Shown here: positions 1 through 64,000 of the stretch, piece after piece
Position numbering within the stretch: position 1 is the first letter of the stretch
Layout of the letters: every line of letters starts with the position of its first letter
Assembly: GCA_021821305.1 (NCBI GenBank)
Contig: JAKACP010000001.1
Location: 330,453 to 394,452 of the forward strand
Direction of reading: 5' to 3'
DNA length: 64,000 nucleotides
Source of the DNA: a bacterium
GTDB lineage: Bacteria; Patescibacteriota; Minisyncoccia; Moranbacterales; UBA1568
Made by a program: the position numbers and the translations under genes
Notes under the pieces: model-generated
Seen by the model: only the letters and a program-made list of their open reading frames with translations
What the model was told of the DNA's origin: nothing
The model's database searches: none

Positions 1-17
1 ATTCGAATACCCTCCGG

Positions 18-1532
18 GTGAAGAAGCGCGTGAAGAACAAACGGGCGGCGTTCGACTATATCTTCCGCAATTTCGACGAGGAGAGCGCGATGCTGCTCTC
101 GGCCGAGGAGATCGCGAGCATCTTCCATTTCCCGATATCCGTGACCGAGACGCCCAAGATAAAATGGCTCAAGTCCGGAGCCGCCGCGCCGCCGGTCAAT
201 ATCCCGAAGGAAGGCATACTCCTCGGCTACAGCGACTACCGCGGCGTGAAGACGGATATCCGCATCACGGACAAGGACCGCCGCCGGCACATGTACGTGA
301 TCGGTCAGACGGGTACCGGAAAGTCCGTTTTTCTCGAGAACATGGCCAAGGCGGACGCCAAGGACAAGAAGGGATTCTGCGTCATCGATCCGCACGGTGA
401 TCTCATCGAGGATGTGCTCGCCGCTATTCCCCGCGAACGGGCGGACGATGTCATCGTGTTCGATCCGTCCGACATCGGTCGCCCTATCGGCCTCAACATG
501 CTCGAGTACGATGCCAAACATCCGGAGCAGAAGACCTTCGTGATAAACGAGATGATCGGCATATTCGATCAGCTCTACGACCTGAAGTCGACCGGCGGCC
601 CGATGTTCGAGCAGTATATGCGAAACGCGATGCTCCTCATCATGGAGGATCCGTCGACCGGGTCGACCCTGATGGAGATACCGCGTGTGCTCGCGGACGA
701 GGAATTCCGGCGGCTCAAGCTTTCCAAATGTCAGAATCCGATCGTCCGGGACTTCTGGCTCAAGGAGGCGGAGAAGGCCGGGGGCGAGGCATCACTCGCG
801 AATATGGTTCCCTATATCACGTCCAAGCTCACGACGTTCATCTCCAACGACATCATGCGGCCCATCATCGCCCAGCAGGAATCCGGGCTCGATTTCCGCG
901 ATATCATGGACAGCGGTAAGATCCTGCTCGTGAACCTGTCCAAGGGAAAGATCGGGGAGATCAACGCGCGGTTGCTCGGTATGGTGGTCGTCGGTAAGAT
1001 CCTCATGGCGGCACTCTCGCGGGTCGACACGCCGAACGAGGACGATCGCCGCGATTTCTACCTGTACCTGGACGAATTCCAGAATGTCACCACCAATTCC
1101 ATCGCGCAGATACTCTCGGAGGCGCGCAAGTACCGGCTCGACCTCGTTCTCGCGCATCAGTTCATCGGCCAGCTCAAGGAGGAGATCTCCAAGGCGGTGT
1201 TCGGCAACGTGGGATCGATGATCACGTTCCGTGTCGGCCCGGAGGACGCCGATTTCCTGGAAAAACAGTTCTCGCCCGTATTCTCCGCGAACGATCTCAT
1301 GAACGTCGACAATTTCAACTGCTTCACCCGATTGCTCGTGAACAACGAGCTCACCAAGCCGTTCAATATGAGGACGAACGCGCCCACGGGCGGGGATCGC
1401 GAGCTCGCAAAAGCGTTCAAGGAGCTCTCCCGCCTCCGCTACGGTCGCGACGCGACCATCGTGAACCGCGAGATCCTCGAGCGGGTGAACCGTTTTACCA
1501 AGATAGCGGACTCGGTGATGAAGAAGGACTGA
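18..1532 (+). CDS. TraG/VirD4-like (type IV coupling protein family) P-loop ATPase, probably 5'-truncated by the window edge
   Basis: Walker A GQTGTGKS; DEFQN...AHQ motif typical of the TraD/TraG C-terminal region; ORF runs to the window start. Confidence 0.5.
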   Translation: MKKRVKNKRAAFDYIFRNFDEESAMLLSAEEIASIFHFPISVTETPKIKWLKSGAAAPPVNIPKEGILLGYSDYRGVKTDIRITDKDRRRHMYVIGQTGTGKSVFLENMAKADAKDKKGFCVIDPHGDLIEDVLAAIPRERADDVIVFDPSDIGRPIGLNMLEYDAKHPEQKTFVINEMIGIFDQLYDLKSTGGPMFEQYMRNAMLLIMEDPSTGSTLMEIPRVLADEEFRRLKLSKCQNPIVRDFWLKEAEKAGGEASLANMVPYITSKLTTFISNDIMRPIIAQQESGLDFRDIMDSGKILLVNLSKGKIGEINARLLGMVVVGKILMAALSRVDTPNEDDRRDFYLYLDEFQNVTTNSIAQILSEARKYRLDLVLAHQFIGQLKEEISKAVFGNVGSMITFRVGPEDADFLEKQFSPVFSANDLMNVDNFNCFTRLLVNNELTKPFNMRTNAPTGGDRELAKAFKELSRLRYGRDATIVNREILERVNRFTKIADSVMKKD

Positions 1533-1560
1533 TCGTGCGGTCGATACGACCGGAAAAGCG

Positions 1561-1590
1561 AAAGCCCCGCATTTGCGGGGCTTTCGCCGT
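1561..1590. terminator. Hairpin AAAGCCCCGCATTTGCGGGGCTTT between convergent genes (bidirectional terminator)
   Basis: Perfect GC stem flanked by A/T runs, seen in sequence. Confidence 0.5.
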
Positions 1591-1623
1591 AAGAAAGAAC
1601 TTCATGAAGTCTGTATCCTGATC

Positions 1624-2226
1624 CTATTTCCTGAATTCCGCCACGCGGGAGGAATACTTCTCGAGATTCTTGAGCTGTCCTTCGGAGAGCGTCTTGGATT
1701 GAGCGATAGCCTGTCCGATGAGATCTTTCGAGAACTCGACGGATGTTCCGATCTCGACGCCGCCTTGGTGCGTGACCGCCTTGCGGAGATAATCCTCGAT
1801 GTAGATCTTATGCTCGACGGTGAGCGACGAATCCGGGTTCTTCTCGAGGTAGTTCGCGGTGGCCTTTCTGGCGAGGTGCGTCAACCCGTCACCACGTTCC
1901 GCCGTTTCGATGAACGATCCGGCCGTTTCGCGGCTGGTTTCCGTCGGGGCGACGGTCTCCTGTCCGGATACCGGCTCCGCTTCCACCTCCTCCGCCTCCA
2001 TGCCTTCCTCTTCCGCTTCGGTGGCTTCGGACGAGACACTCGTCTCATCGGCGGTCATCGATTCGTCTGACGGCAGGCTTCGGTCGGAGTATGAGTAGAT
2101 ACCGAGCGCGATCGCCGCGACGATGAAGACGCTGACGATGACGCGGAGATTTTCCTGTATCCACGCCTTCGTCTTTTCAGCTGTTCCCTCCTCAAAGTCC
2201 ATTTCTTCGTTTTCCATATGAGTCAC
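1624..2226 (-). CDS. Hypothetical membrane-anchored protein with an acidic Glu-rich segment
   Basis: 200 aa ORF, N-terminal TM helix, no recognisable domain. Confidence 0.4.
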   Translation of the reverse strand: MTHMENEEMDFEEGTAEKTKAWIQENLRVIVSVFIVAAIALGIYSYSDRSLPSDESMTADETSVSSEATEAEEEGMEAEEVEAEPVSGQETVAPTETSRETAGSFIETAERGDGLTHLARKATANYLEKNPDSSLTVEHKIYIEDYLRKAVTHQGGVEIGTSVEFSKDLIGQAIAQSKTLSEGQLKNLEKYSSRVAEFRK

Positions 2227-2851
2227 CTTCCTTTCTAGCTAATAGGTTATGGAAAGGAACCGCTTGCGTTGAAGCTTCTCTTTTTGATGCGCCCGCGATA
2301 CGTGATCTTGGGCGATCGACCCCCTTGCCTCCATGGTAGAGCCGTCCACGGGATGCGTCAACACTGGACAACCTACCCCGTTTATGGCGATATTTCCTTT
2401 TCGTATCGTATTTTTTGAGCGATTTTTCGGCCGGCTTTTCCATGTCAATGCATGAAAAACATTTCCGAACGTTTCTCAGCCGGGAAAATTTCTTTCGCAT
2501 CATCATATTCGGAATATGCTTCGTATTTTCGGGAGTGAATCTTTCGGATGAAAGAGCATAGACGTGTTCGAGTGAAAAAATCGAAACATCGATCACTGAT
2601 CGTTCATCGCATGTGAAATGTTTTTCTTTCTTTTTATTTTTTCATGCGGGAGCTTTCATTTCGTTCGACGATACCTCTTGACAGGATTTTATTTCGCTTC
2701 CATTTTTTGAAAAAATATCATACAATAAATTCACGTAGGAGAAAAAAATTTCTCCGCGTGACATAAACAATTCGCGTTCGACGATACAACGTATCATCGT
2801 TGCGCGAACAAATCTCCGCGAAAGCGGAAACACGAAAGGAGGTGAACAACC

Positions 2852-3028
2852 ATGGCCGCAAAAAAGAAAGTCGCGAAGAAGAAAGTCGCGAAGAAGGCAG
2901 TGAAGAAGACCGTGAAGAAGGCTGTGAAGAAGGTCGCCAAGAAGGCGGTAAAGAAGACCGCGAAGAAGGCGGTAAAGAAGACCGCGAAGAAGGCTACCAA
3001 GAAAGCGACGAAGAAGGGTAAGAAATAG
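2852..3028 (+). CDS. Small lysine-rich histone H1/Hc1-like DNA-binding protein (AKKAVKK repeats), 58 aa
   Basis: Strong SD AAAGGAGGTG 7 nt upstream of the ATG; KKAVKKT repeat protein; absent from the ORF track because it is <60 aa; the minus-strand ORF 2794-3000 is its mirror image. Confidence 0.6.
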   Translation: MAAKKKVAKKKVAKKAVKKTVKKAVKKVAKKAVKKTAKKAVKKTAKKATKKATKKGKK

Positions 3029-3079
3029 TCTTATTTCTCCACTTTTTGGTTCTTCGAATAATCCCGCCGCAAGGCGGGT

Positions 3080-4006
3080 TTATTCATGTCCGAGAACAAA
3101 GGAAAAGATGCGTGATCTCCCCGACAGATCGGGGAGTATGGAGGACCGTTCGCGCGGGAATGTCCCCTTGAAGAGGTCGGTGATGAGGGCGTCCTGTTCG
3201 GGACCGATCTCGAATATTCCACGGATGCCAAGAGACGGATATGCCTCCGTCATTTTTCGTATCTGTGAGAAGAGTTCGCGATAGTGATCGAGTCCGTCCG
3301 CTCCGCTTTCGAGCGCGTCCTTCGGTTCGTAGAGTCGCACGTCGTCGGAGGAGGAGCGGTAGATATCCGAGGAGAGATAGGGGAGATTCGCGAGGATGAC
3401 GAGCTCATCAGTGGCGACGATCGATCCCGTGATCGGTTCGAGAAGGCTTCCCTGATGAAATGAGATGATATCGCCGACCCCGTTTCGTTCCGCGTTCGCT
3501 TCCGCCATCCTGAGCGCGGCGGCGGAAATATCGATGGCATGGAACGCGAACATCGATTTCTCCTGCATGAGTTCGGCGGCGACGGATACGATGATGGCTC
3601 CGCTGCCGGTGCCCACATCCGCGACGAGGATGTTCTTTGCCGGCTTTGCCGTTTCATCCGCGATGAGCCGGCGCAGCTCCTCGATCGCCCGTTCCACGAG
3701 GAGTTCGGTTTCCGGTCGGGGAATGAGCGTATTTTCGGTCACGAGAAAGGATCGGCCGAAAAATTCCTTTTCCCCGACGATGTAGGCGACCGGTTCGCTC
3801 CGCTTCCGCCGTTCGAACATCCCGACCGCTTTTCGGTATTCCTCGTCGGAGAGGACGTGTTCGGGATGGGCGAAGAGGAACTCTTTCGACCGGCCCGCGG
3901 CATGGGCGAGCAGGATGAAGAGGTCTTCGGGAGCGAGCGCCGCCGCGTACGCTTTCCGGATGTGTCCGACCGTCTTATCGTTCATCGGAATTGTGGTGGC
4001 TGTCAT
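3080..4006 (-). CDS. prmC: Release factor glutamine methyltransferase PrmC/HemK
   Basis: SAM MTase motifs [11 protein letters not shown] and NLPY; ATG overlaps the prfA stop (ATGA); start chosen at MTATT rather than the upstream ORF start. Confidence 0.8.
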
Positions 4007-5088
4007 TTGTTCGATTCCTGTTCGAGTTTGCGGCGCATGTCCTCTTCCTCGAGCGCGGTGGCGATGTCCTTGAGGCCGCCGTTCAGTATCCCGGGGATGT
4101 TGCTCCACGATTCCTTGATGCGGTGATCCGTGACGCGATCCTGGGGGAAATTGTACGTGCGGATCTTCTCGGAGCGGTCTCCGGTACCGATCTGGTTGCG
4201 CCGCGTGTCACCGAGCTCCTTGGCCTGCCGCTCCTCCTCCATCTGGAGGATGCGGGAACGGAGCACCTTCATCGCCTTTTCCTTGTTCTTGATCTGGGAT
4301 TTCTCGTCCTGACAGGACACGACGGTATTGGTCGGTATGTGCGTAATGCGCACCGCGCTGTAGGTCGTGTTGACCGATTGGCCGCCGGGGCCGGAGGAAC
4401 AGAAGGTATCGATACGCAGGTCGCTCGGATTGATCTCGATGTCGACCTCTTCGGCCACCGGAAGCACCGCGACCGTCGCGGTCGAGGTGTGTATGCGGCC
4501 GGCCTTCTCGGTTTCCGGTATGCGCTGGACCCGGTGGACACCCGATTCGTACTTCAGTTTCTGATAGACGGGGGAGGGGGAACTTCCACGGCTCACCTCG
4601 AAGACGACTTCCTTGAACCCGCCGACTTCGGTCTGGTTCGAGTGGAGGACGTTGAGACGCCACTCCATGATTTCGGCATAGCGCGAATACATACGGAACA
4701 GATCCGCCGCGAACAGACTGGATTCGTCGCCACCGGCACCGCCGCGGATTTCCACGATCGCATCCTTGTCGTCGTTCGGGTCGCGGGGGAGGAGGAGCTT
4801 CTTCAGCTCCTTTTCGAGCGTGTCGCGGCGGACGGCAAGCGAGATGTTCTCCTCCATCGCCAGTTGCTTGAACTCCTCGTCGTCGGAATCCCTGATGATT
4901 CCCGCGTTTTCCTTCATCGATCGCAGGACGGCGTCGAATTCCCGCGCACGCTCAAGGACGCCGGAAAGCTCCGCTTTGCGGCGACCGAGCACGGCGAGGC
5001 GCTTCGGGTCCCTCGAGACCTCCGGGTCGCTCAGTTCGGCATCGACCCGCTCCGCCTCCTCCTGGATATTTTTTATGAGTTCGTCCAT
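4003..5088 (-). CDS. prfA: Peptide chain release factor 1
   Basis: GGQ motif ([11 protein letters not shown]), full-length RF1 similarity. Confidence 0.9.
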
Positions 5089-5124
5089 ATGTCTCCATGA
5101 TACTACGAAAGCGTCTTCAATCTA

Positions 5125-5306
5125 AGAGCCTGTTGAAAAACTCACCGCCATGAAAGAAGATACCCGCTTGTCGGCTAAAATTCCGAAATTTCGTCTGCAA
5201 ACCGCTCACGCCTCGTCGGAATATCTCGATATTCCTCCTCGACCTTCACGGTTTTCGATCGAAATTTCGGAATTTGTAGCTCGACATGACTTTTTCAACA
5301 GGCTCT
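5125..5306 (-). repeat. Palindromic intergenic element, copy 4 (reverse orientation relative to copies 1-3)
   Basis: Terminal inverted repeats AGAGCCTGTTGAAAAA/TTTTTCAACAGGCTCT; conserved core motifs shared with copies at 18252, 20964 and 39296. Confidence 0.7.
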
Positions 5307-5361
5307 AAGCAAAAGGCGCCTGCCGAAATCGTATGGCAAGCGCCCCTGTTTCCGCGCCGGA

Positions 5362-5655
5362 CTACTTTGCGGCGACAGCTTCCTTTTTCTCGGCTTTCTT
5401 TGAGGCCTTTTCTTCCTTCGAAGCATGCTTCTTGGCGGCCGTCTTCTTTTTCTCGGCCTTTTCGGCGAGTTTCTTGAAGCGATCGACCCGTCCGGTGGTG
5501 TCGACGTACTTCTTCTTCCCGGTGTAGAACGGATGGCACTTCGCGCAGATCTCTATCTCGAGATCCTTGGTCGTCGAGCCGGTCTCATAAACCGCGCCAC
5601 AGGCGCACTTTATGGTCGCATCTTCGTGATATTTCGGATGAATTCCCTGTTGCAT
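5362..5655 (-). CDS. rpmE: Ribosomal protein L31 with a Lys/Ala/Glu-rich C-terminal extension
   Basis: [10 protein letters not shown]...CHPFYTGK signature; ~30 aa KKAEKK tail. Confidence 0.85.
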
Positions 5656-5992
5656 AGCGGTGTGAGGCGGAGAGGCTCAAAAAGGATTATAAAAAAAGAC
5701 GCTTCTCCTAAGCGAAGGAAGCCTACCATGCGTTATCGAAATTGACAAGGGGCGGAAGTTCGTTTATGCTCAATCGTGCCTTCCGCTCTAAGGAGCGGTC
5801 GGACATCATTCATGTTTTCCGCGATTTCCGGCCTTTTCCTGTCCCGCTTCGGCGGGATTACTGGTCCGGTTGGAGAACAGGTGGTAGCGCCATGTATCAG
5901 GCGTTTTTGTTTATCGAAGACGCAAGATCGGCGCTTCCGGAGTAAATCAAGGGATTCTTTCCCCTCCGGATTAAGCAATTAAGGAAAAACGT

Positions 5993-6793
5993 ATGTCGAA
6001 TGCAGCAATATCCGCCGAGCCGGAGGTTTCTCCGGTGAAGGCCAAGGCGTCACCGCTCGCCGAACTTTCGTTCACGGAGTTCGATTTTTCGGGTCTCGAC
6101 CAGAGCCTCGAGTCGATGCTCAAGAGCGGCGTCCACTTCGGACACCTGAAATCGCGTCTTCATCCGAGGATGGCCGATTTCGTTTTTTTGACTCGGCAGA
6201 ATATCAATATCATCGACCTTGAGAAGACGAACGAATATCTCGGGCGCGCCGGAGAGTTCCTCGCGAGCGTCGCGAAGAGCGGCAAGCCGATCCTGTTCGT
6301 CGGCATGAAGAAGCACACGCACATCTTCATCAAGTCCCTCGCGGACCGGCTCGGCGAGCACTACGTCATCGACCGCTGGCTCGGCGGCACGCTCACCAAC
6401 TTTTCCTGCATCCGGAAGCGCGCGGCGTATCTCTGCGACACCGAGGAGAAGCTCGAGCAGGGAGCATTCAATATGTACACCAAGTTCGAGCGGCAGAAGA
6501 AGCTCGAGGAAGTCGAACGGCTGGAGCGGCGCATGGGCGGTATCAAGAACATGAAGGAGCTCCCCGGAGCGATCGTCATCGCCGACGGCAAGGAGGCGAA
6601 AATCGTCATAGACGAGGCCCGCGCCATGGGTGTCCCGGTCGTGGCGATCATCGACACGAACGCCGATCCGTCTTCGGTCGAGTACCCGATTCCCGGCAAC
6701 GATGACGCACTTTCGTCGCTTCGGTTCCTGCTCGGATCCCTCGGGAAAACGGTTTTCGAGGCGAAGCACTCGGCCCCGAAGGAGACAAAATAA
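5993..6793 (+). CDS. rpsB: Ribosomal protein S2 (possible ~41 aa N-terminal extension; alternative start at 6116)
   Basis: GVHFGH...WLGGTLTN motifs; SD AAGGA before 5993. Confidence 0.85.
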   Translation: MSNAAISAEPEVSPVKAKASPLAELSFTEFDFSGLDQSLESMLKSGVHFGHLKSRLHPRMADFVFLTRQNINIIDLEKTNEYLGRAGEFLASVAKSGKPILFVGMKKHTHIFIKSLADRLGEHYVIDRWLGGTLTNFSCIRKRAAYLCDTEEKLEQGAFNMYTKFERQKKLEEVERLERRMGGIKNMKELPGAIVIADGKEAKIVIDEARAMGVPVVAIIDTNADPSSVEYPIPGNDDALSSLRFLLGSLGKTVFEAKHSAPKETK

Positions 6794-6800
6794 ATATTGA

Positions 6801-7397
6801 GTGACAACCACTATGGCAACCATGGAGCAGATAAAAGCGCTTCGTGAGCGGACCGGGGCAGGCATCGTCGATGTCAAGAAAGCCCTCGAAGAAGCGAACG
6901 GGGACGAGGAAGGGGCGATCAAGATCCTCCGGGAGCGCGGCGCCGCCAAGGCGGTCAAGAAGACCGACCGCGAAGCCAAGGAAGGCTTCATCGGGTCGTA
7001 CATCCACACCAACGGGAAAGTGGGATCGCTCGTCAAACTGTACTGCGAGACCGACTTCGTGGCCCGCAATGACGATTTCAAGACCCTCGCGCGCGACATC
7101 GCCATGCACGTCGCCGCGATGAACCCTTCGGTGGTCCGTCCGGAGGACGTGCCCGAGGAGACGATCTCCAAGGAGCGCGAAGTGTGGGTCGAACAGGTCC
7201 GACAGGAGGGGAAGCCGGAAGCCATCGCCGAGAAGATCCTCGCCGGCAAGGAAAAGAAATTCCGCGAGGAGACCGCGCTTCTGACCCAGAGCTTCGTGAA
7301 GGATCCGGAAGTGACGGTAGAGACCCTCATCTCGACGAATGTCCAGAAGATGGGCGAGAACATACAGGTCGGATCGTTCGTCCGCTTCGAGATATAG
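6801..7397 (+). CDS. tsf: Elongation factor Ts, short form (~198 aa)
   Basis: LRERTGAGIVDVKKAL UBA-like N-terminus; alternative starts at 6813 or 6822. Confidence 0.85.
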   Translation: MTTTMATMEQIKALRERTGAGIVDVKKALEEANGDEEGAIKILRERGAAKAVKKTDREAKEGFIGSYIHTNGKVGSLVKLYCETDFVARNDDFKTLARDIAMHVAAMNPSVVRPEDVPEETISKEREVWVEQVRQEGKPEAIAEKILAGKEKKFREETALLTQSFVKDPEVTVETLISTNVQKMGENIQVGSFVRFEI

Positions 7398-7429
7398 GGT
7401 ATTAATCGGGAACACCAGCATTCACGTTC

Positions 7430-8245
7430 ATGTGGTATCTCATCGTCCCACCATTCATAGTGATATTCGGCCTCGGGGTGCTCTTGTGGTATCTGTCCCG
7501 GAGGATGGACGACCCGACGACGATCGAGAAGATGGAGGCGCTCAAAGGTACGATCGACTCGGGGGCCCATTCCCGCTCATTGGATAGGAAGGCTTTTTTC
7601 CTGAAGCTTCTGGAAAAGAACGCCTCCCGGTTCAAGACGGGAACGCTCCGTGTCCACAACTTCTTCCAGTATTCCCTCGAGGGGCTGCGCGCGAAAAGGA
7701 AAAAGCTCGATGAGATGCGGAAAGAGGTGGAGGAGAGACGGCACGCCGAGGCCACTCCCGAGGAGAAGCATCGCTTTCTCGGCGGATGGGGCAGGAAGAG
7801 CGAAGAGACCGTAATCGAGGAGCCGACGGTTCCGGCGGTTCGGGAGGAACCGATCGCCACGCCCATCATCCAGAAACCGGGTCGCTCGTTCAAGCGATTT
7901 CTGCAGAGGAATGTTCCGGTAGAGACCGAAACGGTCGTTACCGCGGAAGCGGAAGCCGAGAAGTCGTTCGAACCGACGGTGAGCCGCAGGGTAGCGAATC
8001 CCGACACCGTCCCGGAAATCGCTCCAAAAAAGAGTGCGCGCGAGGAAGCCCTCATCTCGAGGATCGCGGAGAATCCGAGGGACGCAGCCGCCTATGAGGA
8101 GCTCGGTGACCTGTATTTCTCGGCGAAGAACTTGCAGGATGCCAAGGCCTGCTACCGGCAGGTGATCAAACTCCATCCGACGAATCGCGCGGTGAAGATC
8201 AAGATCAGGCGATTGGAAAAGTTTTTTGAAGGCGGTGCTTTGTAG
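7430..8245 (+). CDS. Hypothetical membrane protein with a C-terminal TPR-like segment
   Basis: N-terminal TM helix, TPR-like C-terminus (YEELGDLYF...AKACYRQVIKL). Confidence 0.4.
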   Translation: MWYLIVPPFIVIFGLGVLLWYLSRRMDDPTTIEKMEALKGTIDSGAHSRSLDRKAFFLKLLEKNASRFKTGTLRVHNFFQYSLEGLRAKRKKLDEMRKEVEERRHAEATPEEKHRFLGGWGRKSEETVIEEPTVPAVREEPIATPIIQKPGRSFKRFLQRNVPVETETVVTAEAEAEKSFEPTVSRRVANPDTVPEIAPKKSAREEALISRIAENPRDAAAYEELGDLYFSAKNLQDAKACYRQVIKLHPTNRAVKIKIRRLEKFFEGGAL

Positions 8246-8270
8246 TATACTGTTGCGGTGAGGGTGCCGC

Positions 8271-8342
8271 GCCACCTTAGCTCAGTGGTAGAGCAGCGGT
8301 TTTGTAAACCGTTGGTCCTCGGTTCAAATCCGAGAGGTGGCT
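8271..8342 (+). tRNA. tRNA-Thr(TGT)
   Basis: Cloverleaf; anticodon loop TTTGTAA; acceptor GCCACCT/AGGTGGC. Confidence 0.8.
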
Positions 8343-8440
8343 CATGGAAGGGGATGGAAACATCGGAAGGTGCAACGGTCGTATTCCGCTTGTCGGAATC
8401 CCTCGTTCTCGTTCCGAGATTTGCATCCGCAGGTCTCCGT

Positions 8441-8524
8441 GGGCAGGTGGCGGAGCGGTCAATCGCAGCAGACTGTAAATCTGTCGCCCTACGGGCTACG
8501 GGGGTTCGAATCCCTCCCTGCCCA
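8441..8524 (+). tRNA. tRNA-Tyr(GTA), long variable arm
   Basis: Acceptor GGGCAGG/CCTGCCC; anticodon loop CTGTAAA; T-loop TTCGAAT. Confidence 0.85.
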
Positions 8525-8600
8525 CAGAAGCCGTTTTTGATGTCGCAAGCGTGGCAATGGAGTCGGTTTTATGAAGAAGGAGGGAGGGATGAGAAGTTTA

Positions 8601-8637
8601 TGCCCCGCAGGGGTAAATCCCTCCCTGCCCACAGAAA

Positions 8638-8643
<6 letters not shown>
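8601..8643 (+). repeat. Duplicate of the tRNA-Tyr 3' end (AATCCCTCCCTGCCCACAGAA) preceded by hairpin GCCCCGCAGGGGT; att-like scar
   Basis: 21-27 bp direct repeat of 8509-8535, placed 80 bp downstream of tRNA-Tyr. Confidence 0.6.
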
Positions 8644-8710
<67 letters not shown>

Positions 8711-8770
8711 CAATATTGACGGAATGCGCTTTTTTCCGTACAGTAGGTACATTATCTTTTTTGAATCGGT

Positions 8771-8932
8771 ATGGGGAAGATCAAGGACAACATGGCGAAA
8801 ATGAAGTGCTCCGAGTGTGGACGCATCACGACGTATACGAAGCGGAATAAGAAGAAAGTGAAAGAGAAGCTTTCCCTCCAGAAGTACTGCAATTTCTGCA
8901 GGAAACACACCACGCACAACGAGAGCAAATAG
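8771..8932 (+). CDS. rpmG: Ribosomal protein L33 (alternative start 8792)
   Basis: Two CxxC pairs (CSEC, CNFC) and the KYC..C.KHT.H.E.K signature; <60 aa so absent from the ORF track. Confidence 0.75.
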   Translation: MGKIKDNMAKMKCSECGRITTYTKRNKKKVKEKLSLQKYCNFCRKHTTHNESK

Positions 8933-8950
8933 GCTCTCGTTGCGGGTTTC

Positions 8951-9021
8951 GGGAGTGTCGTATAGTGGCAGTACAACGGTCTCCAAAACCGTTTGCGTAG
9001 GTTCGATTCCTACCACTCCTG
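8951..9021 (+). tRNA. tRNA-Trp(CCA)
   Basis: Anticodon loop CTCCAAA; acceptor GGGAGTG/CACTCCT (G1-U72). Confidence 0.75.
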
Positions 9022-9042
9022 CTGAAGGCAACGCCGAATCAT

Positions 9043-9114
9043 GGCCCTATCGTCTAGCGGCTAGGACATCTCCCTCTCACGGAGGAAACAGGGGTTCGAT
9101 TCCCCTTAGGGCTA
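9043..9114 (+). tRNA. tRNA-Glu(CTC)
   Basis: Glu-type D-arm TCGTCTAGCGGCTAGGAC; anticodon loop CTCTCAC; acceptor GGCCCTA/TAGGGCT (G1-U72). Confidence 0.7.
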
Positions 9115-9160
9115 CGGATAAAATCATAAAATTGAGGCTTTACCGAAGCCTCTTTTTTTA

Positions 9161-9189
9161 TTGACAAAATTGCAATAGTATGCTATTAT
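9161..9189 (+). promoter_or_regulatory. Consensus sigma70-like promoter TTGACA-N17-TATTAT upstream of the lipoprotein gene
   Basis: Seen in sequence; preceded by terminator hairpin GAGGCTTTACCGAAGCCTC plus T-run (9134-9158). Confidence 0.5.
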
Positions 9190-9257
9190 ATGCAGTTGCG
9201 AGTACTCATCGCAATCGCCTGATTCTCAGCGTATGAGAAAGCTCTTTCAAGGAGAAA

Positions 9258-9536
9258 ATGATGGCCCGTTACCACTTACCGTATTTGTTTCTGGCGTTCT
9301 TGTTGTTGGGATGCGATCCTGCTTCCAATCCGAAGAATGTTGAGGAAGAGACATGCGGTGAGGTCGACTACCGTAATGGTGTCCTCTTCTTCCCATGCGC
9401 AAGAGACAACTTTGCGAATAGCCTCAGTCGTTATCGGGAGGCACATCCGGATCTGGATGTCGTTAGCATCGCTGGAAATAGTGCTGGTTTCTACGGTACA
9501 GACAAAGGATACTTCGTAGTTGTCAAAAAGAAGTAA
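9258..9536 (+). CDS. Small lipoprotein (lipobox LLLGC), low-GC gene
   Basis: Signal peptide plus lipobox; GC content clearly lower than neighbouring genes. Confidence 0.5.
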   Translation: MMARYHLPYLFLAFLLLGCDPASNPKNVEEETCGEVDYRNGVLFFPCARDNFANSLSRYREAHPDLDVVSIAGNSAGFYGTDKGYFVVVKKK

Positions 9537-9576
9537 GCGCTTCAAAATTTTTCGGGTATAAAAGAAACCCCGAAAA

Positions 9577-9619
9577 CCGCGCACACAGGAACAACAATTC
9601 TCGTGCGCGGTCTTTTTTT
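9577..9619 (+). terminator. Rho-independent terminator CCGCGCACA...GTGCGCGG plus T9
   Basis: GC-rich stem followed by TCTTTTTTT. Confidence 0.6.
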
Positions 9620-9782
9620 ATTCCGTTTCCTCAATTTAGTACGCCAGCCAGCAGTTCATTCGCTTACTCACCAATAAGCTCCAGCTCCCTGTTATCTGAT
9701 TCCAATCGTTTCTTATGTTGACTACAAAAGACCCGCCTTTCGGCGGGTTTTGTGTTAGAATAAATATCTAAGGCTTACCCCT

Positions 9783-10493
9783 ATGGCCACCCTCATCTTC
9801 GACATCGAGACTATCGGCGAGGATTTCGACGCGCTCGATGAGGTGACGCAGGAGGTGCTCACGCGTTGGATCAAGCGCGACGCCGAAAGCGAGGAGGGGT
9901 ACAAGGCCCTGCTCACCGACGTGAAGGAGGGGCTCGGGTTCTCGCCCTTGACCGGGGAGATCGTCGCGATCGGCGTCCTCGACGCGGACAAGGGAAAGGG
10001 CGCGGTGTACTTCCGGTCGCCCGGAGACACGAAGGGCGCCTTCGAGGAAGGTACGTACAAGTACGATCCGCTATCGGAAAAGGAGATGCTGCAGAAATTC
10101 TGGGACATCGTCGGCAAGTACGATACCTTCGTCACGTTCAACGGCCGCGGGTTCGACGTGCCGTTCCTCATGGTCCGTTCGGCGATCCACGGGATCCGTC
10201 CGTCCAAGAACCTGATGGCGAACCGGTACCTCAATTACCAGCCGGGAAACGCCCGCCACATCGACCTCTTCGACCAGCTTTCGTTTTACGGGGCGCTCCG
10301 CCGCAAGGGGAGTCTCCACCTTTGGACGCGTGCGTTCGGTATCGAGAGCCCCAAGGCGCAGGGCGTCTCCGGGGACGATGTCGCGGCGCTGTTCCGGGAC
10401 AAGCGGTACGAGGATATCGCCCGGTACAATGCCCGCGACCTCGAGGCGACGCTCGCTCTCTATCGGAAATATGAGGAATTCCTGGCGTTCTGA
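9783..10493 (+). CDS. PolB-exonuclease-domain-like 3'-5' exonuclease (DnaQ/RNase H fold, COG3298-like)
   Basis: Exo I motif FDIET at the N-terminus; FNGRGFDVPFL; YNARD exo III-like motif. Confidence 0.6.
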   Translation: MATLIFDIETIGEDFDALDEVTQEVLTRWIKRDAESEEGYKALLTDVKEGLGFSPLTGEIVAIGVLDADKGKGAVYFRSPGDTKGAFEEGTYKYDPLSEKEMLQKFWDIVGKYDTFVTFNGRGFDVPFLMVRSAIHGIRPSKNLMANRYLNYQPGNARHIDLFDQLSFYGALRRKGSLHLWTRAFGIESPKAQGVSGDDVAALFRDKRYEDIARYNARDLEATLALYRKYEEFLAF

Positions 10494-10541
10494 AGCGTAT
10501 TTCCCAAGGATTGCCATTTTCCGTTTCGGTGTTACAATGGC

Positions 10542-11627
10542 ATGGTTGCTATGGATATCTCATCGGAACTCAAGGATTTCAAGACGCGGATCGACCCCCA
10601 TATCGCCGCGTATTTCGATACCGCCATCGCGGAAGCCCGCAAAGAGGATAGTCTCGTGGAGGAGGCGCTCATCGCGGTGAAAGAGCTCGCGCTCGCCGGC
10701 GGGAAGCGGCTTCGTCCCGCGTTCATGCATCGGGCATACCTTGCGGCCGGCGGCGATGACGAGGAAAGGATTCTCAAGACATCGGTATCCGTGGAGCTCC
10801 TGCATCTCTTCCTGCTCGTCCACGACGACATCATCGATCGCGACGATACACGCCACGGACTCCCGACGCTCCACCGGAAGTACGCGGAGATCGGAAAGAA
10901 ACATTTCGATATCGGCGATACGGATCACTTCGGCGTGTCGATCGCCATCATCATGGGCGACATGCTCATGGCCTTCGGCAACGACATCATTTTCCGCTCC
11001 GGGTTTCCGGAAGACCGCGTCTTCCGGGCGCTTTCGAAACTGCAGAGCGTCGTTTCCTATACGGTCATCGGCCAGGGACGGGATATCTATATGGAATACA
11101 AGAAGTCCGCGACCGAAGAGGAGATACTGCGCATGTACCGGAACAAGACGGCGAAATATACGGTCGAGGGGCCGATGCATCTCGGCGCGGCGCTCGCGGG
11201 ATCGCCCGAGGATACGCTTCAGAAGTTTTCCGCGTACGGGGTCCCCATCGGGGTCGCCTTCCAGATCCGCGACGATATCCTCGGGATCTTCGGATCCGAG
11301 GAGAAGCTGGGGAAACCGGTCGGATCCGATATCGAGGAAGGAAAGCTGACCCTGCTCGTCTCGCGAGCTCTCGAGAAGGGGTCCCGTGCCGAAGAACGGG
11401 AGCTTCGGCGGATTCTCTCGGTCGGGGAAGGGTTGTCCGGAGAGGATATCGATCGGTTCCGGGACATCATCCGTGGGACCGGCTCGCTTGGATACGCCGA
11501 GGATATGATGCGCAGGCTCGTCGACGAGGGACGATCGGCGCTCCGTCTCATCGGCGGCGGTTTCGGCGAGGAGCACAGTGCTTTCTTTCTCGGGGTCGCG
11601 GACTATCTCGCCGCACGGGAGCAATAA
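10542..11627 (+). CDS. Polyprenyl (geranylgeranyl/farnesyl) diphosphate synthase
   Basis: First Asp-rich motif LVHDDIIDRDDTRHG; second motif FQIRDDILG. Confidence 0.8.
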   Translation: MVAMDISSELKDFKTRIDPHIAAYFDTAIAEARKEDSLVEEALIAVKELALAGGKRLRPAFMHRAYLAAGGDDEERILKTSVSVELLHLFLLVHDDIIDRDDTRHGLPTLHRKYAEIGKKHFDIGDTDHFGVSIAIIMGDMLMAFGNDIIFRSGFPEDRVFRALSKLQSVVSYTVIGQGRDIYMEYKKSATEEEILRMYRNKTAKYTVEGPMHLGAALAGSPEDTLQKFSAYGVPIGVAFQIRDDILGIFGSEEKLGKPVGSDIEEGKLTLLVSRALEKGSRAEERELRRILSVGEGLSGEDIDRFRDIIRGTGSLGYAEDMMRRLVDEGRSALRLIGGGFGEEHSAFFLGVADYLAAREQ

Positions 11628-11654
11628 TCAGACATATCCGGAGGGGATCGAATC

Positions 11655-12365
11655 ATGAACGAACATATGAACATTCCGAATCACATCGCTATCGTTCCGG
11701 ACGGCAACCGCCGCTGGGCGCGTGAGCGCGGGCTCCAGCCATGGGAGGGACATGAAGCCGGAGCGGGAAACACCGAAGAAATCATCCGGGAAGCGAGACG
11801 GCTCGGTATCCGGGAGATCTCGTTCTGGGGCTCCTCGCTCGAGAATCTCGCGAAGCGTCCGGTCCTCGAGACGAAAGCGCTCCTTCGCATCTACACGGAA
11901 TATTTCGGCAAGATCCTCGAGGACGAGGACATCGTCCGCGAAGAGGTGCGGATCCGCTTCATCGGGCACTGGAAGGAACAGTTTCCTGCGCCGCTTCGGA
12001 AGCTCCTCGAACGGATCGAGGAAAAAACGAAACATCATGGCCGGCATTTCCTCAATTTCTTCCTCGCATATAGCGGAGTGGATGACATGCTCGGCGCGGT
12101 ACGCGGTATCGTCCGGGAGGGAATGTCACCGGAGAAGGTCGATGAGGGGACGATCAAATCACACCTCATGACCGCCGAACTTCCGCCGGTCGACCTCCTC
12201 GTCCGGACGGGCGGCGACGCCCATCTGTCTGCGGGATTCCTCATGTGGGATGCGGCCGACGCACAGCTGGTTTTTTCGGACCTCCTCTATCCTGATTTCG
12301 GACCGAAAGCCTTCAGTGAAGCCATTTCCGAGTATGGCCGGAGGGAACGCCGCTTCGGGAAATAG
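11655..12365 (+). CDS. uppS: Undecaprenyl diphosphate synthase (cis-prenyltransferase)
   Basis: [10 protein letters not shown] motif; FSSEN-like region; full-length similarity. Confidence 0.85.
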
Positions 12366-12428
12366 GTCGCGTCGGGTGGGGAACGAATGTTTTTCCGCGG
12401 GCTTCCACGGCCGGTGGACCATATGGGT

Positions 12429-12457
12429 TTGACAAAATACGGGATGTTGCGTACAAT
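12429..12457 (+). promoter_or_regulatory. Consensus promoter TTGACA-N17-TACAAT with a ~155 nt leader upstream of infA
   Basis: Seen in sequence. Confidence 0.55.
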
Positions 12458-12613
12458 GGTTCCACACAGAAAAAACCGCTTATCCTTCGGGACAGAGGCG
12501 ACGCAGGAAAGATTTCAGGAACGAGGATCGGTTGTCCGGCGGAAAGGCTCTCTGTTTTTGTGTTGTCTTTTTCGGAGACATTAATTTTCATACAGACAAT
12601 CCATCTTTTTCCT

Positions 12614-12838
12614 ATGGGAAATACCAAGGAAGTGATACGGATGGAAGGCGAAGTCGTCGAATCCCTTCCGAGCGCGACATTCAAAATACGGCTTTCGAGC
12701 GGCCATGACGTACTCGGACATATCTCCGGGAAGATGCGGGTGCACTACATACGCCTTCTTCCGGGAGACCGGGTCATCATCGAGATGAGCCCGTATGACC
12801 TTTCGAAGGGGAGGATCGTGCAGCGCCTCAAGCAGTAA
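12614..12838 (+). CDS. infA: Translation initiation factor IF-1
   Basis: S1-like fold; [25 protein letters not shown] signature. Confidence 0.85.
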
Positions 12839-12867
12839 GATACTTGACGTTTGACCGGAAAATAGCT

Positions 12868-12981
12868 ATGAAAGTAAGAGCATCAGTCAAAAAGATCTGC
12901 GCGCACTGCAAGATCGTGAAGCGGCGGCGGAAGATATACGTCATCTGCTCCAATCCGAAGCACAAACAGCGCCAAGGATAA
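12868..12981 (+). CDS. rpmJ: Ribosomal protein L36
   Basis: [14 protein letters not shown]...R....[12 protein letters not shown]; <60 aa so absent from the ORF track. Confidence 0.85.
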
Positions 12982-13010
12982 ATCTTCGTTTTCCCAAGAA
13001 ATCAAATGCT

Positions 13011-13400
13011 ATGGTAAGAATCGCAGGTGTCAACATCCCGGATGAGAAGCGGATAGAAATGTCCCTCACCTATATATACGGTATCGGCCTTACTACGAGC
13101 CGCAAGATTCTTGCCGCGCTCGACATCGATCCGAACGTCCGCACCAAGGATCTCCCCGCGACGGATGCTAACAAGCTCCGCGAAGCGATCGAGAAGAAGT
13201 ATCGCGTCGAAGGAGAACTCCGCCATCAGGTGAAGATGAACATCAAGCGGCTCAAGGAAATCAGCTGCTATCGGGGGACGAGACACCAGAAGGGACTTCC
13301 TTCCCGGGGTCAGCGGACCAAGACCAATACCCGAACCGTCCGCGGCAACGTGCGAAAGACCATGGGAAGCGGTCGCCGCAAGGCAGGAGAGAAGACATAA
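13011..13400 (+). CDS. rpsM: Ribosomal protein S13
   Basis: [10 protein letters not shown]...YIYGIG signature. Confidence 0.9.
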
Positions 13401-13442
13401 TATTTCCCCTTGGTATCGATCGATTGATTACGAGAATCTCAT

Positions 13443-13901
13443 ATGGCAGATGAAGTGAAAAAAGAGGAGTCCCTGACGACGGAGCCTACCGGCGCCGATC
13501 AGGCCGTCGCCGAGGCCGAGGCGACCAAGAAGCGCGGCAAGAAGAGCAAGCGTCAGGTTTTCCGTGGCCGGGCGAGCATCCAGTGCACGTATAACAACAC
13601 GATCGTGACGCTCACGGACCAGAACGGCGCCGTGCTCGGATGGTCGAGCTCCGGACATCTCGGTTTCAAGGGAGCCAAGAAGTCCACTCCGTACGCCGCG
13701 ACCCAGGTCGTCGCCAACGTGACGGAGAAGGTCAGGAAGTACGGTCTCCAGGAACTCGATGTCTTCGTACGTGGCGTCGGTAGCGGTCGCGAGGCTTCCG
13801 TCCGCGCGCTCGCGAACAACGGATTTTCCCTCCTCTCGATCAAGGACATCACGTCCATTCCCCATAACGGTTGCCGCCCGAAGCGGCCGAGAAGGATCTA
13901 A
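13443..13901 (+). CDS. rpsK: Ribosomal protein S11
   Basis: Full-length S11 similarity with an N-terminal Lys/Ala-rich extension. Confidence 0.9.
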   Translation: MADEVKKEESLTTEPTGADQAVAEAEATKKRGKKSKRQVFRGRASIQCTYNNTIVTLTDQNGAVLGWSSSGHLGFKGAKKSTPYAATQVVANVTEKVRKYGLQELDVFVRGVGSGREASVRALANNGFSLLSIKDITSIPHNGCRPKRPRRI

Positions 13902-13913
13902 ACGAGAAACGAT

Positions 13914-14543
13914 ATGGCAAAGATAATGGACAAGTGCAGACTGTGCCGCCGCGCCGGGGAGAAACTCTTCCTGAAGGGTGACCGTTGCTTTTCTCAGAAA
14001 TGCGCGATGGTTCGCCGTCCGACGCCCCCGGGTGTCCATGGCGCGTCCAAACAGCGCTCTCCCAGCGAATACGGCCGTCAGCTCGCCATGAAACAGAAGA
14101 TCAAGCGCGTCTACGGCGTCATGGAACGCCAGTTCCGCAAGCATTTCGAGGAAGTGAAGAAGCGCAAGGGGATCGTCGGTAACGAACTCCTCGGTCGGCT
14201 CGAGCGTCGTCTCGACAACACCGTCTACCGGCTCGGATTCGCCTCGTCGAGATCGCTCGCGCGACAGCTCGTCTCCCACAAGTGTTTTTCCGTCAACGGG
14301 AAGCGCATGGACATCCCGTCGTTCGAGCTCAGCATCGGCGACGTGATCGCGGTCAAGCCCGGGAAGAAGGAAAAAGTCTATTTCAAGAATCTGGCCGAGA
14401 CGATAAAGAACAAGAAAGGCCTGCCGGGGTGGCTCTCGCTCGATGCGGAAAAGCTCGAGGGGAAGGTCGTCTCCCTTCCGGCTCGGAACGATGTCGAGGT
14501 CAATGTCGACCCCCAGCTCGTCGTCGAATATTATTCGAAATAA
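13914..14543 (+). CDS. rpsD: Ribosomal protein S4
   Basis: Zn-finger CRLCRR...C..KC and S4 domain. Confidence 0.9.
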   Translation: MAKIMDKCRLCRRAGEKLFLKGDRCFSQKCAMVRRPTPPGVHGASKQRSPSEYGRQLAMKQKIKRVYGVMERQFRKHFEEVKKRKGIVGNELLGRLERRLDNTVYRLGFASSRSLARQLVSHKCFSVNGKRMDIPSFELSIGDVIAVKPGKKEKVYFKNLAETIKNKKGLPGWLSLDAEKLEGKVVSLPARNDVEVNVDPQLVVEYYSK

Positions 14544-14606
14544 TTAAATCGCAAGGAGGGATGTCCCGACGCCGGAAACGCCCGTCGGAACATCTGAAGC
14601 AAACCT

Positions 14607-15368
14607 ATGATTTCCGTCCCGCAACAGCCCAAGGTCACTTCTCTCGGAGAGAACCACTCGAAGTTCGAGATACTCGGATGCTATCCGGGTTATGGCGCGA
14701 CGCTCGGCAACGCCATCCGGCGCGTGCTCCTTTCCTCGCTCGACGGTGCCGCGGCGCAGTCGGTCAAGATCAAGGGCGTTTCGCACGAATTCGCCACGAT
14801 TCCCGGCGTCATGGAGGATGTCGTGCAGCTCCTGCTCAACCTCAAGCAGATCCGCTTCCGCATGCACGGTGATGAGACCGTCAAGGTGACGATCAAGGCC
14901 AAGGGAGAAGGCGAGGTCACCGCGGGCGATATCAAGGCCCCGTCGTCGGTGGAAATCGTGAACCCCGCGTACAAGATCGCGACGCTTACCGACAAGAAGG
15001 CCGAACTCGAGCTGGAGCTCGAAATCGGAAAGGGAATCGGATACGTTCCGATCGAGGCTCGTGACGGTGAGGACCGGGAGATCGGCGTCATCGCGCTCGA
15101 CTCGATCTACACGCCGGTCCGTCGCGTGAACTACGAGGTCGAGAACATGCGTGTCGGCAAGCGGACGGATTATGACAAGGTCTCGATCGAGGTGGTCACC
15201 GACGGAAGCATCACCCCGGAAACGGCATTCGCCAAATCGATAGATATCCTCGTCGGCCAGTTCGAATCCATCCGGATGGAACAGCCGAAGGAAGAGGCAG
15301 CGGCGGAAGAGAAGCCGAAGAAGGCCGCCAAGAAGGCCGCCAAGAAAGCCGAAAAGGAAGAGGCATAA
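14607..15368 (+). CDS. rpoA: DNA-directed RNA polymerase alpha subunit, N-terminal domain only, with a KKAAKK tail (no alpha-CTD)
   Basis: Alpha-NTD similarity over ~225 aa, then a 28-aa E/K/A-rich tail and stop; rplQ follows 6-21 nt later, leaving no room for a CTD. Confidence 0.85.
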   Translation: MISVPQQPKVTSLGENHSKFEILGCYPGYGATLGNAIRRVLLSSLDGAAAQSVKIKGVSHEFATIPGVMEDVVQLLLNLKQIRFRMHGDETVKVTIKAKGEGEVTAGDIKAPSSVEIVNPAYKIATLTDKKAELELELEIGKGIGYVPIEARDGEDREIGVIALDSIYTPVRRVNYEVENMRVGKRTDYDKVSIEVVTDGSITPETAFAKSIDILVGQFESIRMEQPKEEAAAEEKPKKAAKKAAKKAEKEEA

Positions 15369-15389
15369 ACAACGTTGTTCGAGTTTCGT

Positions 15390-15758
15390 ATGAATCACCG
15401 GAAAACAGGGCGAATATTGTCGAGAACCCGGAATCAGCGCCGGGCGCTTCTGAAGACGTTGTTCGGGAGCCTTATTCTCCATGAGCACATCCAGACCACG
15501 GAGGCCAAGGCCAAGGAAGTGAAGCTCCATATCGACCAGCTCGTGAACAAGGCCAAGCGCGCCCAGACGGACGAGGTCCGGAAGATCAGCCTGATCCGCG
15601 ATCTGCGCAGGAAACTCCCGCTCGTCGCGGTGGAGAAGCTCTCTTCGCCGGAGTTCATTTCCCGATTCTCGGGACGTGGCAGCGGGTATACCCGTGTCGT
15701 GAAGCTGCAGGCACGGAAAGGCGACGGCGCCCACATGGCCATCATTGAATTTGTCTAG
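15390..15758 (+). CDS. rplQ: Ribosomal protein L17
   Basis: MNHRKTGR start typical of L17. Confidence 0.85.
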   Translation: MNHRKTGRILSRTRNQRRALLKTLFGSLILHEHIQTTEAKAKEVKLHIDQLVNKAKRAQTDEVRKISLIRDLRRKLPLVAVEKLSSPEFISRFSGRGSGYTRVVKLQARKGDGAHMAIIEFV

Positions 15759-15766
15759 AAACCAGT

Positions 15767-16171
15767 ATGCCCCAAGGAATACACCGGAAATATCATCTCT
15801 TCGACGCCCAAGGAAAGGTCCTCGGACGTTTGGCGACCGAAATCGCCGGCGTGCTTTCCGGCAAGGTGAAAGTCGATTACGCTCCGCATGTCGATGGCGG
15901 TGATTTCGTGGTGGTCATCAACACCGACGGCATCCAGGTAACCGGCAACAAACGTGAGGGGAAACTCTATCACCACTTCACCGGATATCCGGGCGGCATC
16001 CGTTCGATCGCGCTCAAGGATCAGATGAAGAAGGACTCGAGGAAGATTCTCCAGAGCGCTCTCTACGGTATGCTCCCCAAGAACTCGCTCCGCGACCGCA
16101 TGCTGACGAGACTCCTCCTCTACAAGGGAGCCGAGCATCCGCACAAGGCTATCCACGTGACCCACGAATAA
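15767..16171 (+). CDS. rplM: Ribosomal protein L13
   Basis: Full-length L13 similarity. Confidence 0.9.
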   Translation: MPQGIHRKYHLFDAQGKVLGRLATEIAGVLSGKVKVDYAPHVDGGDFVVVINTDGIQVTGNKREGKLYHHFTGYPGGIRSIALKDQMKKDSRKILQSALYGMLPKNSLRDRMLTRLLLYKGAEHPHKAIHVTHE

Positions 16172-16178
16172 AACCATT

Positions 16179-16637
16179 ATGGCGACGACGAAGAAATCGG
16201 CTATCATCGAGAAAAAGACGGAAGGACCCAAGGCGAAACTCGGGAAGTATTTCTATGCGGTCGGTCGCCGCAAGACCGCCGTGGCCCAGGTCCGCCTGTA
16301 CTCCGAAAAGGAGAACAAGGGCGCCGGACACAGCATGAACCGGAGGGCGCTCGAGGAGTATTTCCCCGCGGTCTCGCATGCCACGCCGATTTTCCCGCTC
16401 ACGGTCACCGGACTCGGTGAAGAGTTCCAGGTTTCCGCCACCGTCCAGGGCGGAGGCGTCCAGGCGCAGGCCGAAGCGGTCCGCCTCGGTGTCGCCCGCG
16501 CGCTTCTCAAGCACGACGAGTCGCTCCGTGCCACGCTCCGTGCCAACGGTCTCCTCACCCGCGATGCCCGATCCGTCGAGCGCAAGAAGCCGGGTCTCAA
16601 GAAGGCCCGACGCGCGCCGCAGTGGGCGAAGCGCTAG
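16179..16637 (+). CDS. rpsI: Ribosomal protein S9
   Basis: C-terminal GLLTRDAR..ERKK.G..KARRA..WAKR signature. Confidence 0.9.
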   Translation: MATTKKSAIIEKKTEGPKAKLGKYFYAVGRRKTAVAQVRLYSEKENKGAGHSMNRRALEEYFPAVSHATPIFPLTVTGLGEEFQVSATVQGGGVQAQAEAVRLGVARALLKHDESLRATLRANGLLTRDARSVERKKPGLKKARRAPQWAKR

Positions 16638-16685
16638 GACGATCTCGAACGGTTTTCCAAGACCCGCGTTTCGCGGGTCTTTTTC

Positions 16686-16973
16686 ATGTGTGGTATAATA
16701 TTCCCCATGGAAGAGCTTCGGCAAAAAATAGAGGACATCTTCGAATCGGCAGGGCTTTCCGAGGAGGATCGGGCGTTGTGGCGGTCGCGCCTCTCGGCGG
16801 CCGACGATTCGTTTCCACGGACCTTCGTGACCCTGTTCGATGAGGAGGGTGATATGCTCCGTTTTTTCACGAACGATCTCCGCAAACGTGCGGAAGCCGG
16901 AAACGATGCCGAAAAACTTTCTTCCGTCCTCCGGGAAGAGAAGGAGTATTTCGCCAATATCCTCGCTGAGTAG
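16686..16973 (+). CDS. Small hypothetical protein
   Basis: ORF only. Confidence 0.3.
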   Translation: MCGIIFPMEELRQKIEDIFESAGLSEEDRALWRSRLSAADDSFPRTFVTLFDEEGDMLRFFTNDLRKRAEAGNDAEKLSSVLREEKEYFANILAE

Positions 16974-17014
16974 CCGTCTCAAATCTCACCGCGTAGATAA
17001 AAGAAGAACATAGT

Positions 17015-18253
17015 ATGCCATCATTCGAAACTTTTCCCGCGTCACACGGAACGGACGCGGAATCCGGGAAGAAAGCCTCCTTTGAACTGAACGGCACCTC
17101 GGTACCGGTCGAGGAGTTCATGACGCACCCGGCCGAGGCTGCCCTGGCCATACACGAGGCGAAGGAACGGCAGGAAGATCTCGGTGAATTCCGGACACAT
17201 ATGGAAGAGGCGATGCGGAACATCGAATCCGCGCTTCCGACCATGTCCGGAGAACAAGCTCCCGTGGAAGGAGCTGCTCCGGAATCCACCTCGAAGGCGG
17301 CCGAGAGACCATCCGAGGAAGACGACAAGGACGCGTTGCTCCTCAGGATCGCTTCCTTTGCGGAACGCATACCGGGCGGCAAAAACGCGCTCGGTGCGCT
17401 CGCGCTCGTCATCGGTCTCTCCTCCCTTCCGAAAGACGCCGAAGCGTTCTCGTTCGATCCGATCCAAGTCGCCGAGAAGGAGGTGGAGAGAGGCGTCAAC
17501 AGCGGCGTCCGGGGAGCGAGCCGCGATGCCGGCAGAGCGGTCGGCGGCGTGATCGAGCAGGCGGTCGGCGCCCTTCGCAAAAGCATCGGCCTCGAAACGC
17601 CCCAAGAGCGGGCGAAGCGGGAAAACGAGGAGAGGCGTGCGGAACAGCAACTCAAAAAACAGCATGATATCGAGGTGAGGAAGTTCAACCAGGAACAGGT
17701 TCAGCGGGTACGCGAGGATACCAAGCGAGTGACGAATTTCGAGCGGGCCACGGATCAGTACCAGCGGAAGCTCGAGGAGGTCCGAAGGACGTTCAATCAG
17801 GAGTTCGACCGGGCCCAGGCTTCCTACGTACAGCAACGGGATCGCGTGGGTTCACCCGAGCAGGCCAAGCGCTACGAACGCGAGCAGTGGCAACGGTGGC
17901 TCCAAGCGGCGAGGAGCGGCCTGCAGAGATTGGAGCAGTATGACAATGAGATGGACAATGCCGCGACGGACGTCTCGGGCGTGGTTTCCAGCCTTACGGA
18001 GCGTGCCGCGGAGGCCGAGCAGGAGCGAAACGGGCTCCTGCGGTCGAGCGAGGAGATGCGCCGGGCGTTGTCGGATCTTGCGGACAAGATGGAACGGAAT
18101 CTCGGAATCACCGAAAACGCCCAAAGCCCGCTCCGAAATCTCGAAGAGGAGAGGACGTCACCCGCCCCGTCTTCCCGGGCGGAACGGTCGTCCGGCGAAG
18201 AATCTTCCAGTCGTGATGACTGGGGCAAGATAGACCCGAAATATCGTTTTTAG
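17015..18253 (+). CDS. Hypothetical coiled-coil protein (Arg/Glu/Gln-rich C-terminal half)
   Basis: 412 aa ORF with a predicted TM segment and a long charged helix. Confidence 0.45.
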   Translation: MPSFETFPASHGTDAESGKKASFELNGTSVPVEEFMTHPAEAALAIHEAKERQEDLGEFRTHMEEAMRNIESALPTMSGEQAPVEGAAPESTSKAAERPSEEDDKDALLLRIASFAERIPGGKNALGALALVIGLSSLPKDAEAFSFDPIQVAEKEVERGVNSGVRGASRDAGRAVGGVIEQAVGALRKSIGLETPQERAKRENEERRAEQQLKKQHDIEVRKFNQEQVQRVREDTKRVTNFERATDQYQRKLEEVRRTFNQEFDRAQASYVQQRDRVGSPEQAKRYEREQWQRWLQAARSGLQRLEQYDNEMDNAATDVSGVVSSLTERAAEAEQERNGLLRSSEEMRRALSDLADKMERNLGITENAQSPLRNLEEERTSPAPSSRAERSSGEESSSRDDWGKIDPKYRF

Positions 18254-18437
18254 AGCCTGTCTAAATTCTCATGTCTTGAGAAAATATTCAGATTTCGAGC
18301 GAAAACCTTGAAAAGGGAGGAGGGCTATCGAGATACCCCGACGAGCTTTGAGAGGTTTGCAGCCGAAATCTGGATATTTTATCAGACAAGCTGTGAGTTT
18401 TCTTTTCTATTGGGCGGTGAGATTTTAGACAGGCTCT
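18252..18437 (+). repeat. Palindromic intergenic element, copy 1
   Basis: Terminal inverted repeats AGAGCCTGTCTAAATTCTCAT / GTGAGATTTTAGACAGGCTCT; nested inverted repeat AAAATATTCAGATTTCG / CGAAATCTGGATATTTT; core motifs TTTCGAGCGAAAACC, CCCCGACGAG, GGTTTGCAGCCGAAAT. Confidence 0.75.
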
Positions 18438-18455
18438 TGGTTGAACGAATAAAAT

Positions 18456-18490
18456 ACGCTCGACGGATTTTCCTCGAGCGTGTTTTTTTG
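18456..18490. terminator. Hairpin CGCTCGACGGATTTTCCTCGAGCG plus T7 (probably bidirectional, between convergent genes)
   Basis: Seen in sequence. Confidence 0.5.
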
Positions 18491-18498
18491 TCGTGAAT

Positions 18499-19452
18499 TC
18501 AGGCGTGCTTCAGTTCGTCGGCGATCCAGAGCGCCGCGAGTTTGTGATCGATGAACCCGCGCTCGGCTTCCCGCTCGAGTACGAGCGCCGTCTTTTCCAG
18601 GGTGTTTCCCGGTTTGTAGGAACGGGGATTTTTGAGCGCGTCGAAGATGTCGGCGGCGCGGAGAATCCAGCTCGCACGGAAGGAGGAACGGGAGATGGGC
18701 TCCAGCCCCTCCGTCGCCGGACGGTGGTGGTGGCTTTCGGCGATCTCGGCGGAGACGCGGAACCCATAGGCGCGGAGAATCTCGCCGGAGAGCAGGGCGT
18801 GACGGCCCATGATGATGCCCAGCGGAAGATCGGGGTCAATGCCTTCCTTCCGGAGTTCCTCGGCGATATCGGACGAGATCGTGCAGGAGAAGGGGACGAG
18901 GTCCTTGGCCCGGAGGTGCGGGCTCTCCGTGAGCGCCTGTGAGACCGATTCGAAATTCTTCTGGTGGAGAAACGCCTTGGCGAGCATGATCCACTCGTCA
19001 TCCGTCGTGACATCGTGGAGGATCTCCTTGGGGATGGTGACCTTGCCGATATCGTGGAGGAGTGCCGCGCGGTAGAGATCCTCCTTGGAGACGTCTTCGC
19101 GGAAGAGATGGTCGCGCAGGAAGATGCCCACCGGGCGGCGGCCGGTGACCTTGTCATATATCGATTCGAAGACGCGCAGAGCGTGCCTGAACGTCAGCTG
19201 GTCGTAGAGTTCGAGGATGGTGAGTATCTCCCATTCCTTCTCCGAGAGGAACGTGACGTGGTGGAGTCGCGGCCCGTATTCCTGCCGGATGCGCTCGCGC
19301 TCGCCTTCGTAGAGACCGCTTTCCCGGAGATGTTCGAGCAAGGTGAAATAGTCGCCGGACCGACAGACGCCCCGTGCGATCGTCTCCGGGTCCGGTGCGG
19401 TCTCCGTGGCCTGAAGCGTCATATCGCCCGTCAGTGTTGCGATCTCGGACAT
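18499..19452 (-). CDS. HD-domain metal-dependent phosphohydrolase
   Basis: LLHDIGK motif plus downstream HH...D residues. Confidence 0.6.
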   Translation of the reverse strand: MSEIATLTGDMTLQATETAPDPETIARGVCRSGDYFTLLEHLRESGLYEGERERIRQEYGPRLHHVTFLSEKEWEILTILELYDQLTFRHALRVFESIYDKVTGRRPVGIFLRDHLFREDVSKEDLYRAALLHDIGKVTIPKEILHDVTTDDEWIMLAKAFLHQKNFESVSQALTESPHLRAKDLVPFSCTISSDIAEELRKEGIDPDLPLGIIMGRHALLSGEILRAYGFRVSAEIAESHHHRPATEGLEPISRSSFRASWILRAADIFDALKNPRSYKPGNTLEKTALVLEREAERGFIDHKLAALWIADELKHA

Positions 19453-19459
19453 AGGTGGT

Positions 19460-20944
19460 TTATCTCACGAAGATCCCCGTTTCCTCGGGAAAAGTGATGA
19501 ACGAGAACGACGCGTCCCCTTGGTCGTTTCTGGTGAGAAGGTAAATACGGTCTTCGCCGAAGGAGGAGAGCGCCTGTACGAGGGTACTGCCCGTCGGAAT
19601 CGGAATCAGGGTCTCCATCTGGCGGCGATCGCGGTGGTCGAGCTCGGCGATCTTCACTTCGCCGCCTATGCCGAACAGGATGTGTTCGTAGTCTTCGGTC
19701 CACTGCGCGGAGGAGAGGGGGGAGGAGAATCGGGCGATCTGGAGGACGTCGCCGCTCGATCGGACCGGCTGGACCTCCCAGTCGCGGGTGAACGCGACGG
19801 AGATCTCGTTTTCCGAGTAGAAGAGGAGCTTCTTGCCGTCATCGGAGAACTGGACGCCTTCGACCGCGTCGCCGAGCGATATCATCGCTGGGTTTCGGCC
19901 GCCGTCGTCATTGTAGAGGATTCCCTTGCCATGGAGGTCATAGACCGCCACCCGTCTCTCGTCGTAGACCGTGAGGACCGGGGTTTCGGCCCCGAGGATC
20001 GATTCGATCGGCGGGGTGATGGGATCCGGACCGAATTCCTCCTCGTTTCCGTAGGCTGACCGATAGACGATGCCTGTTTCCGCCTCGAGGGTGTAGAGAT
20101 ATCTCTGCGAGAGATCATAGGCGGATATGCCGGAGGAGAGGAGGACGGCTCTTTTTTCGGGAAGCGATTCTTTGGGTCGGATGACATAGAGATCCGAGTC
20201 CCCGGAGAGGACGAAAAACGCCCGCTCATCGGTCGGATGCCAGCGAGCGAAGGACGGGGCCGTGATCGGCGCGATATCGCGGATATCGGTGGTCTCCCCG
20301 GTCTCCCGGTCGATGATGAGTATGGTGGCGCCCCGATCGTCCGTGACGGGGACGAGTATACGTTCCTGGTCGGACCAGGAGAGCTCGATGTTCTCGAGGG
20401 TGTTGTCCGAGAACCGGTAGCGATCGCTTTCGAATACGAGAGTGCTTTCCCCGGAGATTTTGTCGAGAGCGTTGATGAATATCCGCTCGCCTTCCGTTCC
20501 GGAAAAAAGTATCGTGGCGCCGTCCGGAGAGGGGAACGCCTGCTCGTAGCGATCCGTCGATATCGTCTCCATCGGGTACTCTTGTCTCGGAAGGATGATG
20601 TTCCAGAACTCGGTCGATATCCCGCTCCCCACGGAGATCTTCTTCTCCCAGGGCTTGAATCCTGCGGCTTCGACGCGGATGAAGTGTTCGCCGGGCTGTA
20701 TGCCGGCCACATGCATCGACTGATTGATGATATTGAGCATCCCGTTGGGGACCTTTTTCCCGTCGAGGAAGATATCCACGGTCCTCGGGTTGGACTTGAT
20801 GGTCGCCGAGCCCGTGTAGATGAAGATGCCCCGATCGGCGCTCCACCGGTAGCCGAACGTCAGGAACAGCACGAGCGCGGTCGTCGTGACGAACAGGACG
20901 ATAAGTGTCCAGGAAAGCACAAATCGGAGGCGGTCGATACGCAT
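19460..20944 (-). CDS. Membrane-anchored PEGA-domain / beta-propeller (TolB-like) protein
   Basis: N-terminal TM helix; PEGA-like IFLDGKKVPNG; repeated beta-strand-rich C-terminus. Confidence 0.5.
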   Translation of the reverse strand: MRIDRLRFVLSWTLIVLFVTTTALVLFLTFGYRWSADRGIFIYTGSATIKSNPRTVDIFLDGKKVPNGMLNIINQSMHVAGIQPGEHFIRVEAAGFKPWEKKISVGSGISTEFWNIILPRQEYPMETISTDRYEQAFPSPDGATILFSGTEGERIFINALDKISGESTLVFESDRYRFSDNTLENIELSWSDQERILVPVTDDRGATILIIDRETGETTDIRDIAPITAPSFARWHPTDERAFFVLSGDSDLYVIRPKESLPEKRAVLLSSGISAYDLSQRYLYTLEAETGIVYRSAYGNEEEFGPDPITPPIESILGAETPVLTVYDERRVAVYDLHGKGILYNDDGGRNPAMISLGDAVEGVQFSDDGKKLLFYSENEISVAFTRDWEVQPVRSSGDVLQIARFSSPLSSAQWTEDYEHILFGIGGEVKIAELDHRDRRQMETLIPIPTGSTLVQALSSFGEDRIYLLTRNDQGDASFSFITFPEETGIFVR

Positions 20945-20963
20945 AGGAGAGAGTGAAAGAGTT

Positions 20964-21154
20964 CTTAGTAACTGTACAAATTCTCATGTCGAGATGAAAT
21001 CCGAAAATTTCGAGCGAAAACCATGAACGTTGAGAAGGGATACTATCGTACCCCGACGAGACGTGAACGGTTTGCAGCCGAAATTTTCGGATTTCAGCCG
21101 GCAAGCGGAATTTTTCTTCTTATTCTTTCGGTGAGAATTTGGACAGTTACTTAG
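20964..21154 (+). repeat. Palindromic intergenic element, copy 2 (divergent termini)
   Basis: Terminal inverted repeats CTTAGTAACTGTACAAATTCTCAT / GTGAGAATTTGGACAGTTACTTAG; nested inverted repeat GAAATCCGAAAATTTCG / CGAAATTTTCGGATTTC; same core motifs as other copies. Confidence 0.7.
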
Positions 21155-21262
21155 TATGCCGGGAGTATACCACGCCCGCCCGTTCTTGAAAATCCTCTTT
21201 GACAGGGCATTTCTCCGTGGTGTACACTTCCGGAAAGGATGACTTTTTCATGATCTGCCGCC

Positions 21263-21766
21263 ATGCCGGACATACTCTCCTTCCTTCCGAGCGTCGGGCT
21301 TTCCAAGGACATCGCCAGCATCCTCTCGTTCGTGTTCCTGTTCGCCGGCGTCGCCATCGCGGCCGGCTTCGTGTTCGGGCGCAACAAGCTCGTCAACATA
21401 TTCATCAATATCTATATCGCGCTCGCCTTCACGAAGGCGATGCCCGTGGACGATATCTCGTCTTCTCCGTATGCCGAGGCCATACTGTTCGTCGTCTTGC
21501 TCGTGTTCCTGACCGCGATCGACGAGCACCTGTTCGACCTCCACATCCCGAACGCTTCCTATGATATCTTCTGGCGTCTGTTCGTGATGAGTCTGCTCGT
21601 GGTGGGAATGGTGACGAGCGTACTCGTGACACTGCTTCCGAAAAAAGCCCTCGCCGCGATCCCGTTCCCGTTCCTGACTGATTTTTTCGGCTTGCCGGTG
21701 GCGCATATCCTCTGGCTCTTCGTGCCGCTCATCCTGCTTATTTTCATGAATAAAAGGCTTCGTTAA
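21263..21766 (+). CDS. Hypothetical polytopic membrane protein
   Basis: 167 aa, ~5 TM helices. Confidence 0.4.
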   Translation: MPDILSFLPSVGLSKDIASILSFVFLFAGVAIAAGFVFGRNKLVNIFINIYIALAFTKAMPVDDISSSPYAEAILFVVLLVFLTAIDEHLFDLHIPNASYDIFWRLFVMSLLVVGMVTSVLVTLLPKKALAAIPFPFLTDFFGLPVAHILWLFVPLILLIFMNKRLR

Positions 21767-21839
21767 GCCATTGATAAGAGGGGATTCCCGTGGGATTTCC
21801 CGGGAGGGCCGGACCGGACGGCGAGCCCGGCAGGCCGAC

Positions 21840-21868
21840 TTGACAGCTTCCCGCAGGCCCCCTATACT
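21840..21868 (+). promoter_or_regulatory. Candidate rRNA promoter TTGACA-N17-TATACT ~190 bp upstream of 16S
   Basis: Seen in sequence. Confidence 0.5.
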
Positions 21869-22057
21869 TGTTAGGCAGTCTGAAGGAAGTACTGCTTCTT
21901 TTTTACTGTATTCCGCACATTTACAATCGATGGAGAAATCACAATTTTTTGTGGTTGGTCCTAAATTTCTTTGAGAAGGGTCATAGTCATCTTTGTAGGG
22001 TTTCCTTCGGGAAGCTCTACTCGGGGAAAACCTGTCTTCGGATAGATTTTCCTCTTT

Positions 22058-23549
<1,492 letters not shown>

Positions 23550-23680
23550 TAGGGAGTAAACGGTGGGTGCCGGGTTTCTCGCAAGAGAAGTCCGGAACCA
23601 ACGAAGGTCGATCGTTCCGATTCGTCGGAACGATACCTTCTCAAAGAACTGGACCAACCACAAAAGATTGTGAATCTTGA

Positions 23681-23708
23681 AAAAACACCCATAATGGGTG
23701 TTTTTTTG
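23681..23708 (+). terminator. Rho-independent terminator ACACCCATAATGGGTGT plus T7, 130 nt after the 16S 3' end
   Basis: Seen in sequence. Confidence 0.6.
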
Positions 23709-23725
23709 CTTTTCTTGAGGGCTGT

Positions 23726-23753
23726 TTGACAAACTTCCGTGACGTTATATACT
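23726..23753 (+). promoter_or_regulatory. Promoter TTGACA-N16-TATACT upstream of lexA
   Basis: Seen in sequence. Confidence 0.45.
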
Positions 23754-23791
23754 TATGAGTGAAAGAAAGGTAAACACATAAATCGGGACGT

Positions 23792-24442
23792 ATGGATATT
23801 CTCACGCCGAAGCAGAAAATCGTGTTGCAGGCGATCAAGGACTTCTTCTCCGAGAACGGGGAGATGCCGACGGTGCGCGAACTGCAGGGCCAGGCCGGGC
23901 GACTGGGGCTCAAGCTCAAGAGCCTCCGGAGTTTCTTCCTCTACTTAAACGAGCTCGAGGAAAAGGGCTACATCGAACGGACGAGCGAGGACCGGGGGAT
24001 CCGGCTCAAGGGAGTCACGAGCGAGAGTTTCCTCGACGTGCCGGTGTTCGGCATGGCGAACGCGGGCGCGGCGACGATGTTCGCGGACCAGTATATCGAA
24101 GGATACCTCAAGGTTTCCAAGAAAATCGTCCGCAACGCTCGGAGCGTCTACGCGATCCAGGTATCGGGGACATCCATGAACAAGGCCCGGGTGAATGGCA
24201 AGACCATCCAGAACGGGGACTTCATCCTCGTGGACTCCTCGTGGAATCACTATGACAACGGCGACAAGGTCTTAGTCGCGATCGACGGCCTCGCTACGGT
24301 CAAGACCTATCGGACGGTCGACGGGCGCAACATCGTCCTTCTCCCGGAGTCGACCGACAAGAAGCACAAGCCGATATTCCTCACCGACGAGGACGATTTC
24401 GTGATCAACGGCAAGGTGATCGACGTGCTCAAGATGAAATAG
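23792..24442 (+). CDS. lexA: LexA-like repressor (winged-helix plus S24 peptidase)
   Basis: N-terminal wHTH; S24 catalytic Ser in GTSM and a downstream Lys; typical length. Confidence 0.75.
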   Translation: MDILTPKQKIVLQAIKDFFSENGEMPTVRELQGQAGRLGLKLKSLRSFFLYLNELEEKGYIERTSEDRGIRLKGVTSESFLDVPVFGMANAGAATMFADQYIEGYLKVSKKIVRNARSVYAIQVSGTSMNKARVNGKTIQNGDFILVDSSWNHYDNGDKVLVAIDGLATVKTYRTVDGRNIVLLPESTDKKHKPIFLTDEDDFVINGKVIDVLKMK

Positions 24443-24558
24443 GTATCCGATGACCGTCAGATCGAAAGCGCCCTCGCCGGGCGCTTTTTCGGTTCCTGGG
24501 TATGGTATAATTCGATCGTGAACGGACACGGATCGAAACAAAGACATCATACGGAACA

Positions 24559-25749
24559 ATGAAACACGCTGGCCTCTCCCTCTATCCGCGACAGCCACTC
24601 TGGTTCCTCCTCCGCGCATCCGCGCTCGTGGTGATCGGAACGATATTCTTCCTCCTCGTCACGGGGAAGAAGCTTTTCGGGCTGTCCGGACTCGAGCTGT
24701 TCTGGGTGGTGCTCATGCCGATCGCGGTGCTCACGATGTATTTCGCGCCGCTTTTGTGGCGCAACGTCTGCCCGCTGTCGACGGTGAGTCTGTGGCACTG
24801 GTCGCTCTTCGGTCGGAGGCGGCTCGAGCGCGAGGGGATGTCGGCGCGGATACTCACCGGGTGGCGCGCCGAGGCGCACGCGTTCCTGACGAAAAACGGG
24901 CTGATCGTGTCCGCCATCCTCTTTTGGATCATCGTGCCGCTCCGGATCCCGTTCTTCAACAGCGAGGCGCAGGCGACGCTGTGGCTCCTCGCGCTCGTGT
25001 TCCTCGCGGCGGCGGTGTTCGGATCGCTGTTTCCGGTCAAGAGCGGATGGTGCACGAGCATCTGCCCGGTGGCGGCCGTCGAGAAGGTCTATGGCTTGAA
25101 TCCCGCGGTACGGGTGAAGAACAACCGCTGTCACTACCGGAACAAGGAAACGGCCGCGGTGGCGAGCTGTAGCGGATGCTCGTTCAACTGCGGCGATGTC
25201 GTCGAGCCGGAGCATGCCTATTGGCAGGCGGAGAAGGGAGGCTTGTTCCATGACACGATCAACGCGGAAATGCGCAAAGTGTTCATCGGGAGCTTTCCCG
25301 GATTCATCCTCGCCTTTTACCTCTATGCGTCGAAGATACTCGTGCTTCCGGACGGGCTGGTCGAGGGTGTGCTCGTCCTCTATATGACGTTCGCCGCGTT
25401 CATGGGGATATCGGCCCTCATATACCTGCTCGCGAAACGGCGCCTGCGGGCCGGCGCGGAGCGTCGTGAGGGGGGCATGACACCGGGAACGGTTTCCCTC
25501 TCGTATGCGGTCTCCAAACGCCGTCTCGACATGGTATTCCTCACGGTCGCGATCAATGTCATCGCCGGGTTCGCCTTCAACTCCATCGTCGGGAAAGTGC
25601 TCCCGAAATGGTTCGCGCTCACGCCGGAAACGGGCACGGCGATCCTCGCTTCGCTCATCGCGGTCTTTTTTCTCGCCTCGCTCTACAGCCTCCGCAACGC
25701 CTGGAACGAAGGTCCGATGCCGGGACAGTATCGTCCGTCGTGGTGGTAA
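24559..25749 (+). CDS. Polytopic membrane protein with NapH/CcoG-like CxxxCP motifs (putative membrane Fe-S / redox protein)
   Basis: RNVCPLS and GWCTSICP motifs plus CSGCSFNCGD cluster; ~8 TM helices. Confidence 0.4.
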   Translation: MKHAGLSLYPRQPLWFLLRASALVVIGTIFFLLVTGKKLFGLSGLELFWVVLMPIAVLTMYFAPLLWRNVCPLSTVSLWHWSLFGRRRLEREGMSARILTGWRAEAHAFLTKNGLIVSAILFWIIVPLRIPFFNSEAQATLWLLALVFLAAAVFGSLFPVKSGWCTSICPVAAVEKVYGLNPAVRVKNNRCHYRNKETAAVASCSGCSFNCGDVVEPEHAYWQAEKGGLFHDTINAEMRKVFIGSFPGFILAFYLYASKILVLPDGLVEGVLVLYMTFAAFMGISALIYLLAKRRLRAGAERREGGMTPGTVSLSYAVSKRRLDMVFLTVAINVIAGFAFNSIVGKVLPKWFALTPETGTAILASLIAVFFLASLYSLRNAWNEGPMPGQYRPSWW

Positions 25750-26444
25750 AGTAAAAGCCCCCGGAAGCGGACTCGTGTGAGTGCTTGGCGGGGGCGATTG
25801 AGGGGATACATCGTTGATGGATCTCCCGGGAGCTGAAAGGATGAAGATCCTTGCGGGCTATGGGGTGGCGGGAATGTTTCCTGCCAGAGTCTCTGTCTTT
25901 TCCTTCCGGATATTTTTCCTGTCTTTCGACGTGTGTCGCTACCGCGATGGTCCGGTTCATGGGAGAATCGGATCGTTTTTTTTGGTTGCGGAGGTTGGGA
26001 AAAACGGATGGGGGAGGGAGGGGACGGGAGACTGGGAGAGGGAGCGGATGAGTGGTGCGGGAAAAAAAGGATTCCGCGCGGATCCATCCGACAAAAGATT
26101 GTGAAAAAGCGACCGCTTCCTCCTTGCAAAAATGATCCGAAGATCCGACATTAAGGCAGAAATGATTTCTATCGCCAATGAAGGGCGAGCCTGTCGGAAA
26201 CGGATATTCCCCGAAGGGAGTGCGAGGGATGAAAGAGCGGCCCTCGCGGGCAGCATGGAAGGAAGCAGTGGTTTCGGGGAAAGCCTGTTTCCCGAAAACC
26301 GCTGCCCCCTTCACCGCATTCCGGAGGGAAAGTCACTCTATGATATCGGGAGAAACTTGTCAAGAGCGGTTTGCCGGAAAAGAAAACCAGGCTCGCCGGG
26401 GAGGCGGACCTGGAATTCGGAAGGATTCCGAAGAAACGGCCAAA

Positions 26445-26520
26445 GGGGTGACTAGAGGGAATCGAACCCTCATTCATGGTACCACAAACCATTGTCCTGC
26501 CATTGAACGATAGTCACCCC
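26445..26520 (-). tRNA. tRNA-His(GTG) with encoded G-1
   Basis: Anticodon loop TTGTGGT; extra 5' G pairing with discriminator C73. Confidence 0.7.
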
Positions 26521-26554
26521 TTCACTCGCTTCTTTTCGGAGTACTGCTTCCTTG

Positions 26555-26626
26555 TGCCCTCGGCAGGAATCGAACCTGCATCAAGGGCTTAGAAGACCCC
26601 TGCTCTATCCATTGAGCTACAAGGGC
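26555..26626 (-). tRNA. tRNA-Arg(TCT)
   Basis: Acceptor GCCCTTG/CGAGGGC; anticodon loop CTTCTAA. Confidence 0.8.
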
Positions 26627-26634
26627 AAACCGGG

Positions 26635-26707
26635 TGGGTCGTGGAGGATTCGAACCTCCGACCGTTGGCTTAAGAGGCCACTGCTCTACCAACTGAGCTA
26701 ACGACCC
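26635..26707 (-). tRNA. tRNA-Lys(CTT)
   Basis: Acceptor GGGTCGT/ACGACCC; anticodon loop CTCTTAA. Confidence 0.8.
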
Positions 26708-26910
26708 GAAACGCAAAAAAAAACGATGTCCCAGGAAAGACTTCTCACAAGATACCGTAAAAGCAGGGCTCTGTCAAACGCCGAAAATCCTGTTGACGCG
26801 GGCTCTCTTTCACGGTACAACGTATGAGTGGCTCGCCGATCATTCGGCTGAAAAACGCTCCTGTGGTGAAATGCCTGCTTGTCGGCAGACAGGGATATCA
26901 CAAGGGTGAT

Positions 26911-26982
26911 GCCCCGATAGCTCAACGGATAGAGTACCGGTCTTCGGAACCGAGGATGGGGGTTCGATTCCCTCTCGGGGCA
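26911..26982 (+). tRNA. tRNA-Arg(TCG)
   Basis: Acceptor GCCCCGA/TCGGGGC; anticodon loop CTTCGGA. Confidence 0.7.
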
Positions 26983-27001
26983 CAATAAGTTGGGAGTGTC
27001 G

Positions 27002-28303
27002 TCAGTCCTGGTCTTCCTGCGGAACGTCCTTGGGAATGGTCGCGTAGGCGGCCCGAAGTTTGGCTTCGTAGTCGGCTTTCTGAACGAGGTATTCGGACCA
27101 CTGCTTCTTGGTCCATGATTTCGGTTTTTCGGACAGTATCTCGAATTTCGGATAGAGATCGGGAGATCGGTAATTGCTCGGGAAAGCGTCGTCGATGATC
27201 ACGTTTCCCGAGGCGTCGACCACCTTCTGTGAGAAGGTCGTCTTCATGCTGCCGTCCGGATTCGACTCGAGGACGTGCGGACCATCGATCGAGACGGAAC
27301 GACCGTCCTTGGTCCCGTAGAAACGGAAGGCGAGTTGGGTTCCTTCGATGGCGGCTTGGATGAGTATGTGATTCGGCGTGTTGTTGACGAATTTTAGGTC
27401 AGGGCTGGGTATATAGATGGTGGCGTCGAAGCCGTATGGTTTGTAGTATTTCACCGGATAGGCATGATTCTTCCTGCCTGTTACCTTGAAGCCCGCGTTG
27501 ATGGCCGCGCGGAACACCGTGGTGGAGACCTGGCAGATACCGCCGCCGAATTCCGGTTCGGTCTTGTTGTATTTGATCACGAGCTCCGGCAGGTATCCGT
27601 TCGCTCCGTCGACCTCTCCGAGATATTCCACGAAGGAGAATTCCTGACCCGGCGCGAGAAGGAGTCCGTGGTACTGTTTCATCGCCCGTTTGATATTGTA
27701 CAATCGGTTTTTCGGTGATCCAGCGAAGTCGGTGACCCCTTCGCTGACGAGCTCCCGGAGTCCGAGCTTCTCCATGTCTGTCGAAGCGATCATCGGCGCT
27801 ATCTTTTCCGACGGGAGCACCGCGGTGTCCCGGCCGTCCTCGATGGCCGCAAGGATGGCGGCCGTCGCCGCTTCGGCGTCCATGCGGATGCCCTCCTCGC
27901 TCGGTTCGACGACGACGATGCGCCGTTCGGTATCCTCGCCGAACACCGCGTTTTTCGGATCCCGGTTCGCTCTCGAAACGATGGTCTCGACATAGGAGCG
28001 GACCTGCGCCGAATCGACGCGTTCGGTGACGCGGACAGCGGTCGTCTCCCGGCTCTGCCGCGACATGGTCCACTGGCAGAGGATCGGAGCCTCGCAGAAC
28101 GATATGTTCTCGATTTCCGACCGGGTATCCGATTTCGGGACGAGGATCGTGTCGACGAAGGTGAAGGAGGACAGGGTATCCGTCGGTATCTCCTCGCGGA
28201 AGGATCCCGACTCGACCGTCAATGCCGCCGCAGGCGAAGCCAAAAGGGTTCCTGCGATCAGCAGGCCGTATGAGAGCATGGTTGGGGAAGTGCGGTTCGT
28301 CAT
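27002..28303 (-). CDS. VanW-family protein with an N-terminal signal/TM anchor
   Basis: GGGICQVSTT motif typical of VanW/YoaR; SD AGGAG upstream of the MTNRTS start. Confidence 0.7.
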   Translation of the reverse strand: MTNRTSPTMLSYGLLIAGTLLASPAAALTVESGSFREEIPTDTLSSFTFVDTILVPKSDTRSEIENISFCEAPILCQWTMSRQSRETTAVRVTERVDSAQVRSYVETIVSRANRDPKNAVFGEDTERRIVVVEPSEEGIRMDAEAATAAILAAIEDGRDTAVLPSEKIAPMIASTDMEKLGLRELVSEGVTDFAGSPKNRLYNIKRAMKQYHGLLLAPGQEFSFVEYLGEVDGANGYLPELVIKYNKTEPEFGGGICQVSTTVFRAAINAGFKVTGRKNHAYPVKYYKPYGFDATIYIPSPDLKFVNNTPNHILIQAAIEGTQLAFRFYGTKDGRSVSIDGPHVLESNPDGSMKTTFSQKVVDASGNVIIDDAFPSNYRSPDLYPKFEILSEKPKSWTKKQWSEYLVQKADYEAKLRAAYATIPKDVPQEDQD

Positions 28304-28413
28304 ACCGTTTGTGTTCTCCTGATTGTAGCGGTTTTTTCGGAAATTGGGAAGAAAGACGGAAAGCCCGGTCCGACGGAACGTAGACCGGGCTAAGTAACTG
28401 AATGCGTTATCGG

Positions 28414-28992
28414 TCAGAATCCGCGGACCTGGATCTTCTTGACCTTGGTCGTGTCGGCCTTGGGGAGACGTATGGTGAGGATGCCGTTCTTGAGCGATGC
28501 GTCGGCTTTGTCCGGGATCACGTCGACCGGAAGGAGCACCGACCGGGAGAATCCGCCCCAGTAGCATTCCTGGTAGTAATAGTTGCCGTTGTCGACGACC
28601 TCCTCGTTCCGCCGTTCGCCCTTGATGGTGACCATGTCGTTGTTGATGGTCACGTCGAGGTCCTCCGGCTTGACGCCCGCGATCGTGGATTTGATGACGA
28701 TTTCCATTTCGGTCTGGTAGACGTCGATCGTGAGCTGTCCCTCGGCGTCGTTTTCGGAGGGCATGGTCTGCGGTTGGACTTGCGGCTGCATCTGGGCCTG
28801 GTAGGCCGGGGTGCTCCAGGCAGGCTGGGATTCCATGGGCATGGCCGGCTCGCTCTCGGTACGCATCGAGAACTGCGAAGTCTCTTCTTCCTCGTATATC
28901 GGGACGGAGGCGCCGTCGGAGGAATCGCCCTCATCCATGCGCTTGGCACCGGTCAGACGTTCGAAAAATGACTTCTTTTCCTTGGTAGCCAT
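28414..28992 (-). CDS. Hsp20/alpha-crystallin small heat-shock protein with a long disordered N-terminus
   Basis: C-terminal ACD with GILTIRLPK. Confidence 0.7.
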   Translation of the reverse strand: MATKEKKSFFERLTGAKRMDEGDSSDGASVPIYEEEETSQFSMRTESEPAMPMESQPAWSTPAYQAQMQPQVQPQTMPSENDAEGQLTIDVYQTEMEIVIKSTIAGVKPEDLDVTINNDMVTIKGERRNEEVVDNGNYYYQECYWGGFSRSVLLPVDVIPDKADASLKNGILTIRLPKADTTKVKKIQVRGF

Positions 28993-29044
28993 AGGATATT
29001 TCGTTTATCGCGGTTATGAGGATAGTATAGGAAATTTCGGCTTT

Positions 29045-29500
29045 CTACGCAAGGAAGACGTTGTAGAAGAAGTGGAGGAGGGTGCCGAGCAGGAATGAGG
29101 CCGGCCAGAGGAGTTTCGGGATATTCTGCCTGACGGCGTACCCGTAGAGGAGGGCGGTCACGAGATGGAGGGTGGGAATGCCGACGAGCGCCGGGACGGG
29201 CATCTCGGGAAACATGGCCCGAGCGATGAATATCTCGGTTCCGCCGAATCCGATGCCGAAAAGAACGAGGGAAAGCGTGAAGGCCGCTTCGCTCGGGAAT
29301 CTTCGGATGAGCTTTCCGATCGTCGCGAGCTTCACGGATTCCTCGATGATCGCGAAGACGAGCAGTCCGAGGAACGGTGCGAAGAAGGTCCAGTCGTTCC
29401 CGGAGGGGGCGGGAACGATTTCCGCGATGAGGCTCGCGGCGAGCTCGAGGAATCCCGCGGCGACCGCGGCGAGGACTCCCATGATGAGGTAGGTCGGCAT
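29045..29500 (-). CDS. CPBP (CAAX protease/Abi)-like intramembrane protein
   Basis: EE...K, LH....A and HFFYN motifs in TM helices. Confidence 0.35.
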   Translation of the reverse strand: MPTYLIMGVLAAVAAGFLELAASLIAEIVPAPSGNDWTFFAPFLGLLVFAIIEESVKLATIGKLIRRFPSEAAFTLSLVLFGIGFGGTEIFIARAMFPEMPVPALVGIPTLHLVTALLYGYAVRQNIPKLLWPASFLLGTLLHFFYNVFLA

Positions 29501-29509
29501 ACGATGCGG

Positions 29510-32182
29510 TTACGAGAGGGATGCGACGTGCTCCCGGAGTTCGCCGGCTTTCGCCCGGGTTTCTTCGAGGAGTGTCTTCGTGCTCTCGACGATTTCCTTG
29601 GGGGCGCGGTCGGCGAAGGCGGGATTGCCGAGTTTCGATTCGAGTGACGCCGCGTATTTTTCCGTCTGCGCGAGGTCGGCTTCGAGCCGGGCTTTTTCCT
29701 TGGCGATGTCGATCACGCCTTCGAGGTGGAGGAATGCCTGGAGGAGTCCGACCTGAATGAGGAGCGAATTTTTCGGGGTGTCGGCGGAGCTGTCGATGCT
29801 CCGTATCTCACCTATGCGCGCGATTCGTTTAATAATTTCCTCATTGTCGTGGATGGTATTTTTATGACGGATTGTTCGTTCTGATGCGCCTCGAGCGCTC
29901 AACACCATTTTTATGGCAGGGTCGATGTGGTAGGTCGCGCGGATATTGCGGATGGCCGTGATGAGTCCTTTGACGAGCTCGAACCGATTTGCGTCCGCAA
30001 TCATCTTGTGAGTGGATTCAAATACGGGCCACTTGGCGATCATGAGGAATTCGCTCTTATCAAGATGGAATGTCTGATGGATCGCTTCGGTGACGAAGGG
30101 CATGAACGGATGCCAGAGCTTGAGGATGACGTCGAAGGCGTGGCGCAGGAGCGCGTCGTTTTTTTCGATCTTATGGACTTCGACATACCAGTCGGCGAAA
30201 TCGCCCCAGGTGAAATCGCGGAGCTCTTCGGTCGCGAGCGAGAGTTCGTAGCGGTCGAGATGACGCGTGACGCTCGCGGCGACCTCTTCGAGTTTCCGCA
30301 TGATGTATCGGTCGGCGTCGGATCGCGGTTCGGGTGCGGCGTCCGTTTCCGCGCTCATCGTGCCGATATAGCGGGCGAGATTCCAGAGTTTGTTCGTGAA
30401 GTTGCGCATCGCGACGATCTTCTCGTCCGAGAGTTTCACGTCGTTGCCGGGTGTCGATCCGGATATGAGCGCCATCCGGAGTGCGTCGGCGCCGTGGACT
30501 TCCGAGACATCGAGGGGATCGATGATATTGCCGAGGCTCTTGGACATCTTGCGTCCCTCGGCGTCGCGGACGAGGCCATGGAGGTAGACTTTTTCGAATG
30601 GGGGCATCCCGATGAAGTATTCGCTCATGAGGATCATCCGCGCGACCCAGAAGAAGAGGATGTCGTAGCCGGTCTCGAGGAGGTTGGTCGGGTGGTAGGT
30701 CTTGAAGTCGTTCGCTTCGGTATCGGGCCAGCCGAGCGTCGAAAACGTCCACAGTCCCGATGAGAACCACGTGTCGAGCGTGTCCTGATCCTGTTCCCAG
30801 CCGTCGCCTTGGGGGGCGTCGATGCCGCAGAAGATCTCCTCGCCCCGATACCACACGGGTATCCGATGCCCGAACCAGATCTGCCGCGAGATGCACCAGT
30901 CGCGGAGGTTGTCGATCCAGTGGAAATAGGTCTTGGCGAACCGGTCGGGGAGGATGGCGATATCGCCGGATGAGACGGCCTCGCGCATGAGCTCCTTGAG
31001 CGAGACCTGCCGTCCGTTCTTTTCGAATTCCTTGTTCACGTCGATGAACCACTGCTTCATGGGCAGGACTTCGACGACGTCCTTGAACCGGTCGCTCGTG
31101 CCGACGCTCTGGTCGACCTCTTCCTCGTGTTCGAGGAGCCCGGCCGCCCTGAGCGAGGCGATGACCTTTGCGCGCGCGTCCGCCACGGAGAGTCCGGCAT
31201 AGGCGTCGCCCGCCCATCGTGTCATTGCCCCGTCTGTCCCGATGACCGCCTCGTCCGCGGGGGCGAAGGCGATCTCGGCTTTGTGCCGGAGGTAGAAATC
31301 ATAGTCCGTGTGGCTGTGCGCCGGGGTGATGCCGACCGCACCGGTGCCGAACGCGGGGTCGACCATCTCGTCGGCGATGATCCGGATGGAGAGGTTCGGG
31401 CCGCCCGCGAAGGACCCGATCTCGTAGGTCTTGCCGACGAATTCACGGTATCGCTCGTCGTCCGGATGCACCGCGACGGCGGTATCGCCGAGCTTGGTTT
31501 CCGGCCGGGTCGTCGCGATAGCGATGGGGAAATCTTCGGAGTACCTGAAGGTAGAGAGTGTCGCCTTGCGGTCGATGTAGACAAGCTCGTCGTCGGAGCA
31601 GGTGGACTGTCCTTTCACGGACCAGTTGACGGTCCGATAGCCGCGGTAGATGAGTCCGTCGTCATACATCCGTTTGAACGCGGTGCGGACGGCGAGGGAG
31701 CGTTTCTCATCGAGGGTATAGGCTTCGCGCGACCAGTCGACCGAGGAGCCGAGCTTCTCGATCTGATGCTTGATACGATCATGGCTTTCCCGGGCGAATG
31801 TCTCGAGACGCGCGAGGAACTCCTCGCGGCTGAAGTCGTAGCGTGTCTTTTTCTCCTCCTGCCAGAGGATGTCCTCGACCTTGCTCTGCGTCGCGACGGC
31901 GGCGTGGTCGGTGCCGGGGAGCCAGAGCGTCCGGTCGCCTCTCATGCGGTGATAGCGGACAATCGTGTCCTCGATCGCGAGCATGGCGGCGTGTCCCGCA
32001 TGGAGGACGCCGGTCACGTTCGGCGGCGGGAGCACGATGGAAAACGTCGGTTTCGTCGCGTCCGTGACGCCCGCTTCGATGCATCGGTCCGGATCGAAAA
32101 ACCCGCTCTCCGTCCATCTGCGGTAGAGATCGTCCTCCCACTCTTTGGGGGTATATGCCTTGGGGATGTCGGTTTCGTTCAT
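29510..32182 (-). CDS. valS: Valyl-tRNA synthetase
   Basis: HIGH-like PPNVTGVLHAGHA and KMSKS; start taken at MNETDIPK. Confidence 0.9.
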   Translation of the reverse strand: MNETDIPKAYTPKEWEDDLYRRWTESGFFDPDRCIEAGVTDATKPTFSIVLPPPNVTGVLHAGHAAMLAIEDTIVRYHRMRGDRTLWLPGTDHAAVATQSKVEDILWQEEKKTRYDFSREEFLARLETFARESHDRIKHQIEKLGSSVDWSREAYTLDEKRSLAVRTAFKRMYDDGLIYRGYRTVNWSVKGQSTCSDDELVYIDRKATLSTFRYSEDFPIAIATTRPETKLGDTAVAVHPDDERYREFVGKTYEIGSFAGGPNLSIRIIADEMVDPAFGTGAVGITPAHSHTDYDFYLRHKAEIAFAPADEAVIGTDGAMTRWAGDAYAGLSVADARAKVIASLRAAGLLEHEEEVDQSVGTSDRFKDVVEVLPMKQWFIDVNKEFEKNGRQVSLKELMREAVSSGDIAILPDRFAKTYFHWIDNLRDWCISRQIWFGHRIPVWYRGEEIFCGIDAPQGDGWEQDQDTLDTWFSSGLWTFSTLGWPDTEANDFKTYHPTNLLETGYDILFFWVARMILMSEYFIGMPPFEKVYLHGLVRDAEGRKMSKSLGNIIDPLDVSEVHGADALRMALISGSTPGNDVKLSDEKIVAMRNFTNKLWNLARYIGTMSAETDAAPEPRSDADRYIMRKLEEVAASVTRHLDRYELSLATEELRDFTWGDFADWYVEVHKIEKNDALLRHAFDVILKLWHPFMPFVTEAIHQTFHLDKSEFLMIAKWPVFESTHKMIADANRFELVKGLITAIRNIRATYHIDPAIKMVLSARGASERTIRHKNTIHDNEEIIKRIARIGEIRSIDSSADTPKNSLLIQVGLLQAFLHLEGVIDIAKEKARLEADLAQTEKYAASLESKLGNPAFADRAPKEIVESTKTLLEETRAKAGELREHVASLS

Positions 32183-32333
32183 AGTCGAATGAAGACTCCA
32201 CGGATCGTGGATCCTTATGTTTCCCACGATAGCAGGAAAAAGGCGGTGTTTCAAGGAAAAAAGAAAACCGCCGGGCGTGGCCATGCGGTTCGATCGTGTT
32301 TTTACAGGTGGGAGCCGCTGGTTCTGTCTTATG

Positions 32334-33413
32334 TCAAAGGGCGAGATTGGAGTCCGCATCGAGCGACAGAGCGTCGGTCGCGAGTCGGTCGCGATCTTCG
32401 GCTCCCATGTGTCCGTAGCGGAAGACCGCAGCCGAGCCGATCATCGCCGCGTTGTCGAGAGAATACTTGAATTCCGGCATCATGAACGTCGTCTCCGGAA
32501 AATCGCGCAAGACGAGCTCGCGCATCCGGTCGCGCAGGCGCGTATTGGCCGAGACGCCGCCGGCGATGATGACGGTCGTGGGGGAATACGCTTCGATCGC
32601 TTTTCCGGTCTTGGCGACGAGGACGTCGACGACGGCTTCCTGGAATTCGTGCGCGACCGCATCGATGAAGTGCGTATCGTTTTTCCGCGCCTCGTTCTCT
32701 TTCATCAGATACAGCACCGCCGTCTTGAGTCCCGAGAAGGAAAAGTCGAGATTGTCGGAATCGATCATCGGGCGCGGCAACGGGAATTCCGGATTCTTCC
32801 CCGGTTCGTGATTCTCCGCCCGCGCGGCGATCGCCGGTCCTCCGGGATAAGGGAGACCGAGGAGCCGGGCCGCCTTGTCGAACGCCTCACCGGCCGCGTC
32901 ATCGCGCGTCTCGCCGAGGATCTCATATCGGAAGTGATCCCGCATCAAGACGAGCTGCGTATGGCCGCCGGATACGATGAGGGCGAGGAGCGGGAACGAA
33001 TCGGTCTTGTCGGGATCCGTTCCGATGAAGTTGGCGTAGATGTGTCCTTCGAGGTGATTCACGCCGAGCAGGGGTTTTTTCCAGACGAGCGAGAGGGTCT
33101 TGGCGGCCGAGACGCCGATCAGGAGCGCGGGGATGAGACCGGGTCCCTTGGTGACGGCGATCGCGGAGAGATCGTCCGGGGCGATGCCGCCCTTGCGGAT
33201 CGCATCCTCGACGACCGGGATGATGTTCTCGACGTGCTCGCGCGCGGCAAGGTTCGGGACCACGCCGCCGTACTTGGCATGCAGCTCGATCTGGGTCCTC
33301 ACGACGGACGAGAGGACGGTGACTTTCCCGTCGACCACGCCGACCACGGCCGCCGCGGTCTCATCGCAGGAGGTCTCGATCGCGAGTATAGTGATGTCGT
33401 GTGAATCGTTCAT
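32334..33413 (-). CDS. tsaD: tRNA N6-adenosine threonylcarbamoyltransferase TsaD (Kae1/YgjD)
   Basis: ILAIETSCDETAAAV and GVNHLEGH metal-binding motifs. Confidence 0.85.
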   Translation of the reverse strand: MNDSHDITILAIETSCDETAAAVVGVVDGKVTVLSSVVRTQIELHAKYGGVVPNLAAREHVENIIPVVEDAIRKGGIAPDDLSAIAVTKGPGLIPALLIGVSAAKTLSLVWKKPLLGVNHLEGHIYANFIGTDPDKTDSFPLLALIVSGGHTQLVLMRDHFRYEILGETRDDAAGEAFDKAARLLGLPYPGGPAIAARAENHEPGKNPEFPLPRPMIDSDNLDFSFSGLKTAVLYLMKENEARKNDTHFIDAVAHEFQEAVVDVLVAKTGKAIEAYSPTTVIIAGGVSANTRLRDRMRELVLRDFPETTFMMPEFKYSLDNAAMIGSAAVFRYGHMGAEDRDRLATDALSLDADSNLAL

Positions 33414-33464
33414 GATGCTTTACTTTATTCCGTTTTGTGATAGAACACAAGGAAGGCATACCCT

Positions 33465-34043
33465 ATGGAAAAGAAGGCATATACCGACGCTGAGCTCGCG
33501 CTCCGTTCCCGGAAGGGCGATCAGGCCGCTTTTCAGGAGCTCGTGTCGCGGTATCGGGAAAAGCTCTCGCTCTACCTCCGCCACCTGACTCTCGGCCGTG
33601 ACGAATCGGAGGATCTCGTCCAGGACGTGTTCATGAAGGCGTACCGCGCACTCGGGAGTTTCGACGGGAGACGCCGGTTCTCGCCGTGGATCTATCGGAT
33701 CGCGCACAACGAGGCGATCAACTACCTGAAGCGCAAGAGCCGCCGCCGAGTCGTCTCCTGGGAGGATATTTCGGATTCACAAGACGAGCTCGAGGCCGCA
33801 CAGATTGCCGATACGCCGGAGGAACTGTGGGCGAACGAAGAGGATCGGGAGAGGGTGCGTCACGCGCTCAGCGAACTGTCTGAGCCGTATCGCGAGGTGC
33901 TCATACTCCGGTACTATCTCGACAAGTCCTACACCGAGATGAGCGAGATACTCGGCAAGCCGGAGAATACCATCGCGAGCACCCTGAGCCGGGCGAAAAA
34001 GAAGCTGGCGCAACGGTTGGACCGGCGAAAGAAGCCGAGATGA
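33465..34043 (+). CDS. ECF-family RNA polymerase sigma factor
   Basis: Sigma-70 regions 2 and 4 (DLVQDVF...W.YRIA.N). Confidence 0.75.
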   Translation: MEKKAYTDAELALRSRKGDQAAFQELVSRYREKLSLYLRHLTLGRDESEDLVQDVFMKAYRALGSFDGRRRFSPWIYRIAHNEAINYLKRKSRRRVVSWEDISDSQDELEAAQIADTPEELWANEEDRERVRHALSELSEPYREVLILRYYLDKSYTEMSEILGKPENTIASTLSRAKKKLAQRLDRRKKPR

Positions 34044-34125
34044 ACGACGACATCAGGATTTCATAAAAACATCCGCGAGTGGCGGATGTTTTTTGTTTCT
34101 TGTTCCGGCGGGCGCGGCTACTGCT

Positions 34126-34374
34126 TCAGCGCAGAGCTTTGAGCGCGGCGATCAGGACGATGGCGCCGACCAAAGCTACTGCGAAACTGCCGATGTTGAA
34201 GCCGGTCACGCCGCCACCGATGCCCAGGAGGCTGAAAATCCAGCTGCCGAGCATGGCGCCGACGATACCGACGATGATATTGAGGATGATACCTTGCTGT
34301 CCGTCGGTGTCCATCAGCACCGAGGCGATCCAACCGACCAGCCCTCCGAAAATGATATAGATGAGGAGACTCAT
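34126..34374 (-). CDS. GlsB/YeaQ/YmgE-family stress membrane protein
   Basis: 82 aa Gly-rich 3-TM protein. Confidence 0.55.
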   Translation of the reverse strand: MSLLIYIIFGGLVGWIASVLMDTDGQQGIILNIIVGIVGAMLGSWIFSLLGIGGGVTGFNIGSFAVALVGAIVLIAALKALR

Positions 34375-34394
34375 AGGGGTACGCGTGAATGGGA

Positions 34395-34751
34395 TTATTT
34401 GTCCTGCTGATCAAGCTTCATCGCCGCTTCGGGCGTGGAAACGGTCTTGCCCATCACCAAGAGTTTGATTATACCCCAAGCCACGACGTAATAGACGAAC
34501 ATCGCGAGGATGGTGGTCCACTCGAAGACGCTTCCCTGCGCTTTGGTGACATTGAACACCGCGGCAAAGGGAGTGGCAAACGGTGCCGTGACCGCATAGA
34601 TGAAACTGGTGAACCCGGCTTCGGCATTGGCACCGAGGAGTTTCAACACGAAACGGAACGCGAGAAGAACCTCGACGAGGCCCAAGATATACCAGACGAT
34701 CTGCGTGCCACGATAGAGCGGTTGTGTGCTGCCTGATGATTGCGCGTCCAT
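34395..34751 (-). CDS. Small membrane protein (YggT-like?)
   Basis: ORF with TM helices. Confidence 0.35.
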   Translation of the reverse strand: MDAQSSGSTQPLYRGTQIVWYILGLVEVLLAFRFVLKLLGANAEAGFTSFIYAVTAPFATPFAAVFNVTKAQGSVFEWTTILAMFVYYVVAWGIIKLLVMGKTVSTPEAAMKLDQQDK

Positions 34752-34935
34752 ATGTTTTGAGCTAGATGATTACTGGCGACATCCCGATACGGCTGCGTAG
34801 ACCCATATCGTGTGTAATGAAAAATTGTAGCTCTATGAATGAAGTATACTCCTCCTAGCCGATAATAGCGAACGATCGTATGAAAATGAATGAAACAAAA
34901 GACACCGTCAGGTGACGGTGTCTTATTGAAGAATG

Positions 34936-35007
34936 TAGCCCGTAGGGGAGTCGAACCCCTCTTACCAGGATGAAAACCTGGCGTCCTAACCGATAGACGA
35001 ACGGGCC
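34936..35007 (-). tRNA. tRNA-Glu(TTC)
   Basis: Acceptor GGCCCGT/ACGGGCT (G1-U72); D-arm TCGTCTATCGGTTAGGAC; anticodon loop TTTTCAT. Confidence 0.75.
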
Positions 35008-35064
35008 AAGTAAAATGTCAAAACTAAGTGCTATTAAAGCAAGAGTAGCGAATTATAGCAAGAG

Positions 35065-36315
35065 TCAGGATTCCAGGGTATTCGTTTCCGCAATCCGCGC
35101 GTACGCGCGAGCGCTTTCGCGGATGGCGCGGCCTTGGGTCGTGCGGTCGACGGCGACGAGGCCGAATCGGAGCCAATACCCCTTGTCCCACTCGAAGTTG
35201 TCGAGAAGCGACCAGTAGAAATAGCCGCGTACGTCGACGCCGTCGGCGATCGCGTGATGCATGGCGGCAAGCGCACGCGGGATGAATTCCCGTCGGAGTT
35301 CATCGGAGGCATCCGCCAGACCGTTTTCGGTGATATATATGGGTTTGCCGTAGCGTCGCAACTCCATGAGCGCCTGATAGATGGATTCCGGGTGGAACTC
35401 CCAGCCGAAATCAGTCTGTCGTTCGTTCGGATTCTTCCCGAAACCGTTGTCGATGACGTTTCGGTTGTAGTGGTTGAGGCCGATGAAGTCCTGATGTTTT
35501 CCGATGCGGTTCAGGAAGTAGAGATTCCACCCGTAGTCGGCGGCGGCCTTGAGCGCGCGGTTGACCGGGGTCGGACGCACCATTTCGAATACGACCTGAT
35601 GCTTGGCGATGCCGATCTGCGCTTCCGGGAAATTTTCCTTGATCGTCGCGTATGCGAGTCGGTGTGCGTCGATAAGGCGGTGTATGGACTTCAGGAAGAG
35701 GCGCACGCTTTTTTTCTGCGGCGGCCAGGCGCCTTTCATGTATGCATGCGAGGAGACGACATCGGGTTCGTTGAGCGTGATCCAGAACTTCACGTCGTTC
35801 CCGAGCGACGAGACGATCTTCTCCGTGTATATGCGGAACCGTTCCGGGAAATCCGACGCGGTCGTTCCGCCACGTTCCGAGAGCCACAATGGGAGCGTCC
35901 AGTGCCAGAGTGTGACGAAGGGCTCGATGCCGCGCGCGCGGAGCGATCGGATCATCTGCCGGTAGCGGTCGATCGCGGTCTCGTCGAAGACGCCTTCCTC
36001 GGGTTCGATCCGCGACCACTCGATCGAGAAGCGGTAGGCCTTGAGATGGAGTTCGCTCAGGATATCGAAATCTTCCTCATAGCGGTTCCAAGAGTCGCAG
36101 GCGATTCCGGAGAGGTAATTCGCGGGGTCGATCGCCTCCTTTTCGAATTTTTTCCAGTTCGGGTTCCAGCGGAAGGACGCTTCCGATTCGGCCGCGAGGC
36201 GCTCGGCGTTGGCCGCTTCCCATTCGCTCCAGTCGTTGTGCTGACCGCCCTCGATCTGATGCGAGGCGGTCGCCGCGCCCCAGAGGAAGCCTTCCGGAAA
36301 TTCGAGTTTTGGCAT
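35065..36315 (-). CDS. GH1-family beta-glucosidase
   Basis: LNEP (acid/base) and ITENG (nucleophile) motifs; full-length GH1 similarity. Confidence 0.85.
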   Translation of the reverse strand: MPKLEFPEGFLWGAATASHQIEGGQHNDWSEWEAANAERLAAESEASFRWNPNWKKFEKEAIDPANYLSGIACDSWNRYEEDFDILSELHLKAYRFSIEWSRIEPEEGVFDETAIDRYRQMIRSLRARGIEPFVTLWHWTLPLWLSERGGTTASDFPERFRIYTEKIVSSLGNDVKFWITLNEPDVVSSHAYMKGAWPPQKKSVRLFLKSIHRLIDAHRLAYATIKENFPEAQIGIAKHQVVFEMVRPTPVNRALKAAADYGWNLYFLNRIGKHQDFIGLNHYNRNVIDNGFGKNPNERQTDFGWEFHPESIYQALMELRRYGKPIYITENGLADASDELRREFIPRALAAMHHAIADGVDVRGYFYWSLLDNFEWDKGYWLRFGLVAVDRTTQGRAIRESARAYARIAETNTLES

Positions 36316-36326
36316 ATCGTTTCAGT

Positions 36327-36866
36327 ATGAAAATCCTTACCCGATCATTCTATCACAAGGACACGCTCGAGGTCGCCCGCGGACTCCTCGGAAGCGTGCT
36401 CGTTCGCCGGGTGGGACGGAAGACCGTCCGGGCGCGGATCGTGGAGACGGAGGCGTACGTCGGCGAGGACGACCTCGCGTGCCACGCTTCGAAGGGCCGG
36501 ACGAAGCGGACCGAGGTGATGTACGGCGAGGCGGGACACGCGTATGTCTACATGATCTACGGGATGTACCACTGTCTCAACATCGTGACGGAAGCGAAGG
36601 ATTTCCCGTCGGCGGTGCTCATCCGCGCCGTGGAAATCGACGGGGTGCCCCGCAAGGAGACGGACGGCCCCGGAAAACTCTGTCGATTCCTCGACATCGA
36701 CCGGAGCCTGAACGGGTGGGATGTGACGCGCGGCGGGAAACTGTGGATCGAATCCGGAAAACCATCCGACGATGAAATCGTCTCAGCGGCGAAACGGGTC
36801 GGCATCGACTACGCGGGACACTGCCGGGAGTATCCCTGGCGGTTTGTCTTGGAAGGGAAAAAATGA
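36327..36866 (+). CDS. mpg: DNA-3-methyladenine glycosylase (Mpg/AAG family)
   Basis: ETEAYVGEDD.A.HA..G.T.R...MYG motif. Confidence 0.75.
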   Translation: MKILTRSFYHKDTLEVARGLLGSVLVRRVGRKTVRARIVETEAYVGEDDLACHASKGRTKRTEVMYGEAGHAYVYMIYGMYHCLNIVTEAKDFPSAVLIRAVEIDGVPRKETDGPGKLCRFLDIDRSLNGWDVTRGGKLWIESGKPSDDEIVSAAKRVGIDYAGHCREYPWRFVLEGKK

Positions 36867-36898
36867 GAAGCTGGGGTCATACATGAATCGGCCATCCT

Positions 36899-37174
36899 AT
36901 GGGTTTCGAAGATATCACCCGATCATCGGAAGCGGAGTCCCGGATGTCCGAGGAATCCTTTTTCCTGACGGAGCAGAAGGTGCTCGAGGAACTGTTCGGC
37001 GATGACGGGGAGAAAGCCTCCGAGTGGCTTCTCCGTGACGGCGGGCACAACGGCGCGCTGCTTCGCGAAGCGACCGAACGGCACCTGCGTTCATCCGGAA
37101 GCGACTCGGATATCGTTCTCCGGATCGCGGATGAACTGCGCTTTCATCCCGAAGATCTCCGGGAGGCCGCGTGA
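36899..37174 (+). CDS. Small acidic hypothetical protein
   Basis: ORF only. Confidence 0.25.
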   Translation: MGFEDITRSSEAESRMSEESFFLTEQKVLEELFGDDGEKASEWLLRDGGHNGALLREATERHLRSSGSDSDIVLRIADELRFHPEDLREAA

Positions 37175-37177
37175 GAG

Positions 37178-39265
37178 TTATTCCAGATGGATCTTTTCTT
37201 CGAATTTCCTGAGTTCGTCGCGGAGCAGGGGGTGGTGTTCGAGTGACGGATCCTCGGCGAGAAGCCGCGCCGCTTCCGTACGGGCGATCTCGATGAGCTT
37301 GAGATTGGTCAGGTTTTCCATGGAAACATCGGGCAGTCCGGACTGGCGCGTGCCGAAGAAGCTTCCCGGACCGCGGAGCGCGAGATCGGCTTCGGCTATC
37401 TCGAACCCGCTTGCGCTTTTCTCGAGCGCCTCGAGGCGGGCGTTCTTCGCGGAGACACCTTCTCCGGGGAAGAGGAAACAGTAGGACTGGTGTTCGGACC
37501 GGCCGACCCGGCCGCGGAACTGATGGAGCTGTGAAAGTCCGAAGCGTTCGGCGTTCTCGATCAGGATGACGCTCGCGTTTGGGATGTCGATACCGACCTC
37601 GATGACGGAGGTGGCGACGAGGATATCGGATTTTCCGAGACGGAAGTCCTCCATGATCGCTTCCTTTTCCTTGGCCTTGAGTTTGCCGTGGACGAGCGCG
37701 ATGCGCAGGTCGGGGAAGACTTCCTTTTGCAGGCGCTCCGCTTCCGCGGTCGCGGCCTTCACGTCCTCCATCGCCTCGGATTCCTCGACCAAAGGCGAGA
37801 TGACGAATGCCTGCCGTCCGTCCGCGATCTCCTTGCGGATGAAATCATAGATGACCTCGCGGTCCGCGCGGTTGTGCGCGATCCGGGTCTTGATCGGTTT
37901 GCGGTCTTTCGGGAGCTCGTCGAGCACGGAGAGGTCGAGATCGCCGAAGAAGGCGAGCGCGAGCGTCCGCGGGATCGGGGTCGCGGTCATGGTGAGGAAA
38001 TGCGGGACCGCGTCCTGGAGCCCGTCGTTGATCTCGGAGGCGCGGAGCTGGAGCGATGCGCGCTGTTCGACGCCGAAGCGGTGCTGTTCGTCCACGACGA
38101 CGAGCGCGAGATTCCGGAAACGGATCTTCTCCTGGAGGATAGCGTGCGTACCGATGATGACGCGCGGGATGCCCGCCTGTATGGCCTTGATGAGCGACGG
38201 CTTTTTGACGGGGTCGCGGTTGAGCGCCTGATATTCGCGGGTGAGGAGCGCTATCGAGAACGGTTCGTCGGCGAACAGGCGCGACAGGCTCTCCCAGTGC
38301 TGGCGGGCGAGGACCGCGGTCGGCGCGAGTATGACCGACTGGTATCCGGCGAGCGCCGCAGCGCGGAGCGCGAGCCCGGCGACCACGGTCTTACCCGATC
38401 CGACGTCGCCGTTGAGGAGTCTATTCATCGGGCGGGGCCGCGCGAGGTCATCTTGTATCTCGGTCGCGGCTTTTTTCTGCGCCCGAGTAAGGACGAAGGG
38501 GAGGGCATCCATGAAGGCCTCGGTCGCTTTCCGGTCCGAAGGGATCGGCACCGCGGCCGCCGTATCGAAGAGCGCCTTCGCCTGGAGGGAGCGGAGTTCG
38601 AGAGTGAGCATCTCATCCCAGGCGAAACGCTTACGGGCGACCTGCCAATCGTTCTCATCGGCCGGGAAATGCACCGATCGTATCGCGGCTCCCAAGGTCG
38701 GCAGGTGGAGGCGCTCGAGGATGTCCTTCGGAACGGGATCGGGAATCGATTTCAGCTGTTTGAGGATCTCGATGATCTGCCAGCGGAAGAATCGTGACGT
38801 CACGCCGGCGGTTTCGGGATATATGGGTATGAGGCGCGCGGTATGCGTCGCCGTCCTCGCCGAGCGCTCATAGTCGGGACCCTGGAAGAGGAGTCCCTTC
38901 TTGTCCTCGGAGACCTTGCCGGAGAGCCGCACCGAGAGCCCTTCGCTCAGGGTCGCGGCGATGAAGCGGTTGCCGAACCATATCGCGCGGACCGTACCGG
39001 ATCCGTCGTCGAGCGTCGCCTCGGTCAGGTAGACGTGTTTGTGGAATGTCCGACCGGCGCTGAGCCGGGTGATCGTCCCTTCGACCGTGCAGAGGTCTCC
39101 CGGAGCGAGGTCGGCGATCGGCTTCACCGCGGAATAGTCCTCGTAGTGACGGGGAATATGCCGGAGGAGGTCACCCACGGTCGTGAGCTCGAGGCGTTTC
39201 AGGCGTCCGAGCACGTTTTTCTTGAAAGCGGGGATTTCCGCAAGCGGCGTATCGAGTGTGAACAT
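37178..39265 (-). CDS. recG: ATP-dependent DNA helicase RecG
   Basis: Wedge domain; Walker A GDVGSGKT; DEQHRFG; full length. Confidence 0.85.
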   Translation of the reverse strand: MFTLDTPLAEIPAFKKNVLGRLKRLELTTVGDLLRHIPRHYEDYSAVKPIADLAPGDLCTVEGTITRLSAGRTFHKHVYLTEATLDDGSGTVRAIWFGNRFIAATLSEGLSVRLSGKVSEDKKGLLFQGPDYERSARTATHTARLIPIYPETAGVTSRFFRWQIIEILKQLKSIPDPVPKDILERLHLPTLGAAIRSVHFPADENDWQVARKRFAWDEMLTLELRSLQAKALFDTAAAVPIPSDRKATEAFMDALPFVLTRAQKKAATEIQDDLARPRPMNRLLNGDVGSGKTVVAGLALRAAALAGYQSVILAPTAVLARQHWESLSRLFADEPFSIALLTREYQALNRDPVKKPSLIKAIQAGIPRVIIGTHAILQEKIRFRNLALVVVDEQHRFGVEQRASLQLRASEINDGLQDAVPHFLTMTATPIPRTLALAFFGDLDLSVLDELPKDRKPIKTRIAHNRADREVIYDFIRKEIADGRQAFVISPLVEESEAMEDVKAATAEAERLQKEVFPDLRIALVHGKLKAKEKEAIMEDFRLGKSDILVATSVIEVGIDIPNASVILIENAERFGLSQLHQFRGRVGRSEHQSYCFLFPGEGVSAKNARLEALEKSASGFEIAEADLALRGPGSFFGTRQSGLPDVSMENLTNLKLIEIARTEAARLLAEDPSLEHHPLLRDELRKFEEKIHLE

Positions 39266-39295
39266 AGAGATGCCTCCAGCATAGCAGGGGTGTCG

Positions 39296-39457
39296 AGAGC
39301 CTGTCTAATAAGTCTCTTTCGTCGCGATTTTCCAAAATTTCGAGCGAAAAACGTACGGATGGAGGAGGGCTACTCGGAGGGTAGCCAGACGAGATACGGA
39401 CGTTTTACAGCCGAAATTTTGGAAATGCAGCGGAATACGGGCTTTTTAGACAGGCTC
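39296..39457 (+). repeat. Palindromic intergenic element, copy 3
   Basis: Terminal inverted repeats AGAGCCTGTCTAA / TTAGACAGGCTCT; nested inverted repeat TTCCAAAATTTCG / CGAAATTTTGGAA; core motifs TTTCGAGCGAAAA and CAGCCGAAAT. Confidence 0.7.
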
Positions 39458-39469
39458 TAAGGAAAAAAA

Positions 39470-39510
39470 AGAACCCCGACGCGTAAAGGGGATAGCGTCG
39501 GGGTTAAGAA
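39470..39510 (-). terminator. Minus-strand terminator (AACCCCGACGC...GCGTCGGGGTT plus T8) after gene 39605-39976
   Basis: Seen in sequence. Confidence 0.5.
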
Positions 39511-39604
39511 CCGCCTATGGATTTACCCGTTCTGGCGGGTGAGGAACGGACCAAGGAGTATCCGTTCCGAAATCCATGACGGGGGACACACGAATCAGGT
39601 CACA

Positions 39605-39976
39605 TCAGAACATCGACAGGCGCTCGGCCGGGATGGGGGTGAAGCGTCGCTTGGCCCCCGGATTGAGCGTGTCGTCGTTCGCGAGTTTCCTTCTGACGGG
39701 GACATCGTTGCCGAGGCCGAGCTCGCCGAGCATGTCACGTACGAATGACTCGTCGATTTCGAACGTCGTCCGGGTGGGCGAGGTCGGCTTCATGAGTACC
39801 CGGGTCTTGTCGGTATGCAGGGAAAACCCGGCGCCGTTGTTTTTCAGGAATGTCTCGAGGCCTTTCCGTATGCCGACGCGGTCCTGCGGATCCGGTTCAC
39901 GATTGAGTTCAAGGGTGATATTTCCGGTTCCGATGTTGAGCCACGCGGCGACACAGAAAAGAGGGGATCGGTTCAT
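39605..39976 (-). CDS. Hypothetical secreted protein
   Basis: ORF with a signal-peptide-like N-terminus. Confidence 0.35.
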   Translation of the reverse strand: MNRSPLFCVAAWLNIGTGNITLELNREPDPQDRVGIRKGLETFLKNNGAGFSLHTDKTRVLMKPTSPTRTTFEIDESFVRDMLGELGLGNDVPVRRKLANDDTLNPGAKRRFTPIPAERLSMF

Positions 39977-40067
39977 GTGAATCTCCAAGAATGTGAAGGG
40001 ACGAAACAAGACTTCCTTGTGAAGAAGTCTTGTTATTTAAGCAGGAAATATACCTTTTGTCAATATG

Positions 40068-40139
40068 TGCGCTCGGCAGGAATCGAACCTGCATCGCCTC
40101 CTTCGGAGGGAGGCGTCCTATCCATTGAACGACGAGCGC
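40068..40139 (-). tRNA. tRNA-Arg(CCG)
   Basis: Acceptor GCGCTCG/CGAGCGC; anticodon loop CTCCGAA. Confidence 0.75.
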
Positions 40140-40152
40140 GATTTTTTGGTGT

Positions 40153-40224
40153 GCGCTTGGCAGGAATCGAACCTGCGACCTTCTGGACCGCAACCAGACG
40201 CTCTATCCACTGAGCTACAAGCGC
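40153..40224 (-). tRNA. tRNA-Arg(GCG)
   Basis: Acceptor GCGCTTG/CAAGCGC; perfect anticodon stem TCTGG/CCAGA; loop TTGCGGT. Confidence 0.75.
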
Positions 40225-40263
40225 AAATTTTTCTATCTTCTTCAACCAGTCAACTAGCTTGAA

Positions 40264-40341
40264 GTTGCGGTACCGCAACCAGACGCTCCCCGCCCGAACG
40301 TACCGTTCGGTACGGGCGGGTATCCACTGAGCTACAAGCGC
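40264..40341 (-). pseudogene. Partial copy of tRNA-Arg(GCG), positions 1-38, carrying a 32-nt palindromic insert in the D-loop
   Basis: GCGCTTGTAGCTCAGTGGATA [CCCGCCCGTACCGAACGGTACGTTCGGGCGGG] GAGCGTCTGGTTGCGGT, then ACCGCAA completing an 18-nt palindrome; lies 39 nt upstream of the intact gene. Confidence 0.6.
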
Positions 40342-40417
40342 AAAAAGAAACACAGCCCTCCAAGTATCTCTCTCAAATCTCCGTATTCTGCTGCAACAAT
40401 GCTCTTTTGAGGGCTCA

Positions 40418-41005
40418 CTAAATATGGAATATTCTCTCGATCGTGTCAATGAGCCCCGGCTCGTACTTCTGCTCGGGGACAAATGGTGCTATGAGGCTCC
40501 GTATCGCCTGGGGGTTCTGTTCGGCGAGCGGTATATGCACGTGGGATATGAGCAGACCGTCGGTCCGGATGATGAGGTGCTTGGGGAAATCCGGATGATC
40601 CTCGAGAATCCAGAACGAGGCGATATCGTCGTATTCGTAGAATTCCCGTCCGACGGAGATACCCTTGTCCATCACCGCGTACCGGACCGGTTCCTCGGGG
40701 CGGTTGAGCGAGAGATAGCCCACCATGCCGATGAGGATGAAGACGATGGCCATGAGCGGGCTGTCGGTGTAGATGGCATAGGCCACGATGACGATGAGCG
40801 CCGCGATGGCTATCGTGACGGCTCTCGAGCCGAACTGTGCGGGCTCATGCTCGAGCGTTTCCCACTGGGCGAGGACTTTGCCGCTCTTCCGATCGGAAAT
40901 CGGAGGGGAGGCGGTTTTCGGGGCCGGATCCTCTATCGGTTCCGGCTTCCCGCCGAGAAAGGGCGAGCCGTTGGCGGATCCGGGCGTCTTCATGTCGAAA
41001 CTCAT
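40418..41005 (-). CDS. Hypothetical membrane protein
   Basis: ORF with 2 TM helices. Confidence 0.4.
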   Translation of the reverse strand: MSFDMKTPGSANGSPFLGGKPEPIEDPAPKTASPPISDRKSGKVLAQWETLEHEPAQFGSRAVTIAIAALIVIVAYAIYTDSPLMAIVFILIGMVGYLSLNRPEEPVRYAVMDKGISVGREFYEYDDIASFWILEDHPDFPKHLIIRTDGLLISHVHIPLAEQNPQAIRSLIAPFVPEQKYEPGLIDTIERIFHI

Positions 41006-41117
41006 AGGCGTGGCGACAAGGATGATCGATTCTTATCTCGGATTATACCATAGGTACGGCCACGCTTCACAAACCACCCGGGGTTTGCTAGCCTGATGGA
41101 ACATCGGATGGAGACAG

Positions 41118-41204
41118 GGAGGAGTGGCCGAGTGGTTGAAGGCAACAGTCTTGAAAACTGTCATACCGGAAACGGTATCGTGAGTTCGAATCTCACCTCC
41201 TCCG
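41118..41204 (+). tRNA. tRNA-Ser(TGA)
   Basis: Acceptor GGAGGAG/CTCCTCC; long variable arm; anticodon loop CTTGAAA. Confidence 0.8.
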
Positions 41205-41229
41205 CAGTAATTCCTTAACGTGGAGATCT

Positions 41230-41547
41230 ATGAAAAGAGCGGTGAAGGGGTTTCTCGACTTCGTCCGGGAACAGGGAGTTGTCGGTCTCGCGATCGGTTT
41301 CATATTGGGCGGCGCGGTATCCAAAGTGGTATCGGCGCTCGTGACCGATATCATCAACCCGATCATCTCGTTCTTGATCGGATCGAACGAAGGACTGAAG
41401 GAAACGCATATCGCGCTCGGCGACGCGAAGATCATGTGGGGGGATTTCCTGTCCGTCATCATCGACTTCCTTATCATCGCCGCGGTCATCTATTTCGGAT
41501 TCAAGGGACTGGGCCTCGATAAGCTCGACAAGAAGAAGGAGAAGTAG
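41230..41547 (+). CDS. mscL: Large-conductance mechanosensitive channel MscL
   Basis: F..F..RGNVVDLAVG..IG-like N-terminus; two TM helices; K/E-rich tail. Confidence 0.8.
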   Translation: MKRAVKGFLDFVREQGVVGLAIGFILGGAVSKVVSALVTDIINPIISFLIGSNEGLKETHIALGDAKIMWGDFLSVIIDFLIIAAVIYFGFKGLGLDKLDKKKEK

Positions 41548-41579
41548 GCACCCTCCCGATAATACGTGGTATCGACACC

Positions 41580-42239
41580 ATGACGGAGGAATCGGACAAT
41601 CATCCTCTGAACGAGTCCTATCTCCGTGCGAAGGAGGTGCTTCGGCGCGCGGATGCGAGCGTTGCCCCGGCGAGCGGGGACGGCCGGATTCCTCCGGGAC
41701 AGCGTCCTGTGGAATGGATGGTCGCAATGCCGCCTATCATCGCGGATTATCCGCACGTGCCGAAATCGGAGTGGAAACTCCGTGTGTTCGGCGAGGTGGC
41801 ACATGAACGGGAATATGATTGGAACGGCATACGGAAGTTTCCGGTCGTGGAGTACGAAATCGATTTCCACTGCGTCACGCACTGGTCCAAATTGGGGCAG
41901 AAATTCTCGGGCGTTCCGTTCCGATCGATCGCCGAGGCAGCGGGGCCGCTCGACACGGTGAAGCATGTCATCTTCGAATGCGCCGACGGATATACGACGA
42001 ACGTGCCGTATGGCGAGCTTGTCGAACACGAGGCCTTCCTCGCGCTCCGTATGGACGGGCAGGATATCGAGGACCGCTACGGCGGGCCGGCGCGGATGGT
42101 CATCCCGCACCTGTACGGGTGGAAGAGCGCCAAACACGTCATCGGTATCCGATTCCAGTCCCAGGATGAGCCGGGATTCTGGGAGACCCGCGGGTATCAC
42201 AATCACGGCGATGCCTTCCGGGAGGAACGATACTCCTAA
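41580..42239 (+). CDS. Sulfite-oxidase-like molybdopterin-binding oxidoreductase domain protein (YedY/MsrP-like)
   Basis: HWS motif FHCVTHWS and overall domain similarity. Confidence 0.55.
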   Translation: MTEESDNHPLNESYLRAKEVLRRADASVAPASGDGRIPPGQRPVEWMVAMPPIIADYPHVPKSEWKLRVFGEVAHEREYDWNGIRKFPVVEYEIDFHCVTHWSKLGQKFSGVPFRSIAEAAGPLDTVKHVIFECADGYTTNVPYGELVEHEAFLALRMDGQDIEDRYGGPARMVIPHLYGWKSAKHVIGIRFQSQDEPGFWETRGYHNHGDAFREERYS

Positions 42240-42305
42240 GTGCCCGGTTTCTTTTTCTTTCGGAAAGGGATATAATCGAGGCGTAAACCGTATCAAGGGA
42301 AACAT

Positions 42306-42518
42306 ATGGATCTCGGGAATATCTTGTGGGTCGAATTCGTCGTACTGCTCGCGGGGACGATATACGCGTGGTACAACTGGTACCTCGTGCTCGTCAAGAA
42401 ATGCGATACCTGTTCCATCTCGGTGCACGAGAACCCGTTCACGTCGAAGTGTTTCTGGGGCGCGCTGTTCTTCACGCTCGCACTTCTCATCAATGTCTGG
42501 TCGATCATGGCGGCCTAG
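42306..42518 (+). CDS. Small hypothetical membrane protein
   Basis: ORF with 2 TM helices. Confidence 0.25.
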   Translation: MDLGNILWVEFVVLLAGTIYAWYNWYLVLVKKCDTCSISVHENPFTSKCFWGALFFTLALLINVWSIMAA

Positions 42519-42719
42519 TTCCGACACAGGCGACTTCTCTCGAGCCCTCGGCCATTGACCGCGGGGCTTTTTGATTCCGATCGCGGGCGTTCGTAGTCTC
42601 CTGAACAAAGATTATGGAGGGGTGTGAATGGTTGACATTTGTAACATAATATGTTAATATATTCGTGCTGAACGATCAGCTGGGTTCGTTACCAAATCAC
42701 TTTTGCGGAGGTATACATC

Positions 42720-43199
42720 GTGGAGAGAATCATTGGTATTTTCATTCTGGCAAGTTGCTTGTTGCCCGGCTGCGCGGTCGTCGAGATGAGCGGGAAAATG
42801 ACCCGCGCGACAGGGGAGGTCATGACGAACTATGCCAACACCCATACCGGTTTCATCGCCAGAGGGGCGGGGGTCGGCGGCAGGATCAACACGGCCGTCG
42901 GTACGGCCGTCGAGGATGTCGGCAAAAAAGGAGAGAACGGCGACTCGAAAGGAAAGCGGTTCGTCGACGCCAACAAGCAGGTGATGACGGCTGCAGTGGG
43001 CGCCGTCAAAAATGACGAGGATGTGAATGTCCGCGCACAGAAACGATTGAAAGCGCTCGGATATGACATCGGGCCGGTCGATGGCGCAGTGGGACCCAAG
43101 ACCAAGGCGGCTCTCGGCGACTATCAGGAGAAGAACGGCCTGGAAGTCACGCGGACACTCGACAGCGCCACGGTGAAAGCTCTCGAGGCCGGCTCTTGA
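42720..43199 (+). CDS. Lipoprotein with a C-terminal peptidoglycan-binding (PG_binding_1-like) domain
   Basis: Lipobox LLPGC; LKALGYDIGPVDGAVGPKTKAAL..YQ motif. Confidence 0.6.
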   Translation: MERIIGIFILASCLLPGCAVVEMSGKMTRATGEVMTNYANTHTGFIARGAGVGGRINTAVGTAVEDVGKKGENGDSKGKRFVDANKQVMTAAVGAVKNDEDVNVRAQKRLKALGYDIGPVDGAVGPKTKAALGDYQEKNGLEVTRTLDSATVKALEAGS

Positions 43200-43325
43200 G
43201 TTTCGGAACCGGGTTCGCAGACACATGGAAGGTTCGGTATTTCATACCCAGCCTTCCTTTTTATTAGTATGCGAAGCGAGCTCGTGGGTAGAAAACGGCA
43301 CGCTTGATTTGAACAAAGGGAAATG

Positions 43326-44930
43326 CTAGCATCGGTTAGGCATCAAGGAAAGGTGGGTGAGCGGCTGAAACCAGCACACTGCTAACGTGCCAGGGGGTAA
43401 AACCCCTCGAGGGTTCGAATCCCTCCCTTTCCGCCAAAATTGGAAGTCTGCATTGGAACCCGAAATGGGGTCGCGCCGAAGGCGCGACACTAATGCATTC
43501 CCCCCAAAAAATTCTGAATCTGAAAGGGTTTTCCACGCTCCGCGTGGCTCAAAAAGTACGGTTCGATCCTTAATTAAAAAGTTCGAACCGACTTTTTTGA
43601 ACAAATGAGTATTTTCCTCATTTGTTCGGTCGTTTGCCAATTCCATATTGTATTTCAAAAACTTTTCGGTAAGTTCGAACCGATTATTCGCTTTTTGTTC
43701 AAAAGCCGATAATTTCTCTTTGAGAAGCTGTTTTGCGGCAACCAGAGCATTTTTAGCATCACGATATTCTTCTAGTGAAAGTGCGCTCTCCAAATACGCC
43801 GTCATCAGCTTCTCAATTTTGATTTCTAAAAGAGAAATATCGGTTTTCAAGTTATCGGCAAAAAGCGTACTCGATTGGATTTCGGATGATTGGTCTTTTC
43901 TGTTTTCTTCAATCATCCAAGAAAGCCAATCGAGGGGCAAAGAAACTTTTTTGATTTCTTCTTGAATTTGAAAAGTGATGAGCTCCTCGCGGACATACTT
44001 CTGCTCACAAGGATTTTTCCGTTTGGTACATCGCAAATAGTTATGACCTTTTTGTTGCTCGGTGGTAATGAAGCAACCACATTCTCCGCAACGGAAAAAT
44101 CCTCTGTACAAATAATCCTTTAGCCCGCGAGATTTCGGTTTTGACTTTCGGCTCATCACTTCTTGAACGGAATCAAAAAGTTTCTTTGTGATAATTGGTT
44201 CATGCTTTCCCTCAAAAATCTCGCCATTGTAAAGCATTAAACCTGTGTAAATAGGATTTTTGAGAAGTTTTTGATAATTCGACACCGCAAGTTCCTTTCC
44301 GCTTTTTCGCTTCAATCCAAGTGCGTTAAATTTGTCGCGGAGTTCTCGCAAAGTGAAAGACCCAGACGAATATGCCTCAAATGTTTTCTTAATTAAGGGT
44401 GCGATATTTTCATCAACAACAATTTTTCCACCCTTGTTTATATATCCCAACGGAGACATTTGAGGCCATATTCCGTCTTTCACTTTGTTTCTCTTTCCAC
44501 GCTTGATATTTTCCGACAAATTATCGACATAATACTTGGATTGCGAAAAAGCGATTGAGAGCATGAACTTGCCTTGCGGTGTCGGATCAAACCAAAAAGT
44601 TGGGAATTTCATTTCAGAAATTACCCCGGTATCAACGAGGTAGATTATTTTTCCTCCATCTACCGAGTTGCGAGCAAGTCTATCAGGATGCCACGCCAAA
44701 ATACCAGTAGCTTCGCCCGCTTCCATTCTCGCTATCATTTCATTAAACACAGGGCGACCTGGTATTTTGGCGGTCTGCTTTTCGACAAAGACATCTACCA
44801 CTTCCAATTGTTCTTTCAACGCGAGTTCCTTTAATTCACTTAACTGGTCGGCAATACTGCGGACTTGTCTGTCTTTGTCGTCCGTAGACTTGCGAGTATA
44901 GATGAAAAACTTTTTGGTTTGATTATTCAT
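43326..44930 (-). CDS. Large serine recombinase (resolvase domain, recombinase domain, Zn ribbon); the C-terminal ~68 codons read through IR-A and antisense to tRNA-Ser
   Basis: N-terminal YTRKSTDDKDRQVRSIADQ with catalytic Ser; recombinase domain; CGECGC zinc ribbon; the functional C-terminus probably ends near residue ~465. Confidence 0.8.
   Translation of the reverse strand: MNNQTKKFFIYTRKSTDDKDRQVRSIADQLSELKELALKEQLEVVDVFVEKQTAKIPGRPVFNEMIARMEAGEATGILAWHPDRLARNSVDGGKIIYLVDTGVISEMKFPTFWFDPTPQGKFMLSIAFSQSKYYVDNLSENIKRGKRNKVKDGIWPQMSPLGYINKGGKIVVDENIAPLIKKTFEAYSSGSFTLRELRDKFNALGLKRKSGKELAVSNYQKLLKNPIYTGLMLYNGEIFEGKHEPIITKKLFDSVQEVMSRKSKPKSRGLKDYLYRGFFRCGECGCFITTEQQKGHNYLRCTKRKNPCEQKYVREELITFQIQEEIKKVSLPLDWLSWMIEENRKDQSSEIQSSTLFADNLKTDISLLEIKIEKLMTAYLESALSLEEYRDAKNALVAAKQLLKEKLSAFEQKANNRFELTEKFLKYNMELANDRTNEENTHLFKKVGSNFLIKDRTVLFEPRGAWKTLSDSEFFGGNALVSRLRRDPISGSNADFQFWRKGRDSNPRGVLPPGTLAVCWFQPLTHLSLMPNRC
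43347..43436 (+). tRNA. tRNA-Ser(GCT), CCA encoded
   Basis: Acceptor GGAAAGG/CCTTTCC; long variable arm; anticodon loop CTGCTAA. Confidence 0.8.
43431..43550. repeat. IR-A left arm (120 bp), perfect inverted repeat of 44952-45071
   Basis: Sequence comparison; includes CCGCCA from the tRNA-Ser 3' terminus. Confidence 0.8.
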
Positions 44931-44951
44931 AGAATTGTATTGGCAAACGAC

Positions 44952-45071
44952 GAGCCACGCGGAGCGTGGAAAACCCTTTCAGATTCAGAATTTTTTGGGG
45001 GGAATGCATTAGTGTCGCGCCTTCGGCGCGACCCCATTTCGGGTTCCAATGCAGACTTCCAATTTTGGCGG
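44952..45071. repeat. IR-A right arm (120 bp)
   Basis: Reverse complement identical to 43431-43550. Confidence 0.8.
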
Positions 45072-45339
45072 TGTGTATTAGACAACGTTCGAATGTATTT
45101 TGAGCTAAATCCTGACGATGAGCCCTAATCGCACGCGCGGAGCGCGTGGTGACTTGAAACTGCATTGTACGCTCGGATTGCGTGGTGATGCGAACCAAAG
45201 CGCCTCGGACACGCTCGCGGACTCGCGTGTGCAAAGACCAAAAAATTTCCTTGCATTTTTCTCGCGTCTCCTCCCCCCACCCCTCCGCCGCGAAGCGGAA
45301 AAAGAAATGGAAAGGAAATTTTTGGTTTTGCTTCGCCGT
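45068..45339. repeat. IR-B left arm (~272 bp), near-perfect inverted repeat of 47478-47750
   Basis: Sequence comparison (2 differences). Confidence 0.8.
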
Positions 45340-45412
45340 AGTCATACCTATATTGTATTTTATCACACCATTGAGTCAAGACACAACATTGATTATACTC
45401 AAACTAACAAAT

Positions 45413-45619
45413 ATGTCTGATTCATCAAAAAAACTTGCCGTGAATATGAAAAAGATTAGGGCTCGTAAGCATATGTCGCAAGGCGACATATGCCGAGAGC
45501 TTGGCGTTGACCGCGCTTACATCAGCACGATTGAATCGGGGAAACAAAACCCTACACTTTTAACGATTGAAAGAATAGCCAAAGCTCTCGGCGTTTCGGT
45601 TGATGAGTTGTTGAAATGA
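45413..45619 (+). CDS. XRE-family HTH transcriptional regulator
   Basis: HTH_3-like motif (MSQGDICRELGVDRAYISTIESGK); low GC. Confidence 0.65.
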   Translation: MSDSSKKLAVNMKKIRARKHMSQGDICRELGVDRAYISTIESGKQNPTLLTIERIAKALGVSVDELLK

Positions 45620-45740
45620 TATAGAGCAAGACATTCTCAGAACCCACCGATGCTTTACACAGCGATTGAGAAAGTGAGGTGTGGATAACGAATCGTATGT
45701 GTGCTTGCATTATTATATACGAATATGCTAATATACGCAT

Positions 45741-46040
45741 ATGATAGATTTATGCAAAGAAATCGCCCGCATGGGTAGAGGTATCGGCAATGAAAACCGC
45801 TATCGTATTATTGAAACCCTCATGAAGGGCTCCCAAACAGTTGGTGATATTGCTGGGAAAGTCGGCATGCCACAACCGACCGTTTCTCAAAATCTTCGGG
45901 TTTTGAAAGAAGCGGATCTTGTCGTTGACGAACGACGCGGACAAGAAGTGTATTACACGATTAATGTTATGTATATGACAAAACTGCTCAAGCGTTTGGC
46001 CGATGACGTATCAAAGAGCGGTGGCAAAAAGCCACATTAA
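45741..46040 (+). CDS. ArsR/SmtB-family transcriptional regulator
   Basis: Winged HTH; YRIIETL...TVSQNLRVLKEADLV. Confidence 0.7.
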   Translation: MIDLCKEIARMGRGIGNENRYRIIETLMKGSQTVGDIAGKVGMPQPTVSQNLRVLKEADLVVDERRGQEVYYTINVMYMTKLLKRLADDVSKSGGKKPH

Positions 46041-46068
46041 CAATTAAACCAATATTAATCACATCACT

Positions 46069-46710
46069 ATGAAAACAATTATTGATTCTCTCAAGTGGCG
46101 CTATGCTACTTACACATTTGACACCAGTAAAGGAATTTCAGAAAAGGATTTGCATACCGTTCTCGAAGCGGGAAATTTAGCGGCTACCGCTTTCGGCTTA
46201 CAACCATTCGAGTTTGTGGTAGTTAAAGATCAGACCATGAAAGAGTCGCTAGTTCCGCACGCGTACGGACAACAGCATCTCGCAAAAAACTCTGCTTTGG
46301 TGGTACTAGCTATTCGTACTGATCTCGATGAAGCCTATATTACCGAGTACATTGAGCGTATCGGGCGTGTCCGTGGCGTTCCCGTGGAGATGCTTGAAGG
46401 TTTCAAGCAATCAATGCTCGGCGCAATGAGTATGAAAGGAGCTGATGGCAGGAATGCGTGGGCGCAAAAGCAAGCATACATTGCACTCGGCACCATGATG
46501 GCAGCTGCTTCAGAATTACGAATAGATAATCACGGTGCGGAAGGCTTTGACCCCGAGAAGTTCGATGAAATGCTCGGCCTTAAAGCAAAGAATCTTCACG
46601 CCACTGTACTTCTTATGCTCGGCTACCGTACTGATACACCAGATGACAAGGAGAAAATGTTCCAAATCAAGGTCCGCAAGGAGTATGACGATATCGTAAG
46701 TGTTATCTAG
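46069..46710 (+). CDS. NAD(P)H nitroreductase-family protein
   Basis: Nitroreductase fold similarity over the full length. Confidence 0.7.
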   Translation: MKTIIDSLKWRYATYTFDTSKGISEKDLHTVLEAGNLAATAFGLQPFEFVVVKDQTMKESLVPHAYGQQHLAKNSALVVLAIRTDLDEAYITEYIERIGRVRGVPVEMLEGFKQSMLGAMSMKGADGRNAWAQKQAYIALGTMMAAASELRIDNHGAEGFDPEKFDEMLGLKAKNLHATVLLMLGYRTDTPDDKEKMFQIKVRKEYDDIVSVI

Positions 46711-46731
46711 TTACTTACACGAAAACATTCT

Positions 46732-47115
46732 ATGAAAACTTTCTTCAAAACGCTTACGACACAGCAAAAGGTTGGCTATGTGCTCGCTACGCTTCTCTCG
46801 ATTCTTTTGCTTCTACCCGCGACCCTCAAAATCATAAGTTTCCCGATGTTCGTCGAACTCTTTACAGCACACAACATTGGCGAGTTTCTGACCGTTATCG
46901 GCCTTGGCCTCGCAGTTTCGAGTATTCTCTACGCGATACCTCGCACTAAAATGCTCGGCACCCTTCTTTTGTCAGCGTACTTCGGCGGCGCAATCGTCTT
47001 TCACATGACTGCTGACGAGCCGTTTATCATTCAGTCGGTTGTTCTTGTACTGATGTGGCTCTTTGCTTGGCTTCGTGATCCGAATGTATTTCTTCCAAAG
47101 TACTCAGATGAGTAA
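46732..47115 (+). CDS. DoxX-like membrane protein
   Basis: 127 aa, 4 TM helices, DoxX-like pattern. Confidence 0.45.
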   Translation: MKTFFKTLTTQQKVGYVLATLLSILLLLPATLKIISFPMFVELFTAHNIGEFLTVIGLGLAVSSILYAIPRTKMLGTLLLSAYFGGAIVFHMTADEPFIIQSVVLVLMWLFAWLRDPNVFLPKYSDE

Positions 47116-47477
47116 AGAGGTCTTTTTGAAGTTAAGGGAGCCAACCCCCGTCGTTTTATAATTTTCCTCAAAAACGGCGGGGGTTGTTGTGCGCGCACTG
47201 GGTGGGGCAAGCACATACAGATTTGTTTGTGCCTCAGCACAATCCATATTCCTTTGAATCACCACTAAACTCTCTCGAAGCCACCAAGCGAACACACACA
47301 ACACCGAAGCAGCCAGCGCGAGCGAATGCGAGCGGGCTATGCGAAGGCGGTTGTGTGTGGTTCGCGGACGTTAGAGTTACCACCAAACGCGGATACGGAT
47401 GCGCCTCGGTCGCCGTGAGGGTGGAGAAAAGAGCAATCAAAAGTGATAAACTAATAGTGCTTTTTTCGGAGACTGAA

Positions 47478-47750
47478 ACGGCGAAGCAAAACCAAAAATT
47501 TCCTTTCCATTTCTTTTTCCGCTTCGCGGTGGAGGGGGTGGGGGGAGGAGACGCGAGAAAAATGCAAGGAAATTTTTTGGTCTTTGCACACGCGAGTCCG
47601 CGAGCGTGTCCGAGGCGCTTTGGTTCGCATCACCACGCAATCCGAGCGTACAATGCAGTTTCAAGTCACCACGCGCTCCGCGCGTGCGATTAGGGCTCAT
47701 CGTCAGGATTTAGCTCAAAATACATTCGAACGTTGTCTAATACACACCGC
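47478..47750. repeat. IR-B right arm
   Basis: Reverse complement matches 45068-45339. Confidence 0.8.
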
Positions 47751-48211
47751 AGAAGTGAAAGAGGAGCCATTTTGTATGGCTCCTTTTTTGCTTCTATGAT
47801 GAACGCATTCGGAGTTTATGCCCCGAAGGGGTAAATCCCTCCCTTTCCGCATCAAGCTCATAGTATCGAGGGTGACCCGAGAGCCTCGAATGAGCAACAT
47901 AAAACCAAACCGCCGGTAAATGGCGGTTTTATTCTTTCTGATCTATAGATCTTCTTTACTGTATGATCCCTCTCTTTTGACTGTCACGGACAATCTTACT
48001 TTGGTCCCATAAGCTCGAGAAATTTCATGGGGTCTATCGAGAAACCGCCTATACGAACCGAGAGATGGAGGTGAGGGCCGAGAGAATAGCCCGTATTGCC
48101 GCTCTTGGCTACGGGGTCACCTTTTCCCACGTTGTCGCCCGCTTCTACACCGATTTCGGAAAGATGCATGTACATGGTCATGATACCCAATCCATGATCA
48201 ATGATGACGGT
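47747..48211. repeat. 465-bp direct repeat DR-1; includes the att-like copy of the tRNA-Ser 3' end, two terminator hairpins and the last 72 codons of an M23 peptidase gene. Identical to 60277-60741
   Basis: 100% identity at a constant offset of 12,530 bp. Confidence 0.85.
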
Positions 48212-48958
48212 ATTGCCGAAGTTTCTCAGGCTTTGGGCAAGGACCACCTTGCCGGAGTTCATGGCATATACCGACGTTCCCTCCGCTGCTCGAAAATCCG
48301 TGCCTTGATGGCTGAGACTTACGGATCCAGTCTGCCTCTTGTAGCCATAAGTATCGGTAACGGTAAGAGATCCATCAAGCGGTAAGCGGAACTCTCCGCT
48401 CCAGAGTCGTTCCGGGCCTATGATGGTGGTGACAGAGTTGAGGATAGCCGCGTCCCGTGACAAAGTGCTGGTAAGCTCGTGCTCCGCTTGGGGAGTATTG
48501 CCGCCAAGTTGCTCCGGGATGTCGAATTCTTCCGTAGCGACAACCCTTTGGCCGATCTCAAACTCCTCTTCGATTTTCCGGCCGTCCTTGAGGGTGAGGA
48601 CGATCGGATACGAACCGGGCTTTTTATGGAAATCGATTCCTACAAGTGCGGCAACCTTACCCTCATCAGCAAACACGGCAAGCGGCTTGCCATCAAGAGC
48701 AAGCGACTCGATGTTCGAGATATCGCTGATGCCGTCCAGGGTAATCCGCGCGGGCTCTCCCTGGATGAGAGCAGTGGGGAAAACGGAAAGCGATACCGGT
48801 TCCACGGCGGAAACAATGCCGGGTTTTTCTGCCTCCATGGCTTGTGATTCGGATTCTGCTTCAGGCTGGTCTTTTAGCTGTGGCAAGGCAAAGTAGAGAG
48901 CGAGGAATAAGGCTGGTAAAGTGAGCCAAAGGAGTGTTCTCATCCCTGGATTGTACAC
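47996..48958 (-). CDS. M23-family (LytM-like) metallopeptidase, paralog 1, with N-terminal TM anchor
   Basis: HxxxD (IDHGLG) and GNTGYSLGPHLHLSV motifs. Confidence 0.75.
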   Translation of the reverse strand: MYNPGMRTLLWLTLPALFLALYFALPQLKDQPEAESESQAMEAEKPGIVSAVEPVSLSVFPTALIQGEPARITLDGISDISNIESLALDGKPLAVFADEGKVAALVGIDFHKKPGSYPIVLTLKDGRKIEEEFEIGQRVVATEEFDIPEQLGGNTPQAEHELTSTLSRDAAILNSVTTIIGPERLWSGEFRLPLDGSLTVTDTYGYKRQTGSVSLSHQGTDFRAAEGTSVYAMNSGKVVLAQSLRNFGNTVIIDHGLGIMTMYMHLSEIGVEAGDNVGKGDPVAKSGNTGYSLGPHLHLSVRIGGFSIDPMKFLELMGPK

Positions 48959-49056
48959 TTCTCTGGTGGAATCGTGAAGACCGGTACTGCTTGGTCATTT
49001 ACATCAGCTTTTCAGTTGATAGCTTCCGGAAATCGTGCTATCGTGTGAGGGCGCTT

Positions 49057-49476
49057 ATGTCCAAAATAAAGAAAACGTCTCTTTTCGTCTTCGTGCTGGC
49101 CGTGATGCTTTCCACCGGAAGCTCGTGCGCTTTCCCCATGCTTCCGGCCCAAGCTTCTTCGGGGGCGATGCAAATGGGTGATCAAAGCGCTTCAGGCGAG
49201 CAGAGTGAAATCATGGATGGATATGATATGGGGTCGATGGCGCATGCGCCTCTTCCCCAAGAGCATGTGAAAACATGTTCGGCGGACTGCGGGCAGACTG
49301 TCGATGACGCGGTTACGACAAAGAAAGACAAAGAACTTTTGGAGCTTCCTGCTCTTGTTTCACAAGGTATTTTCATGCCCCCGTCGCCTCTCGATGGATC
49401 GGATCTCGAGGCTTTTGAGCGGTCAGAAATCCCGCCTTTAGGGGATGCTCTCCTCACCGTTGCCAAAAAAGAATAG
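49057..49476 (+). CDS. Secreted Met/His-rich small protein (candidate periplasmic copper-binding protein)
   Basis: Signal peptide; MQMGDQ and MDGYDMGSMAH motifs; lies in the copper gene context. Confidence 0.35.
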   Translation: MSKIKKTSLFVFVLAVMLSTGSSCAFPMLPAQASSGAMQMGDQSASGEQSEIMDGYDMGSMAHAPLPQEHVKTCSADCGQTVDDAVTTKKDKELLELPALVSQGIFMPPSPLDGSDLEAFERSEIPPLGDALLTVAKKE

Positions 49477-49618
49477 ATTGATCGAAGTGTCAGAAAGCTG
49501 AGACATTTTATCCTTGTGGATAATACTCTCTCCTTCTGGCATTTTTTGTTTCCGTTTCTTCGTGAGAGAAATGGATTTTAGCAGTCGGATCAAATAGTTA
49601 AGTCTTACATACAACCTT

Positions 49619-51259
49619 ATGGACAAGAAGAAAATAATTGTGGCGATCATAGCCATAGTCATCCTCGGCGCTCTCGCCTGGTATGGGTCGGTCGATCGCC
49701 GGATGAGAGTCGGCACCTCTGAAGAGGGGACGGCGAACCTGAACGCTCCGCCATCCGGAGATATACGGCAGGCTGTTCCGTCGGAAATCGTCGATCTCAA
49801 GGACGGTCAATCGATCGACCTTGCCATCACACCCGTCAAGAAAACGATCGCCGGGCGTACGGTGAAGATGCTCGGATACAACGGCTCCATTCCCGGGCCC
49901 ACCCTCCGTGTTCCGGAGGGTTCGGAGATTACCGTCAACCTGAAGAACGGCGGTGATATCGCCACGTCGCTCCATGCCCATGGAGTGCGGATGGAAAACC
50001 CGTTCGATGGGGTGCCGGGCGTGACTCAAAAGGAGATCGCTCCAGGTGAATCGTTCGCCTACAAGCTCAAGTTCACCGATCCGGGTGTCTTCTGGTATCA
50101 CCCCCATGTGAGAACGGATTACGCGGTCGAGTCAGGGCTCTATGCGAACATCATCGTGACGCCGAAGGATAGCGGCTATTTCCCGCCCGCCAACCGCGAG
50201 GTGCCGCTCATACTCGACGATATAGCGCTCGACAAGGACGGGATGCTTCCGTTCGATGCCAAGGTTGCGGATCATACCCTTATGGGGCGCTTCGGCAATG
50301 TCATGCTCGTGAACGGCGAGACGGACTACAAACTCCAAGCGAAACAAGGCGAGGTGGTGCGTCTCTATCTCACCAATGCGGCCAACACGAGACTCTTCAA
50401 CTTCACTCTTCCCGGAGCGAAGATGAAGCTGGTCGGGGCGGATGTGGGACGCTATGAAAAGGAAACCTTCGTGGAGGGCGTGCTTGTTGCTTCCGGCGAG
50501 CGTCGTGTCGTGGATGTTCTCTTTGAAAAGGCCGGCGAGTACGCGATGAAGCACGAGACTCCTGACAAGGAGTATGCTCTCGGAACGGTGTCCGTTTCCG
50601 CTGAAACCATCAGCCTCTCCTATACCGAAGAGTTTTCAGCGTTGCGGACGAACGCGGCCGTCGTCGATGAGTTGGAAAATCTCATGAATACGTATCTTGC
50701 GAAGAGTCCGGACAAGATCCTGAATCTTTCACTCGATATGGATCAGGAGATGCGTCAGGGTATGCCTATGGGAATGCACTCGATGAACTCGATGGGTGGA
50801 GGCGGCATGGCCATGTCGGATGCGGATATGGGCATGGGCGATGACGGAGACGCGTTGGAATGGGAGGACACGATGGCCGGTATGAACGCCCAGTCCACAT
50901 CGGACATGCTGGAATGGAAGCTCGTGGACGGCATGACGGGCAAGGTGAACGCGGATATCGATGACTGGAACTTCCGGACGGGCGACAAGGTCAAGATCCG
51001 TATCTTCAATGATCCGAAATCCCTGCATCCCATGCAGCACCCGATTCACTTCCATGGACAGCGCCTCATGGTGCTCTCGACGAACGGCGTGAAGAATGAC
51101 AACCCGGCATGGGTCGATACGGCGTTGGTAGCCACAGGCGACACGGTCGACATCCTGCTTGACGCCTCCAATCCCGGCACGTGGGTCGCACATTGTCATA
51201 TCCTGGAGCATGCGGAAAGCGGCATGATGCTCTCATACACCGTGGGAAAGACCGACTAA
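49619..51259 (+). CDS. Multicopper oxidase (CueO/laccase-like) with a Met-rich insert
   Basis: Cu-binding motifs LHAHG, WYHPH and HCHILEHAESGMM; Met-rich segment MRQGMPMGMHSMNSMGGGGMAM. Confidence 0.8.
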   Translation: MDKKKIIVAIIAIVILGALAWYGSVDRRMRVGTSEEGTANLNAPPSGDIRQAVPSEIVDLKDGQSIDLAITPVKKTIAGRTVKMLGYNGSIPGPTLRVPEGSEITVNLKNGGDIATSLHAHGVRMENPFDGVPGVTQKEIAPGESFAYKLKFTDPGVFWYHPHVRTDYAVESGLYANIIVTPKDSGYFPPANREVPLILDDIALDKDGMLPFDAKVADHTLMGRFGNVMLVNGETDYKLQAKQGEVVRLYLTNAANTRLFNFTLPGAKMKLVGADVGRYEKETFVEGVLVASGERRVVDVLFEKAGEYAMKHETPDKEYALGTVSVSAETISLSYTEEFSALRTNAAVVDELENLMNTYLAKSPDKILNLSLDMDQEMRQGMPMGMHSMNSMGGGGMAMSDADMGMGDDGDALEWEDTMAGMNAQSTSDMLEWKLVDGMTGKVNADIDDWNFRTGDKVKIRIFNDPKSLHPMQHPIHFHGQRLMVLSTNGVKNDNPAWVDTALVATGDTVDILLDASNPGTWVAHCHILEHAESGMMLSYTVGKTD

Positions 51260-51290
51260 GCAAATATTCAAATCGATAACGGAGAATCCT

Positions 51291-52121
51291 ATGCAAGATG
51301 AACACAGGCAGGAAAAAGACGAAGCCGGAGATCCGGTAGAGACTCGGGGAAAAGAAGGGGCGTCGGGTCGGGAGACGTGGATCATCGCCGGGGCGATCCT
51401 CTTGGGGAGCCTCATCGTCAGCGGGGGCATACTCTTCTCCCGTGGGACCTTTCAGAAAACATCCGATTCAGGCGCGACTGGAATACTGCAGCCGTCAGAA
51501 AATCCCTCGCCGATCGCGGAGCGGCCGGAGAGGCGGCCCGGCGAATCGGTGAAGGTCTCGACGGATGATGATGCCGTTTTGGGAGACAAGGATGCGCCGA
51601 TCACGCTGATCGAGTTTTCGGACTATGAGTGTCCATTCTGTAAACGCTCGTTCACTGATGTGCTTCCGGAGCTCAAGAAAACATATATCGACACAGGAAA
51701 AGTGAAACTCGTCTTCCGGGATTTCCCCCTGTCCTTCCATGCGAACGCCGGGAAGGAGGCGGAGGCGGCCGAGTGTGCGAGGAGCCTTGGGGATGATGTG
51801 ACGTACTACAAATTCCATGACCAGATCTTCACCAAAACCACTTCGAACGGGACTGGTTTGGCTCTTACGGAATTGCCTGCGATTGCGAAAAACCTTGGTC
51901 TCAACGTGAATCAGTTTCAGCAGTGTTTGGATTCGGGAAAGTTCAAAGACGAAGTAGCCAAGGATATGGCCGACGGGGAGGCGGCCGGTATTTCCGGTAC
52001 GCCATCATGGATTATCGGTGCTTCCAGCAAGGATGGCCAGATTGAGGGGCAGCTTGTCGTGGGAGCCCAGCCTTTCTCCGCGTTCAAGGCTATTATCGAT
52101 GAAAAACTCGGTAACAAGTAA
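51291..52121 (+). CDS. DsbA-family thiol:disulfide oxidoreductase, membrane-anchored
   Basis: CPFC active site in a thioredoxin fold. Confidence 0.7.
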   Translation: MQDEHRQEKDEAGDPVETRGKEGASGRETWIIAGAILLGSLIVSGGILFSRGTFQKTSDSGATGILQPSENPSPIAERPERRPGESVKVSTDDDAVLGDKDAPITLIEFSDYECPFCKRSFTDVLPELKKTYIDTGKVKLVFRDFPLSFHANAGKEAEAAECARSLGDDVTYYKFHDQIFTKTTSNGTGLALTELPAIAKNLGLNVNQFQQCLDSGKFKDEVAKDMADGEAAGISGTPSWIIGASSKDGQIEGQLVVGAQPFSAFKAIIDEKLGNK

Positions 52122-52127
52122 AAGATT

Positions 52128-52631
52128 ATGAGTAAGAAACAGCGAAAAATACCTTCCGCGGCCTGGTGGACTATCGGGTTAACTGTTGTCGTTATCGGGC
52201 TGATCGTGTTCCTTGGAGCAAGGTACTCCGGTCCTTCGAAAACCAATCGAGAGGTGGCTTTGTCGTGTACTACTGATATGGCTACCCGATTCCATATTCA
52301 TCCCAGCCTGGAGATTCGCATCAACGGCGAGAAACAGGTTATTCCTACGAATATCGGAGTCGATGCCAACTGCATGAATGCGCTCCATACCCACGGAACG
52401 AGCGGTGAAATCCATGTCGAGTCGCCGCAAAAACGAGACTTCACCCTTTCCGATTTCTTTGCGGTATGGGGCAAAACATACAGCAAAGATCAGATCCTCG
52501 ATTCCAAGGCTGATGAGAAATACATCATTCGCGAAACCGTAAACGGCCAAGAGGTGGGGGATTACGAAAATACCATCTTGCATGATAAGGACAAGATCGT
52601 TATTTTCTACGAGGAGAGAAATAAGGAGTGA
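52128..52631 (+). CDS. Hypothetical membrane-anchored His-rich protein
   Basis: ORF with TM anchor; HIHP...HTHGTSGEIH. Confidence 0.35.
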   Translation: MSKKQRKIPSAAWWTIGLTVVVIGLIVFLGARYSGPSKTNREVALSCTTDMATRFHIHPSLEIRINGEKQVIPTNIGVDANCMNALHTHGTSGEIHVESPQKRDFTLSDFFAVWGKTYSKDQILDSKADEKYIIRETVNGQEVGDYENTILHDKDKIVIFYEERNKE

Positions 52632-52667
52632 TGCCGCGGATCCGGTCAATGACGAAGGCTACAAGAT

Positions 52668-53213
52668 ATGAAAAACATCTGGTCTCCAAAAACCATTCTT
52701 CCCGCAGTCATGATCGCGGCGCTCTATGTCGTGGTAACCGTGTACCTCATGAATGCGGGGCTGGTGATGGATGCGATGTTCGGAACCCATTCGGCCGGAT
52801 ATAGGCAGAGTATCCTCATCGCGTTGCTTACGGGCATGTGGACGGCCATGAGCGCGCCCAGTCTGTTCCTCCTTGTCGTCGTCGCGATGCTTACCGGACT
52901 CAATCTCATGTTTGTCCTGGAGCGGCTCCGGACGGTCCGGTCTTCCGGGAAGATGCATCTGGCGGTAGGCGGGAGCTCCCTTCTTGGGATAGTGGGGAGC
53001 GGCTGTGCGAGTTGTGGACTGCCGATACTGGCCTTCCTGGGTCTCGGCGGCGCAGCCGCCTCCCTGCCCTTTCGGGGCATGGAGCTTTCCATCCTGACCG
53101 TCGCACTCCTTTCCGTATCCTTGTATATCCTGGTGAAAGGACGCGAACGGCAGGCGGTCTGTGCCGTCGGGACCATGGAATACCAGGATCGACACGTCGT
53201 CATTCCGGAATGA
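52668..53213 (+). CDS. Polytopic membrane protein with a CxxC motif (GSGCASCGLP)
   Basis: ORF with ~5 TM helices. Confidence 0.35.
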   Translation: MKNIWSPKTILPAVMIAALYVVVTVYLMNAGLVMDAMFGTHSAGYRQSILIALLTGMWTAMSAPSLFLLVVVAMLTGLNLMFVLERLRTVRSSGKMHLAVGGSSLLGIVGSGCASCGLPILAFLGLGGAAASLPFRGMELSILTVALLSVSLYILVKGRERQAVCAVGTMEYQDRHVVIPE

Positions 53214-53284
53214 TCTCCGACAGGCATGGAGATGAACGGGGGCAGAAGAATCGAAGTCCAAGAGAAAAGATCTTACCTCATAAC

Positions 53285-53677
53285 ATGAAGAATATGGAAT
53301 ACGGATACAAGCGCAGCGTATCGTTCCCTTTCGCCGATGCGGTCCTGAAGACGAAGGCGGAGCTCTCGAAGGAGGGATTCGGTGTCCTTACCGAGATCGA
53401 TGTGAAGGCGGCATTCAAGGAAAAACTCGGCGTGGAGCATGATGAGTATCTCATTCTCGGCGCATGCAACCCGAAGCTTGCCCAAAGAGCGCTCCAGGCG
53501 GAAAAGGGAATCGGCCTCTTCCTGCCTTGCAATGTCATCGTGTACAGGGAGGAAGGAGAGACAGTGGTCGCGACGATCCTCCCCGCCGCGGCAATGAGCG
53601 TGATCGGGAACCCGGCTTTGGACGAAGTCGCACGGGAAGCGGAGGAGAAACTGAAGAGGGCCGTCGATGCGGTCTGA
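53285..53677 (+). CDS. DUF302-domain protein
   Basis: Full-length DUF302 similarity. Confidence 0.55.
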   Translation: MKNMEYGYKRSVSFPFADAVLKTKAELSKEGFGVLTEIDVKAAFKEKLGVEHDEYLILGACNPKLAQRALQAEKGIGLFLPCNVIVYREEGETVVATILPAAAMSVIGNPALDEVAREAEEKLKRAVDAV

Positions 53678-53691
53678 CTATACGGAATGAT

Positions 53692-54402
53692 ATGGAATAC
53701 ATCTGGTTCATCTGGAGTCTGATATCGGTCGGCATCTGGCTGGCTATCTATCTTTCCCTGGACACGAGGGAGAAAAAGAAAGAAATGCTCATCGTCAGCC
53801 TGTGGACATCGCTCCTGGGCCTCACCGAACCGATTTTCGTTCCTGAATACTGGTCTCCTCCTTCGCTCTTCGATCTGGCCATGAAAACCGGGTTCGATAT
53901 CGAGAGTCTTGTTTTCTCTTTCGCTATCGGCGGCATAGCCGTGAGTCTGTATGAGCGGATCCTGCCGATCCGACATGTTTCCCTCTCAGCCGCAGAACAG
54001 CGCTCCGCCCGTCACGGATTTCATATCTGGGCGCTTCTTTCGGCGCCGGCGGTTTTTATCGTCCTGCTCCTCGCAGCCGATCTGAACCCGATTTACTCGG
54101 CGGTTGTCGCCATGGTTACCGGTGGACTGGCCACGTGGTATTGCCGGCCGGATCTCAAGAAGAAGATGTTCACGAGCGCTTTCATATTTCTTGCCCTCTA
54201 TTTCCTCTATTTTTTCACGCTTATCGCCATGTCGCCGGGCTATGTAGGACAGGTCTGGAATCTCCTGGCGATTTCAGGGATTCTGATCCTTGGTATTCCG
54301 CTCGAGGAGCTCTTGTTCGCGTGGAGTTTCGGGTTCATCTGGTCGAGCGTTTATGAACATGTCACATGGCGAAAATTTAACCAGAGCGCAAATTTATCTT
54401 AA
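53692..54402 (+). CDS. Membrane protein with lycopene-cyclase-domain-like PxEE motifs
   Basis: LTEPIFVPEYW and GIPLEELLFAW repeats. Confidence 0.35.
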   Translation: MEYIWFIWSLISVGIWLAIYLSLDTREKKKEMLIVSLWTSLLGLTEPIFVPEYWSPPSLFDLAMKTGFDIESLVFSFAIGGIAVSLYERILPIRHVSLSAAEQRSARHGFHIWALLSAPAVFIVLLLAADLNPIYSAVVAMVTGGLATWYCRPDLKKKMFTSAFIFLALYFLYFFTLIAMSPGYVGQVWNLLAISGILILGIPLEELLFAWSFGFIWSSVYEHVTWRKFNQSANLS

Positions 54403-54461
54403 GTCTTGTCATGGTATCATTGTATCTTGAGGTTATAAGTATCACCGATTACTAAAATAAT

Positions 54462-55403
54462 ATGTATGAAAAACCACAGGCACAATCTTCTTCTCTCGGA
54501 TCACATACGCCCTCTTTGACAGGCGCTAGGGACGCGCGCGCTCTCAAGATTGCCGGGTGGCTGACCGGAGTATACTTTGTCTTTGAGCTTGGTGTTGGCC
54601 TGTGGACAGGCTCAGTGTCTGTTACTTCTGACGCATTTCATACGTTCTCTGCCGTTGGCGGGGTATTGATTGCGGTCGTGGCGAGCGCCTATGCCAAGCG
54701 AGCGGCAACACCGGTTCAGACATTCGGACTTATACGAGCTGAGGTTGTCGGAGCTTTGTTGAATGGATTATTCCTCTTCGGCATGGCGGGATTTGTTCTT
54801 TGGATGGGGATCATGCGCCTACAAAATCCCATCGATCTTTCAGCGGGTACCATGTTCTTGGTAGCTATCGGAGGCCTTATAACTGAGATAATTTCCATGC
54901 GTCTGATGTGGGCGGGGCAAAAGGAGAACCTGAATATGAAGGGAGCCTTCTGGCATATCATTCAAACATTTGTCGGTAGCATTATCATTATTGTTTCGGC
55001 GCTCGTCATACAATTTACGGGATTTCTCCAAATCGATCCACTCCTTGGTATGGCATTTGGACTCGTATTGTTTTGGGCATCGTGGAAAATTATAAGAGAG
55101 GCTCTGCACATACTTTTAGATAACGTGCCAAAGGGCCTTGATCTCCATGATGTGAAAACTGTCATCGAAAAGATACCGGGGGTAGAAAACATCCATCATT
55201 TGCATGCGTGGGCTTTAACAAGCGGGAAAAATATCGTATCTGCTCACGTACGAATTACGGACATGGCGGAAGGCGTTCGTATTCAGAGGCAGATATACGC
55301 AATACTCACCAACGACTTCAACGTATATTTTTCTACAATACAAGTTGAAACCGAATGTTTAGAGCAAGAGACAGCGCAGGAGATAGATTTTTTAGGTAGG
55401 TAG
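54462..55403 (+). CDS. Cation diffusion facilitator (CzcD-like) metal efflux transporter
   Basis: 6 TM helices plus cytoplasmic domain; CDF signature; low-GC block begins here. Confidence 0.8.
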   Translation: MYEKPQAQSSSLGSHTPSLTGARDARALKIAGWLTGVYFVFELGVGLWTGSVSVTSDAFHTFSAVGGVLIAVVASAYAKRAATPVQTFGLIRAEVVGALLNGLFLFGMAGFVLWMGIMRLQNPIDLSAGTMFLVAIGGLITEIISMRLMWAGQKENLNMKGAFWHIIQTFVGSIIIIVSALVIQFTGFLQIDPLLGMAFGLVLFWASWKIIREALHILLDNVPKGLDLHDVKTVIEKIPGVENIHHLHAWALTSGKNIVSAHVRITDMAEGVRIQRQIYAILTNDFNVYFSTIQVETECLEQETAQEIDFLGR

Positions 55404-55447
55404 CAGATCACGATGATCACTAACCCGATAATAAACGGAACAAGACT

Positions 55448-57649
55448 ATGACTCTATATACTTGCCCCATGCATTCAAAGGTGCAACAAGACAAACCTGG
55501 ATTATGCCCCAAGTGTGGCATGAGACTTGTTAAGGCTGAAACAAAAACAGATCATAGTGCTCACGCTGGTCACGTCATGGGAGAACAGTCCAAAATGGGT
55601 TTCTGGGAGAAATTCAGGATGAGTATGTCCATGACGATGGGGATGGATCATACCGGTCTCGCTGGACGGGAAATGGCTCGCCTCATGGAGATTGACATCC
55701 GAAACAAGTTCTTCTTCGCGTTTATATTGACCATTCCGATCATCCTCTACTCACCCCTGGGCACGGAGTTTCTTGGGCTTAACCTTCCATCCCCATTTCC
55801 GCTACCATGGCTTCTTTTTCTTCTCACCACGCCGGTATTCTTCTATTCGGGTTGGATTTTTCTCTACTCGACATATTTTGCATTGAAAAATAGGACGCTC
55901 AATATGGCCGTACTTATTGCGGTTGGCATCACAGCTGCCTATGGATTCAGTATCTTACTTACCTTGATTGGTAGCGCTGACTCTTACTATGAAGCGGCGG
56001 CTATGCTTATTACGTTTGTTCTCTTCGGTCATTGGATGGAAATGAAGTCTCGCCGTGGAACAACTGATGCGCTGCAGGCACTTTTTAATCTCGTACCACC
56101 TCAAGCCAGAGTCTTCAAAGATGGTAAGGAGATAATGGTTGCAACGAGCGATATACAACTTGGAGACATCATTATTCTTAAGCCGGGAGACAAAGTTCCA
56201 GTTGATGGTGAAATCATTGAAGGCGAGACTGCCATTGACGAATCCCTCGTTACTGGAGAATCGATTCCTACAGCGAAGAAGATCGGGGATCAGGTGATTG
56301 GCGGATCAATCAACACTGCTGGCTCGGTCAAATTTAAGGCAACAAAAATCGGTAAGGATACCGCTCTTGCTCAAATTGTCCGGATGGTTGAGGAGGCGCA
56401 GAACTCAAAAGCCCCTGGACAAAGAATCGCTGACAGATTTGCGAAATATCTGGTCATTGGGGCTATCGGGTCAGGACTTCTCGTTTTTATTATCTGGTAT
56501 TTTATTGTCGGTTCACCATTGCTTTTGGCGCTTTCTTTTGCGATCGCTACGGTTGTCATTGCTTGCCCAGATGCTTTGGGGTTAGCCACTCCGACGGCGG
56601 TAGCGGTCGGAACGGGTCTCGGAGCTAAACATAATATTCTTATCAAAGATGCTCCGACTCTTGAGCAAGTCTCAAAAATTCAAGCCATTGTACTCGACAA
56701 AACAGGCACCCTCACTGACGGAAAGCCGAAAGTAACCGACATAGCTACAGTGGATGGATTTGAGGCAAATGAAGCACTTCGTTTAGTTGGAGCGGCTGAA
56801 GCGAAATCATCTCACCCTTTGGCCGGGGCTGTCCTTGAGGAACTTAAAAAACGAAGCCTGACATTGCCAGAGTCAGTTGATAAATTTGAAAACCTTTCTG
56901 GTTTGGGAGTGAAAGCCATCGTTGATGGGAAAGCTGTGCTCATAGGGACAGTTAAGCTTATGAAAGAAAGTAACATTGCTCTCGGTGAGTTGGAACAAAA
57001 AATCAATGAGTATCTGGAAAGAGGAGAAACGATTATGATTCTCGCGGTTGATGGCACTATCAAGGCAGTAATTGGCGCGACTGATCCCATAAAACCCAAT
57101 GCCATAAAAGCAGTAGAACGTCTGAAGCTACTTGGAATCGAAATCGCCATGATTACCGGTGATAATAAAATGACCGCAGATAAAGTAGCGAGTCAGATTG
57201 GTATAGAAAGAGTGTTTGCAGAAGTGATGCCAGAAGATAAGGCGAGTTATGTCAAAAAGCTCCAGCAGGAAGGAAAATTCACGGCAATGGTTGGCGACGG
57301 TGTCAACGATGCTCCCGCGCTTGCTCAATCGGATGTCGGTATTGCGATTGGTGCGGGCACGGATGTCGCGATTGAGACAGCGAAAGTTGTTCTCATGAAG
57401 TCTGACCCGCTAGACATCCTTCGAGCAATAACTTTGAGCAAGGCGACAGTTCGCAAGATGAAGCAGAATCTTTTCTGGGCGTCCATCTACAATATTCTTG
57501 CCATACCAGTTGCTGGTGGCATTTTGTACCCGAGTTTTGGCATCATGCTCCGTCCGGAATTTGCAGCGCTTTTGATGAGTGTGTCTTCGATCATTGTTGC
57601 AGTAAATGCCGTGCTATTGAAGCGAGTTGAATCAGAACTTAAGGCTTAA
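55448..57649 (+). CDS. copA: Heavy-metal (copper-type) P1B ATPase with an N-terminal Cys-rich metal-binding module; TM6 motif reads CPD
   Basis: DKTGTLT, TGDN and GDGVNDAP motifs; N-terminal CPMH...CPKCGM; IACPDALGLATP. Confidence 0.85.
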   Translation: MTLYTCPMHSKVQQDKPGLCPKCGMRLVKAETKTDHSAHAGHVMGEQSKMGFWEKFRMSMSMTMGMDHTGLAGREMARLMEIDIRNKFFFAFILTIPIILYSPLGTEFLGLNLPSPFPLPWLLFLLTTPVFFYSGWIFLYSTYFALKNRTLNMAVLIAVGITAAYGFSILLTLIGSADSYYEAAAMLITFVLFGHWMEMKSRRGTTDALQALFNLVPPQARVFKDGKEIMVATSDIQLGDIIILKPGDKVPVDGEIIEGETAIDESLVTGESIPTAKKIGDQVIGGSINTAGSVKFKATKIGKDTALAQIVRMVEEAQNSKAPGQRIADRFAKYLVIGAIGSGLLVFIIWYFIVGSPLLLALSFAIATVVIACPDALGLATPTAVAVGTGLGAKHNILIKDAPTLEQVSKIQAIVLDKTGTLTDGKPKVTDIATVDGFEANEALRLVGAAEAKSSHPLAGAVLEELKKRSLTLPESVDKFENLSGLGVKAIVDGKAVLIGTVKLMKESNIALGELEQKINEYLERGETIMILAVDGTIKAVIGATDPIKPNAIKAVERLKLLGIEIAMITGDNKMTADKVASQIGIERVFAEVMPEDKASYVKKLQQEGKFTAMVGDGVNDAPALAQSDVGIAIGAGTDVAIETAKVVLMKSDPLDILRAITLSKATVRKMKQNLFWASIYNILAIPVAGGILYPSFGIMLRPEFAALLMSVSSIIVAVNAVLLKRVESELKA

Positions 57650-57662
57650 CTAGGACAGTGCT

Positions 57663-58250
57663 ATGAAGAAAACTATTGCTATTTCTGTTCTTCTTCTCGC
57701 TCTCATGGAAGGTATTTCCTGGTGGGCTTATAAGTCATGGTCTTCTCAAGGCACTGATGAACCCTCTTGGCCTTCAGAGGAAAAGCAAGTACCAGCGCCT
57801 TTGTCTAATGCGGTAAGTCAACAGCCAATCGAAAAACCCGAAAGTATCCCACCGAGTGACAACCAAACCTCAACTACTCCCGAAACTTCTCCTGCCGATC
57901 TTCTTCCAAAGGGGATGGGTTCCAGCAGCTCAGAAGGCAGTTTCCCGCTACCCAGCACTGAAGTAGTTAATGGAGTGACGGAACGCACTATTCATATGGG
58001 GGTGCGGCAATACGAATGGGACCCGAAAATCATTCGGGCCAAGCAAGGAGAATTAGTGCGCCTCATAATACACAATGCTGATGTAAAGCACGGTATTGCT
58101 ATTCCTGAGCTTGGAGTGAACGAAGACATCTCTCCCGATGGCGCAGTAGTTACCTTTCAGGCAACAAAGAAAGGAACCTTTGAGTTCTTTTGTTCTGTCT
58201 GGTGTGGGGAAGGGCATATGGAAATGACAGCGAAGCTTGTTATAGAATAG
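57663..58250 (+). CDS. Secreted cupredoxin-like (CuA-type) domain protein
   Basis: H...CSVWCGEGHMEM matches the CuA-like Cx3CGx2Hx2M pattern; signal peptide. Confidence 0.6.
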   Translation: MKKTIAISVLLLALMEGISWWAYKSWSSQGTDEPSWPSEEKQVPAPLSNAVSQQPIEKPESIPPSDNQTSTTPETSPADLLPKGMGSSSSEGSFPLPSTEVVNGVTERTIHMGVRQYEWDPKIIRAKQGELVRLIIHNADVKHGIAIPELGVNEDISPDGAVVTFQATKKGTFEFFCSVWCGEGHMEMTAKLVIE

Positions 58251-58292
58251 GAAGCCCCCTATCATTTTTGCCTGTATTCAAGGAGCTTCTAA

Positions 58293-59063
58293 GTGGACAA
58301 TTACATAACGATGGAAATCAAAAAAAAGACAATTCTGCCGATCCTCATACTCGTGTTTGTTGGTATCTCACCCATCATTTTTCTCTCAAGAGAAGCAGAA
58401 GAAGAGCAGAACACTAACCCTTCTTCCCAGGCGACACAGGAAGACATAACTCCTCCAGACTCTAAAAAAGAAAACGACGCTCAGGAAGGCATGGTATTAA
58501 ACGTCCCGTTTACTGCTCAGGCTCCGCTTGGTAATTGGAGCGACCCGAGACAACAGAACGGCTGCGAGGAAGCGGCCACTCTTATGGCTATGGCTTGGGT
58601 GGAAGGAAACACTTTGACGCCGGAAGAAGCTGAAAGAGAAATCACGGCCATCGCGGATTATGAACTTCAAAACATGGGGCATTTCCATGATTCATCAGCC
58701 GAAGATCTGGTGAGATACATTTTCAAAGGATATTTCGGTTATGAGAATGTTGAGATCAAGTACGATATTGATGCCGAAGATATTAAAAATGAACTAAGAC
58801 GTGGCAATCTGATCTTAGTACCTGCGAATGGTAAAACATTGAATAACCCTTTCTATACAGAGCCGCCACTGGAGCATATGGTCGTCATCCGCGGGTATGA
58901 CAGTGAAACAAAAGAATTCATCGTGAATGATTCCGGTACAAGCCGAGGTGAGTTATTTCGCTACGCTGAAGATGTCATTATGAACGCCATCTACGACTAC
59001 CCAACCGGCTATCATGAGCCAGTAAATGAGCTGAGAAAAGCAATGATTATTGTTAAAAAATAA
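58293..59063 (+). CDS. C39-like (papain-fold) cysteine peptidase domain protein, membrane-anchored
   Basis: QQNGCEEAATLMAMAW (Cys) and HMVVIRGYD (His). Confidence 0.5.
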   Translation: MDNYITMEIKKKTILPILILVFVGISPIIFLSREAEEEQNTNPSSQATQEDITPPDSKKENDAQEGMVLNVPFTAQAPLGNWSDPRQQNGCEEAATLMAMAWVEGNTLTPEEAEREITAIADYELQNMGHFHDSSAEDLVRYIFKGYFGYENVEIKYDIDAEDIKNELRRGNLILVPANGKTLNNPFYTEPPLEHMVVIRGYDSETKEFIVNDSGTSRGELFRYAEDVIMNAIYDYPTGYHEPVNELRKAMIIVKK

Positions 59064-59079
59064 GTACCGCCCTGTGAGT

Positions 59080-60057
59080 TTACCTTGAGCCCATAAGCTC
59101 GAGAAATTTCTGGGGATCTATCGAGAAACCGCCTATGCGGACCGAGAGATGGAGATGGGGGCCGAGAGAATAGCCCGTATTACCGCTCTTAGCTATGAGA
59201 TCTCCTTTTTCCACGCTATCACCCAGTTTTGCATCGGTTTCGGAAAGGTGCATGTAAAGCGTCATTAAACCCAAACCATGGTCAATGATGACGGTATTCC
59301 CATAGTTCCTGAAGCTCTTGGAAAAGACTACCTTGCCAGAGTTCATGGCATAGACAGATGTCCCCTCAGACGCTCGAAAATCTGTGCCTTGATGCATGAG
59401 ACTTACGGATCCTGTCTGCCTGCTGTAACCATAGACATCTGTGACAGTAGGAGATCCGTTGAGAGGGAGCCGGAATTGTCCGCTCCAGAGCCTCTCTGGG
59501 CTTATGGTTGTGGTAATAGAGTTAAGGATGACGGTGTCCTGCGCTAAGGTACTGGTGAGCTCATGCTCCGCTTGGGGCGTATTGCCTCCCAGCTGCTCAG
59601 GGATGTCAAATTCTTCCGTAGCAACAGTCCTTTTCCCAACCTCAATCTTTTCTTCGATTTTCTGACCGTCTTCAAGAGTGAGAACGATTGGATACACACC
59701 GGGTTTTTTATGTGGATCGATACCGACTAGCGCCACAAGCCTTCCTTCATCAACAAATACGGAGAGTGGCTTGTCATCGAGGGTAAGTGATTGAATGGGT
59801 GCGGCAGAGACGAGGCCGGCTATGGTAATCCGCGCGGGCTCTCCCTGGATGAGAGTAGTCGGGAAGACAGAAAGTGATACCGGCTCTACGGTGGAGATGG
59901 GGCTAGATTCTTCCGTCTGTATGAGTGGTGATTCAAGTGTTGCTTCGGGCTGACTTTTTAGTTGCGGCACGATAAAATATGTCGCGAGGAATAAAATTGG
60001 TATAGCACTCCAGAGAAGTAGTTTCATCACTCTATTATACAGCTTTTCCATCAGCAT
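59080..60057 (-). CDS. M23-family metallopeptidase, paralog 2 (diverged)
   Basis: Same architecture and motifs as paralogs 1 and 3. Confidence 0.75.
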   Translation of the reverse strand: MLMEKLYNRVMKLLLWSAIPILFLATYFIVPQLKSQPEATLESPLIQTEESSPISTVEPVSLSVFPTTLIQGEPARITIAGLVSAAPIQSLTLDDKPLSVFVDEGRLVALVGIDPHKKPGVYPIVLTLEDGQKIEEKIEVGKRTVATEEFDIPEQLGGNTPQAEHELTSTLAQDTVILNSITTTISPERLWSGQFRLPLNGSPTVTDVYGYSRQTGSVSLMHQGTDFRASEGTSVYAMNSGKVVFSKSFRNYGNTVIIDHGLGLMTLYMHLSETDAKLGDSVEKGDLIAKSGNTGYSLGPHLHLSVRIGGFSIDPQKFLELMGSR

Positions 60058-60276
60058 TTCACCTTTGACTATTAAACCAATATATTAGGGAAGGAGAGGA
60101 TAGAGGAGACACAAGGCTGTCTCATTATGATAAAATGAGACATAGCCTGTCCTGTGTCTCATTTGTCTCGTTTTATCCTCAAAACCGCGACCCGAGAGCC
60201 TCAATTCACTCGTCGGCCAAGACCCCCAAGAAATCCCTCAACAGCTTGATTTCTCAAAGTTCTAGACCGATGACGC

Positions 60277-60741
60277 CCGCAGAAGTGAAAGAGGAGCCAT
60301 TTTGTATGGCTCCTTTTTTGCTTCTATGATGAACGCATTCGGAGTTTATGCCCCGAAGGGGTAAATCCCTCCCTTTCCGCATCAAGCTCATAGTATCGAG
60401 GGTGACCCGAGAGCCTCGAATGAGCAACATAAAACCAAACCGCCGGTAAATGGCGGTTTTATTCTTTCTGATCTATAGATCTTCTTTACTGTATGATCCC
60501 TCTCTTTTGACTGTCACGGACAATCTTACTTTGGTCCCATAAGCTCGAGAAATTTCATGGGGTCTATCGAGAAACCGCCTATACGAACCGAGAGATGGAG
60601 GTGAGGGCCGAGAGAATAGCCCGTATTGCCGCTCTTGGCTACGGGGTCACCTTTTCCCACGTTGTCGCCCGCTTCTACACCGATTTCGGAAAGATGCATG
60701 TACATGGTCATGATACCCAATCCATGATCAATGATGACGGT
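60277..60741. repeat. 465-bp direct repeat DR-2 (identical to 47747-48211)
   Basis: Sequence comparison. Confidence 0.85.
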
Positions 60742-61473
60742 TTTTCCGAAATTCCGAAGGGTTCCGGTATAGGCCACTTCCCCGGAGTTTATGGCATGGA
60801 CGGGTGTTCCTTCGGCAGCCCGGAAATCCGTTCCCAGGTGACTCAGGCTCACCGACCCCGTTTTTCTGCTGTAGCCGTAGGTGTCGGTGACCATCGGATC
60901 GCCTCCAAGAGGAAGTCGGAATGGACCGCTCCATAGCTGTTCCGGGTTTACCTTCGCGGTCACCGAGTCGAGCACGGACGAATCCGTGGACAGGGTGGCC
61001 GTAAGTTCGTGTTCGGCTTTGGGAGTATTGCCACCCAGTTGTTCCGGGATATCGAATTCCGCCGTAGCCACTACCCGCGGCTTCACTTCCAGGTTTTCCT
61101 TGAATATCCGGCTATCATCCAACGTGAGGACGAGCGGATACGAGCCTGGCTTCTTATGGAAATCGATACCGACCAGCGCGGCCATCCCGCTCTCATCGGA
61201 AAATACGGGAACGGGCTTGTCATCGAAAGTGAGTGATTCGATGTCAGAGAGGGAAGCGACGCCGCGTATGATGATCCGCGCGGGCTCTCCCGGGATGGCG
61301 GCAGCCGGGTCAGGAGCAAGGGATACCAGTGTCTCGGGCGAGGGCATGCCGGGTTTCTCTGCCTCTTCCCGTGGCGGTTGAGGTGCCTTCTCGGGATTAT
61401 TTTTTTGCTCCGGCACAACAAAATACAGAATCAGCAAGAGTATGGGGAGAGTGATCGCGAGAAGTGTTTTCAT
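60526..61473 (-). CDS. M23-family metallopeptidase, paralog 3
   Basis: M23 motifs; 3' end identical to paralog 1. Confidence 0.75.
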   Translation of the reverse strand: MKTLLAITLPILLLILYFVVPEQKNNPEKAPQPPREEAEKPGMPSPETLVSLAPDPAAAIPGEPARIIIRGVASLSDIESLTFDDKPVPVFSDESGMAALVGIDFHKKPGSYPLVLTLDDSRIFKENLEVKPRVVATAEFDIPEQLGGNTPKAEHELTATLSTDSSVLDSVTAKVNPEQLWSGPFRLPLGGDPMVTDTYGYSRKTGSVSLSHLGTDFRAAEGTPVHAINSGEVAYTGTLRNFGKTVIIDHGLGIMTMYMHLSEIGVEAGDNVGKGDPVAKSGNTGYSLGPHLHLSVRIGGFSIDPMKFLELMGPK

Positions 61474-61610
61474 CTAAAAAGTATACGATTCTCTCGCGAT
61501 TTTGGAAAGGAGAAAATCCCTCATCCTCTCCGTCGCGGGAACGGAACATGCTATACTCGCGAGGAATTCATACTGCCGGGTGTCGGCATTTATCGCTGAT
61601 TGAAAGACCC

Positions 61611-62651
61611 ATGAGTACGCCTCCATCCTGGAAATTTTCCACCACATCGGCAGAGACATGGCAAGATATGCTCGCATCCTGTCGCAAGGCGGAAAAAAGC
61701 ATCGACCTCGAGCAGTACATTTTCGGGAGTGACGGGCCGATCATCGAGGAGTGGAGCGCGCTCCTCAAGGAAAAAGCGCGACAAGGGGTGAAGATCCGTC
61801 TGCTTTTAGACGCTCTCGGGAGCTTTTCTTTTTTCCGCTCGGCGCTTTGTACGAATCTTCGGGATTGTGGGATAGCGATCGCGTTCCACAAGGTGACTCT
61901 TCCTCCGTCCATACGTCGCTTCATCCCGTTCATCTTGCGCGATCATCGCAAACTGCTCGTCGTCGATGGCCGCGAGGCGCACATCGGCGGGGTGATCATC
62001 GAGGAGCGCGCTCGCGACTGGCGCGACACGAGCGTCCGTCTCACGGGGGACATCGTGGCGGATTGTGGAACGGCATTCGAAACGGCATGGGACCGGGCTC
62101 TGCACATGCGCCCGATGGGTCAGGTGCTTTCGCGAGAAGGAAGGTCGGCTTTTTATCTCGCAGGCAATTCCTTCCATTTGCAGGACAAAGAGCTCTATCG
62201 GATAATCCTGCGCCATATCGTTTCGGCGAAAAAGGATATCTTCATCACGACGCCTTATTTTTCGCTGACGAGAGATTTGCGCCGCGCGCTTTATTTCGCG
62301 CGCTCCCGTGATGTCGAGGTCAGAATCCTCCTCCCGCGGCGATCGGACAATTTCCTGGCCGACCTGCTCGGGCGTCTTTACTACCGTCGTCTCCTGCGTC
62401 GGGGAGTACGCCTGTTTCACTATACGGGGAACATCCTTCATGCCAAGACCATCGTGATCGATGAACGCTTCGCCTCGGTAGGAAGCTGTAATTTCGATTG
62501 GCTGAGTTTTCGCCTCAATTACGAGCTCAATGTAATGAGCGAAGGGCGGGAGTTCGCGACCGAACTTCGGGAAATATTTCTCAGGGATATCGAAGAATCT
62601 CCGGAGGTGACTCTCTCTACGCCGATATTTCGCGGTTTTTTCAGCGCCTAA
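61611..62651 (+). CDS. cls: Cardiolipin synthase / phospholipase D-family protein (two HKD motifs)
   Basis: HRKLLVVDG and LHAKTIVIDERFASVGSCNFD. Confidence 0.75.
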   Translation: MSTPPSWKFSTTSAETWQDMLASCRKAEKSIDLEQYIFGSDGPIIEEWSALLKEKARQGVKIRLLLDALGSFSFFRSALCTNLRDCGIAIAFHKVTLPPSIRRFIPFILRDHRKLLVVDGREAHIGGVIIEERARDWRDTSVRLTGDIVADCGTAFETAWDRALHMRPMGQVLSREGRSAFYLAGNSFHLQDKELYRIILRHIVSAKKDIFITTPYFSLTRDLRRALYFARSRDVEVRILLPRRSDNFLADLLGRLYYRRLLRRGVRLFHYTGNILHAKTIVIDERFASVGSCNFDWLSFRLNYELNVMSEGREFATELREIFLRDIEESPEVTLSTPIFRGFFSA

Positions 62652-62930
62652 TTTTTTTTGCGTCATTTCCCGCATATGGAAATCATTTTTTCATAAAATT
62701 GACGTAGGGCGTTTTATTGAGACCCCATTGAACAAAAGGGTAGGCAAAGTTGTACGACTACTATGGTTTTTTAGAGGACAAAAATCGACTCCAGCCTTCT
62801 GTGGTGATTTTATATTTTCGTAGTATCAGTTTCTTGTCTTTTGTCAGAATGAGCCTGCCTTTTAGACTGGTGAGCAGCTTTCGCTTCTCGAGAAGCCTGA
62901 CATCGGGTAAAATCACGTTATCATATCCGA

Positions 62931-63230
62931 ATGGACATCATCCCTCTTTCCATCCTGACGTTTTTTCTCGTCGTCAATCTGGCGGCGTTTTTGGCCATGC
63001 TTTGGGACAAGTCGCGGTCGAGGAAGGAGGGTGCGGAACGGATTTCCGAGGGGATGCTGTTTTTTCTCGCGGCGGCATTCGGCAGTGTCGGAGTGTATGC
63101 TGGGATGCTCGCGTTCCGGCACAAGACGCGGAAGTGGCCGTTCATCCTTGGCATCCCGCTTCTCATGATCCAAAACCTCGCCTTTCTCTATCTGGCGTAT
63201 TCGATCCTGTCCGAGCGGACTCTCCGCTGA
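62931..63230 (+). CDS. DUF1294-family small membrane protein
   Basis: Full-length similarity to DUF1294. Confidence 0.5.
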   Translation: MDIIPLSILTFFLVVNLAAFLAMLWDKSRSRKEGAERISEGMLFFLAAAFGSVGVYAGMLAFRHKTRKWPFILGIPLLMIQNLAFLYLAYSILSERTLR

Positions 63231-63239
63231 CAGGTATGG

Positions 63240-63938
63240 TCATCGTGCAAGCACGATGCCGAAGACTTTTTTCGCGCCGCGCTTCTTCAGGATACGGGCG
63301 CATTCCTCGAGCGTGGTGCCCGTCGTAGCGACGTCGTCGACGAGCCAGAACGTCTTTCCCTTGATCTCCTCGCGGAGATTTTTTCCTTTGTAGAGGGCGA
63401 AAGCGCCGGAAAGATTTTCCCTGCGTTCCTTCGCGTTCTTGCTCCGCGCCTGGGAGAGGGTGAACCGCGTGCGCCGGAGGATATCGTCGCGGAGCGGGAT
63501 CGACAGACCGGGGGTGAGTTCCGAGGCGAGGATGTCGGCGATGAGGGATGCCTGATTGAATCCGCGGAATCGGAACCGCCACGGGTGGAGCGGTACGGGG
63601 ATGAGCGCATCGGGGATCGGCAGGTCGGTCGCGGAGACCGAATCGACGAGGAGTATCCCGAGCGGATAGGCAAGCTCGGTCACGAATTCGTATTTCAGGA
63701 CGTGGATGGCGTCCTCGACCGTCGGATTTCCCTGGAAGGGCATGGCGGCGAATATCCCGTCGAGCGCGTGGCGTTTCGCACAGGAAAGACAGGTGACGCC
63801 GTAAGGAGTGTCCACACGGCGGCAGAAGGGGCAGTCGTGGCGTTCTTTTCTCGGCAGGGCGTTTCGGCACGCATCGCAGAGAAACGATCCGTCCCGGTTA
63901 CAGCCGACGCAGGCGCGCGGGAAGAGGAGCTCGGCCAT
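63240..63938 (-). CDS. comF: ComF-family protein (N-terminal Zn-finger plus phosphoribosyltransferase domain)
   Basis: Four Cys at the N-terminus; PRTase motif WLVDDVATTGTT. Confidence 0.7.
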   Translation of the reverse strand: MAELLFPRACVGCNRDGSFLCDACRNALPRKERHDCPFCRRVDTPYGVTCLSCAKRHALDGIFAAMPFQGNPTVEDAIHVLKYEFVTELAYPLGILLVDSVSATDLPIPDALIPVPLHPWRFRFRGFNQASLIADILASELTPGLSIPLRDDILRRTRFTLSQARSKNAKERRENLSGAFALYKGKNLREEIKGKTFWLVDDVATTGTTLEECARILKKRGAKKVFGIVLAR

Positions 63939-64000
63939 CCATTCGGTTGCGGCCTGGCGTGCGTCACGAAAAAACCGCCCCGTGCGCGGTGACGCGTGGG

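Follow-up and report, generated by a model that had tools for sequence, protein, structure and literature searches.

tRNA genes are the classic landing sites of mobile DNA, and the known agents carry their own integrase. When genomic islands integrate at a tRNA gene, the intact gene is regenerated by the incoming DNA and the original 3′ end is displaced as a direct repeat (attR) that begins inside the T loop; in tandem island arrays, newer insertions lie nearer the tRNA (Islander/TIGER framework, PMC4383910, PMC7192596). Large serine recombinase elements also occupy tRNA or tmRNA 3′ ends, for example the Dehalococcoides ssrA islands (PMC3146451). Folded single-strand recombination sites are represented by integron attC and by the CTX-phi attP(+) site used by XerCD (PMC3442271). 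The IS200/IS605 family and its non-autonomous PATE derivatives have hairpin-defined ends, and tRNA minihelices and tRNA-like structures (YrlA, mascRNA, viral TLS) combine acceptor-like and T-stem helices with a T-loop-like sequence. Here we analysed a 64,000-nt stretch of a Candidatus Moranbacteria (CPR) genome (the window), in which the end of tRNA-Tyr is duplicated. Our data suggest that this duplicate is one copy of a widespread, apparently undescribed gene-less insertion cassette that sits behind many kinds of tRNA genes in several bacterial phyla and is marked by a conserved hairpin.

The duplication reported by the first-pass annotation is real. The 21-nt end of tRNA-Tyr, AATCCCTCCCTGCCCACAGAA, recurs 107 nt downstream and has no other match in the window at up to three mismatches, with 0 expected in shuffles. 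With a 1-nt indel the identity continues through GCCGTT, the first bases of tRNA-Thr(GGT), giving 27–28 nt. The hairpin sequence GCCCCGNAGGGGTAAATCCCTCCCT occurs three times in the window, with 0 expected, and the shared non-tRNA prefix is longer than the annotation had noted (AGTTTATGCCCCGNAGGGGTAAAT). The two copies linked to tRNA-Ser are not independent, since they lie in a 100% identical block that continues at lower identity through M23-peptidase paralogues. The tRNA-Tyr cluster continues after tRNA-Thr(GGT) with rpmG, tRNA-Trp, and tRNA-Glu. The features of the window are collected in the table. A 5′-end duplicate at tRNA-Arg(GCG), unlike the 3′-end modules, was also observed.

Features of the window (positions in nt; multiple intervals in one row belong to the same feature).
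Position	Strand	Feature	Basis
8271–8343		tRNA-Thr(TGT)	
8441–8525	+	tRNA-Tyr(GTA); in the cassette model its present 3′ part, from A58, would have been supplied by the cassette	ARAGORN; Rfam tRNA, 59.7 bits
8509–8529; 8616–8636		AATCCCTCCCTGCCCACAGAA, exact copies	Mismatch search and shuffles
8509–8535	+	Proximal copy (RA0) of the duplicated segment: T-loop AAT, T-stem 3′ strand, acceptor 3′ strand, AGAA, GCCGTT	Matches 8616–8643 with one extra A
8527–8570	+	Left hairpin of the cassette, in the position where other copies carry an intrinsic terminator	Fold (whole spacer −43.3 kcal/mol, z −3.5); cassette anatomy
8579–8590	+	Left arm (LA), GGAGGGAGGGAT, complementary to the T-stem 3′ strand and the start of the acceptor 3′ strand of the right arm	Folds; covariation across 66 distinct modules
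8588–8620	+	Conserved ~34-nt block GGA-TGA-GA-AGTTTATGCCCC-GCA-GGGGTAAAT-CC, with a T-loop-like 5′ part and a GC hairpin (8602–8613) with a GNA triloop	Column frequencies over 105 unique copies; pattern scans
8595–8618; 47813–47836; 60343–60366		Shared prefix AGTTTATGCCCCGNAGGGGTAAAT	Sequence comparison
8602; 47820; 60350		Matches of GCCCCGNAGGGGTAAATCCCTCCCT (first position)	Pattern scan
8616–8637	+	Distal copy (RA1): displaced original tRNA-Tyr 3′ end, followed by the ancestral 5-nt spacer before tRNA-Thr	Empty-site relative L137 reads ...CCCAC-AGCAA-GCCGTTGTAGC
8638–8711	+	tRNA-Thr(GGT), the ancestral immediate neighbour of tRNA-Tyr	ARAGORN; comparison with relatives
40204–40227; 40321–40344	−	First 21 nt of tRNA-Arg(GCG) plus 3 nt of flank, duplicated exactly 117 nt upstream of the gene	
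43326–44930	−	ORF of a large serine recombinase	Pfam Resolvase/Recombinase/Zn_ribbon_recom; NCBIfam CcrB/XisF-like hits
43347–43436	+	tRNA-Ser(GCT)	ARAGORN
43435–47750		Large-serine-recombinase element inserted at the very 3′ end of tRNA-Ser; junction tetranucleotide CCGC at 43431–43434 and 47747–47750; not part of the hairpin module	Pfam hits; internal inverted junction copy; right-end homology with L099 and L019 up to CACCGC
43431–43550; 44952–45071		120-bp perfect inverted repeats flanking the recombinase gene	Self-comparison
44952–45339		Internal inverted copy of the circular junction, revcomp(47478–47750 + 43431–43550)	Self-comparison
45068–45339; 47478–47750		273-bp inverted repeats flanking the cargo	Self-comparison
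47747–48046; 60277–60576		100% identical block	Self-comparison
47747–48958; 59080–60057; 60277–61473		Three M23-peptidase paralogues	
47751–47850	+	tRNA-Ser hairpin module: terminator (47762–47789), degenerate left arm, core 47813–47836, displaced tRNA-Ser 3′ end 47834–47850	Pattern scan; sequence comparison
60277–60380	+	Second, 100% identical copy of the tRNA-Ser module, a passenger of a segmental repeat that includes an M23-peptidase paralogue	Self-comparison

The shared hairpin is the centre of a conserved ~34-nt block, GGA-NNN-GA-AGTTTATGCCCC-GNA-GGGGTAAAT-CC. A scan of one genome per species for GCCCCGNAGGGGTAAATCCCTCC, a pattern restricted to a CCCTCC T stem, gave five loci, in Peregrinibacteria, Peribacteria, Jacksonbacteria, and two Oscillospiraceae. 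Four of the five lie just downstream of a tRNA-Ser or tRNA-Tyr; the second Oscillospiraceae locus (L003; L numbers denote the retrieved loci and contigs) shows no tRNA in the sequence retrieved. A metagenome scan for AGTTTATGCCCCNNNGGGGYAAAT gave at least 120 stretches, from human gut, rumen, landfill and groundwater, lake, and seawater samples. Over all loci there are 143 copies, although the invariance of the 24-nt core is partly imposed by the search pattern. Of the 123 with at least 200 nt upstream, 78 have a same-strand tRNA ending within 200 nt, covering 20 anticodon types and 12 amino acids; the core lies 15–100 nt downstream of the tRNA gene, with a modal spacing of 62 nt. Many of the remaining copies follow a partial tRNA or another module. 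The module is essentially absent from mobile-DNA collections: no hit was found among 50,697 phage records (INPHARED) or 72,556 plasmids (PLSDB), and the two IMG/VR hits are host flank of a prophage call. A 31-nt hit in an E. coli plasmid was a chance match next to an IS2 remnant. Scans against Rfam 15 (E ≤ 1) matched only tRNA and, in relatives, a group I intron, with nothing over the modules. Full-text literature searches, including one with the literal sequence, found no description.

Read along the tRNA strand, one unit starts with the tRNA up to ...GGTTCGA, followed by AT, the T-stem 3′ strand, the acceptor 3′ strand, and the discriminator (with or without CCA). Next comes, in most units, an A-run/hairpin/T-run terminator, which is absent in the shortest units. 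The left arm follows and copies the T-stem 5′ strand, sometimes with part of the acceptor 5′ strand. GGA, three variable bases (TTC, GTC, or TGA), and GA come next, forming a T-loop-like pentanucleotide (TTCGA, GTCGA, or TGAGA) followed by AG, and then the conserved hairpin TTTATGCCCC-GNA-GGGGTA. The right arm is always a copy of the local tRNA from T-loop A58 to the 3′ end, typically identical over 17–23 nt, and this direct repeat holds in 78 metagenome copies. In 66 distinct modules the left arm pairs with the right arm in 77.3% of cells, compared with 69.6% in shuffles (0/500) and 50% or less when the partner is slid; the five T-stem pairs carry many double changes. Wobble pairs in the arm helices favour the tRNA-sense strand (G-T 47 versus A-C 20, p=0.0013), on which the hairpin is therefore better. 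The whole structure folds as one long hairpin (−27 to −35 kcal/mol, z −3 to −5) that resembles a tRNA top half with a hairpin inserted after T-loop position 58. Units stack in arrays of one to four, with different terminators and in different orders between strains of one gut species, and the most distal copies are the most degenerate. Array shuffling could, however, come from homologous recombination alone.

Contigs of relatives, retrieved through their L33 homologues, keep the order EF-Ts, TPR protein, tRNA cluster, L33, but the spacer between tRNA-Tyr and tRNA-Thr differs. In the relative L137 the site is empty (5 nt, AGCAA). The spacer is 39 nt in L133 (a plain hairpin), 87 nt in L130 (a degenerate unit), 112 nt in the window and in L126 (the short core), 126 nt in L131 (another filler), 147 nt in L132 (a different core), and 189 nt in L136 (a long branched core, whose left part and GGGATGAGAAG box are homologous to the window's unit). 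The site is thus variably occupied and the unit is not conserved in place; this is an insertion polymorphism. In L126, a 99.2%-identical contig, 9 of 13 mismatches fall inside the 107-nt unit, including two in the core, and none falls in 181 nt of other spacers. These dense mismatches could reflect an imported recombination tract rather than neutral decay.

The same layout (a left arm, a T-loop-like box, a structured insert, and a copy of the local tRNA end) also follows tRNA-Thr(GGT), tRNA-Glu, and tRNA-Trp in these relatives, with other conserved cores. A ~110-nt structured insert (GGGGTCGGGAAAC...GTTTCCCGTTTGGGGTGAC...AGAGGGCGGAAGCCCTATAGA, with GNRA-type loops) is shared by units after tRNA-Thr(GGT) and tRNA-Glu (L133 1752–2000 and 2423–2680; L136 1761–2000); it is closed by arms that match each tRNA and has no Rfam match. 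A second long core (GGGATGAGAA-AGCGGAGCGATGTTT...AAACCGCGAGC...CCG-AATCC) occupies the same frame as the short hairpin in L136 (about 1560–1680) and in an unrelated metagenome contig (L119, minus strand). The core therefore seems to be an exchangeable module. In L131 (2339–2604, compared with L132 2354–2553) a whole tRNA-Trp gene of a different allele, plus 75 nt, has replaced the resident gene; only the last 18 nt of the old gene (GATTCCCTCCGCTCCTGC) remain, and the right breakpoint is again in the T loop. L132 1151–1456 holds a full-length tRNA-Tyr pseudogene with two GC hairpins inserted in its T loop, preceded by a partial tRNA-Thr(TGT) copy, upstream of the functional tRNA-Tyr. In some Moranbacteria relatives (L133–L135, about 1379–1582), tRNA-Tyr carries a ~230-nt group I intron in the anticodon loop (Rfam Intron_gpI, 42 bits, E 9e-8), so that ARAGORN misses the gene; this agrees with a recent report on Patescibacteria tRNA introns (PMC13011429).

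The recombinases found near modules proved to be separable from them. The internal inverted copy of the serine-recombinase element's circular junction, in which the two ends are joined through a shared CCGC, lacks the module. Homologous elements in L099 (recombinase 60% identical) and L019 end at the same CACCGC directly upstream of their own modules, and the three homologous elements diverge after that point. In the window this right end is 63 nt upstream of the core; the hairpin module lies just outside the element and pre-dates it. The inverted repeats suggest an invertible or rearranged element, or possibly an assembly effect. The recombinase ORF has no stop until 43326, such that its last ~37 codons read antisense through tRNA-Ser(GCT); the L099 homologue is cut off by its contig end at residue 456, about where the 120-bp repeat begins, and cannot show where the native C-terminus lies. 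Two of the M23-peptidase paralogues share a repeat that is 100% identical for the first ~300 nt, then falls to ~74%, and starts exactly at the CCGC where the element ends; gene conversion, duplication, or recombinase-mediated rearrangement could each be the cause. Tyrosine integrases (27–96% identical to each other) lie with their 3′ ends about 150 nt downstream of modules in at least nine loci. In locus L009, however, the island next to tRNA-Arg has a conventional partial-tRNA attR that is followed by a separate module. No further right-arm copies were found downstream in the sequence available. A Y1_Tnp gene lies between tRNA-Ser and a module in locus L074 (3700–4443), and tblastn found a Y1 transposase next to no other module. 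This IS200 was tested as a possible autonomous parent and rejected after ten other insertions of the same IS were retrieved (L138–L147). The same IS, very abundant in the gut (more than 7900 TnpA homologues at E ≤ 1e-40), occurs at ten unrelated intergenic sites with its own ends (GGTTGTACC...TTTTGACT), inserted right after intrinsic-terminator T-runs (...GTTTT|GGTTGTACC, with right end ...CCGGAGGTTTTGACT). In L074 it simply sits in the unit's terminator, as a secondary insertion. No enzyme is therefore tied to the module.

The interpretation given in the first-pass annotation is supported only in part. It had proposed that the Tyr and Ser duplicates share a hairpin prefix because one integrase family targets a segment common to these tRNAs, with the tRNA-Tyr site decayed or excised and the tRNA-Ser site occupied. 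The duplicates do belong to one family of insertion scars at tRNA 3′ ends, and the Tyr–Thr spacer is an insertion. Neither observation that it had named as refuting was made, that is, a motif occurring widely without association with tRNA 3′ ends or a spacer conserved and functional in all relatives. The family does not, however, depend on the GGGTTCGAATCCCTCCC segment shared by tRNA-Tyr and tRNA-Ser, as the same core follows tRNAs of 20 anticodon types with quite different T stems and acceptor ends. The tRNA-Ser site is not occupied by an element bounded by the hairpin copy; the serine-recombinase island is bounded by CCGC, which corrects the map of the window. No integrase family is consistently associated, and a large decayed element at tRNA-Tyr is not supported, since the size and layout of that copy are those of the standard 55–110-nt cassette seen in most loci.

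We favour, with a probability of roughly 0.55, a family of small (55–110 nt), non-coding insertion cassettes aimed at the T loop of tRNA genes, of which the tRNA-Tyr duplicate would be a relic copy. In this view insertion keeps the tRNA gene intact: the cassette supplies a replacement 3′ end from A58/A59 to the discriminator or CCA, usually with a terminator, and the original 3′ end is pushed downstream, so that left arm, core, and displaced end form one long hairpin. The anatomy, the link to many tRNA species and several phyla, the presence/absence polymorphism with its empty site, the stacking with decay of distal copies, and the independence from the nearby recombinases are established by the comparisons above. 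That the cassettes are moved in trans, by an enzyme that recognises the conserved hairpin on the tRNA-sense strand, is inferred, as is the inactivity of the window's Tyr and Ser copies. The sense-strand-specific pairing, the GNA triloop (a very stable single-stranded DNA loop), and the bulged box suggest recognition of a folded single strand. We suggest a one-strand exchange on such a substrate, as at integron attC sites or the CTX-phi attP site (PMC3442271), or an HUH-type single-strand transposase, with much less confidence in any particular enzyme. The mobility mechanism is conjecture, as a 60–110-nt double-stranded circle is an unlikely recombination substrate. No enzyme, circular form, or autonomous parent was found in our searches, and the model offers no tested account of how both arms come to match each new tRNA species. 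A stronger form of the model, which we regard as doubtful, is that the cassettes are programmable: the two arms would specify, by copying or pairing with, the T arm and acceptor end of any tRNA gene, such that the cassette could home to a T loop and swap the gene's 3′ end, possibly as a dumbbell-shaped single-stranded intermediate. If the cassette is mobile in trans, it points to an unrecognised enzyme–site pair with the T loop as a near-universal target, explains part of the unusual variability of tRNA clusters in reduced CPR genomes, and is a source of false att sites and false island boundaries in island-mapping pipelines.

Other explanations appear less likely. The module could be a functional small RNA, a tRNA-like minihelix (acceptor and T arm) with a protein-binding hairpin in its T loop, co-transcribed with or read through from the tRNA and processed by RNase P, RNase Z, or the CCA-adding enzyme; this would be a new tRNA-mimicking family. 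The stable fold, the arm covariation, and the sense-strand wobble bias are consistent with it. In about 90% of copies the T-loop-like 5 nt keep U54- and A58-like positions, the 3-nt variable bulge plus GA resembles a kink-turn, the right arm usually ends in CCA, and related units carry longer branched cores closed by the same arms. We nevertheless consider it unlikely, since most copies sit directly after a terminator T-run with no room for a promoter, the site is empty in a close relative, distal copies decay, and the core is mutated between the window and a 99.2%-identical strain. In some families the left arm also pairs with the ACCA end, which a processing or charging substrate would leave free, and no Rfam family matches. 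Ordinary attR scars of islands of one integrase family, with the small units left after deletion of the cargo, would fit the classic direct repeat with the intact gene on one side and the recombinases found near modules. This reading, somewhat less likely still, is already weakened by the separate junctions of the serine-recombinase element and the L009 island, by the two unrelated superfamilies to which the recombinases belong, and by the near absence of the core from phage, plasmid, and viral collections; the distance between terminator and core is regular across unrelated tRNAs, which random deletion endpoints would not give. Least likely, the hairpin may be the end, or a single-hairpin remnant, of an IS200/IS605-type (Y1 HUH) transposon that inserts 3′ of the T-loop pentanucleotide TTCGA and captured a tRNA 3′ end at its left end, the small units being PATE-like derivatives. 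The strand-specific hairpin with its GNA triloop, the insertion point immediately 3′ of a fixed pentanucleotide, the TTCGA-like pentanucleotide just 5′ of the hairpin foot, the wobble bias, and the Y1_Tnp gene in L074 favour it. Against it, the L074 transposase belongs to a generic multi-copy IS200, no other module locus encodes a Y1 transposase, the left-side hairpins are diverse unrelated terminators rather than copies of the core, and IS200/IS605 elements make no target duplication, whereas the unit duplicates 17–28 nt of target.

Most of the further identities considered were rejected. A hidden intron-containing or permuted tRNA is rejected, as restoring TTCGAAT in 129 modules gave 0 tRNA predictions spanning the site. 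Origin from mature tRNA by reverse transcription is not supported, because the right arm follows the gene, with or without an encoded CCA, rather than the mature tRNA. A fixed-length target-site duplication is not supported, since the identical run varies from 17 to 28 nt, and a MITE (DDE transposon derivative) is not indicated, as the inverted arms are copies of the target and not of the element. The ~34-nt block has, in layout alone, the arrangement of a Cas6-type repeat (a hairpin plus a 7–8-nt tail before the tRNA-matching segment), as a CRISPR-type repeat with a self-targeting (homing) spacer would. Resemblances to hammerhead, box C/D, bulge-helix-bulge intron, XerD arm of dif, and oriT nic site each fail on at least one defining position.

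Compared with tRNA minihelices and tRNA-like structures, the module shares the helices and the T-loop-like sequence, but a hairpin is inserted at T-loop position 58/59, the unit usually follows a terminator, no Rfam model matches, and there is no evidence of expression. With IS200/IS605 and PATE elements it shares strand specificity, a hairpin, and insertion 3′ of a short fixed sequence; it differs in having only one conserved hairpin and no associated Y1 transposase, and in carrying a copy of the target's 3′ flank. Like integron attC and CTX-phi attP(+), it is an imperfect palindrome whose stem imitates the target duplex, with bulged bases on one strand, a variable apical structure (short or branched cores), strand-specific pairing, and stacking of cassettes next to a primary site. 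The conserved block contains no R″/R′ core sites (RYYYAAC/GTTRRRY), there is no adjacent intI or dif site, no recurrent integrase family lies beside arrays, and the target is a tRNA T loop; recombinase involvement remains an inference by analogy. The window does contain a large serine recombinase element at tRNA-Ser(GCT), with the expected domains, short crossover, and reconstructable attP junction, but this is a separate, later insertion. Displaced tRNA ends such as the attR of tRNA-integrating islands are textbook, and the module shares with them the direct repeat that begins inside the T loop, the intact tRNA gene at one end, the empty site in a relative, and, in our reading, the tRNA-proximal position of newer insertions. 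Between its repeats, however, there is in most copies only a hairpin or terminator, and where genes do lie there they belong to separable secondary elements. The unit is 55–110 nt with a regular layout, and its element-side arm is a conserved hairpin shared across at least 20 tRNA species and several phyla, from CPR to gut and rumen Firmicutes and groundwater and marine lineages.

Follow-up and report, generated by a model that had tools for sequence, protein, structure and literature searches.

The closest described systems are non-autonomous repeats that fold into hairpins. The general properties of MITEs have been reviewed, and among them the Correia elements of Neisseria (NEMIS/CREE) are ~100-200 bp long, with terminal inverted repeats (TIRs), a hairpin fold and promoter-like boxes at their ends, and can affect neighbouring genes (PMC10969869). 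The Moranbacteria family described here is similar in size, TIRs, hairpin and the presence of promoter-like boxes in its ends. Correia elements differ in duplicating TA, in their fixed 26-bp TIR and IHF site and in their restriction to one genus, and there is no sequence similarity between the two. ERIC (IRU) elements of the Enterobacteriaceae are likewise intergenic imperfect palindromes of similar size (ERIC, 127 bp), with many copies and with presence/absence differences between strains. ERIC inserts at TA and is limited to a few gamma-proteobacterial families, whereas the Moranbacteria family makes 3-bp TNA duplications with recognisable TIR classes, spans many Patescibacteria lineages and shows no preference for the transcribed orientation. 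Wilson & Sharp reportedly argued in 2006 that selection acts on the conserved hairpin of ERIC as a single strand (RNA).

A 3-bp duplication of TNA, TAA or TTA is also made by IS5-family MITEs, insertion sequences of the IS1031/IS427 group and eukaryotic Tourist MITEs (PIF/Harbinger superfamily); IS1237 (IS5 family) duplicates TAA, and three-nucleotide targets are common in the IS1031 group (PMC2516522). Such ordinary MITEs, in contrast to the present family, lack a deeply conserved, strand-specific structured core. REPINs, the partners of RAYT, resemble the family as non-autonomous, hairpin-forming repeats that persist for long periods without a linked transposase and whose arms stay complementary. 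They are nevertheless shorter, consist of two REP units and have neither such a TIR consensus nor a target duplication, whereas the Moranbacteria elements are 160-190 bp long and are flanked by a duplication. TIGR arrays (Tas-associated and common in CPR) are tandem runs of short units whose loops hold variable spacers, and they adjoin a tas gene with a Nop domain (PMC12045711). By that description they can be set apart, since the copies found here are solitary, have conserved loops with varying stems and neighbour housekeeping genes.

The window, meaning the whole 64-kb stretch of DNA analysed here, belongs to a Candidatus Moranbacteria genome and is GC-rich. It contains four full copies of 161-184 bp and one 40-nt remnant (Table 1). 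The four had been proposed by a sequence-only reading of this DNA, and each lies where that reading placed it: an nhmmer profile built from the four matches them with E values of 3e-60 to 8e-44 and matches no further full copy. A 20-base spaced pattern has 4 matches in the window against 0 expected (100 shuffles), and an unfiltered covariance model scores 102-119 bits on the sense strand and 21-37 bits on the antisense strand, with nothing further in the window above noise. Element boundaries were set by arm-against-arm extension, after which all four full copies begin with G and end with C. Identity among the copies is just 60-74%, and the claim that their arms vary from copy to copy yet remain complementary within each copy holds. 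The core motifs listed in that reading are likewise present, but TCATGTCGAG and AGCCGRCAAGCGG are restricted to the three longer, type-A copies, the copy at 39 kb (39k) belonging to a shorter type B. The copies were also said to lack coding capacity. Genes were called with a composition-scored caller and checked against Pfam, and no Pfam-supported gene overlaps a copy, bar the TAG stop at 18251-18253. The remnant lies immediately upstream of the start of ORF 17015-18253.

Table 1. Full and truncated copies of the repeat family in the window, with their parts and the evidence for each
Feature	Position	Strand	TIR	Core	Flanks	Context and evidence
Type-A copy, 180 bp (5k)	5126..5305	-	GAGCCTGTTGAAAAAG	5165-5289		rpmE-prfA spacer; orientation matches both genes; covariance model 119 bits
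Target-site duplication TTA of 5k copy	5306..5308, partner 5123-5125	.				Empty-site alignment to L126, L128, L129
Truncated copy, type-A right end, 40 nt	~16970..17009	-	GTAGCCGTCTCAAATC			Pyrimidine-rich segment, GGTGAGA, then TIR; weak nhmmer match to model positions 156-196; sequence read directly
Type-A copy, 184 bp (18k; the copy on which the sequence-only reading centred)	18253..18436	+	GAGCCTGTCTAAAT	18269-18392	TTA (18250-18252), TTG (18437-18439)	Between stop of ORF 17015-18253 and intrinsic terminator at ~18460-18492; covariance model 118 bits
Type-A copy, 183 bp (21k)	20968..21150	+	GTAACTGTACAAAT	20984-21107	TTA duplication, 20965-20967 and 21151-21153	Antisense to PEGA-domain gene; covariance model 115 bits
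Type-B copy, 161 bp, no side hairpin (39k)	39297..39457	+	GAGCCTGTCTAATAAG	39314-39440	CGA left, TAA right; unmatched, no duplication	Antisense to recG; covariance model 102 bits

The copies are mobile. In close relatives, three of the four insertion sites (5k, 18k and 21k) are empty. In the window and in 99%-identical strains, the rpmE-prfA spacer includes the element and measures 273 nt; in relatives whose PrfA identity is 91-94%, it lacks the element and measures 90-93 nt. When the 5k copy and one TTA are deleted, the alignments to three such loci (L126, L128 and L129) retain 3, 1 and 2 internal gap columns, respectively, and the junction is gap-free. Deleting the element alone leaves 10, 4 and 9 gap columns, and deleting it with both TTAs leaves 6, 4 and 5. 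The gap-free junction indicates a 3-bp target duplication; the target itself reads TTC in these three relatives. A 2-bp TA duplication at this site is rejected, as the alignment closes on removal of the element and 3 bp, not 2.

The 18k and 21k sites show the same turnover. The 18k site is empty in L119 and L122, and in L121 the same TTA is occupied by 49 nt left over from a copy of another TIR class. The 21k site is empty in L121 and L122, while L119 and L120 have another copy ~25 bp from it in the opposite orientation. The 39k copy has an identical counterpart in L001. Several diverged subfamilies, which differ in TIR class and have bodies of type A or type B, share one Moranbacteria genome, and in sister lineages they have made independent insertions at the same or neighbouring sites. 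Copies within a single MAG are up to 99% identical, reflecting recent activity, and many contigs break inside copies.

Flanking triplets extend the duplication beyond the window. Perfect 3-bp flank repeats occur at 14 of 63 copies in the genome set (5.7 expected, p = 3e-4) and at 13 of 35 in an independent metagenome set (4.9 expected, p < 1e-4), where they comprise TAA (6), TTA (6) and TGA (1). Across ~100 non-window copies, perfect TNA duplications are 2.5 times as frequent as expected by chance, and the triplets seen are TTA, TAA, TGA and TCA. A single TIR class has both TTA and TAA, which shows the repeat to be a genuine duplication rather than a site encoded by the element. The insertion target is a T-N-A triplet, mostly TTA or TAA, which is then duplicated; often this is a stop codon itself or lies in the AT-rich spacer beside a gene end. 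In about one-third of older copies, the 39k copy included, the flanks are palindromic (xTA...TAx) or unmatched. Some GAAC-type copies (L020, L054) have TA...TA flanks, and a 2-bp TA duplication in some subfamilies is conceivable. A MITE of the IS630/Tc1-mariner type (Correia-, ERIC- or RUP-like, with TA duplication) was considered for the family and rejected, the window and most young copies having 3-bp TTA/TAA repeats.

At the element ends, the arms pair out to the last base and share a degenerate consensus, TWA followed by GRRM-CTST-YYnAAAWYT, and the same TIR classes reappear in distant taxa. It had been argued from the sequence that varying inverted repeats speak against TIRs read by a transposase. 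That argument fails in the face of the degenerate terminal consensus, the recurrence of TIR classes in distant taxa, the 3-bp duplications and the empty sites. The MITE-like option raised at the same time is supported, the elements being small (161-184 bp) and non-coding, with TIRs, target-site duplications and dispersed copies that are polymorphic for presence and absence. Taken together, the empty sites, the TNA duplication and the shared terminal consensus identify a MITE, and we place the probability of the whole reading, a new family of MITEs with a structured core of unusual strand specificity, at about 0.7.

Movement in trans is probably carried out by an IS5/PIF-Harbinger-like DDE transposase. 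The best candidate enzyme would be of the IS5 family (IS1031/IS427-type) or PIF-Harbinger-like, judging from the type of target duplication, the style of the TIRs and one paper. The triplets TTA, TAA, TGA and TCA all fall within the 2-4-bp TNA/TWA duplications of IS5/PIF-Harbinger elements. The ends start with G-purine, and the TIR is followed by an A-rich stretch; these we take to be like ISfinder/Tourist consensus ends, as a lead only. The family differs from IS5-type systems in that neither an IS with matching ends nor an IS5-type transposase was found in the searches that follow. No transposase of any kind is present in the window (~45 ORFs scanned with Pfam, the rest covered by the Pfam annotation of loci L001, L119 and L123) or adjoins the ~100 copies whose neighbour proteins were clustered and searched with Pfam, and ~1.9 Mb of collected locus DNA contains no IS-sized TIR pair by TIR matches or a TIR-consensus pair scan. 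Generic inverted repeats 0.5-3 kb apart were also negative for a transposase-bearing unit. A 55-bp inverted repeat in L101 was rejected as an IS boundary because it bounds no IS.

The body of the element is a rod-like imperfect hairpin, to which type A adds a side hairpin, giving a three-way junction. The 18k copy folds at -82 kcal/mol (z = -7.5) and its complement at -66 kcal/mol. The covariation proposed for the stems is massive: 91.4% of cells are paired, against 67.9% in shuffles and 29-47% with the partner slid, and 693 cells are changed on both sides, against 205 in shuffles. Compensation is seen in 27 of the 36 pairs, one of which is split between G-C (43) and C-G (33). This bears out the proposal that the fold is under selection.

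While the stems vary, the non-Watson-Crick loops, among them G·A-rich internal loops, are conserved. They comprise the bulged-A helix CG-A-GC/GCCG, which has a GA/GCA loop, the tandem G·A TGAA/TGAG and a double tandem G·A, CGA-S-GA / GA-S'-GAG. That TTTCGANCGAAAA and CAGNCGAAA do not vary in most collected copies is a consequence of the search pattern, and copies outside that pattern retain the NGCGA/GCAGC loop, with a flanking stem that compensates from TTTCG/CGAAA to TTTTG/CAAAA or CTTCG/CGAAG. A K-turn formed by GAGGA...GACGAG, seeming to flip in some copies, was rejected: the pair layout is that of one unbroken helix holding two tandem G·A motifs, whose single intervening Watson-Crick pair changes from G-C to C-G in the apparent flip. 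Hammerhead and other small ribozymes, SRP RNA and 6S RNA were also rejected, as core nucleotides are not conserved as these would require and there is no Rfam match. Correia elements are reported to undergo inversion of their central part; one copy here (L023) has an inverted core.

The constraint on the hairpin falls on one strand. G·T wobbles exceed A·C mismatches two- to fourfold, by 145 to 55 and by 148 to 68 in two counts, and in the terminal 22 nt by 82 to 20, with 40 to 10 in the metagenome replicate; these counts are per copy and not per evolutionary event, the excess at the level of base pairs being just 16 to 7 (p = 0.09). The wobbles are spread over many positions and lineages. With RNA parameters, the sense strand is the more stable in 82 of 84 and 48 of 50 copies (130 of 134 together), and with DNA parameters in 84 of 84. 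Selection thus bears on a single strand, and does so as far as the final base pairs of the terminal repeats. A symmetric DNA cruciform, one of the selected forms suggested earlier, is excluded because the constraint falls on one strand only. Copies are oriented the same as the upstream neighbour gene in 41 cases and opposite in 51, so that there is no preference with respect to genes. One-strand constraint despite this random orientation suggests that the element passes through a single-stranded form, which would be folded-back ssDNA or else RNA made from master copies.

These data bear on two alternatives. The family may primarily be a structured small-RNA gene or cis-acting RNA that is incidentally mobile, its loops binding a protein as RNA in the service of the element or of the cell; in the extreme case, it would be a SINE-like element with an RNA intermediate. 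The rich architecture, with conserved tandem G·A pairs and bulged A, the strong covariation, the tolerance of G·U on one strand and the three-way junction made by the type-A side hairpin would all suit an RNA, and two window copies lie in sense orientation within transcription units. Orientation without preference does not suit it, and no consistent internal promoter or terminator was found in the copies. The one-strand constraint also reaches the outermost base pairs at both ends, which a transcript from an internal promoter would not include, no Rfam family matches, and precise TIRs with a 3-bp TNA duplication are a signature of DNA transposition. A primary RNA function is therefore considered unlikely.

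The second alternative is a REPIN-like or IS200/IS605-like element moved as ssDNA by a single-copy HUH enzyme (Y1, RAYT-type) that recognises hairpin loops. Strand-specific constraint fits ssDNA, as does the stability of the sense strand under DNA parameters, and a family with conserved loops, variable stems and no linked transposase that persists across the whole superphylum would also suit such a system. Orientation relative to local GC skew is also biased (45 vs 70), but this bias is weak, and its sign is opposite to that expected for the lagging-strand template. More directly, the matching triplet on both sides varies (TTA, TAA, TGA, TCA) within one TIR class, which insertion at a fixed site without duplication cannot yield. 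The elements, at 160-190 bp, are far longer than REP units and have no GTAG-type flanking tetranucleotide. REP/REPIN-RAYT and IS200/IS605 palindromic elements were rejected on the variable triplet and the length, and movement by an HUH enzyme is judged quite improbable.

In the preferred reading, as a MITE, a DDE transposase acting in trans would catalyse movement, making 3-bp staggered cuts and recognising the degenerate terminal consensus GRRM-CTST-YYnAAA. As DDE transposases are not known to require a single-stranded, fold-back substrate, the cause of the one-strand constraint is inferred. Proliferating "master" copies would have to pass through a stage in which the constrained strand is single-stranded and folded back. 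Folded-back ssDNA, which would join both transposon ends into a single duplex TIR, is slightly more likely than read-through RNA. The conserved loops are candidate protein-contact sites.

A stronger proposal, which we regard as doubtful, is that the hairpin is a functional single-stranded nucleic acid needed for spread: either a protein-binding RNA from master copies (a guide, regulator or template) or an obligatory folded-back ssDNA substrate. The RNA version would make this a SINE-like, RNA-dependent mobile element in bacteria, and the ssDNA version would represent a new mode of recognition for a transposon with TIRs and target-site duplications. In either version, the bulged-A and tandem-G·A loops would bind a candidate protein conserved across the candidate phyla radiation. 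The standard MITE picture does not explain why a 160-190-nt rod whose non-canonical loops are fixed should be conserved on one strand only. This conservation offers a testable handle on whether ssDNA/RNA hairpin formation belongs to the multiplication of the element, and on which enzyme moves the copies.

The search pattern matched at least 117 genome contigs and at least 120 metagenome contigs, about two-thirds of which nhmmer confirmed as family members. The carriers are mostly Patescibacteria; viral contigs gave 0 matches, leaving carriage by phage unsupported. The suspicion that the repeat family is undescribed is borne out by Rfam and the searched papers. In Rfam 15, nothing falls on the elements at gathering thresholds, and permissive mode gives hairpin matches at chance level (E >= 0.4); literature searches with core and TIR sequence strings and with CPR MITE keywords returned nothing relevant. 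Bacterial members of the candidate phyla radiation have tiny genomes, in which mobile elements are considered scarce. A single non-coding transposon family, common to many CPR lineages, is here present at several copies per 64 kb, between essential genes and often exactly on stop codons. It can serve to mark recent changes in the genomes of uncultured bacteria, accounts for many of the assembly breaks in CPR metagenome bins and should be masked when searching for regulatory RNAs.

Every copy, in the window and in the collection, is intergenic. The gene context given earlier for the window copies agrees with Pfam: the 5k copy occupies the rpmE-prfA spacer, the 18k copy reaches into the TAG stop of ORF 17015-18253, and the 21k and 39k copies begin upstream of start codons, at 24 nt from that of the PEGA-domain gene (19460-20944, minus strand; target-site duplication at 21 nt) and at 32 nt from that of recG, respectively. 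Where an element end faces a stop codon, it lies within 6 nt of that stop in 20 of 59 cases. Copies are often found inside conserved operons, such as rpsG-fusA and rpmE-prfA. This placement at gene ends could suggest a regulatory module selected by the host (a terminator, mRNA stabiliser, promoter donor or recombination signal) and kept for the adjacent genes. The same genes nevertheless occur in close relatives without the element, site occupancy turns over between lineages and orientation is random. No T-tract follows the hairpin, and the 18k copy precedes an older, separate intrinsic terminator that an element-free relative also has, leaving the earlier suggestion of a termination or recombination signal unsupported. 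A host-selected module is accordingly the least credible of the readings, although the outward TAGACA of the terminal repeat, which finds a partner -10-like box in the flank upstream of recG and downstream of the 18k copy, would speak for it.

To the host, the copies are passengers for the most part; now and then one may supply an outward -35-like box (TAGACA), as upstream of recG, where the left TIR of the 39k copy, read outward, presents a promoter-like TAGACA, 18 nt and TG-TATGCT facing the gene.

The element is a recently mobile MITE family, widely distributed in Patescibacteria, with terminal inverted repeats (TIRs) and a 3-bp TNA target-site duplication; its core is rod-like, covarying and constrained on one strand. 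The four copies proposed in the sequence-only reading are mutually related by alignment, profile, spaced pattern and covariance model. A profile built from them recovers within the window only those four (E 3e-60 to 8e-44) plus one weak partial match, which is a real fifth copy reduced to a 40-nt right-end remnant. A spaced 20-base pattern of the two most conserved motifs matches four times in the window versus never in 100 shuffles. With the covariance model, run without filters, the four reach 102-119 bits on one strand against 21-37 on the opposite one, and nothing else in the window rises above noise. Pfam assignments confirm the proposed gene contexts (table), and the 18k copy folds, as anticipated, into a near-continuous hairpin (-82 kcal/mol, z = -7.5; complement, -66 kcal/mol).

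Positions of element copies and other features; unprefixed coordinates refer to the window
Feature	Position	Strand	Remarks
5k copy	5126-5305	-	type A; between rpmE and prfA
Fifth-copy remnant	~16970-17009	-	only the right end, with GTAGCC-type TIR; immediately upstream of gene whose stop codon bears 18k copy
18k copy	18253-18436	+	type A; on stop codon of ORF 17015-18253
21k copy	20968-21150	+	type A; 24 nt from PEGA-domain gene start
39k copy	39297-39457	+	type B; 32 nt from recG start
Internally deleted remnant, 49 nt	L121:3403-3451		in a relative; similar to fifth-copy remnant
Promoter-like site	18426-18455	+	TAGACA, 18 nt, TAAAAT; downstream of 18k copy
Promoter-like site	39278-39307	-	TAGACA, 18 nt, TG-TATGCT; faces recG
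16S rRNA gene, complete	22055-23548		
15-bp inverted repeat	TTTTGTGGTTGGTCC at 21947; partner ending 23665		brackets 16S
Integrated island	43326-47750		GC dip to 0.45
Large serine recombinase	43326-44930		overlaps tRNA; then HTH, ArsR, nitroreductase, DoxX genes
Perfect inverted repeat, 120-bp arms	43431-43550 and 44952-45071		in island
Perfect inverted repeat, 216-bp arms	45068-45283 and 47535-47750		in island
Perfect inverted repeat, 52-bp arms	first from 45288; second ending 47529		in island

The cleanest case of mobility is the rpmE-prfA spacer, which measures 273 nt with the 5k copy (the window and strains with 99% identical PrfA) and 90-93 nt without it (relatives with 94, 92 and 91% identical PrfA). 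Deleting GAGCC...GGCTC and exactly one TTA leaves an alignment that is gap-free at the junction, which reads CCTTTTGC-TTA-GATTGAAG versus CCTTTTGC-TTC-GGTCGAAT in the relatives. Across the three relatives, internal gap columns number 3/1/2 on removal of the element and one TTA, versus 10/4/9 for the element alone and 6/4/5 for the element and both TTAs. Relatives at 78% and 64% identity have an empty 21k site, and one at 85% carries a different copy ~25 bp away in the opposite orientation. Two relatives lack the 18k copy; a third holds there, at the identical TTA, an internally deleted remnant with GTAAC-type ends. Comparison of orthologous loci thus yields empty sites for the 5k, 18k and 21k copies.

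With element ends set at G...C, matching flank triplets occur in 14 of 63 genome copies (5.7 expected from shuffling, p = 3e-4) and in 13 of 35 copies of an independent metagenome set (4.9 expected, p < 1e-4). The latter comprise TAA (6), TTA (6) and TGA (1), and only three have palindromic flanks. The co-occurrence of TTA and TAA in a single TIR class is consistent with insertion into a T-N-A target in either orientation, and inconsistent with cleavage at a site encoded by the element. TA...TA or 4-bp repeats appear in some subfamilies, flanks have decayed in older copies, and the 39k copy has no flank duplication. Element ends lie within 6 nt of the stop codon in 20 of 59 stop-facing cases, since TNA covers TAA and TGA; the corresponding count for start codons is 7 of 57.

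The sequence-only reading held that inverted repeats differing between copies argue against transposase-read ends. This does not stand: the termini are constrained, sharing a degenerate CTST-anchored consensus (TWA|GRRM-CTST-YYnAAAWYT), and the TIR classes GAGCCTGT, GTAACTGT, GTATCTCT, GACCTCT and GAACYCAT are found again in distant taxa. Its MITE-like option, in turn, is borne out by the TIRs, the TNA duplication and the empty sites. The ends presumably resemble those of IS5-family and Tourist elements, and IS5-family/Tourist MITEs are the closest analogues in insertion signature. The IS5-family element IS1237 makes a 3-bp TAA duplication, and three-nucleotide targets are described as common in the IS1031 group (PMC2516522).

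Mobilisation would then be in trans, by an IS5/PIF-Harbinger-type DDE transposase. No DDE transposase was found among the window ORFs (~45 scanned with Pfam, most others covered by Pfam annotation of three fetched loci, L001, L119 and L123), where a large serine recombinase, in an unrelated island, is the only recombinase. Copy-adjacent genes are housekeeping (EF-G/EF-Tu, S7, ABC transporters, PilM, SecDF, Mur ligase and others), and ~1.9 Mb of fetched DNA holds no IS-sized pair of element ends. REPINs are the closest analogues in hairpin persistence without a linked transposase, and ERIC and Correia elements in behaviour (PMC10969869).

Two window proteins have homologues named Candidatus Moranbacteria/Moraniibacteriota. 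A pattern scan of one genome per species returned at least 117 stretches; among the matches listed, the real ones are almost all Patescibacteria MAGs, with a few bins labelled otherwise. Carriers among these are Moranii-, Saccharibacteria, Parcu-/Paceibacteria, Peregrini-/Peribacteria, Doudna-, Kerfeld-, Uhr-, Falkow-, Magasanik-, Collier-, Vogel-, Taylor- and Liptonbacteria, and others. In the window and the loci from these listed matches, nhmmer identifies 107 distinct copies; a metagenome scan gave at least 120 stretches, with 80 copies confirmed among the matches listed, and viral contigs gave no match to the pattern. Rfam, searched also in permissive mode, contains no matching family, and literature searches for the element sequences or for CPR MITEs found nothing. 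Two Hyphomicrobiales MAGs (L033, L039) carry a GC-rich variant that shares no more than the TTTCGAGCGAAAA / TTTGCAGCCGAAA module and an overall palindrome of 160 nt, which suggests that the family, or at least this module, extends outside Patescibacteria. Copies recur in unrelated lineages in the conserved rpsG-fusA-tuf (str) operon region (L052, between rpsG and fusA; L037, L074, L079, L105). Several MAG contigs (L042, L023, L064 and others) start or stop inside a copy; in those genomes the element is abundant enough to break assemblies.

From the apex outward, the hairpin comprises: an apical stem whose T-A/A-T pairs are conserved; a helix 5'-CGA-S-GA / 5'-GA-S'-GAG, in which two tandem G·A pairs flank one Watson-Crick pair; a 3-bp stem; a TGAA/TGAG tandem G·A; the stem AAAC.../...GTTT; a GA/GCA loop; GC/GC; a bulged A; the stem TTTCG/CGAAA; a variable stem; a second CG-A-GC-like module; and the TIR stem. 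As the flanked pair, 43 copies have G-C and 33 have C-G, which explains an apparent 'flip' of GAGGA/GACGAG. Type A bodies (~185 nt) bear, on the 3' arm, a side hairpin whose loop is pyrimidine-rich, and type B bodies are ~162 nt.

In an alignment of 81 sequences (core plus 24 nt each side), 91.4% of cells are paired, versus 67.9% when shuffled and 29-47% with the partner column slid. Cells changed on both sides number 693, versus 205 in shuffles, and compensation occurs in 27 of 36 pairs, so the covarying stems first noticed among four copies hold in the larger set. The motifs TTTCGANCGAAAA and CAGNCGAAA are invariant by construction, as the search pattern demanded them. Nine pattern-independent nhmmer copies retain the NGCGA/GCAGC loop, and their flanking stem compensates (TTTCG/CGAAA to TTTTG/CAAAA or CTTCG/CGAAG).

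The constraint acts on one strand. Counted per copy rather than per event, isolated G·T versus A·C oppositions on the strand reading TTTCGAGCGAAAA number 145 versus 55, or 148 versus 68 in the structural alignment. Outside the core, the terminal 22 nt give 82 versus 20 and the positions farther in give 67 versus 31 (metagenome replicate, 40 versus 10 and 56 versus 38). Per base pair, the excess is 16 versus 7 (p = 0.09), and wobbles are spread across positions, both arms and many lineages. Conserved mismatches are purine-purine on the sense strand and pyrimidine-pyrimidine on the opposite strand. With RNA parameters, folding favours the sense strand over its complement in 82/84 and 48/50 copies; DNA parameters give 84/84. 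A double-stranded cruciform, offered earlier as one selected form, cannot yield these asymmetries of wobble and stability because each mismatch would weigh on both strands, and is rejected.

Orientation, scored with a crude gene caller checked against the window, is random relative to the upstream gene (same/opposite, 27/30 and 14/21) and the downstream gene (27/32 and 17/21). The selected strand is therefore not simply host mRNA, and host-level regulatory selection on the element is unlikely. The sense strand weakly favours the locally C-rich strand, in both sets (30 vs 48 and 15 vs 22). A separate terminator downstream of the 18k copy is present too in a copy-less relative. The terminal repeat contains TAGACA (-35-like), read outward, which forms promoter-like sites with flanking DNA. 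Host effects are probably incidental.

Window copies are only 60-74% identical pairwise, and each is a near-perfect hairpin. As their sites are empty in close relatives, the copies are young in place and the subfamilies old; the compensatory pattern thus stems from selection that decides which copies multiply rather than from their maintenance in place. Simple copying of one arm from the other is ruled out by the conserved mismatched loops. Multiplication presumably includes a folded single-stranded stage, as fold-back ssDNA or as RNA made from master copies, during which the conserved loops would contact protein. The element belongs among the MITEs, and its strand-specific core is unusual.

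Some copies are themselves rearranged. Relative to L042 and L064 of the same MAG (ELA282), L023:3599-3888 has its central core inverted with respect to the outer arms, as would follow from recombination between the inverted arms of the element itself. Correia elements are reported to undergo inversion. At L038:3084-3405 and L031:4217-4386, the short GC-rich perfect palindromes CCCGCCCGAACGTACCGTTCGGTACGGGCGGG and CCTGCCTGCCGGCAGGCAGG interrupt copies in or beside the conserved GCAGC loop, and may themselves be inserted hairpins of another, far smaller kind.

Beyond the element, the window holds an integrated island with three perfect inverted repeats (table). The rRNA genes are unlinked, as the window has a 16S gene and neither a 23S nor a 5S gene. 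The 15-bp inverted repeat around the 16S gene, found also in the relative L122, is probably a processing stem.

Follow-up and report, generated by a model that had tools for sequence, protein, structure and literature searches.

The tRNA-Arg(GCG) locus of the 64-kb window (the whole stretch of DNA that was analysed) contains, upstream of the intact gene, a second copy of tRNA positions 1–38, which is split in its D-loop by a 32-nt GC-rich hairpin and separated from the live gene by a short spacer. This fragment, hereafter called a ghost, is best understood, with a probability of about one half, as the non-functional, displaced 5′ part of an older tRNA-Arg(GCG) gene, the scar of a small insertion into the anticodon loop that was later hit by a palindromic element. 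The first-pass annotation had offered two readings, the leftover of an element that integrated in the anticodon loop and the insertion of a hairpin that inactivated one member of a tandem tRNA pair; the present analysis backs a mixture of both, which are not fully separable. An insertion relic is suggested by the ancestral position of the fragment, the foreign spacer, the conserved junction and the insert-plus-replacement architectures found in relatives, while a hairpin element is suggested by the occurrence of the 32-nt insert's family in ghost loops of several tRNA types and species.

Organization of the tRNA-Arg(GCG) ghost locus

All features of the locus lie on the minus strand. In the order of that strand, the stop codon of the upstream 195-aa gene (40420–40418) is followed by a leader hairpin (GCCCTC...GAGGGC, inverted repeat I20) and a T-run that abuts the ghost (40354–40415). 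The loop of the leader hairpin spans 42 nt between the arms in the window, as against 7 nt in the relatives compared (L003, L004 and L118). A promoter-like site, TTGACA-17-CATATT (40421–40449), with 10 of 12 sigma-70-like matches, overlaps the last codons of the 195-aa gene and is the sole sigma-70-like site found in 39800–40700, and its DNA is kept in orthologous loci down to 67% protein identity. It is presumed to be the promoter of the tRNA-Arg operon, and its placement and conservation suggest that the ghost probably lies inside the transcribed 5′ leader of this operon. A Pfam search with the 195-aa and 123-aa flanking proteins gave no informative domain.

The ghost consists of two segments on either side of the hairpin insert. 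Segment A (40321–40344) comprises TTT and tRNA-Arg(GCG) positions 1–21, i.e., the acceptor 5′ strand, the D-stem 5′ strand and the D-loop; positions 1–21 read GCGCTTGTAGCTCAGTGGATA (40341–40321), and together with the preceding TTT, which is duplicated too, they form a 24-nt direct repeat that is 100% identical to 40204–40227. Segment B (GAGCGTCTGGTTGCGGT, 40272–40288) corresponds to positions 22–38, including the D-stem 3′ strand, the anticodon stem 5′ strand and the whole anticodon loop, and forms a 17-nt direct repeat, 100% identical to 40187–40203. The two perfect repeats together cover positions 1–38, with 38/38 identity between ghost and live gene, in agreement with the earlier description of a fragment that ends at the anticodon loop.

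The GC-rich insert CCCGCCCGTACCGAACGGTACGTTCGGGCGGG (40289–40320), a member of a CCYGCCYG...CRGGCRGG family, is 32 nt long as first reported and sits exactly between tRNA positions 21 and 22 in the D-loop of the fragment. Its boundary is clean (GGATA-insert-GAGCG), without target duplication. Its description as a palindrome holds in part: the insert forms a hairpin with a perfect 8-bp outer stem (CCCGCCCG/CGGGCGGG), but it contains an inner hairpin of 5–6 bp and a 4-nt asymmetric GTTC bulge and is not a perfect palindrome. As RNA it is predicted to fold with −20.3 kcal/mol (z = −3.1). The 32-mer has one copy in the 64-kb window, even with 3 mismatches allowed, where none is expected by chance.

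At the end of segment B, tRNA positions 31–38 are followed by their inverted complement (GTTGCGGT/ACCGCAAC; 40264–40279), creating a junction palindrome with a predicted folding energy of −9.0 kcal/mol. The junction reads GGTTGCGGTACCGCAACT instead of ending in CAACC, and its palindrome (GTTGCGGTACCGCAAC) is perfect over 16 nt, two fewer than the 18 nt originally assigned to it. The spacer that follows, with ACCGCAAC as its first and AAAAATTT as its last bases, measures 47 nt (40271–40225), or 44 nt if the duplicated TTT is assigned to the repeat, which corrects an earlier count of 45 nt. It is unlike the leader and unlike the spacers of the related loci L004 and L156. With no ORF and only 47 nt between the repeats, an integrated element of the present day is not supported.

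Downstream of the spacer follow the intact tRNA-Arg(GCG) gene (40151–40224; Rfam RF00005, 74 bits) and, as the next gene in the same presumed transcription unit, an intact tRNA-Arg(CCG) gene (40067–40139; Rfam, 64.3 bits). ARAGORN, which the first-pass annotation had recommended for the region, calls only these two as tRNA. The ghost fragment, in which positions 39–73 are missing, is called a tRNA by neither ARAGORN nor Rfam and does not qualify as a functional tRNA gene. Nor do the hairpins resemble intrinsic terminators: the bases after the 32-nt hairpin read GAGCGTCT and those after the junction hairpin TTCAAGC, and a terminator scan was empty there.

Orthologous loci

The upstream protein is encoded identically on contig DAHWJN010000002.1 of MAG GCA_027344085.1 (L001), in which 500 bases across the locus (3100–3600) match the window when compared by eye. 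Homologues of this protein are named Candidatus Moranbacteria (CPR), and a 46-mer of the tRNA has matches only in Moranbacteria/Patescibacteria MAGs. In the nearer relatives the gene order is 195-aa gene, tRNA-Arg(GCG) and tRNA-Arg(CCG), followed in several close ones by RecG (L001 and L004–L006). Most of the ~140 tRNA-Arg loci have a recognisable homologue of the 195-aa gene, the most distant at ~30% identity.

The possibility that the assembler or chimeric reads had generated the repeat and palindromes was considered, as the source is a short-read Moranbacterial MAG and a second, separate assembly (L002, run SRR13304626) ends inside the hairpin. This second assembly nevertheless reproduces the tRNA/hairpin junction independently, and diverged versions of the whole structure are present in other samples. 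In L004, which originates from a different run and has an 81% identical flanking protein, the layout is the same; its ghost has substitutions, the same D-loop site is occupied by a related hairpin of 35 nt, and a second related hairpin follows position 9. L156 and L173, two further assemblies with 43–45% flanking-protein identity, contain a ghost with a 20-nt hairpin at the same D-loop site. The junction GGTTGCGGT(A/C)CCGCAAC is kept in all three loci (as GGTTGCGGTCCCGCAAC). An artefact would not be inherited with substitutions; the misassembly that had been raised as a concern is therefore scarcely credible, and the architecture is evidently heritable.

The closest relatives of the window do not share this architecture, so that the comparison of orthologous loci, another suggestion of the first pass, has a two-sided outcome: clean loci nearby, and diverged ghosts in L004, L156 and L173. 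L003 (88% protein and 85% DNA identity) and L118/L119 (84%), the nearest relatives, contain one clean tRNA, and in L005 and L006 a single clean tRNA is likewise located right behind the conserved leader hairpin and T-run. In all five the site is uninterrupted, corresponding to the empty site of an att remnant. L120 and L129 (70–71%) show another type of ghost, in which positions 1–12 are followed by two small GC hairpins and then by positions 13–18 (L120) or 13–20 (L129).

It is evident from these comparisons that the fragment occupies the ancestral position, since the leader hairpin and T-run that abut the live tRNA in the clean relatives abut the fragment in the window, while the upstream flank of the live gene, which ends with AAAAATTT, is new. 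As the spacer is unrelated to the leader, the arrangement is no simple tandem duplication of contiguous DNA.

The palindrome family

Hairpins with outer arms CCYGCCYG/CRGGCRGG and an interior of 0–47 nt are found in the window and in L004, L120, L150, L151, L156, L165, L166, L208, L217, L227 and L234. The hairpin family thus has the conserved inverted-repeat ends and variable interior of REP- or MITE-like families. The outer stem of the window hairpin, CCCGCCCG/CGGGCGGG, recurs with other interiors in L004 (twice), L120, L151 (where the interior measures 47 nt) and L165. Homologues occupy the same D-loop site in L004, L150, L156, L166, L208 and L227, and the same termini are found in the 3′ ghosts of L151 and L165. 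A sister form, CCTGCCTG/CAGGCAGG, makes up the 20-nt perfect palindrome CCTGCCTGCCGGCAGGCAGG, which is located in D-loops and T-loops of Arg and Ser ghosts and beside an inverted Glu ghost. The two stem forms are distinguished by double compensatory changes at pairs 3 and 7, where C-G has become T-A, and G-T intermediates are present. A variant of the 20-mer lies in the leader of tRNA-Arg(TCG) at 26874–26893, so that the window contains two family members, the single 32-mer and this related 20-mer.

Of 19 family matches obtained when up to 3 mismatches are allowed, 17 have a predicted tRNA gene within 200 nt, a distance that applies to 15.3% of bases; one further match of the 19 falls in a tRNA-Ser ghost whose live gene is cut off by the contig end. 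No target-site duplication is present at the hairpin insertions (GGATA-hairpin-GAGCG and GGTTC-hairpin-GATTC), and classical cut-and-paste MITE transposition is accordingly a poor fit.

Among the viral contigs of IMG/VR, 35 stretches with a G+C content of 38–68% contain the exact 20-mer; several copies may be present per contig, and some are flanked by 7–14-nt direct repeats. In one viral contig (L279) it is inserted in the variable loop of an otherwise complete tRNA-Met, an arrangement that is the same, with a deletion, in L256, and in L286 it is located in a tRNA D-loop at the same relative site as the window hairpin. A looser pattern, CCCGCCCG-N(10–25)-TTCGGGCGGG, gave 111 matches in viral contigs, which were set aside as generic GC-rich hairpins and are uninformative. 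Searches of the viral contigs for the tRNA 5′ half (as a phage attP) and for the junction gave 0 matches each. The palindromic inserts in tRNA ghosts point to small insertion elements that target tRNA genes, of which no description was found in the literature searched; the palindrome sequence itself was not found there either. We know of no transposase linked to this palindrome family.

Ghosts and nested tRNA genes in Moranbacteria

For a wider survey, GTDB representative genomes and JGI metagenomes were scanned for the intact tRNA; the scans contributed 24 and 109 new loci and, with the loci collected before, brought the total to ~140 tRNA-Arg loci. Ghosts were counted around all predicted tRNAs in 850 kb of Moranbacterial DNA as same-strand copies of 11 nt or more that lie no further than 400 nt away and not in another tRNA. 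By this rule, 86 of the 308 distinct tRNA contexts have a ghost nearby, where ~4 are expected by chance according to our own estimate; the counts are 40/126 for Arg-GCG, 28/77 for Ser-TGA, 14/52 for Ser-GCT and 1/1 for Tyr. Upstream 5′ ghosts are present at ~20 distinct tRNA-Arg loci, and downstream 3′ ghosts at a similar number.

Most of the ghosts examined hold GC-rich hairpins, which are located at loop positions. The hairpin sites include D-loop 21/22 (the window, L004, L150, L156, L166, L208 and L227), the site after position 12 (L120, L129, L136 and L142), anticodon 35/36 (L162 and L208), T-loop 56/57 (L217) and the T-stem/acceptor border (L168, L234, L151 and L165). None of the ~140 loci has a 5′ ghost more than ~200 nt from the live gene, and no full-size element of the 5′ kind was seen among them. 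Candidates for distant ghosts that would mark such an element turned out to be chance 13-mers within coding sequence (e.g., in L123 at 1024). An A-rich leader was discarded as a signature of inserted cassettes: over all loci the two are only weakly associated (odds ratio 2.9, p = 0.04), and the association is confounded by lineage.

In several relatives a complete tRNA gene is nested inside an older one. In L154, positions 1–53 of an outer tRNA-Arg are followed by an interruption, cacg-CCCCCACACCAAAA ... TTTTGGTGTGGGGG-taaa, and then by positions 58–73. This insert in the T-loop is bounded by a 14-bp inverted repeat and holds a complete tRNA-Arg(GCG) with a different acceptor and T-stem, which is the gene called by ARAGORN. 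In L229 the D-, anticodon- and T-loops are each interrupted by an insert bounded by CCCCGCAC.../...GTGCGGGG, three in all, and in the D-loop insert the live gene lies between perfect 16-nt inverted repeats. Similar nested arrangements are present in L165, L181, L244, L248 and L254. An Rfam search of ten related loci found tRNAs only and no intron family at the gathering score. Since a normal T-loop or D-stem would not result from excision of the nested inserts, and Rfam identifies nothing but tRNAs, these inserts are to be regarded as insertions that replaced the old gene and not as introns.

A recombinase island in the same window

A full-size case is also present in the window. The tRNA-Ser(GCT) gene (43347–43436) is followed by a gene for a 534-aa large serine recombinase (43.5–44.9 kb) with Resolvase, Recombinase and Zn_ribbon_recom domains. 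The 3′ end of this tRNA recurs at 47834–47850 and 60364–60380, each time preceded by TTTATGCCCCGAAGGGGTA, giving junction modules of a hairpin and a 3′ ghost at 47816–47850 and 60346–60380. The region probably represents two tandem islands, of which the second contains metal-resistance genes and is enclosed by perfect repeats of 300 bp. The same module, here TTTATGCCCCGCAGGGGTA and a 3′ ghost, also follows tRNA-Tyr, where 27-nt direct repeats (8509–8535 and 8616–8643), covering the end of tRNA-Tyr together with the start of tRNA-Thr, lie on either side of only 80 nt. The recombinase island and the tRNA-Tyr module together indicate that this genome has both full-size and miniature combinations of insert, tRNA ghost and hairpin.

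Origin of the ghost

From the anatomy of the locus and its relatives we infer the following course of events. A DNA segment of ~85 nt, starting with ACCGCAAC and carrying fresh positions 1–38, would have inserted at the 3′ edge of the anticodon loop, such that a working gene was rebuilt downstream and the old 5′ part was stranded upstream. In this way the insertion would have repaired its own target, a step that may be likened to the action of tRNA-targeting integrative elements, though on a miniature scale and with the less common 5′ orientation. A member of the GC-rich palindromic family would subsequently have inserted cleanly into the D-loop of the stranded copy, where it would be harmless. 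The 38/38 identity of the ghost would then be held by gene conversion, unless the event is young, and clean relatives could have arisen by precise loss through recombination between the repeats. The insertions may have been the work of a recombinase or transposase that was supplied in trans and acted on the stem-loop-stem geometry of the tRNA arms.

Several observations weigh against this insertion scheme. The DNA between the repeats contains no recombinase, transposase or ORF, nor is any enzyme linked to the structure. Among tRNA-integrating elements a 5′ orientation is unusual, and large serine recombinases neither need nor make long identical repeats. The 38/38 identity requires either that gene conversion acts on very short tracts or that the ghost arose very recently. 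In addition, the persistence of the three-part architecture down to 43% flanking identity could reflect an ancient vertical descent under constraint, suggesting a function.

The main rival to the insertion account is the decay of an old tandem paralogue, which is possible, though on balance we consider it rather unlikely. The Moranbacterial ancestor would have had two tandem tRNA-Arg(GCG) genes, of which the dispensable upstream copy gained palindromes and was trimmed by deletions to lineage-specific lengths, to positions 1–38 in the case of the window. In L162 and L208 the upstream copies are indeed nearly full-length, with inserts at three places (the D-loop, anticodon 35/36 and the variable/T junction), and the live gene follows 20–30 nt later; the ghost lengths form a series (1–12, 1–19, 1–38, 1–53 and ~1–65), and the shared site of the D-loop hairpin in seven lineages is what one ancient insertion would leave. 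However, every ghost-bearing locus has clean nearest relatives, so that many independent precise losses would be needed, and junk would have to survive for long in genomes of ~1 Mb. Moreover, the spacer between ghost and live gene is no copy of the leader, and the junction CCGCAAC is not tRNA-derived in its orientation and yet is conserved. The nested loci L154, L165 and L229, in which the inner gene has a different acceptor stem and inverted-repeat bounds, show the pattern of insertion.

A present function of the ghost, either as a structured part of the pre-tRNA leader or as a DNA site for a dimeric protein, with selected hairpins, is distinctly improbable. It might for example help in processing or folding, act as a decoy for a tRNA-binding enzyme or integrase, or serve as an operator. 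Such a role would be in line with the probable location of the ghost in a transcribed leader, downstream of the promoter-like site, with the predicted fold of the 121-nt region, which is more stable than that of shuffled sequences (−46.5 kcal/mol, z = −3.8), and with the resemblance of the 20-nt perfect palindromes to binding sites of dimeric proteins. The junction hairpin is invariant in three diverged lineages in which the adjoining spacer is unalignable, and the hairpin stem shows compensatory changes; template-switch correction, however, can hold the arms of a palindrome matched without selection. The ghost is missing from the closest relatives (L003 and L118) and from most loci, which argues that it is dispensable, its unpaired positions 27–31 drift (TCTGG, TCCGG, TTTGG), and Rfam matches tRNA only. 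The acceptor-like closing stem GCTTG/CAAGC predicted in the window is not kept in L004 or L156, and for this reason a conserved three-way-junction RNA was rejected. A split or intron-containing tRNA gene, in which the hairpin and the downstream DNA are removed and the fragment is a working exon, is contradicted for the window and very improbable. It would be compatible with inserts in D-, anticodon- and T-loops, which resemble the sites of non-canonical archaeal introns, with a matched change in the outer acceptor stem of L229 (GCGCTTA/TAAGCGC), and with the frequent group I introns of Patescibacterial tRNA genes, including introns at position 35/36 (PMC13011429). A second 3′ part (positions 39–73) is nevertheless absent within 300 nt, and as a 13-mer from the whole window; there is no group I or group II match and no intron family with E < 1 in 39500–41500, and inserts of 20–40 nt are far too short for self-splicing. 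Removal of the nested inserts restores no normal T-loop or D-stem, and the outer acceptor strands of L181 are unpaired.

In a broader proposal, which must be regarded as doubtful, Moranbacteria and possibly some phages would host a new class of miniature, inverted-repeat-bounded elements that insert in the D-, anticodon- or T-loops of tRNA genes and survive even in essential genes present as a single copy by bringing part or the whole of a replacement tRNA ('insertional tRNA gene replacement'). These elements would recognise the stem-loop-stem geometry of the arms; the bare palindromes (the 32-mer and CCTGCCTGCCGGCAGGCAGG) would be internally deleted ends, and the ghost in the window would be one footprint.

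Implications and comparison with known systems

Were the insertion account true, tRNA gene turnover in these very small genomes would proceed through short insertions, each disrupting the old gene while providing a new copy, with the ghosts collecting palindromes afterwards. This would provide a bacterial counterpart to the disrupted, intron-rich and nested tRNA genes that are known mainly from archaea, and would bear on the old idea that links tRNA gene disruption to mobile-element integration. It would also account for part of the error-prone tRNA annotation in CPR genomes, and ghosts could serve as a marker for recent recombination at tRNA loci. The palindrome family would have an unusually strict preference for tRNA loops, for which a recombinase guided by structure could be responsible. 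Should the ghost be no more than decaying junk, it would be a curiosity, if a well-documented one, of a compact genome.

tRNA and tmRNA integration sites, their att remnants and a rare class of elements that restores the 5′ part of the target gene have reportedly been described by Williams and colleagues. The ghost resembles the att remnants of integrative elements and islands in several respects. Part of a tRNA is directly repeated, from a loop up to the end of the gene, the 24-nt and 17-nt repeats flank a non-tRNA spacer, i.e., foreign DNA, the gene is rebuilt and the site is empty in relatives; a typical case, the serine recombinase at tRNA-Ser(GCT), is present in the same window. Unlike att remnants, the ghost has 47 nt between its repeats, without recombinase or cargo, and no full-size element of this kind was seen in ~140 loci. 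Its repeat is the 5′ part of the tRNA and not the usual 3′ part, although 3′ ghosts exist at other tRNAs of the window, and the stranded copy contains an extra palindromic insert.

Small palindromic elements include bacterial REP/BIME sequences, MITEs, Rickettsia palindromic elements, and the GC clusters and double-hairpin elements of fungal and sponge mitochondria. Like REP/BIME, MITEs, Rickettsia palindromic elements and mitochondrial GC clusters, the inserts described here are short GC-rich hairpins with fixed ends and a variable interior, occurring at many sites and in several species and tolerated at non-essential or structurally permissive positions of RNA genes. In contrast to these, the window family is found almost only beside or inside tRNA-like sequence, at loops (17/19 in the sampled DNA), has only two members in the 64-kb window, and so may not be a repeat dispersed in high copy, and makes no target-site duplication.

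A third group of related systems comprises the multi-intron and split tRNA genes of archaea and the group I introns of Patescibacteria (PMC13011429), which share with the present loci the interruptions at D-, anticodon- and T-loops, in a host phylum already known for interrupted tRNA and rRNA genes. The literature found on interrupted Patescibacterial tRNA genes concerns group I introns only (PMC13011429). Unlike such disrupted genes, the present inserts have no self-splicing signature, are too short, and restore no normal tRNA upon excision; the interrupted copy is truncated, with a complete, uninterrupted gene alongside. As separate kinds, tRNA ghosts at island ends and small palindromic repeats are already known, while the combination of ghost and palindrome, the miniature 5′ form, the strict loop preference, the nesting of tRNA within tRNA and the prevalence in CPR bacteria are new.

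Ghost and hairpin structures in the window

The tRNA-Arg(GCG) locus, where a ghost (a partial tRNA-gene copy) lies close to the intact gene, also contains a leader or terminator-like hairpin on the minus strand (40354-40415), located between the ghost and the 195-aa gene upstream of the tRNA-Arg(GCG)/tRNA-Arg(CCG) operon. The loop of this hairpin is 7 nt long in three Moranbacterial relatives (loci L003, L004 and L118), while in the window 42 nt separate the arms, a difference of ∼35 nt. The expansion is a further hairpin-loop insertion at the locus that carries the ghost.

A second ghost-plus-hairpin structure within the window is the tRNA-Tyr/tRNA-Thr module on the plus strand (8509-8643). 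It is delimited by 27-nt direct repeats (8509-8535 and 8616-8643), each running from the 3′ end of tRNA-Tyr across a spacer of 4-5 nt into the first 6 nt of tRNA-Thr(GGT). The repeats enclose an 80-nt insert, the right end of which is GGGATGAGAAG...TTTATGCCCCGCAGGGGTA. A module resembling this tRNA-Tyr structure is located upstream of tRNA-Arg in the relative L230.

The 20-nt palindrome family, related to the hairpin insert in the tRNA-Arg(GCG) ghost, is represented on the plus strand by the variant CCTGCTTGTCGGCAGACAGG (26874-26893), which falls between a promoter-like element read by eye, TTGACG-17-TACAAC, and tRNA-Arg(TCG), at a distance of 17 nt from the latter. No obvious ghost is present in this tRNA-Arg(TCG) leader. 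The tRNA-Arg set used by the genome comprises (GCG), (TCG) and (CCG); the 64-kb window showed no tRNA-Arg(ACG). The 16S rRNA gene of the window (22055-23548, plus strand) has the normal length, and no 23S rRNA gene occurs over the 64 kb; the 16S and 23S genes are unlinked.

Probable islands at tRNA-Ser(GCT)

The tRNA-Ser(GCT) region (43347-60576) probably consists of two islands that accreted in tandem at a single tRNA. After the tRNA lies a minus-strand ORF (43326-44930) for a large serine recombinase of 534 aa. The tRNA 3′ end recurs at 47834-47850 and 60364-60380, both copies being preceded by TTTATGCCCCGAAGGGGTA, and perfect 300-bp repeats span 47747-48046 and 60277-60576. The cargo includes a multicopper oxidase, a P-type ATPase, a cation efflux protein, DsbA-like proteins and three M23 peptidase paralogues.

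tRNA-Arg genes in relatives and palindromes in viral contigs

In four related loci (L154, 1087-1290; L229, ~4900-5330; L165, ~2970-3250; and L181) tRNA genes are nested, an older tRNA-Arg gene holding an insert, bounded by inverted repeats, that contains a complete tRNA-Arg(GCG); the acceptor stems of the inner and outer genes differ. The second gene in L006 (3724-3797) and L140, tRNA-Arg(CCG), has a GCG-type body instead of the usual CCG-type, which suggests duplication followed by an anticodon change. A separate repeat unit, ggggtcgggaaaac...ttttcccgg...aaaccgcaaggtttt aaggagg, occurs on both sides of tRNA-Arg or before its ghost (L138, L145, L240, L175, L211, L215 and L250).

The exact 20-nt palindrome CCTGCCTGCCGGCAGGCAGG is found in 35 stretches of IMG/VR viral contigs (L255-L289; 38-68% G+C), with at most six copies per contig (IMGVR_UViG_3300037242_000417). 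Direct repeats of 7-14 nt border some of the copies (L257, L263 and L273). The palindrome also lies inside tRNA sequences: a complete tRNA-Met in L279 carries it in the variable loop, L256 has it at the same position but with a deletion, and in L286 it occupies a tRNA D-loop.

Follow-up and report, generated by a model that had tools for sequence, protein, structure and literature searches.

Large serine recombinases (LSRs) of phages and integrative elements, such as those of Bxb1, phiC31, A118/LI and SPbeta (SprA), combine a resolvase catalytic domain with recombinase and zinc-ribbon domains. They join attP to attB, which have few bases in common, to give attL and attR, and the integrase gene lies beside the att site. 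The archaeal integrases of the SSV1 type (fuselloviruses) carry attP within the integrase open reading frame, which is therefore interrupted when the element enters a tRNA gene. The yeast 2-micron plasmid and amphimeric genomes are laid out as a repeat, a first unique segment, the inverted repeat and a second unique segment; the 2-micron recombinase gene lies in a unique segment, its target lies inside the repeats, and orientation isomers exist. Hin, Gin, Cin and Pin are small serine invertases that act at 26-bp sites with an enhancer, and hin itself lies inside the segment bracketed by inverted repeats. The phiRSM filamentous phages of Ralstonia encode a serine recombinase whose attP/attB core, TGGCGGAGAGGGT, corresponds to the tRNA-Ser 3' end and runs opposite to int (PMC3816273).

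We analysed a window of 64,000 nucleotides that contains a mobile element of about 4.3 kb at the end of a tRNA-Ser gene. An earlier note had described an LSR-driven integrative element at this gene with a cargo of low GC content, and this description was borne out. The tRNA-Ser(GCT) gene, an inverted repeat (IR-A) around the LSR, an abutting inverted repeat (IR-B) around XRE, ArsR, nitroreductase and DoxX genes, and a 17-nt repeat are all present, and GC is 37-49% within the element against 55-61% in its flanks. What the note had missed is that both repeat pairs form a single repeat unit, which holds the attP core and the last 58 LSR codons. We consider it likely that the integrated element contains one intact copy of this unit, and that its twin was split by integration. 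The features of the locus, with att sites named according to this reading, are as follows.

43326-44930, minus strand: 534-aa LSR open reading frame of the integrated form; domains Resolvase, Recombinase and Zn_ribbon_recom
43347-43436, plus strand: tRNA-Ser(GCT) (ARAGORN; Rfam tRNA, 49.8 bits), with a homologue at the empty site of the relative L102; putative arm on the attB side (B), ending in CCGC(CA), the proposed crossover core
43431-43434, plus strand: CCGC core of junction J1, candidate attL (tRNA joined to a-arm)
43435-43550, plus strand: a-arm (left IR-A), proposed P' half of the split attP region; encodes LSR residues 461-500 on the minus strand
43551-44951, minus strand: unique LSR segment between the IR-A arms, 1401 nt, comprising the LSR body and a 21-nt spacer before the ATG
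44952-45339, minus strand: intact internal copy of the repeat unit, 388 nt (a', GCGG core at 45068-45071, b'), candidate unrecombined attP region (J2)
45066-45128, plus strand: spare LSR 3' end across the core, by translation W R, then CVLDNVRMYFELNPDDEP and stop, the native tail missing from the integrated gene
45072-45339, plus strand: b'-arm (left IR-B), 268 nt, of which the outer 57 nt are tail codons and putative P-arm
45340-47477, plus strand: unique cargo segment, 2138 nt
45352-45399: divergent promoter-like sites
45413-45619: HTH_3/XRE gene
45741-46040: ArsR gene
46069-46710: nitroreductase gene
46732-47115: DoxX_2 gene
47142-47186: hairpin in the cargo segment
47478-47746, plus strand: b-arm (right IR-B), proposed P half of the split attP region
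47747-47750, plus strand: CCGC core of junction J3, candidate attR (b-arm joined to the right flank)
47751-47850, plus strand: X block, a terminator-like hairpin (47762-47784) and a tRNA 3'-end mimic that ends in the 17-mer (47834-47850)

The arms of IR-A (43431-43550 and 44952-45071) are 120 nt long and 100% complementary, as had been noted, and a 41-mer from IR-A occurs exactly twice in the window, with none expected in shuffled sequences. The IR-B pair had been given as perfect over ~272 nt; the pair is present, but it is perfect only over 216 nt (45068-45283 and 47535-47750) and continues, after a 1-nt indel offset, for 67 nt at 96% identity (45273-45339 and 47478-47544). IR-A' and IR-B overlap by four nucleotides, GCGG (45068-45071), and this tetramer, read as CCGC, is also found at the tRNA-side end of IR-A (43431-43434) and at the outer end of IR-B' (47747-47750). 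The junctions J1 (tRNA to a, 43431), J2 (b to a, inverted, 45068) and J3 (b to X, 47747) have CCGC alone in common, and the arms of J2 are identical to the right arm of J1 and the left arm of J3. Judged from sequence comparison, the three junctions relate to one another as attL, attP and attR.

In the mechanism we propose, the element would consist of an LSR segment (1.4 kb) and a cargo segment, parted by two inverted copies of a ~388-nt unit, b-CCGC-a. This unit would be the attP region and CCGC the crossover core, corresponding in tRNA-Ser to the discriminator plus the initial C of CCA. The last 58 LSR codons are made up of the a-arm together with 57 nt at the start of the b-arm. The LSR would recombine one attP copy with the tRNA-Ser end and split it, so that the a-arm remains beside the tRNA (attL, 43431-43550), the b-arm goes to the far end (attR, 47478-47750) and the other copy remains intact in the middle (44952-45339). 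One split and one intact copy would give two abutting repeat pairs that overlap by GCGG, and since the core lies inside the reading frame an 18-residue tail would be swapped on integration. The free form may be a circle with two inverted attP regions, although no free circle was seen. Cleavage itself would take place at CCGC, and the repeats may be kept identical by gene conversion or by flip-flop recombination.

The note had remarked that the recombinase gene has no stop of its own, and the open reading frame indeed crosses IR-A and the antisense strand of the tRNA before the first stop is reached. The protein is native up to residue 500, and its remaining residues, 501-534, come from reading on through the core into the antisense tRNA; the exact protein is P0001, on an 826-kb contig. 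The attP core is located inside the LSR reading frame, and the native stop is retained in the internal copy (45126-45128). At least 80 of 133 close homologues pass from ...FQFWR into RDSNPR-type antisense-tRNA sequence, and a further 19 continue from ...FQFWR into the tail C-[VL]-L-D-K-V-R-x-Y-F-E-x-N-P-D-D, followed by a stop. Proteins that share at least 90% identity with the window LSR run on into one of several tRNA ends or keep the tail intact; a tail variant with conservative changes, CLFEKVRTHFEQNP, occurs in L001 and L003. The reconstructed LSR of 518 aa is covered over 100% of its length by database proteins of 514-520 aa. As read from these C-termini, integration exchanges a conserved 18-residue tail for antisense-tRNA read-through, which accounts for the missing stop. 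The closest solved structures to the LSR are the SPbeta and A118 integrases. Identity to any phage LSR among 50,697 phage records was only 24-27%, and IMG/VR gave one weak match.

At least 284 species genomes, with the label Patescibacteria in nearly every case, encode an LSR 81-93% identical to this protein, and we surveyed 80 loci drawn from the 284 matching genomes, two complete chromosomes among them. A tRNA-Ser gene (gct, tga, gga or cga) lies antisense ~112 nt past the LSR body in 58 of the 80, and IR-A is found in 66 (median 120 nt; perfect in 35), with 1399-1413 nt between its arms. IR-B, of 190-278 nt, abuts IR-A in every locus with enough flank and brackets a cargo of 1.5-6.4 kb in which an XRE gene comes first. 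The order tRNA-Ser, IR-A, LSR, IR-A', IR-B, XRE with variable cargo, IR-B' is common to almost all relatives. The perfect repeats had suggested very recent formation, or a recent inversion-duplication; this has to be given up, as the double-repeat design is a conserved ground plan. The elements make up a large and apparently undescribed family that targets tRNA-Ser 3' ends in Patescibacteria (CPR), and we found no description of the same design in the literature. The exact nitroreductase occurs on 22 contigs from many samples, most of them of ~2.2 kb and corresponding to the cargo segment.

Identical a-arms are found beside many different tRNA-Ser 3' ends in relatives (among them L029, L033, L034, L037, L043 and L059), which places the switch from host to element at J1. 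Near-identical b-arms, ending in CCGC, are followed by unrelated right flanks, often with a terminator hairpin. The constancy of the arms beside varied tRNA-Ser ends and right flanks thus places the crossover at the CCGC tetramers. An alignment of 59 a-arms revealed a covarying hairpin (43470-43488), in which three pairs show GC/CG/AU swaps, a score reached in none of 500 shuffles; a second hairpin, CCACGC-TCC-GCGTGG, lies at the inner end of the arm. In the outer part of the b'-arm TTCGAAC is near-invariant in the family conservation profile, and further in lies a non-coding leader, within which a 19-nt palindrome is found (45241-45259 and 45305-45323). The distance from TTCGAA to the core is 11 nt in the tRNA arm and 16 nt in the b-arm. 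Rutherford and Van Duyne are said to have placed the motif for the LSR zinc-ribbon domain 5 bp further out in attP than in attB half-sites, and since the two distances fit such a shift we count them in favour of a split attP. Some features are less readily accommodated. Canonical LSRs need sites of only ~50 bp, and the excess of the 388-nt duplicated unit over this length lies outside our explanation. The right-flank (B') half-sites are poorly conserved, which also counts against it.

The 17-mer AATCCCTCCCTTTCCGC (43418-43434 and 47834-47850) might itself be the true crossover, as the earlier note implied in taking its second copy for attR; the element would then be 43435-47850, attP would be X'-17-mer joined to a, and the inner repeats would be merely internal. 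The outer limits given in the note do match an empty site, which the comparison of tRNA-Ser loci it had called for brought to light in L102, a relative 96% identical. There, tRNA-Ser...CCGC is joined directly to the homologue of 47851 onward, and therefore the inserted DNA, X block included, is exactly 43435-47850, deletion of which restores the L102 site; tRNA islands are, moreover, classically recognised by a directly repeated tRNA 3' end. As L102 is the sole empty site and also lacks the 100-nt X block, and no site with the X block but without the LSR element was seen, the empty-site limits agree with the 17-mer repeat and not with J3, against the reading we prefer. However, a tRNA-end repeat lies beyond the b-arm in only ~6 of 18 family loci, its copies are host-specific whereas the element arms are constant, and X'-17-mer-a would equal attL over more than 130 nt and so be attL-like, not attP-like. 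A third exact copy of the 17-mer (60364-60380) lies within a 100%-identical direct repeat (47747 to ~48150 and 60277 to ~60680) in which the X block recurs (60281-60380) with its flank and without an LSR element, and in other genomes comparable blocks are seen after tRNA-Ser genes that are unoccupied. The X block is a separate module, and the 17-mer is probably not where the LSR acts; we regard a crossover there as improbable. That nearby 400-nt direct repeat (47747/60277) could mark a misjoin, and perfect repeats in a metagenome-type contig such as this are where assemblers err. For the element itself, an assembly artefact, whether by collapse or chimerism of a repeat or as a hairpin chimera, is nevertheless effectively refuted: the same architecture, in diverged sequences, is seen in dozens of independent assemblies from various projects and assemblers, chromosome-level records included, the layout is preserved in L002, a copy with 93% identity, and the arms encode a conserved protein tail. 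Of two further assemblies, one, 100% identical to the window, ends exactly at 45071 and the other at 43436, as expected at real repeats, which supports their being real.

The LSR (with ~120-nt terminal inverted repeats) and the cargo (with ~270-nt ones) could instead be separate mobile modules bounded by opposed CCGC cores, which the LSR joins, swaps and flips in the manner of a shufflon or integron cassettes, with no fixed two-segment circle. We hold this to be unlikely. In its favour, the LSR segment alone lies between two inverted tRNA-Ser genes in L018 and L025, a layout that recombination between the internal attP and a second tRNA-Ser would also give. L001 and L003 carry the same cargo at 98-99% identity but with another tail allele and other flanks, and arrays in L106 and L031 are mosaic, the b-arms differing from one side of an LSR to the other. 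CCGC/GCGG cores alternate along the whole chain, X/terminator blocks included, and a further arm type, Z, lies left of the core at 60277 in the window and in L045. Against separate modules, the pairing of a single LSR segment with a single cargo segment, in a fixed order and mostly the same orientation, is overwhelmingly common, insertions of either alone are rare, the mosaics are equally explicable by homologous recombination between highly similar repeats of different elements, and canonical LSRs do not, to our knowledge, recombine attP with attP or attL. Tandem arrays in L011, L086 and L099, with the unit a-LSR-a'-b'-cargo-b and a b-to-a boundary, are what insertion of a second circle would produce. 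A somewhat poorer prospect is the phase switch of the earlier note, in which the element's own serine recombinase flips two invertible segments by hin/gin-like logic. Among relatives each segment is indeed found in both orientations. For the cargo, the copies in L013 and L015, two samples, are 100% identical but opposed in orientation, with L015 the flipped one, and flipped copies also occur in L088 and L023; such a flip would uncouple the LSR from promoter-like sites that lie inside the cargo segment by XRE. The LSR segment is flipped in L098 (tRNA, a-arm, 21 nt, ATG, with the tail intact), where the a-arms differ in allelic type, so that an event at the core is a better fit than homologous exchange. 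The switch logic, in contrast, was not supported. With its Recombinase and zinc-ribbon domains the enzyme is an LSR and not an invertase of ~190 aa, the repeats are 5-10 times the length of hix/gix sites, and flipping would need attL x attP and attP x attR pairings, which LSRs normally refuse. The orientations, taken from short-read assemblies that can choose a path through a repeat, are not mixed but 58:2 for the LSR segment, plus two loci with a tRNA on both sides, and ~21:2 for the cargo. The duplicated attP region accounts fully for the repeat unit. The split attP reading has its own difficulty here, as equal use of either copy would predict about equal LSR orientations, and 58:2 calls for an added assumption, such as selection or re-excision of one form.

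With phage LSRs the element has its domain composition, the att relations and the position of the integrase gene in common. It differs in that its target is a tRNA gene end and not a protein-coding gene, its attP core lies within the integrase frame and its attP region is present twice, as inverted copies. The analysis found no recombination directionality factor, and an ORF within the repeat is not conserved as a protein. In phiRSM, Int/attP involves the same tRNA end as the LSR reads through here (TGG CGG ...), but Int is a small enzyme of the resolvase/invertase type on a filamentous phage, attP and attB are identical over 13 nt as compared to 4-6 nt here, att lies between genes and there are no long inverted repeats. 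The position of attP inside the integrase frame is as in SSV1-type elements; those integrases, however, are tyrosine recombinases whose gene is split into two large parts, whereas here a serine recombinase exchanges its last 18 codons alone, and the element retains a spare inverted copy of the lost end. If the free form is a circle, its layout would be that of the 2-micron plasmid, whose FLP is a tyrosine recombinase and which replicates autonomously, whereas no replication gene is present here. As with hin, the segment between the inverted repeats includes a serine recombinase gene, and both orientations occur among relatives, but in place of a small invertase at short sites there is a 518-aa LSR with repeats of 120-270 nt and a strong orientation bias.

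When the window was read for the element, the tRNA gene, the repeats, the open reading frame, the cargo, the GC contrast and the 17-mer were all found at the coordinates that an earlier note had given, in the following arrangement.

43347-43436, tRNA-Ser(gct) gene, left end of the element (ARAGORN)
43431-43550 and 44952-45071, IR-A, the repeat pair around the large serine recombinase (LSR) gene, 120 nt, 100% identical, inverted
Minus strand, LSR open reading frame, 534 aa, crossing the left IR-A arm and the antisense of the tRNA gene
Directly adjoining the second IR-A arm, IR-B, the second inverted repeat pair, around the cargo
Between the IR-B arms, four cargo genes, HTH_3/XRE, ArsR, nitroreductase and DoxX_2 (domain search)
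43418 and 47834, the 17-mer AATCCCTCCCTTTCCGC

IR-A was far above chance level when the window sequence was compared with shuffles, and GC content was 37-49% in the element and 55-61% in its flanks. The IR-B pair was also present, although the earlier description of ~272 nt of perfect repeat did not hold: it consists of 216 nt of perfect repeat and a 67-nt stretch of 96% identity that is shifted by 1 nt. Both pairs overlap in the tetramer GCGG at 45068-45071, which is found again at the outer ends (43431-43434 and 47747-47750), and the units bracketed by the repeats have inverted flanks (CCGC / GCGG), not direct ones. With a denoting 43435-43550, b denoting 47478-47746, a' and b' their inverted internal copies and a colon the CCGC core, the order of parts in the window is tRNA : a - LSR - a' : b' - cargo - b : X, where X is a block at 47751-47850 that ends in the 17-mer. 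The stretch of ~290 nt from the terminator hairpin of DoxX to the b-arm (47187-47477) has no Pfam-matching open reading frame and is richer in GC (~51%) than the remaining cargo, with CA/GT-rich runs. An 18-nt inverted match (89%) between 43629-43646 and 44934-44951 pairs the 21-nt spacer before the LSR start with a site 79 nt inside the 3' region of the gene, and may be the trace of a once longer inverted duplication of that 3' end.

The proposed integration at tRNA-Ser agreed with the layout of a tRNA island, the LSR gene lying next to the tRNA and the 17-mer repeat at the other end. An empty attB, sought in relatives, was found in L102, a locus 96% identical to the window over 9.7 kb upstream, where tRNA-Ser...CCGC is followed directly by ATCAAGCACATAG..., the homologue of 47851 onward (ATCAAGC...). 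The inserted DNA is therefore 43435-47850, which bears out the outer limits claimed for the element. An assembly artefact was rejected, since other assemblies break at the repeats, diverged copies keep the layout, and the layout is common to dozens of genomes. One assembly 100% identical to the window ended exactly at 45071 and another ended at 43436, and the exact nitroreductase gene was detected on 22 contigs from many samples, most of them of ~2.2 kb and made up of the unique cargo segment with short repeat ends. Because short-read assemblers usually stop at repeats, these contig ends indicate that the repeats are true ones. Two nested insertion sequences or MITE-like transposons, or an IS or composite transposon, were set aside in turn, as there are no direct target duplications and a domain search of the element detected no transposase of either the DDE or the HUH type.

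The LSR contains a Resolvase domain (PF00239, E=6e-19, residues 9-154) with the motif YTRKSTDD near the N-terminus, a Recombinase domain (PF07508, E=7e-15, residues 177-261) and a zinc ribbon (Zn_ribbon_recom, PF13408, E=2e-7, residues 274-326), followed by a region (residues ~335-440) that appeared helical and heptad-rich by eye. By these sequence criteria the enzyme is a bona fide LSR, far from characterised ones, of which the nearest were those of SPbeta and A118 at E about 1e-6. A prophage origin was rejected because phage integrases showed at most 27% identity and IMG/VR yielded one distant match only; viral contigs essentially lack the family. A protein search, on the other hand, returned more than 7,500 matching proteins, the best 120 at 81-94% identity and the named ones from Patescibacteria, and a scan of one genome per species detected an LSR relative in at least 284 genomes.

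We fetched 80 loci from the 284 matching genomes, two of them chromosome-level records (L049 and L052). They span Paceibacteria, Zambryski-, Uhr-, Nomura-, Kaiser-, Moran-, Levy-, Shapiro-, Komeili- and Liptonbacteria, other phyla being named in a few MAG titles. The comparison of tRNA-Ser loci that the earlier note had asked for revealed a tRNA-Ser gene antisense to the LSR, ~112 nt past its body, in 58 of the 80 loci, with anticodons gct, tga, gga and cga and one called 'act' by ARAGORN. An IR-A pair (median arm 120 nt) surrounded a 1399-1413-nt LSR segment in 66 of the 80; 35 of these pairs were perfect and 48 were at least 97% identical. Wherever the contig was long enough, an IR-B pair of 190-278 nt (97-100%) abutted the inner IR-A arm and bracketed 1.5-6.4 kb of cargo. 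The XRE gene was the first cargo gene in ~21 loci, ~100 nt from the LSR-proximal IR-B arm and divergent from the LSR, and was flipped in two. As the same double repeat recurs across the surveyed family, it represents a conserved ground plan and not a recent accident, contrary to the recent formation that the earlier note had deduced from the perfect identity of the arms. LSR proteins 81-93% identical across different CPR classes point to recent horizontal spread, and those at least 90% identical to the window's carry several different tRNA-Ser fusions or an intact tail, which argues for recent movement. The window element thus typifies a family of CPR integrative elements that is widespread and apparently has not been described before. 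Its host, judged by where the family occurs and by the 826-kb source contig, is probably a CPR bacterium.

Other loci carried different cargo: a HinfI-type restriction enzyme, two methyltransferases and an AAA ATPase in L106 (2502-6638), and a PEP-utilising enzyme in L011 (2828-6197). The family thus transports defence and metabolic genes. In L029 (11305-13062) a second recombinase of ~70% nucleotide identity, with its own IR-A and IR-B pairs, adjoins tRNA-Ala(ggc), and sister subfamilies may be aimed at other tRNAs. ARAGORN also called a 'tRNA-Ser(act)' of 88-90 nt near the occupied tRNA-Ser(gct) in L018, L025, L035, L040, L072 and L092; ACT is an unusual anticodon. The window element encodes XRE, ArsR, nitroreductase and DoxX only, with no directionality factor among these genes; one may be encoded elsewhere. 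A 147-aa open reading frame in the internal repeat (44923-45366, minus strand), with similar frames called in relatives, was rejected as such a factor because its frame is not conserved and only the antisense of the a-arm aligns.

How the two repeat pairs are related becomes apparent from the internal unit at 44952-45339. Read on the other strand this unit of 388 nt is b : a, its right arm being the same as the arm beside the tRNA and its left arm the same as the distal one. Around CCGC, the junctions J1 (tRNA to a), J2 (internal b to a) and J3 (b to X) stand in the hybrid relation of attL (B/P'), attP (P/P') and attR (P/B'), respectively, and the identity between attP and tRNA is limited to CCGC(CA). 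In relatives, a base-identical a-arm was found beside tRNA-Ser ends that differ right up to CCGCCA, and the same b-arm with CCGC was followed by unrelated sequences; constant arms with changing neighbours place the crossover at the core. In the tandem arrays of L011, L086 and L099, the unit a-LSR-a':b'-cargo-b: is repeated with b : a between units. The simplest source form, judged from the integrated form and the structure of the array units, would be a two-segment circle in which two inverted 388-nt b : a units lie between the LSR segment and the cargo segment. Integration via one attP copy would split that copy and leave the other intact, which would account for the direct contact of the two repeat pairs and for their four common bases. 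We consider this structural account, a duplicated attP region with one copy split by integration and the core inside the integrase gene, to be well supported and quite probably correct.

Two loci (L018 and L025) have the LSR segment between two inverted, convergent tRNA-Ser genes with no adjoining cargo segment. This form is the product expected if the internal attP had recombined with a second tRNA-Ser, and suggests a chromosomal inversion or cassette exchange via the internal attP. No circular contig of the element was found; L099, L106 and L011, examined as candidates, are mosaics or arrays with different recombinases and not wrapped circles. Exact-pattern scans of JGI metagenomes for an empty site joining tRNA to X, and for other contexts of the window b-arm, gave no match, the host being seemingly absent there. 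In LSR systems, attB and attP half-sites have been described as differing by an offset of 5 bp. The hexamer TTCGAA is separated from the core by 11 nt in the tRNA arm and by 16 nt in the b-arm, a difference that would match this offset; inspection by eye of the a-arm and b-arm half-sites for inverted-repeat symmetry gave nothing convincing beyond this offset between tRNA arm and b-arm.

The absence of a stop codon in the recombinase frame, reported in the earlier note, was confirmed, the frame continuing through the antisense of the tRNA, whose CCA corresponds on the opposite strand to the W codon TGG. Translation over the internal copy instead gave ...FQFW R CVLDNVRMYFELNPDDEP stop. The coding parts of the repeat are the a-arm and, of the b-arm, the first 57 nt. 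We classed the C-termini after ...FQFWR in 133 homologues. A tail of the form [CYS]-[VLI]-L-x-[KE]-V-R-x-[YF]-F-[EG]-x-N-P-[DN]-[DE], in proteins of 514-520 aa in total, was present in 19; at least 80 ended in antisense tRNA (R/K-x-R-D-S-N-P-R..., of variable length); and in 18 a stop followed within four residues of FQFWR. The variant b-arm of L001 and L003 encodes CLFEKVRTHFEQNP, with conservative replacements, and the outer part of the b-arm is far better conserved in the family than the inner part. The conserved tail frame across the core places the attP core inside the LSR gene, 18 codons before its stop. Integration replaces the native tail by whatever the antisense tRNA encodes. A third kind of C-terminus, xTRVKYP, occurred in 6 of the 133 homologues; in L045 it is supplied by the sequence left of the core, which abuts an a-arm there.

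Although coding, the a-arm also contains a GC-rich hairpin (43470-43488), three consecutive pairs of which show compensatory changes in 14-23 of the 56 distinct sequences. Promoter-like hexamers for the LSR (45379 to 45352, minus strand) lie back to back with those for XRE (45371-45399), both within the 74 nt from the b'-arm to XRE and inside the cargo segment, and the family consensus contains a comparable box. If these hexamers are real, the whole internal repeat would be the leader of the LSR mRNA, and inversion of the cargo would part the LSR from its promoter.

The earlier note had suggested two invertible segments. Both orientations of each were indeed seen among relatives, but one dominates, at 58:2 for the LSR and ~21:2 for the cargo, the isomers coming from short-read assemblies and differing between samples (L013/L015) or species. 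L015 and L013, which match at 100% identity and share their LSR, carry the cargo in opposite orientations between the IR-B arms. XRE lies at the distal IR-B arm in L088 and L023, and L001 and L003, which carry the window's own type of cargo, have its XRE end pointing toward the outer flank. In L098 the LSR segment is reversed, giving tRNA-Ser, a-arm, 21 nt and ATG of an intact 517-aa gene; its a-arms belong to different allelic types, so that homologous exchange within the arms is not the origin of this form. Arms are often perfect within an element against up to 20% divergence between elements, which points to ongoing gene conversion or flip-flop exchange.

It is possible, though we think it somewhat unlikely, that the inverted attP duplicate serves as a built-in reset for an integrase whose own integration disables it. 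Recombination at the in-frame core would remove the conserved 18-residue tail of the LSR and leave its gene head-on to the tRNA gene, so that the element would be locked in. If the 1.4-kb LSR segment then inverted across its perfect IR-A arms, the gene would be joined again to a tail, the spare one of the internal copy, and would come to lie downstream of the tRNA promoter, so that excision would be re-armed; inversion of the cargo across IR-B would turn XRE and the LSR promoter toward or away from the LSR. Such a device would account for the tail-less orientation of most copies, for IR-A being so often perfect, and for the rare flipped copies with an intact gene, such as L098.

To the earlier note the 17-mer looked like an attR. 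The inserted DNA does end with it, but the LSR crossover for the unit of LSR and cargo probably lies elsewhere: a third copy lies at 60364, and a tRNA-end repeat beyond the b-arm was seen in only ~6 of 18 family loci. The X block, which fills the 100 nt from the b-arm core to the host flank, lies inside the inserted DNA relative to L102. The third 17-mer belongs to a ~400-nt direct repeat, 47747-48150 and 60277-60680, 100% identical, in which the X block has CCGC before it and ~300 nt of flank after it and is preceded at the second site by a different arm, Z. In the loci that have the repeat, the blocks contain a terminator-like palindrome with antisense and sense copies of the host's own tRNA end, and their middle is similar between hosts; similar blocks lie directly 3' of unoccupied tRNA-Ser genes in L018, L035 and L092. 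The X block thus behaves as a separate piece. Blocks were located in L052 (~1750-2030), L077 (~720-1000), L057 (~4900-5160), L040, L058 and L088, right after the CCGC of tRNA-Ser or of a b-arm. They are 150-200 nt long, with the palindrome closed by GCGG and a middle such as GGTGTACTGAA.CTGTAAG, and the cores alternate CCGC/GCGG over the whole chain. No Rfam family other than tRNA was detected in the repeats, the X block or the comparable blocks of L057, L052 and L045.

The ~400-nt direct repeat runs from CCGC through the X block with the 17-mer and across 145 nt of flank into the 3' end of an M23 peptidase gene; past it, similarity of 60-87% continues over peptidase paralogues and fades by ~48950 and ~61480. 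Its copies enclose a 12.5-kb stretch and could reflect a Campbell-type insertion, gene conversion or a misjoin. Between them lies a metal-handling cluster (49619-59063) with a multicopper oxidase, a DsbA-like thioredoxin, a CDF cation-efflux protein, a P-type ATPase with a heavy-metal-binding domain, a cupredoxin and a C39-like peptidase, and GC falls to 45-50% at 54-60 kb. L049 has a P-type ATPase island between tRNA-Ser and the LSR element. The Z arm (60090-60280) resembles the sequence left of the core in L045 (9505-9700), with ~60% identity over 120 nt and a block, GTGTCTCATTTGTCTC, that matches at 17/17 positions; Z may represent a second kind of P-arm or module. The tRNA-Tyr gene (region 8441-8640) has, ~70 nt downstream at 8526-8635, a hairpin together with AATCCCTCCCTGCCCACAGAA, a 21-nt repeat of the 3' end of that gene; AGTTTATGCCCCGNAGGGGTAAATCCCTCCCT is common to this downstream region and to the X block (47815-47845).

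Patescibacteria/CPR form a large, mostly uncultured share of bacterial diversity, with tiny genomes and few mobile elements described. The family, with its hundreds of species-level genomes and thousands of database proteins, is large in scale and apparently new, and its variable cargo, redox and detoxification genes here and a restriction-modification system and AAA ATPase elsewhere, may make these elements a main route of gene exchange in CPR organisms. An LSR aimed at tRNA-Ser ends, with an attP core in its own coding sequence and an inverted spare kept, falls outside current models of LSR site choice and directionality. Being compact and having a conserved landing site in every tRNA-Ser gene, the integrase is an obvious candidate tool for CPR genetics and genome engineering, and, if the reset reading were true, the same enzyme family would be a ready integration tool for CPR bacteria.

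Full-text literature searches on Patescibacteria/CPR with serine recombinases and on tRNA-Ser serine integrases, covering part of the journals, returned no description of the family, and we know of no system that combines the element's features. With a classical tRNA island it shares an intact tRNA, an adjoining integrase, a distal tRNA-end repeat and an empty site in a relative; however, its sole recombinase in the domain search is of the serine type, with no tyrosine integrase, and it has no identity segment over the 3' part of the tRNA. SSV-type tyrosine integrases carry attP inside the integrase gene, as the element carries its core in the LSR gene. The layout also recalls the 2-micron plasmid, in which two long inverted repeats contain the target of the recombinase, but the domain search found no Rep-like domain for autonomous replication among the element's proteins. 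The hin/gin-like logic proposed earlier is not supported, since Hin/Gin segments have a small invertase (~190 aa) with a C-terminal HTH, whereas the element encodes a 534/518-aa enzyme with the LSR domain set. The phiRSM filamentous phages use a small resolvase-type serine recombinase at the 3' end of tRNA-Ser, with the 13-nt core TGGCGGAGAGGGT (PMC3816273). Their Int/attP unit shares its target with the element (tRNA-Ser 3' end, in reverse orientation), but differs from it in enzyme class and genetic context.
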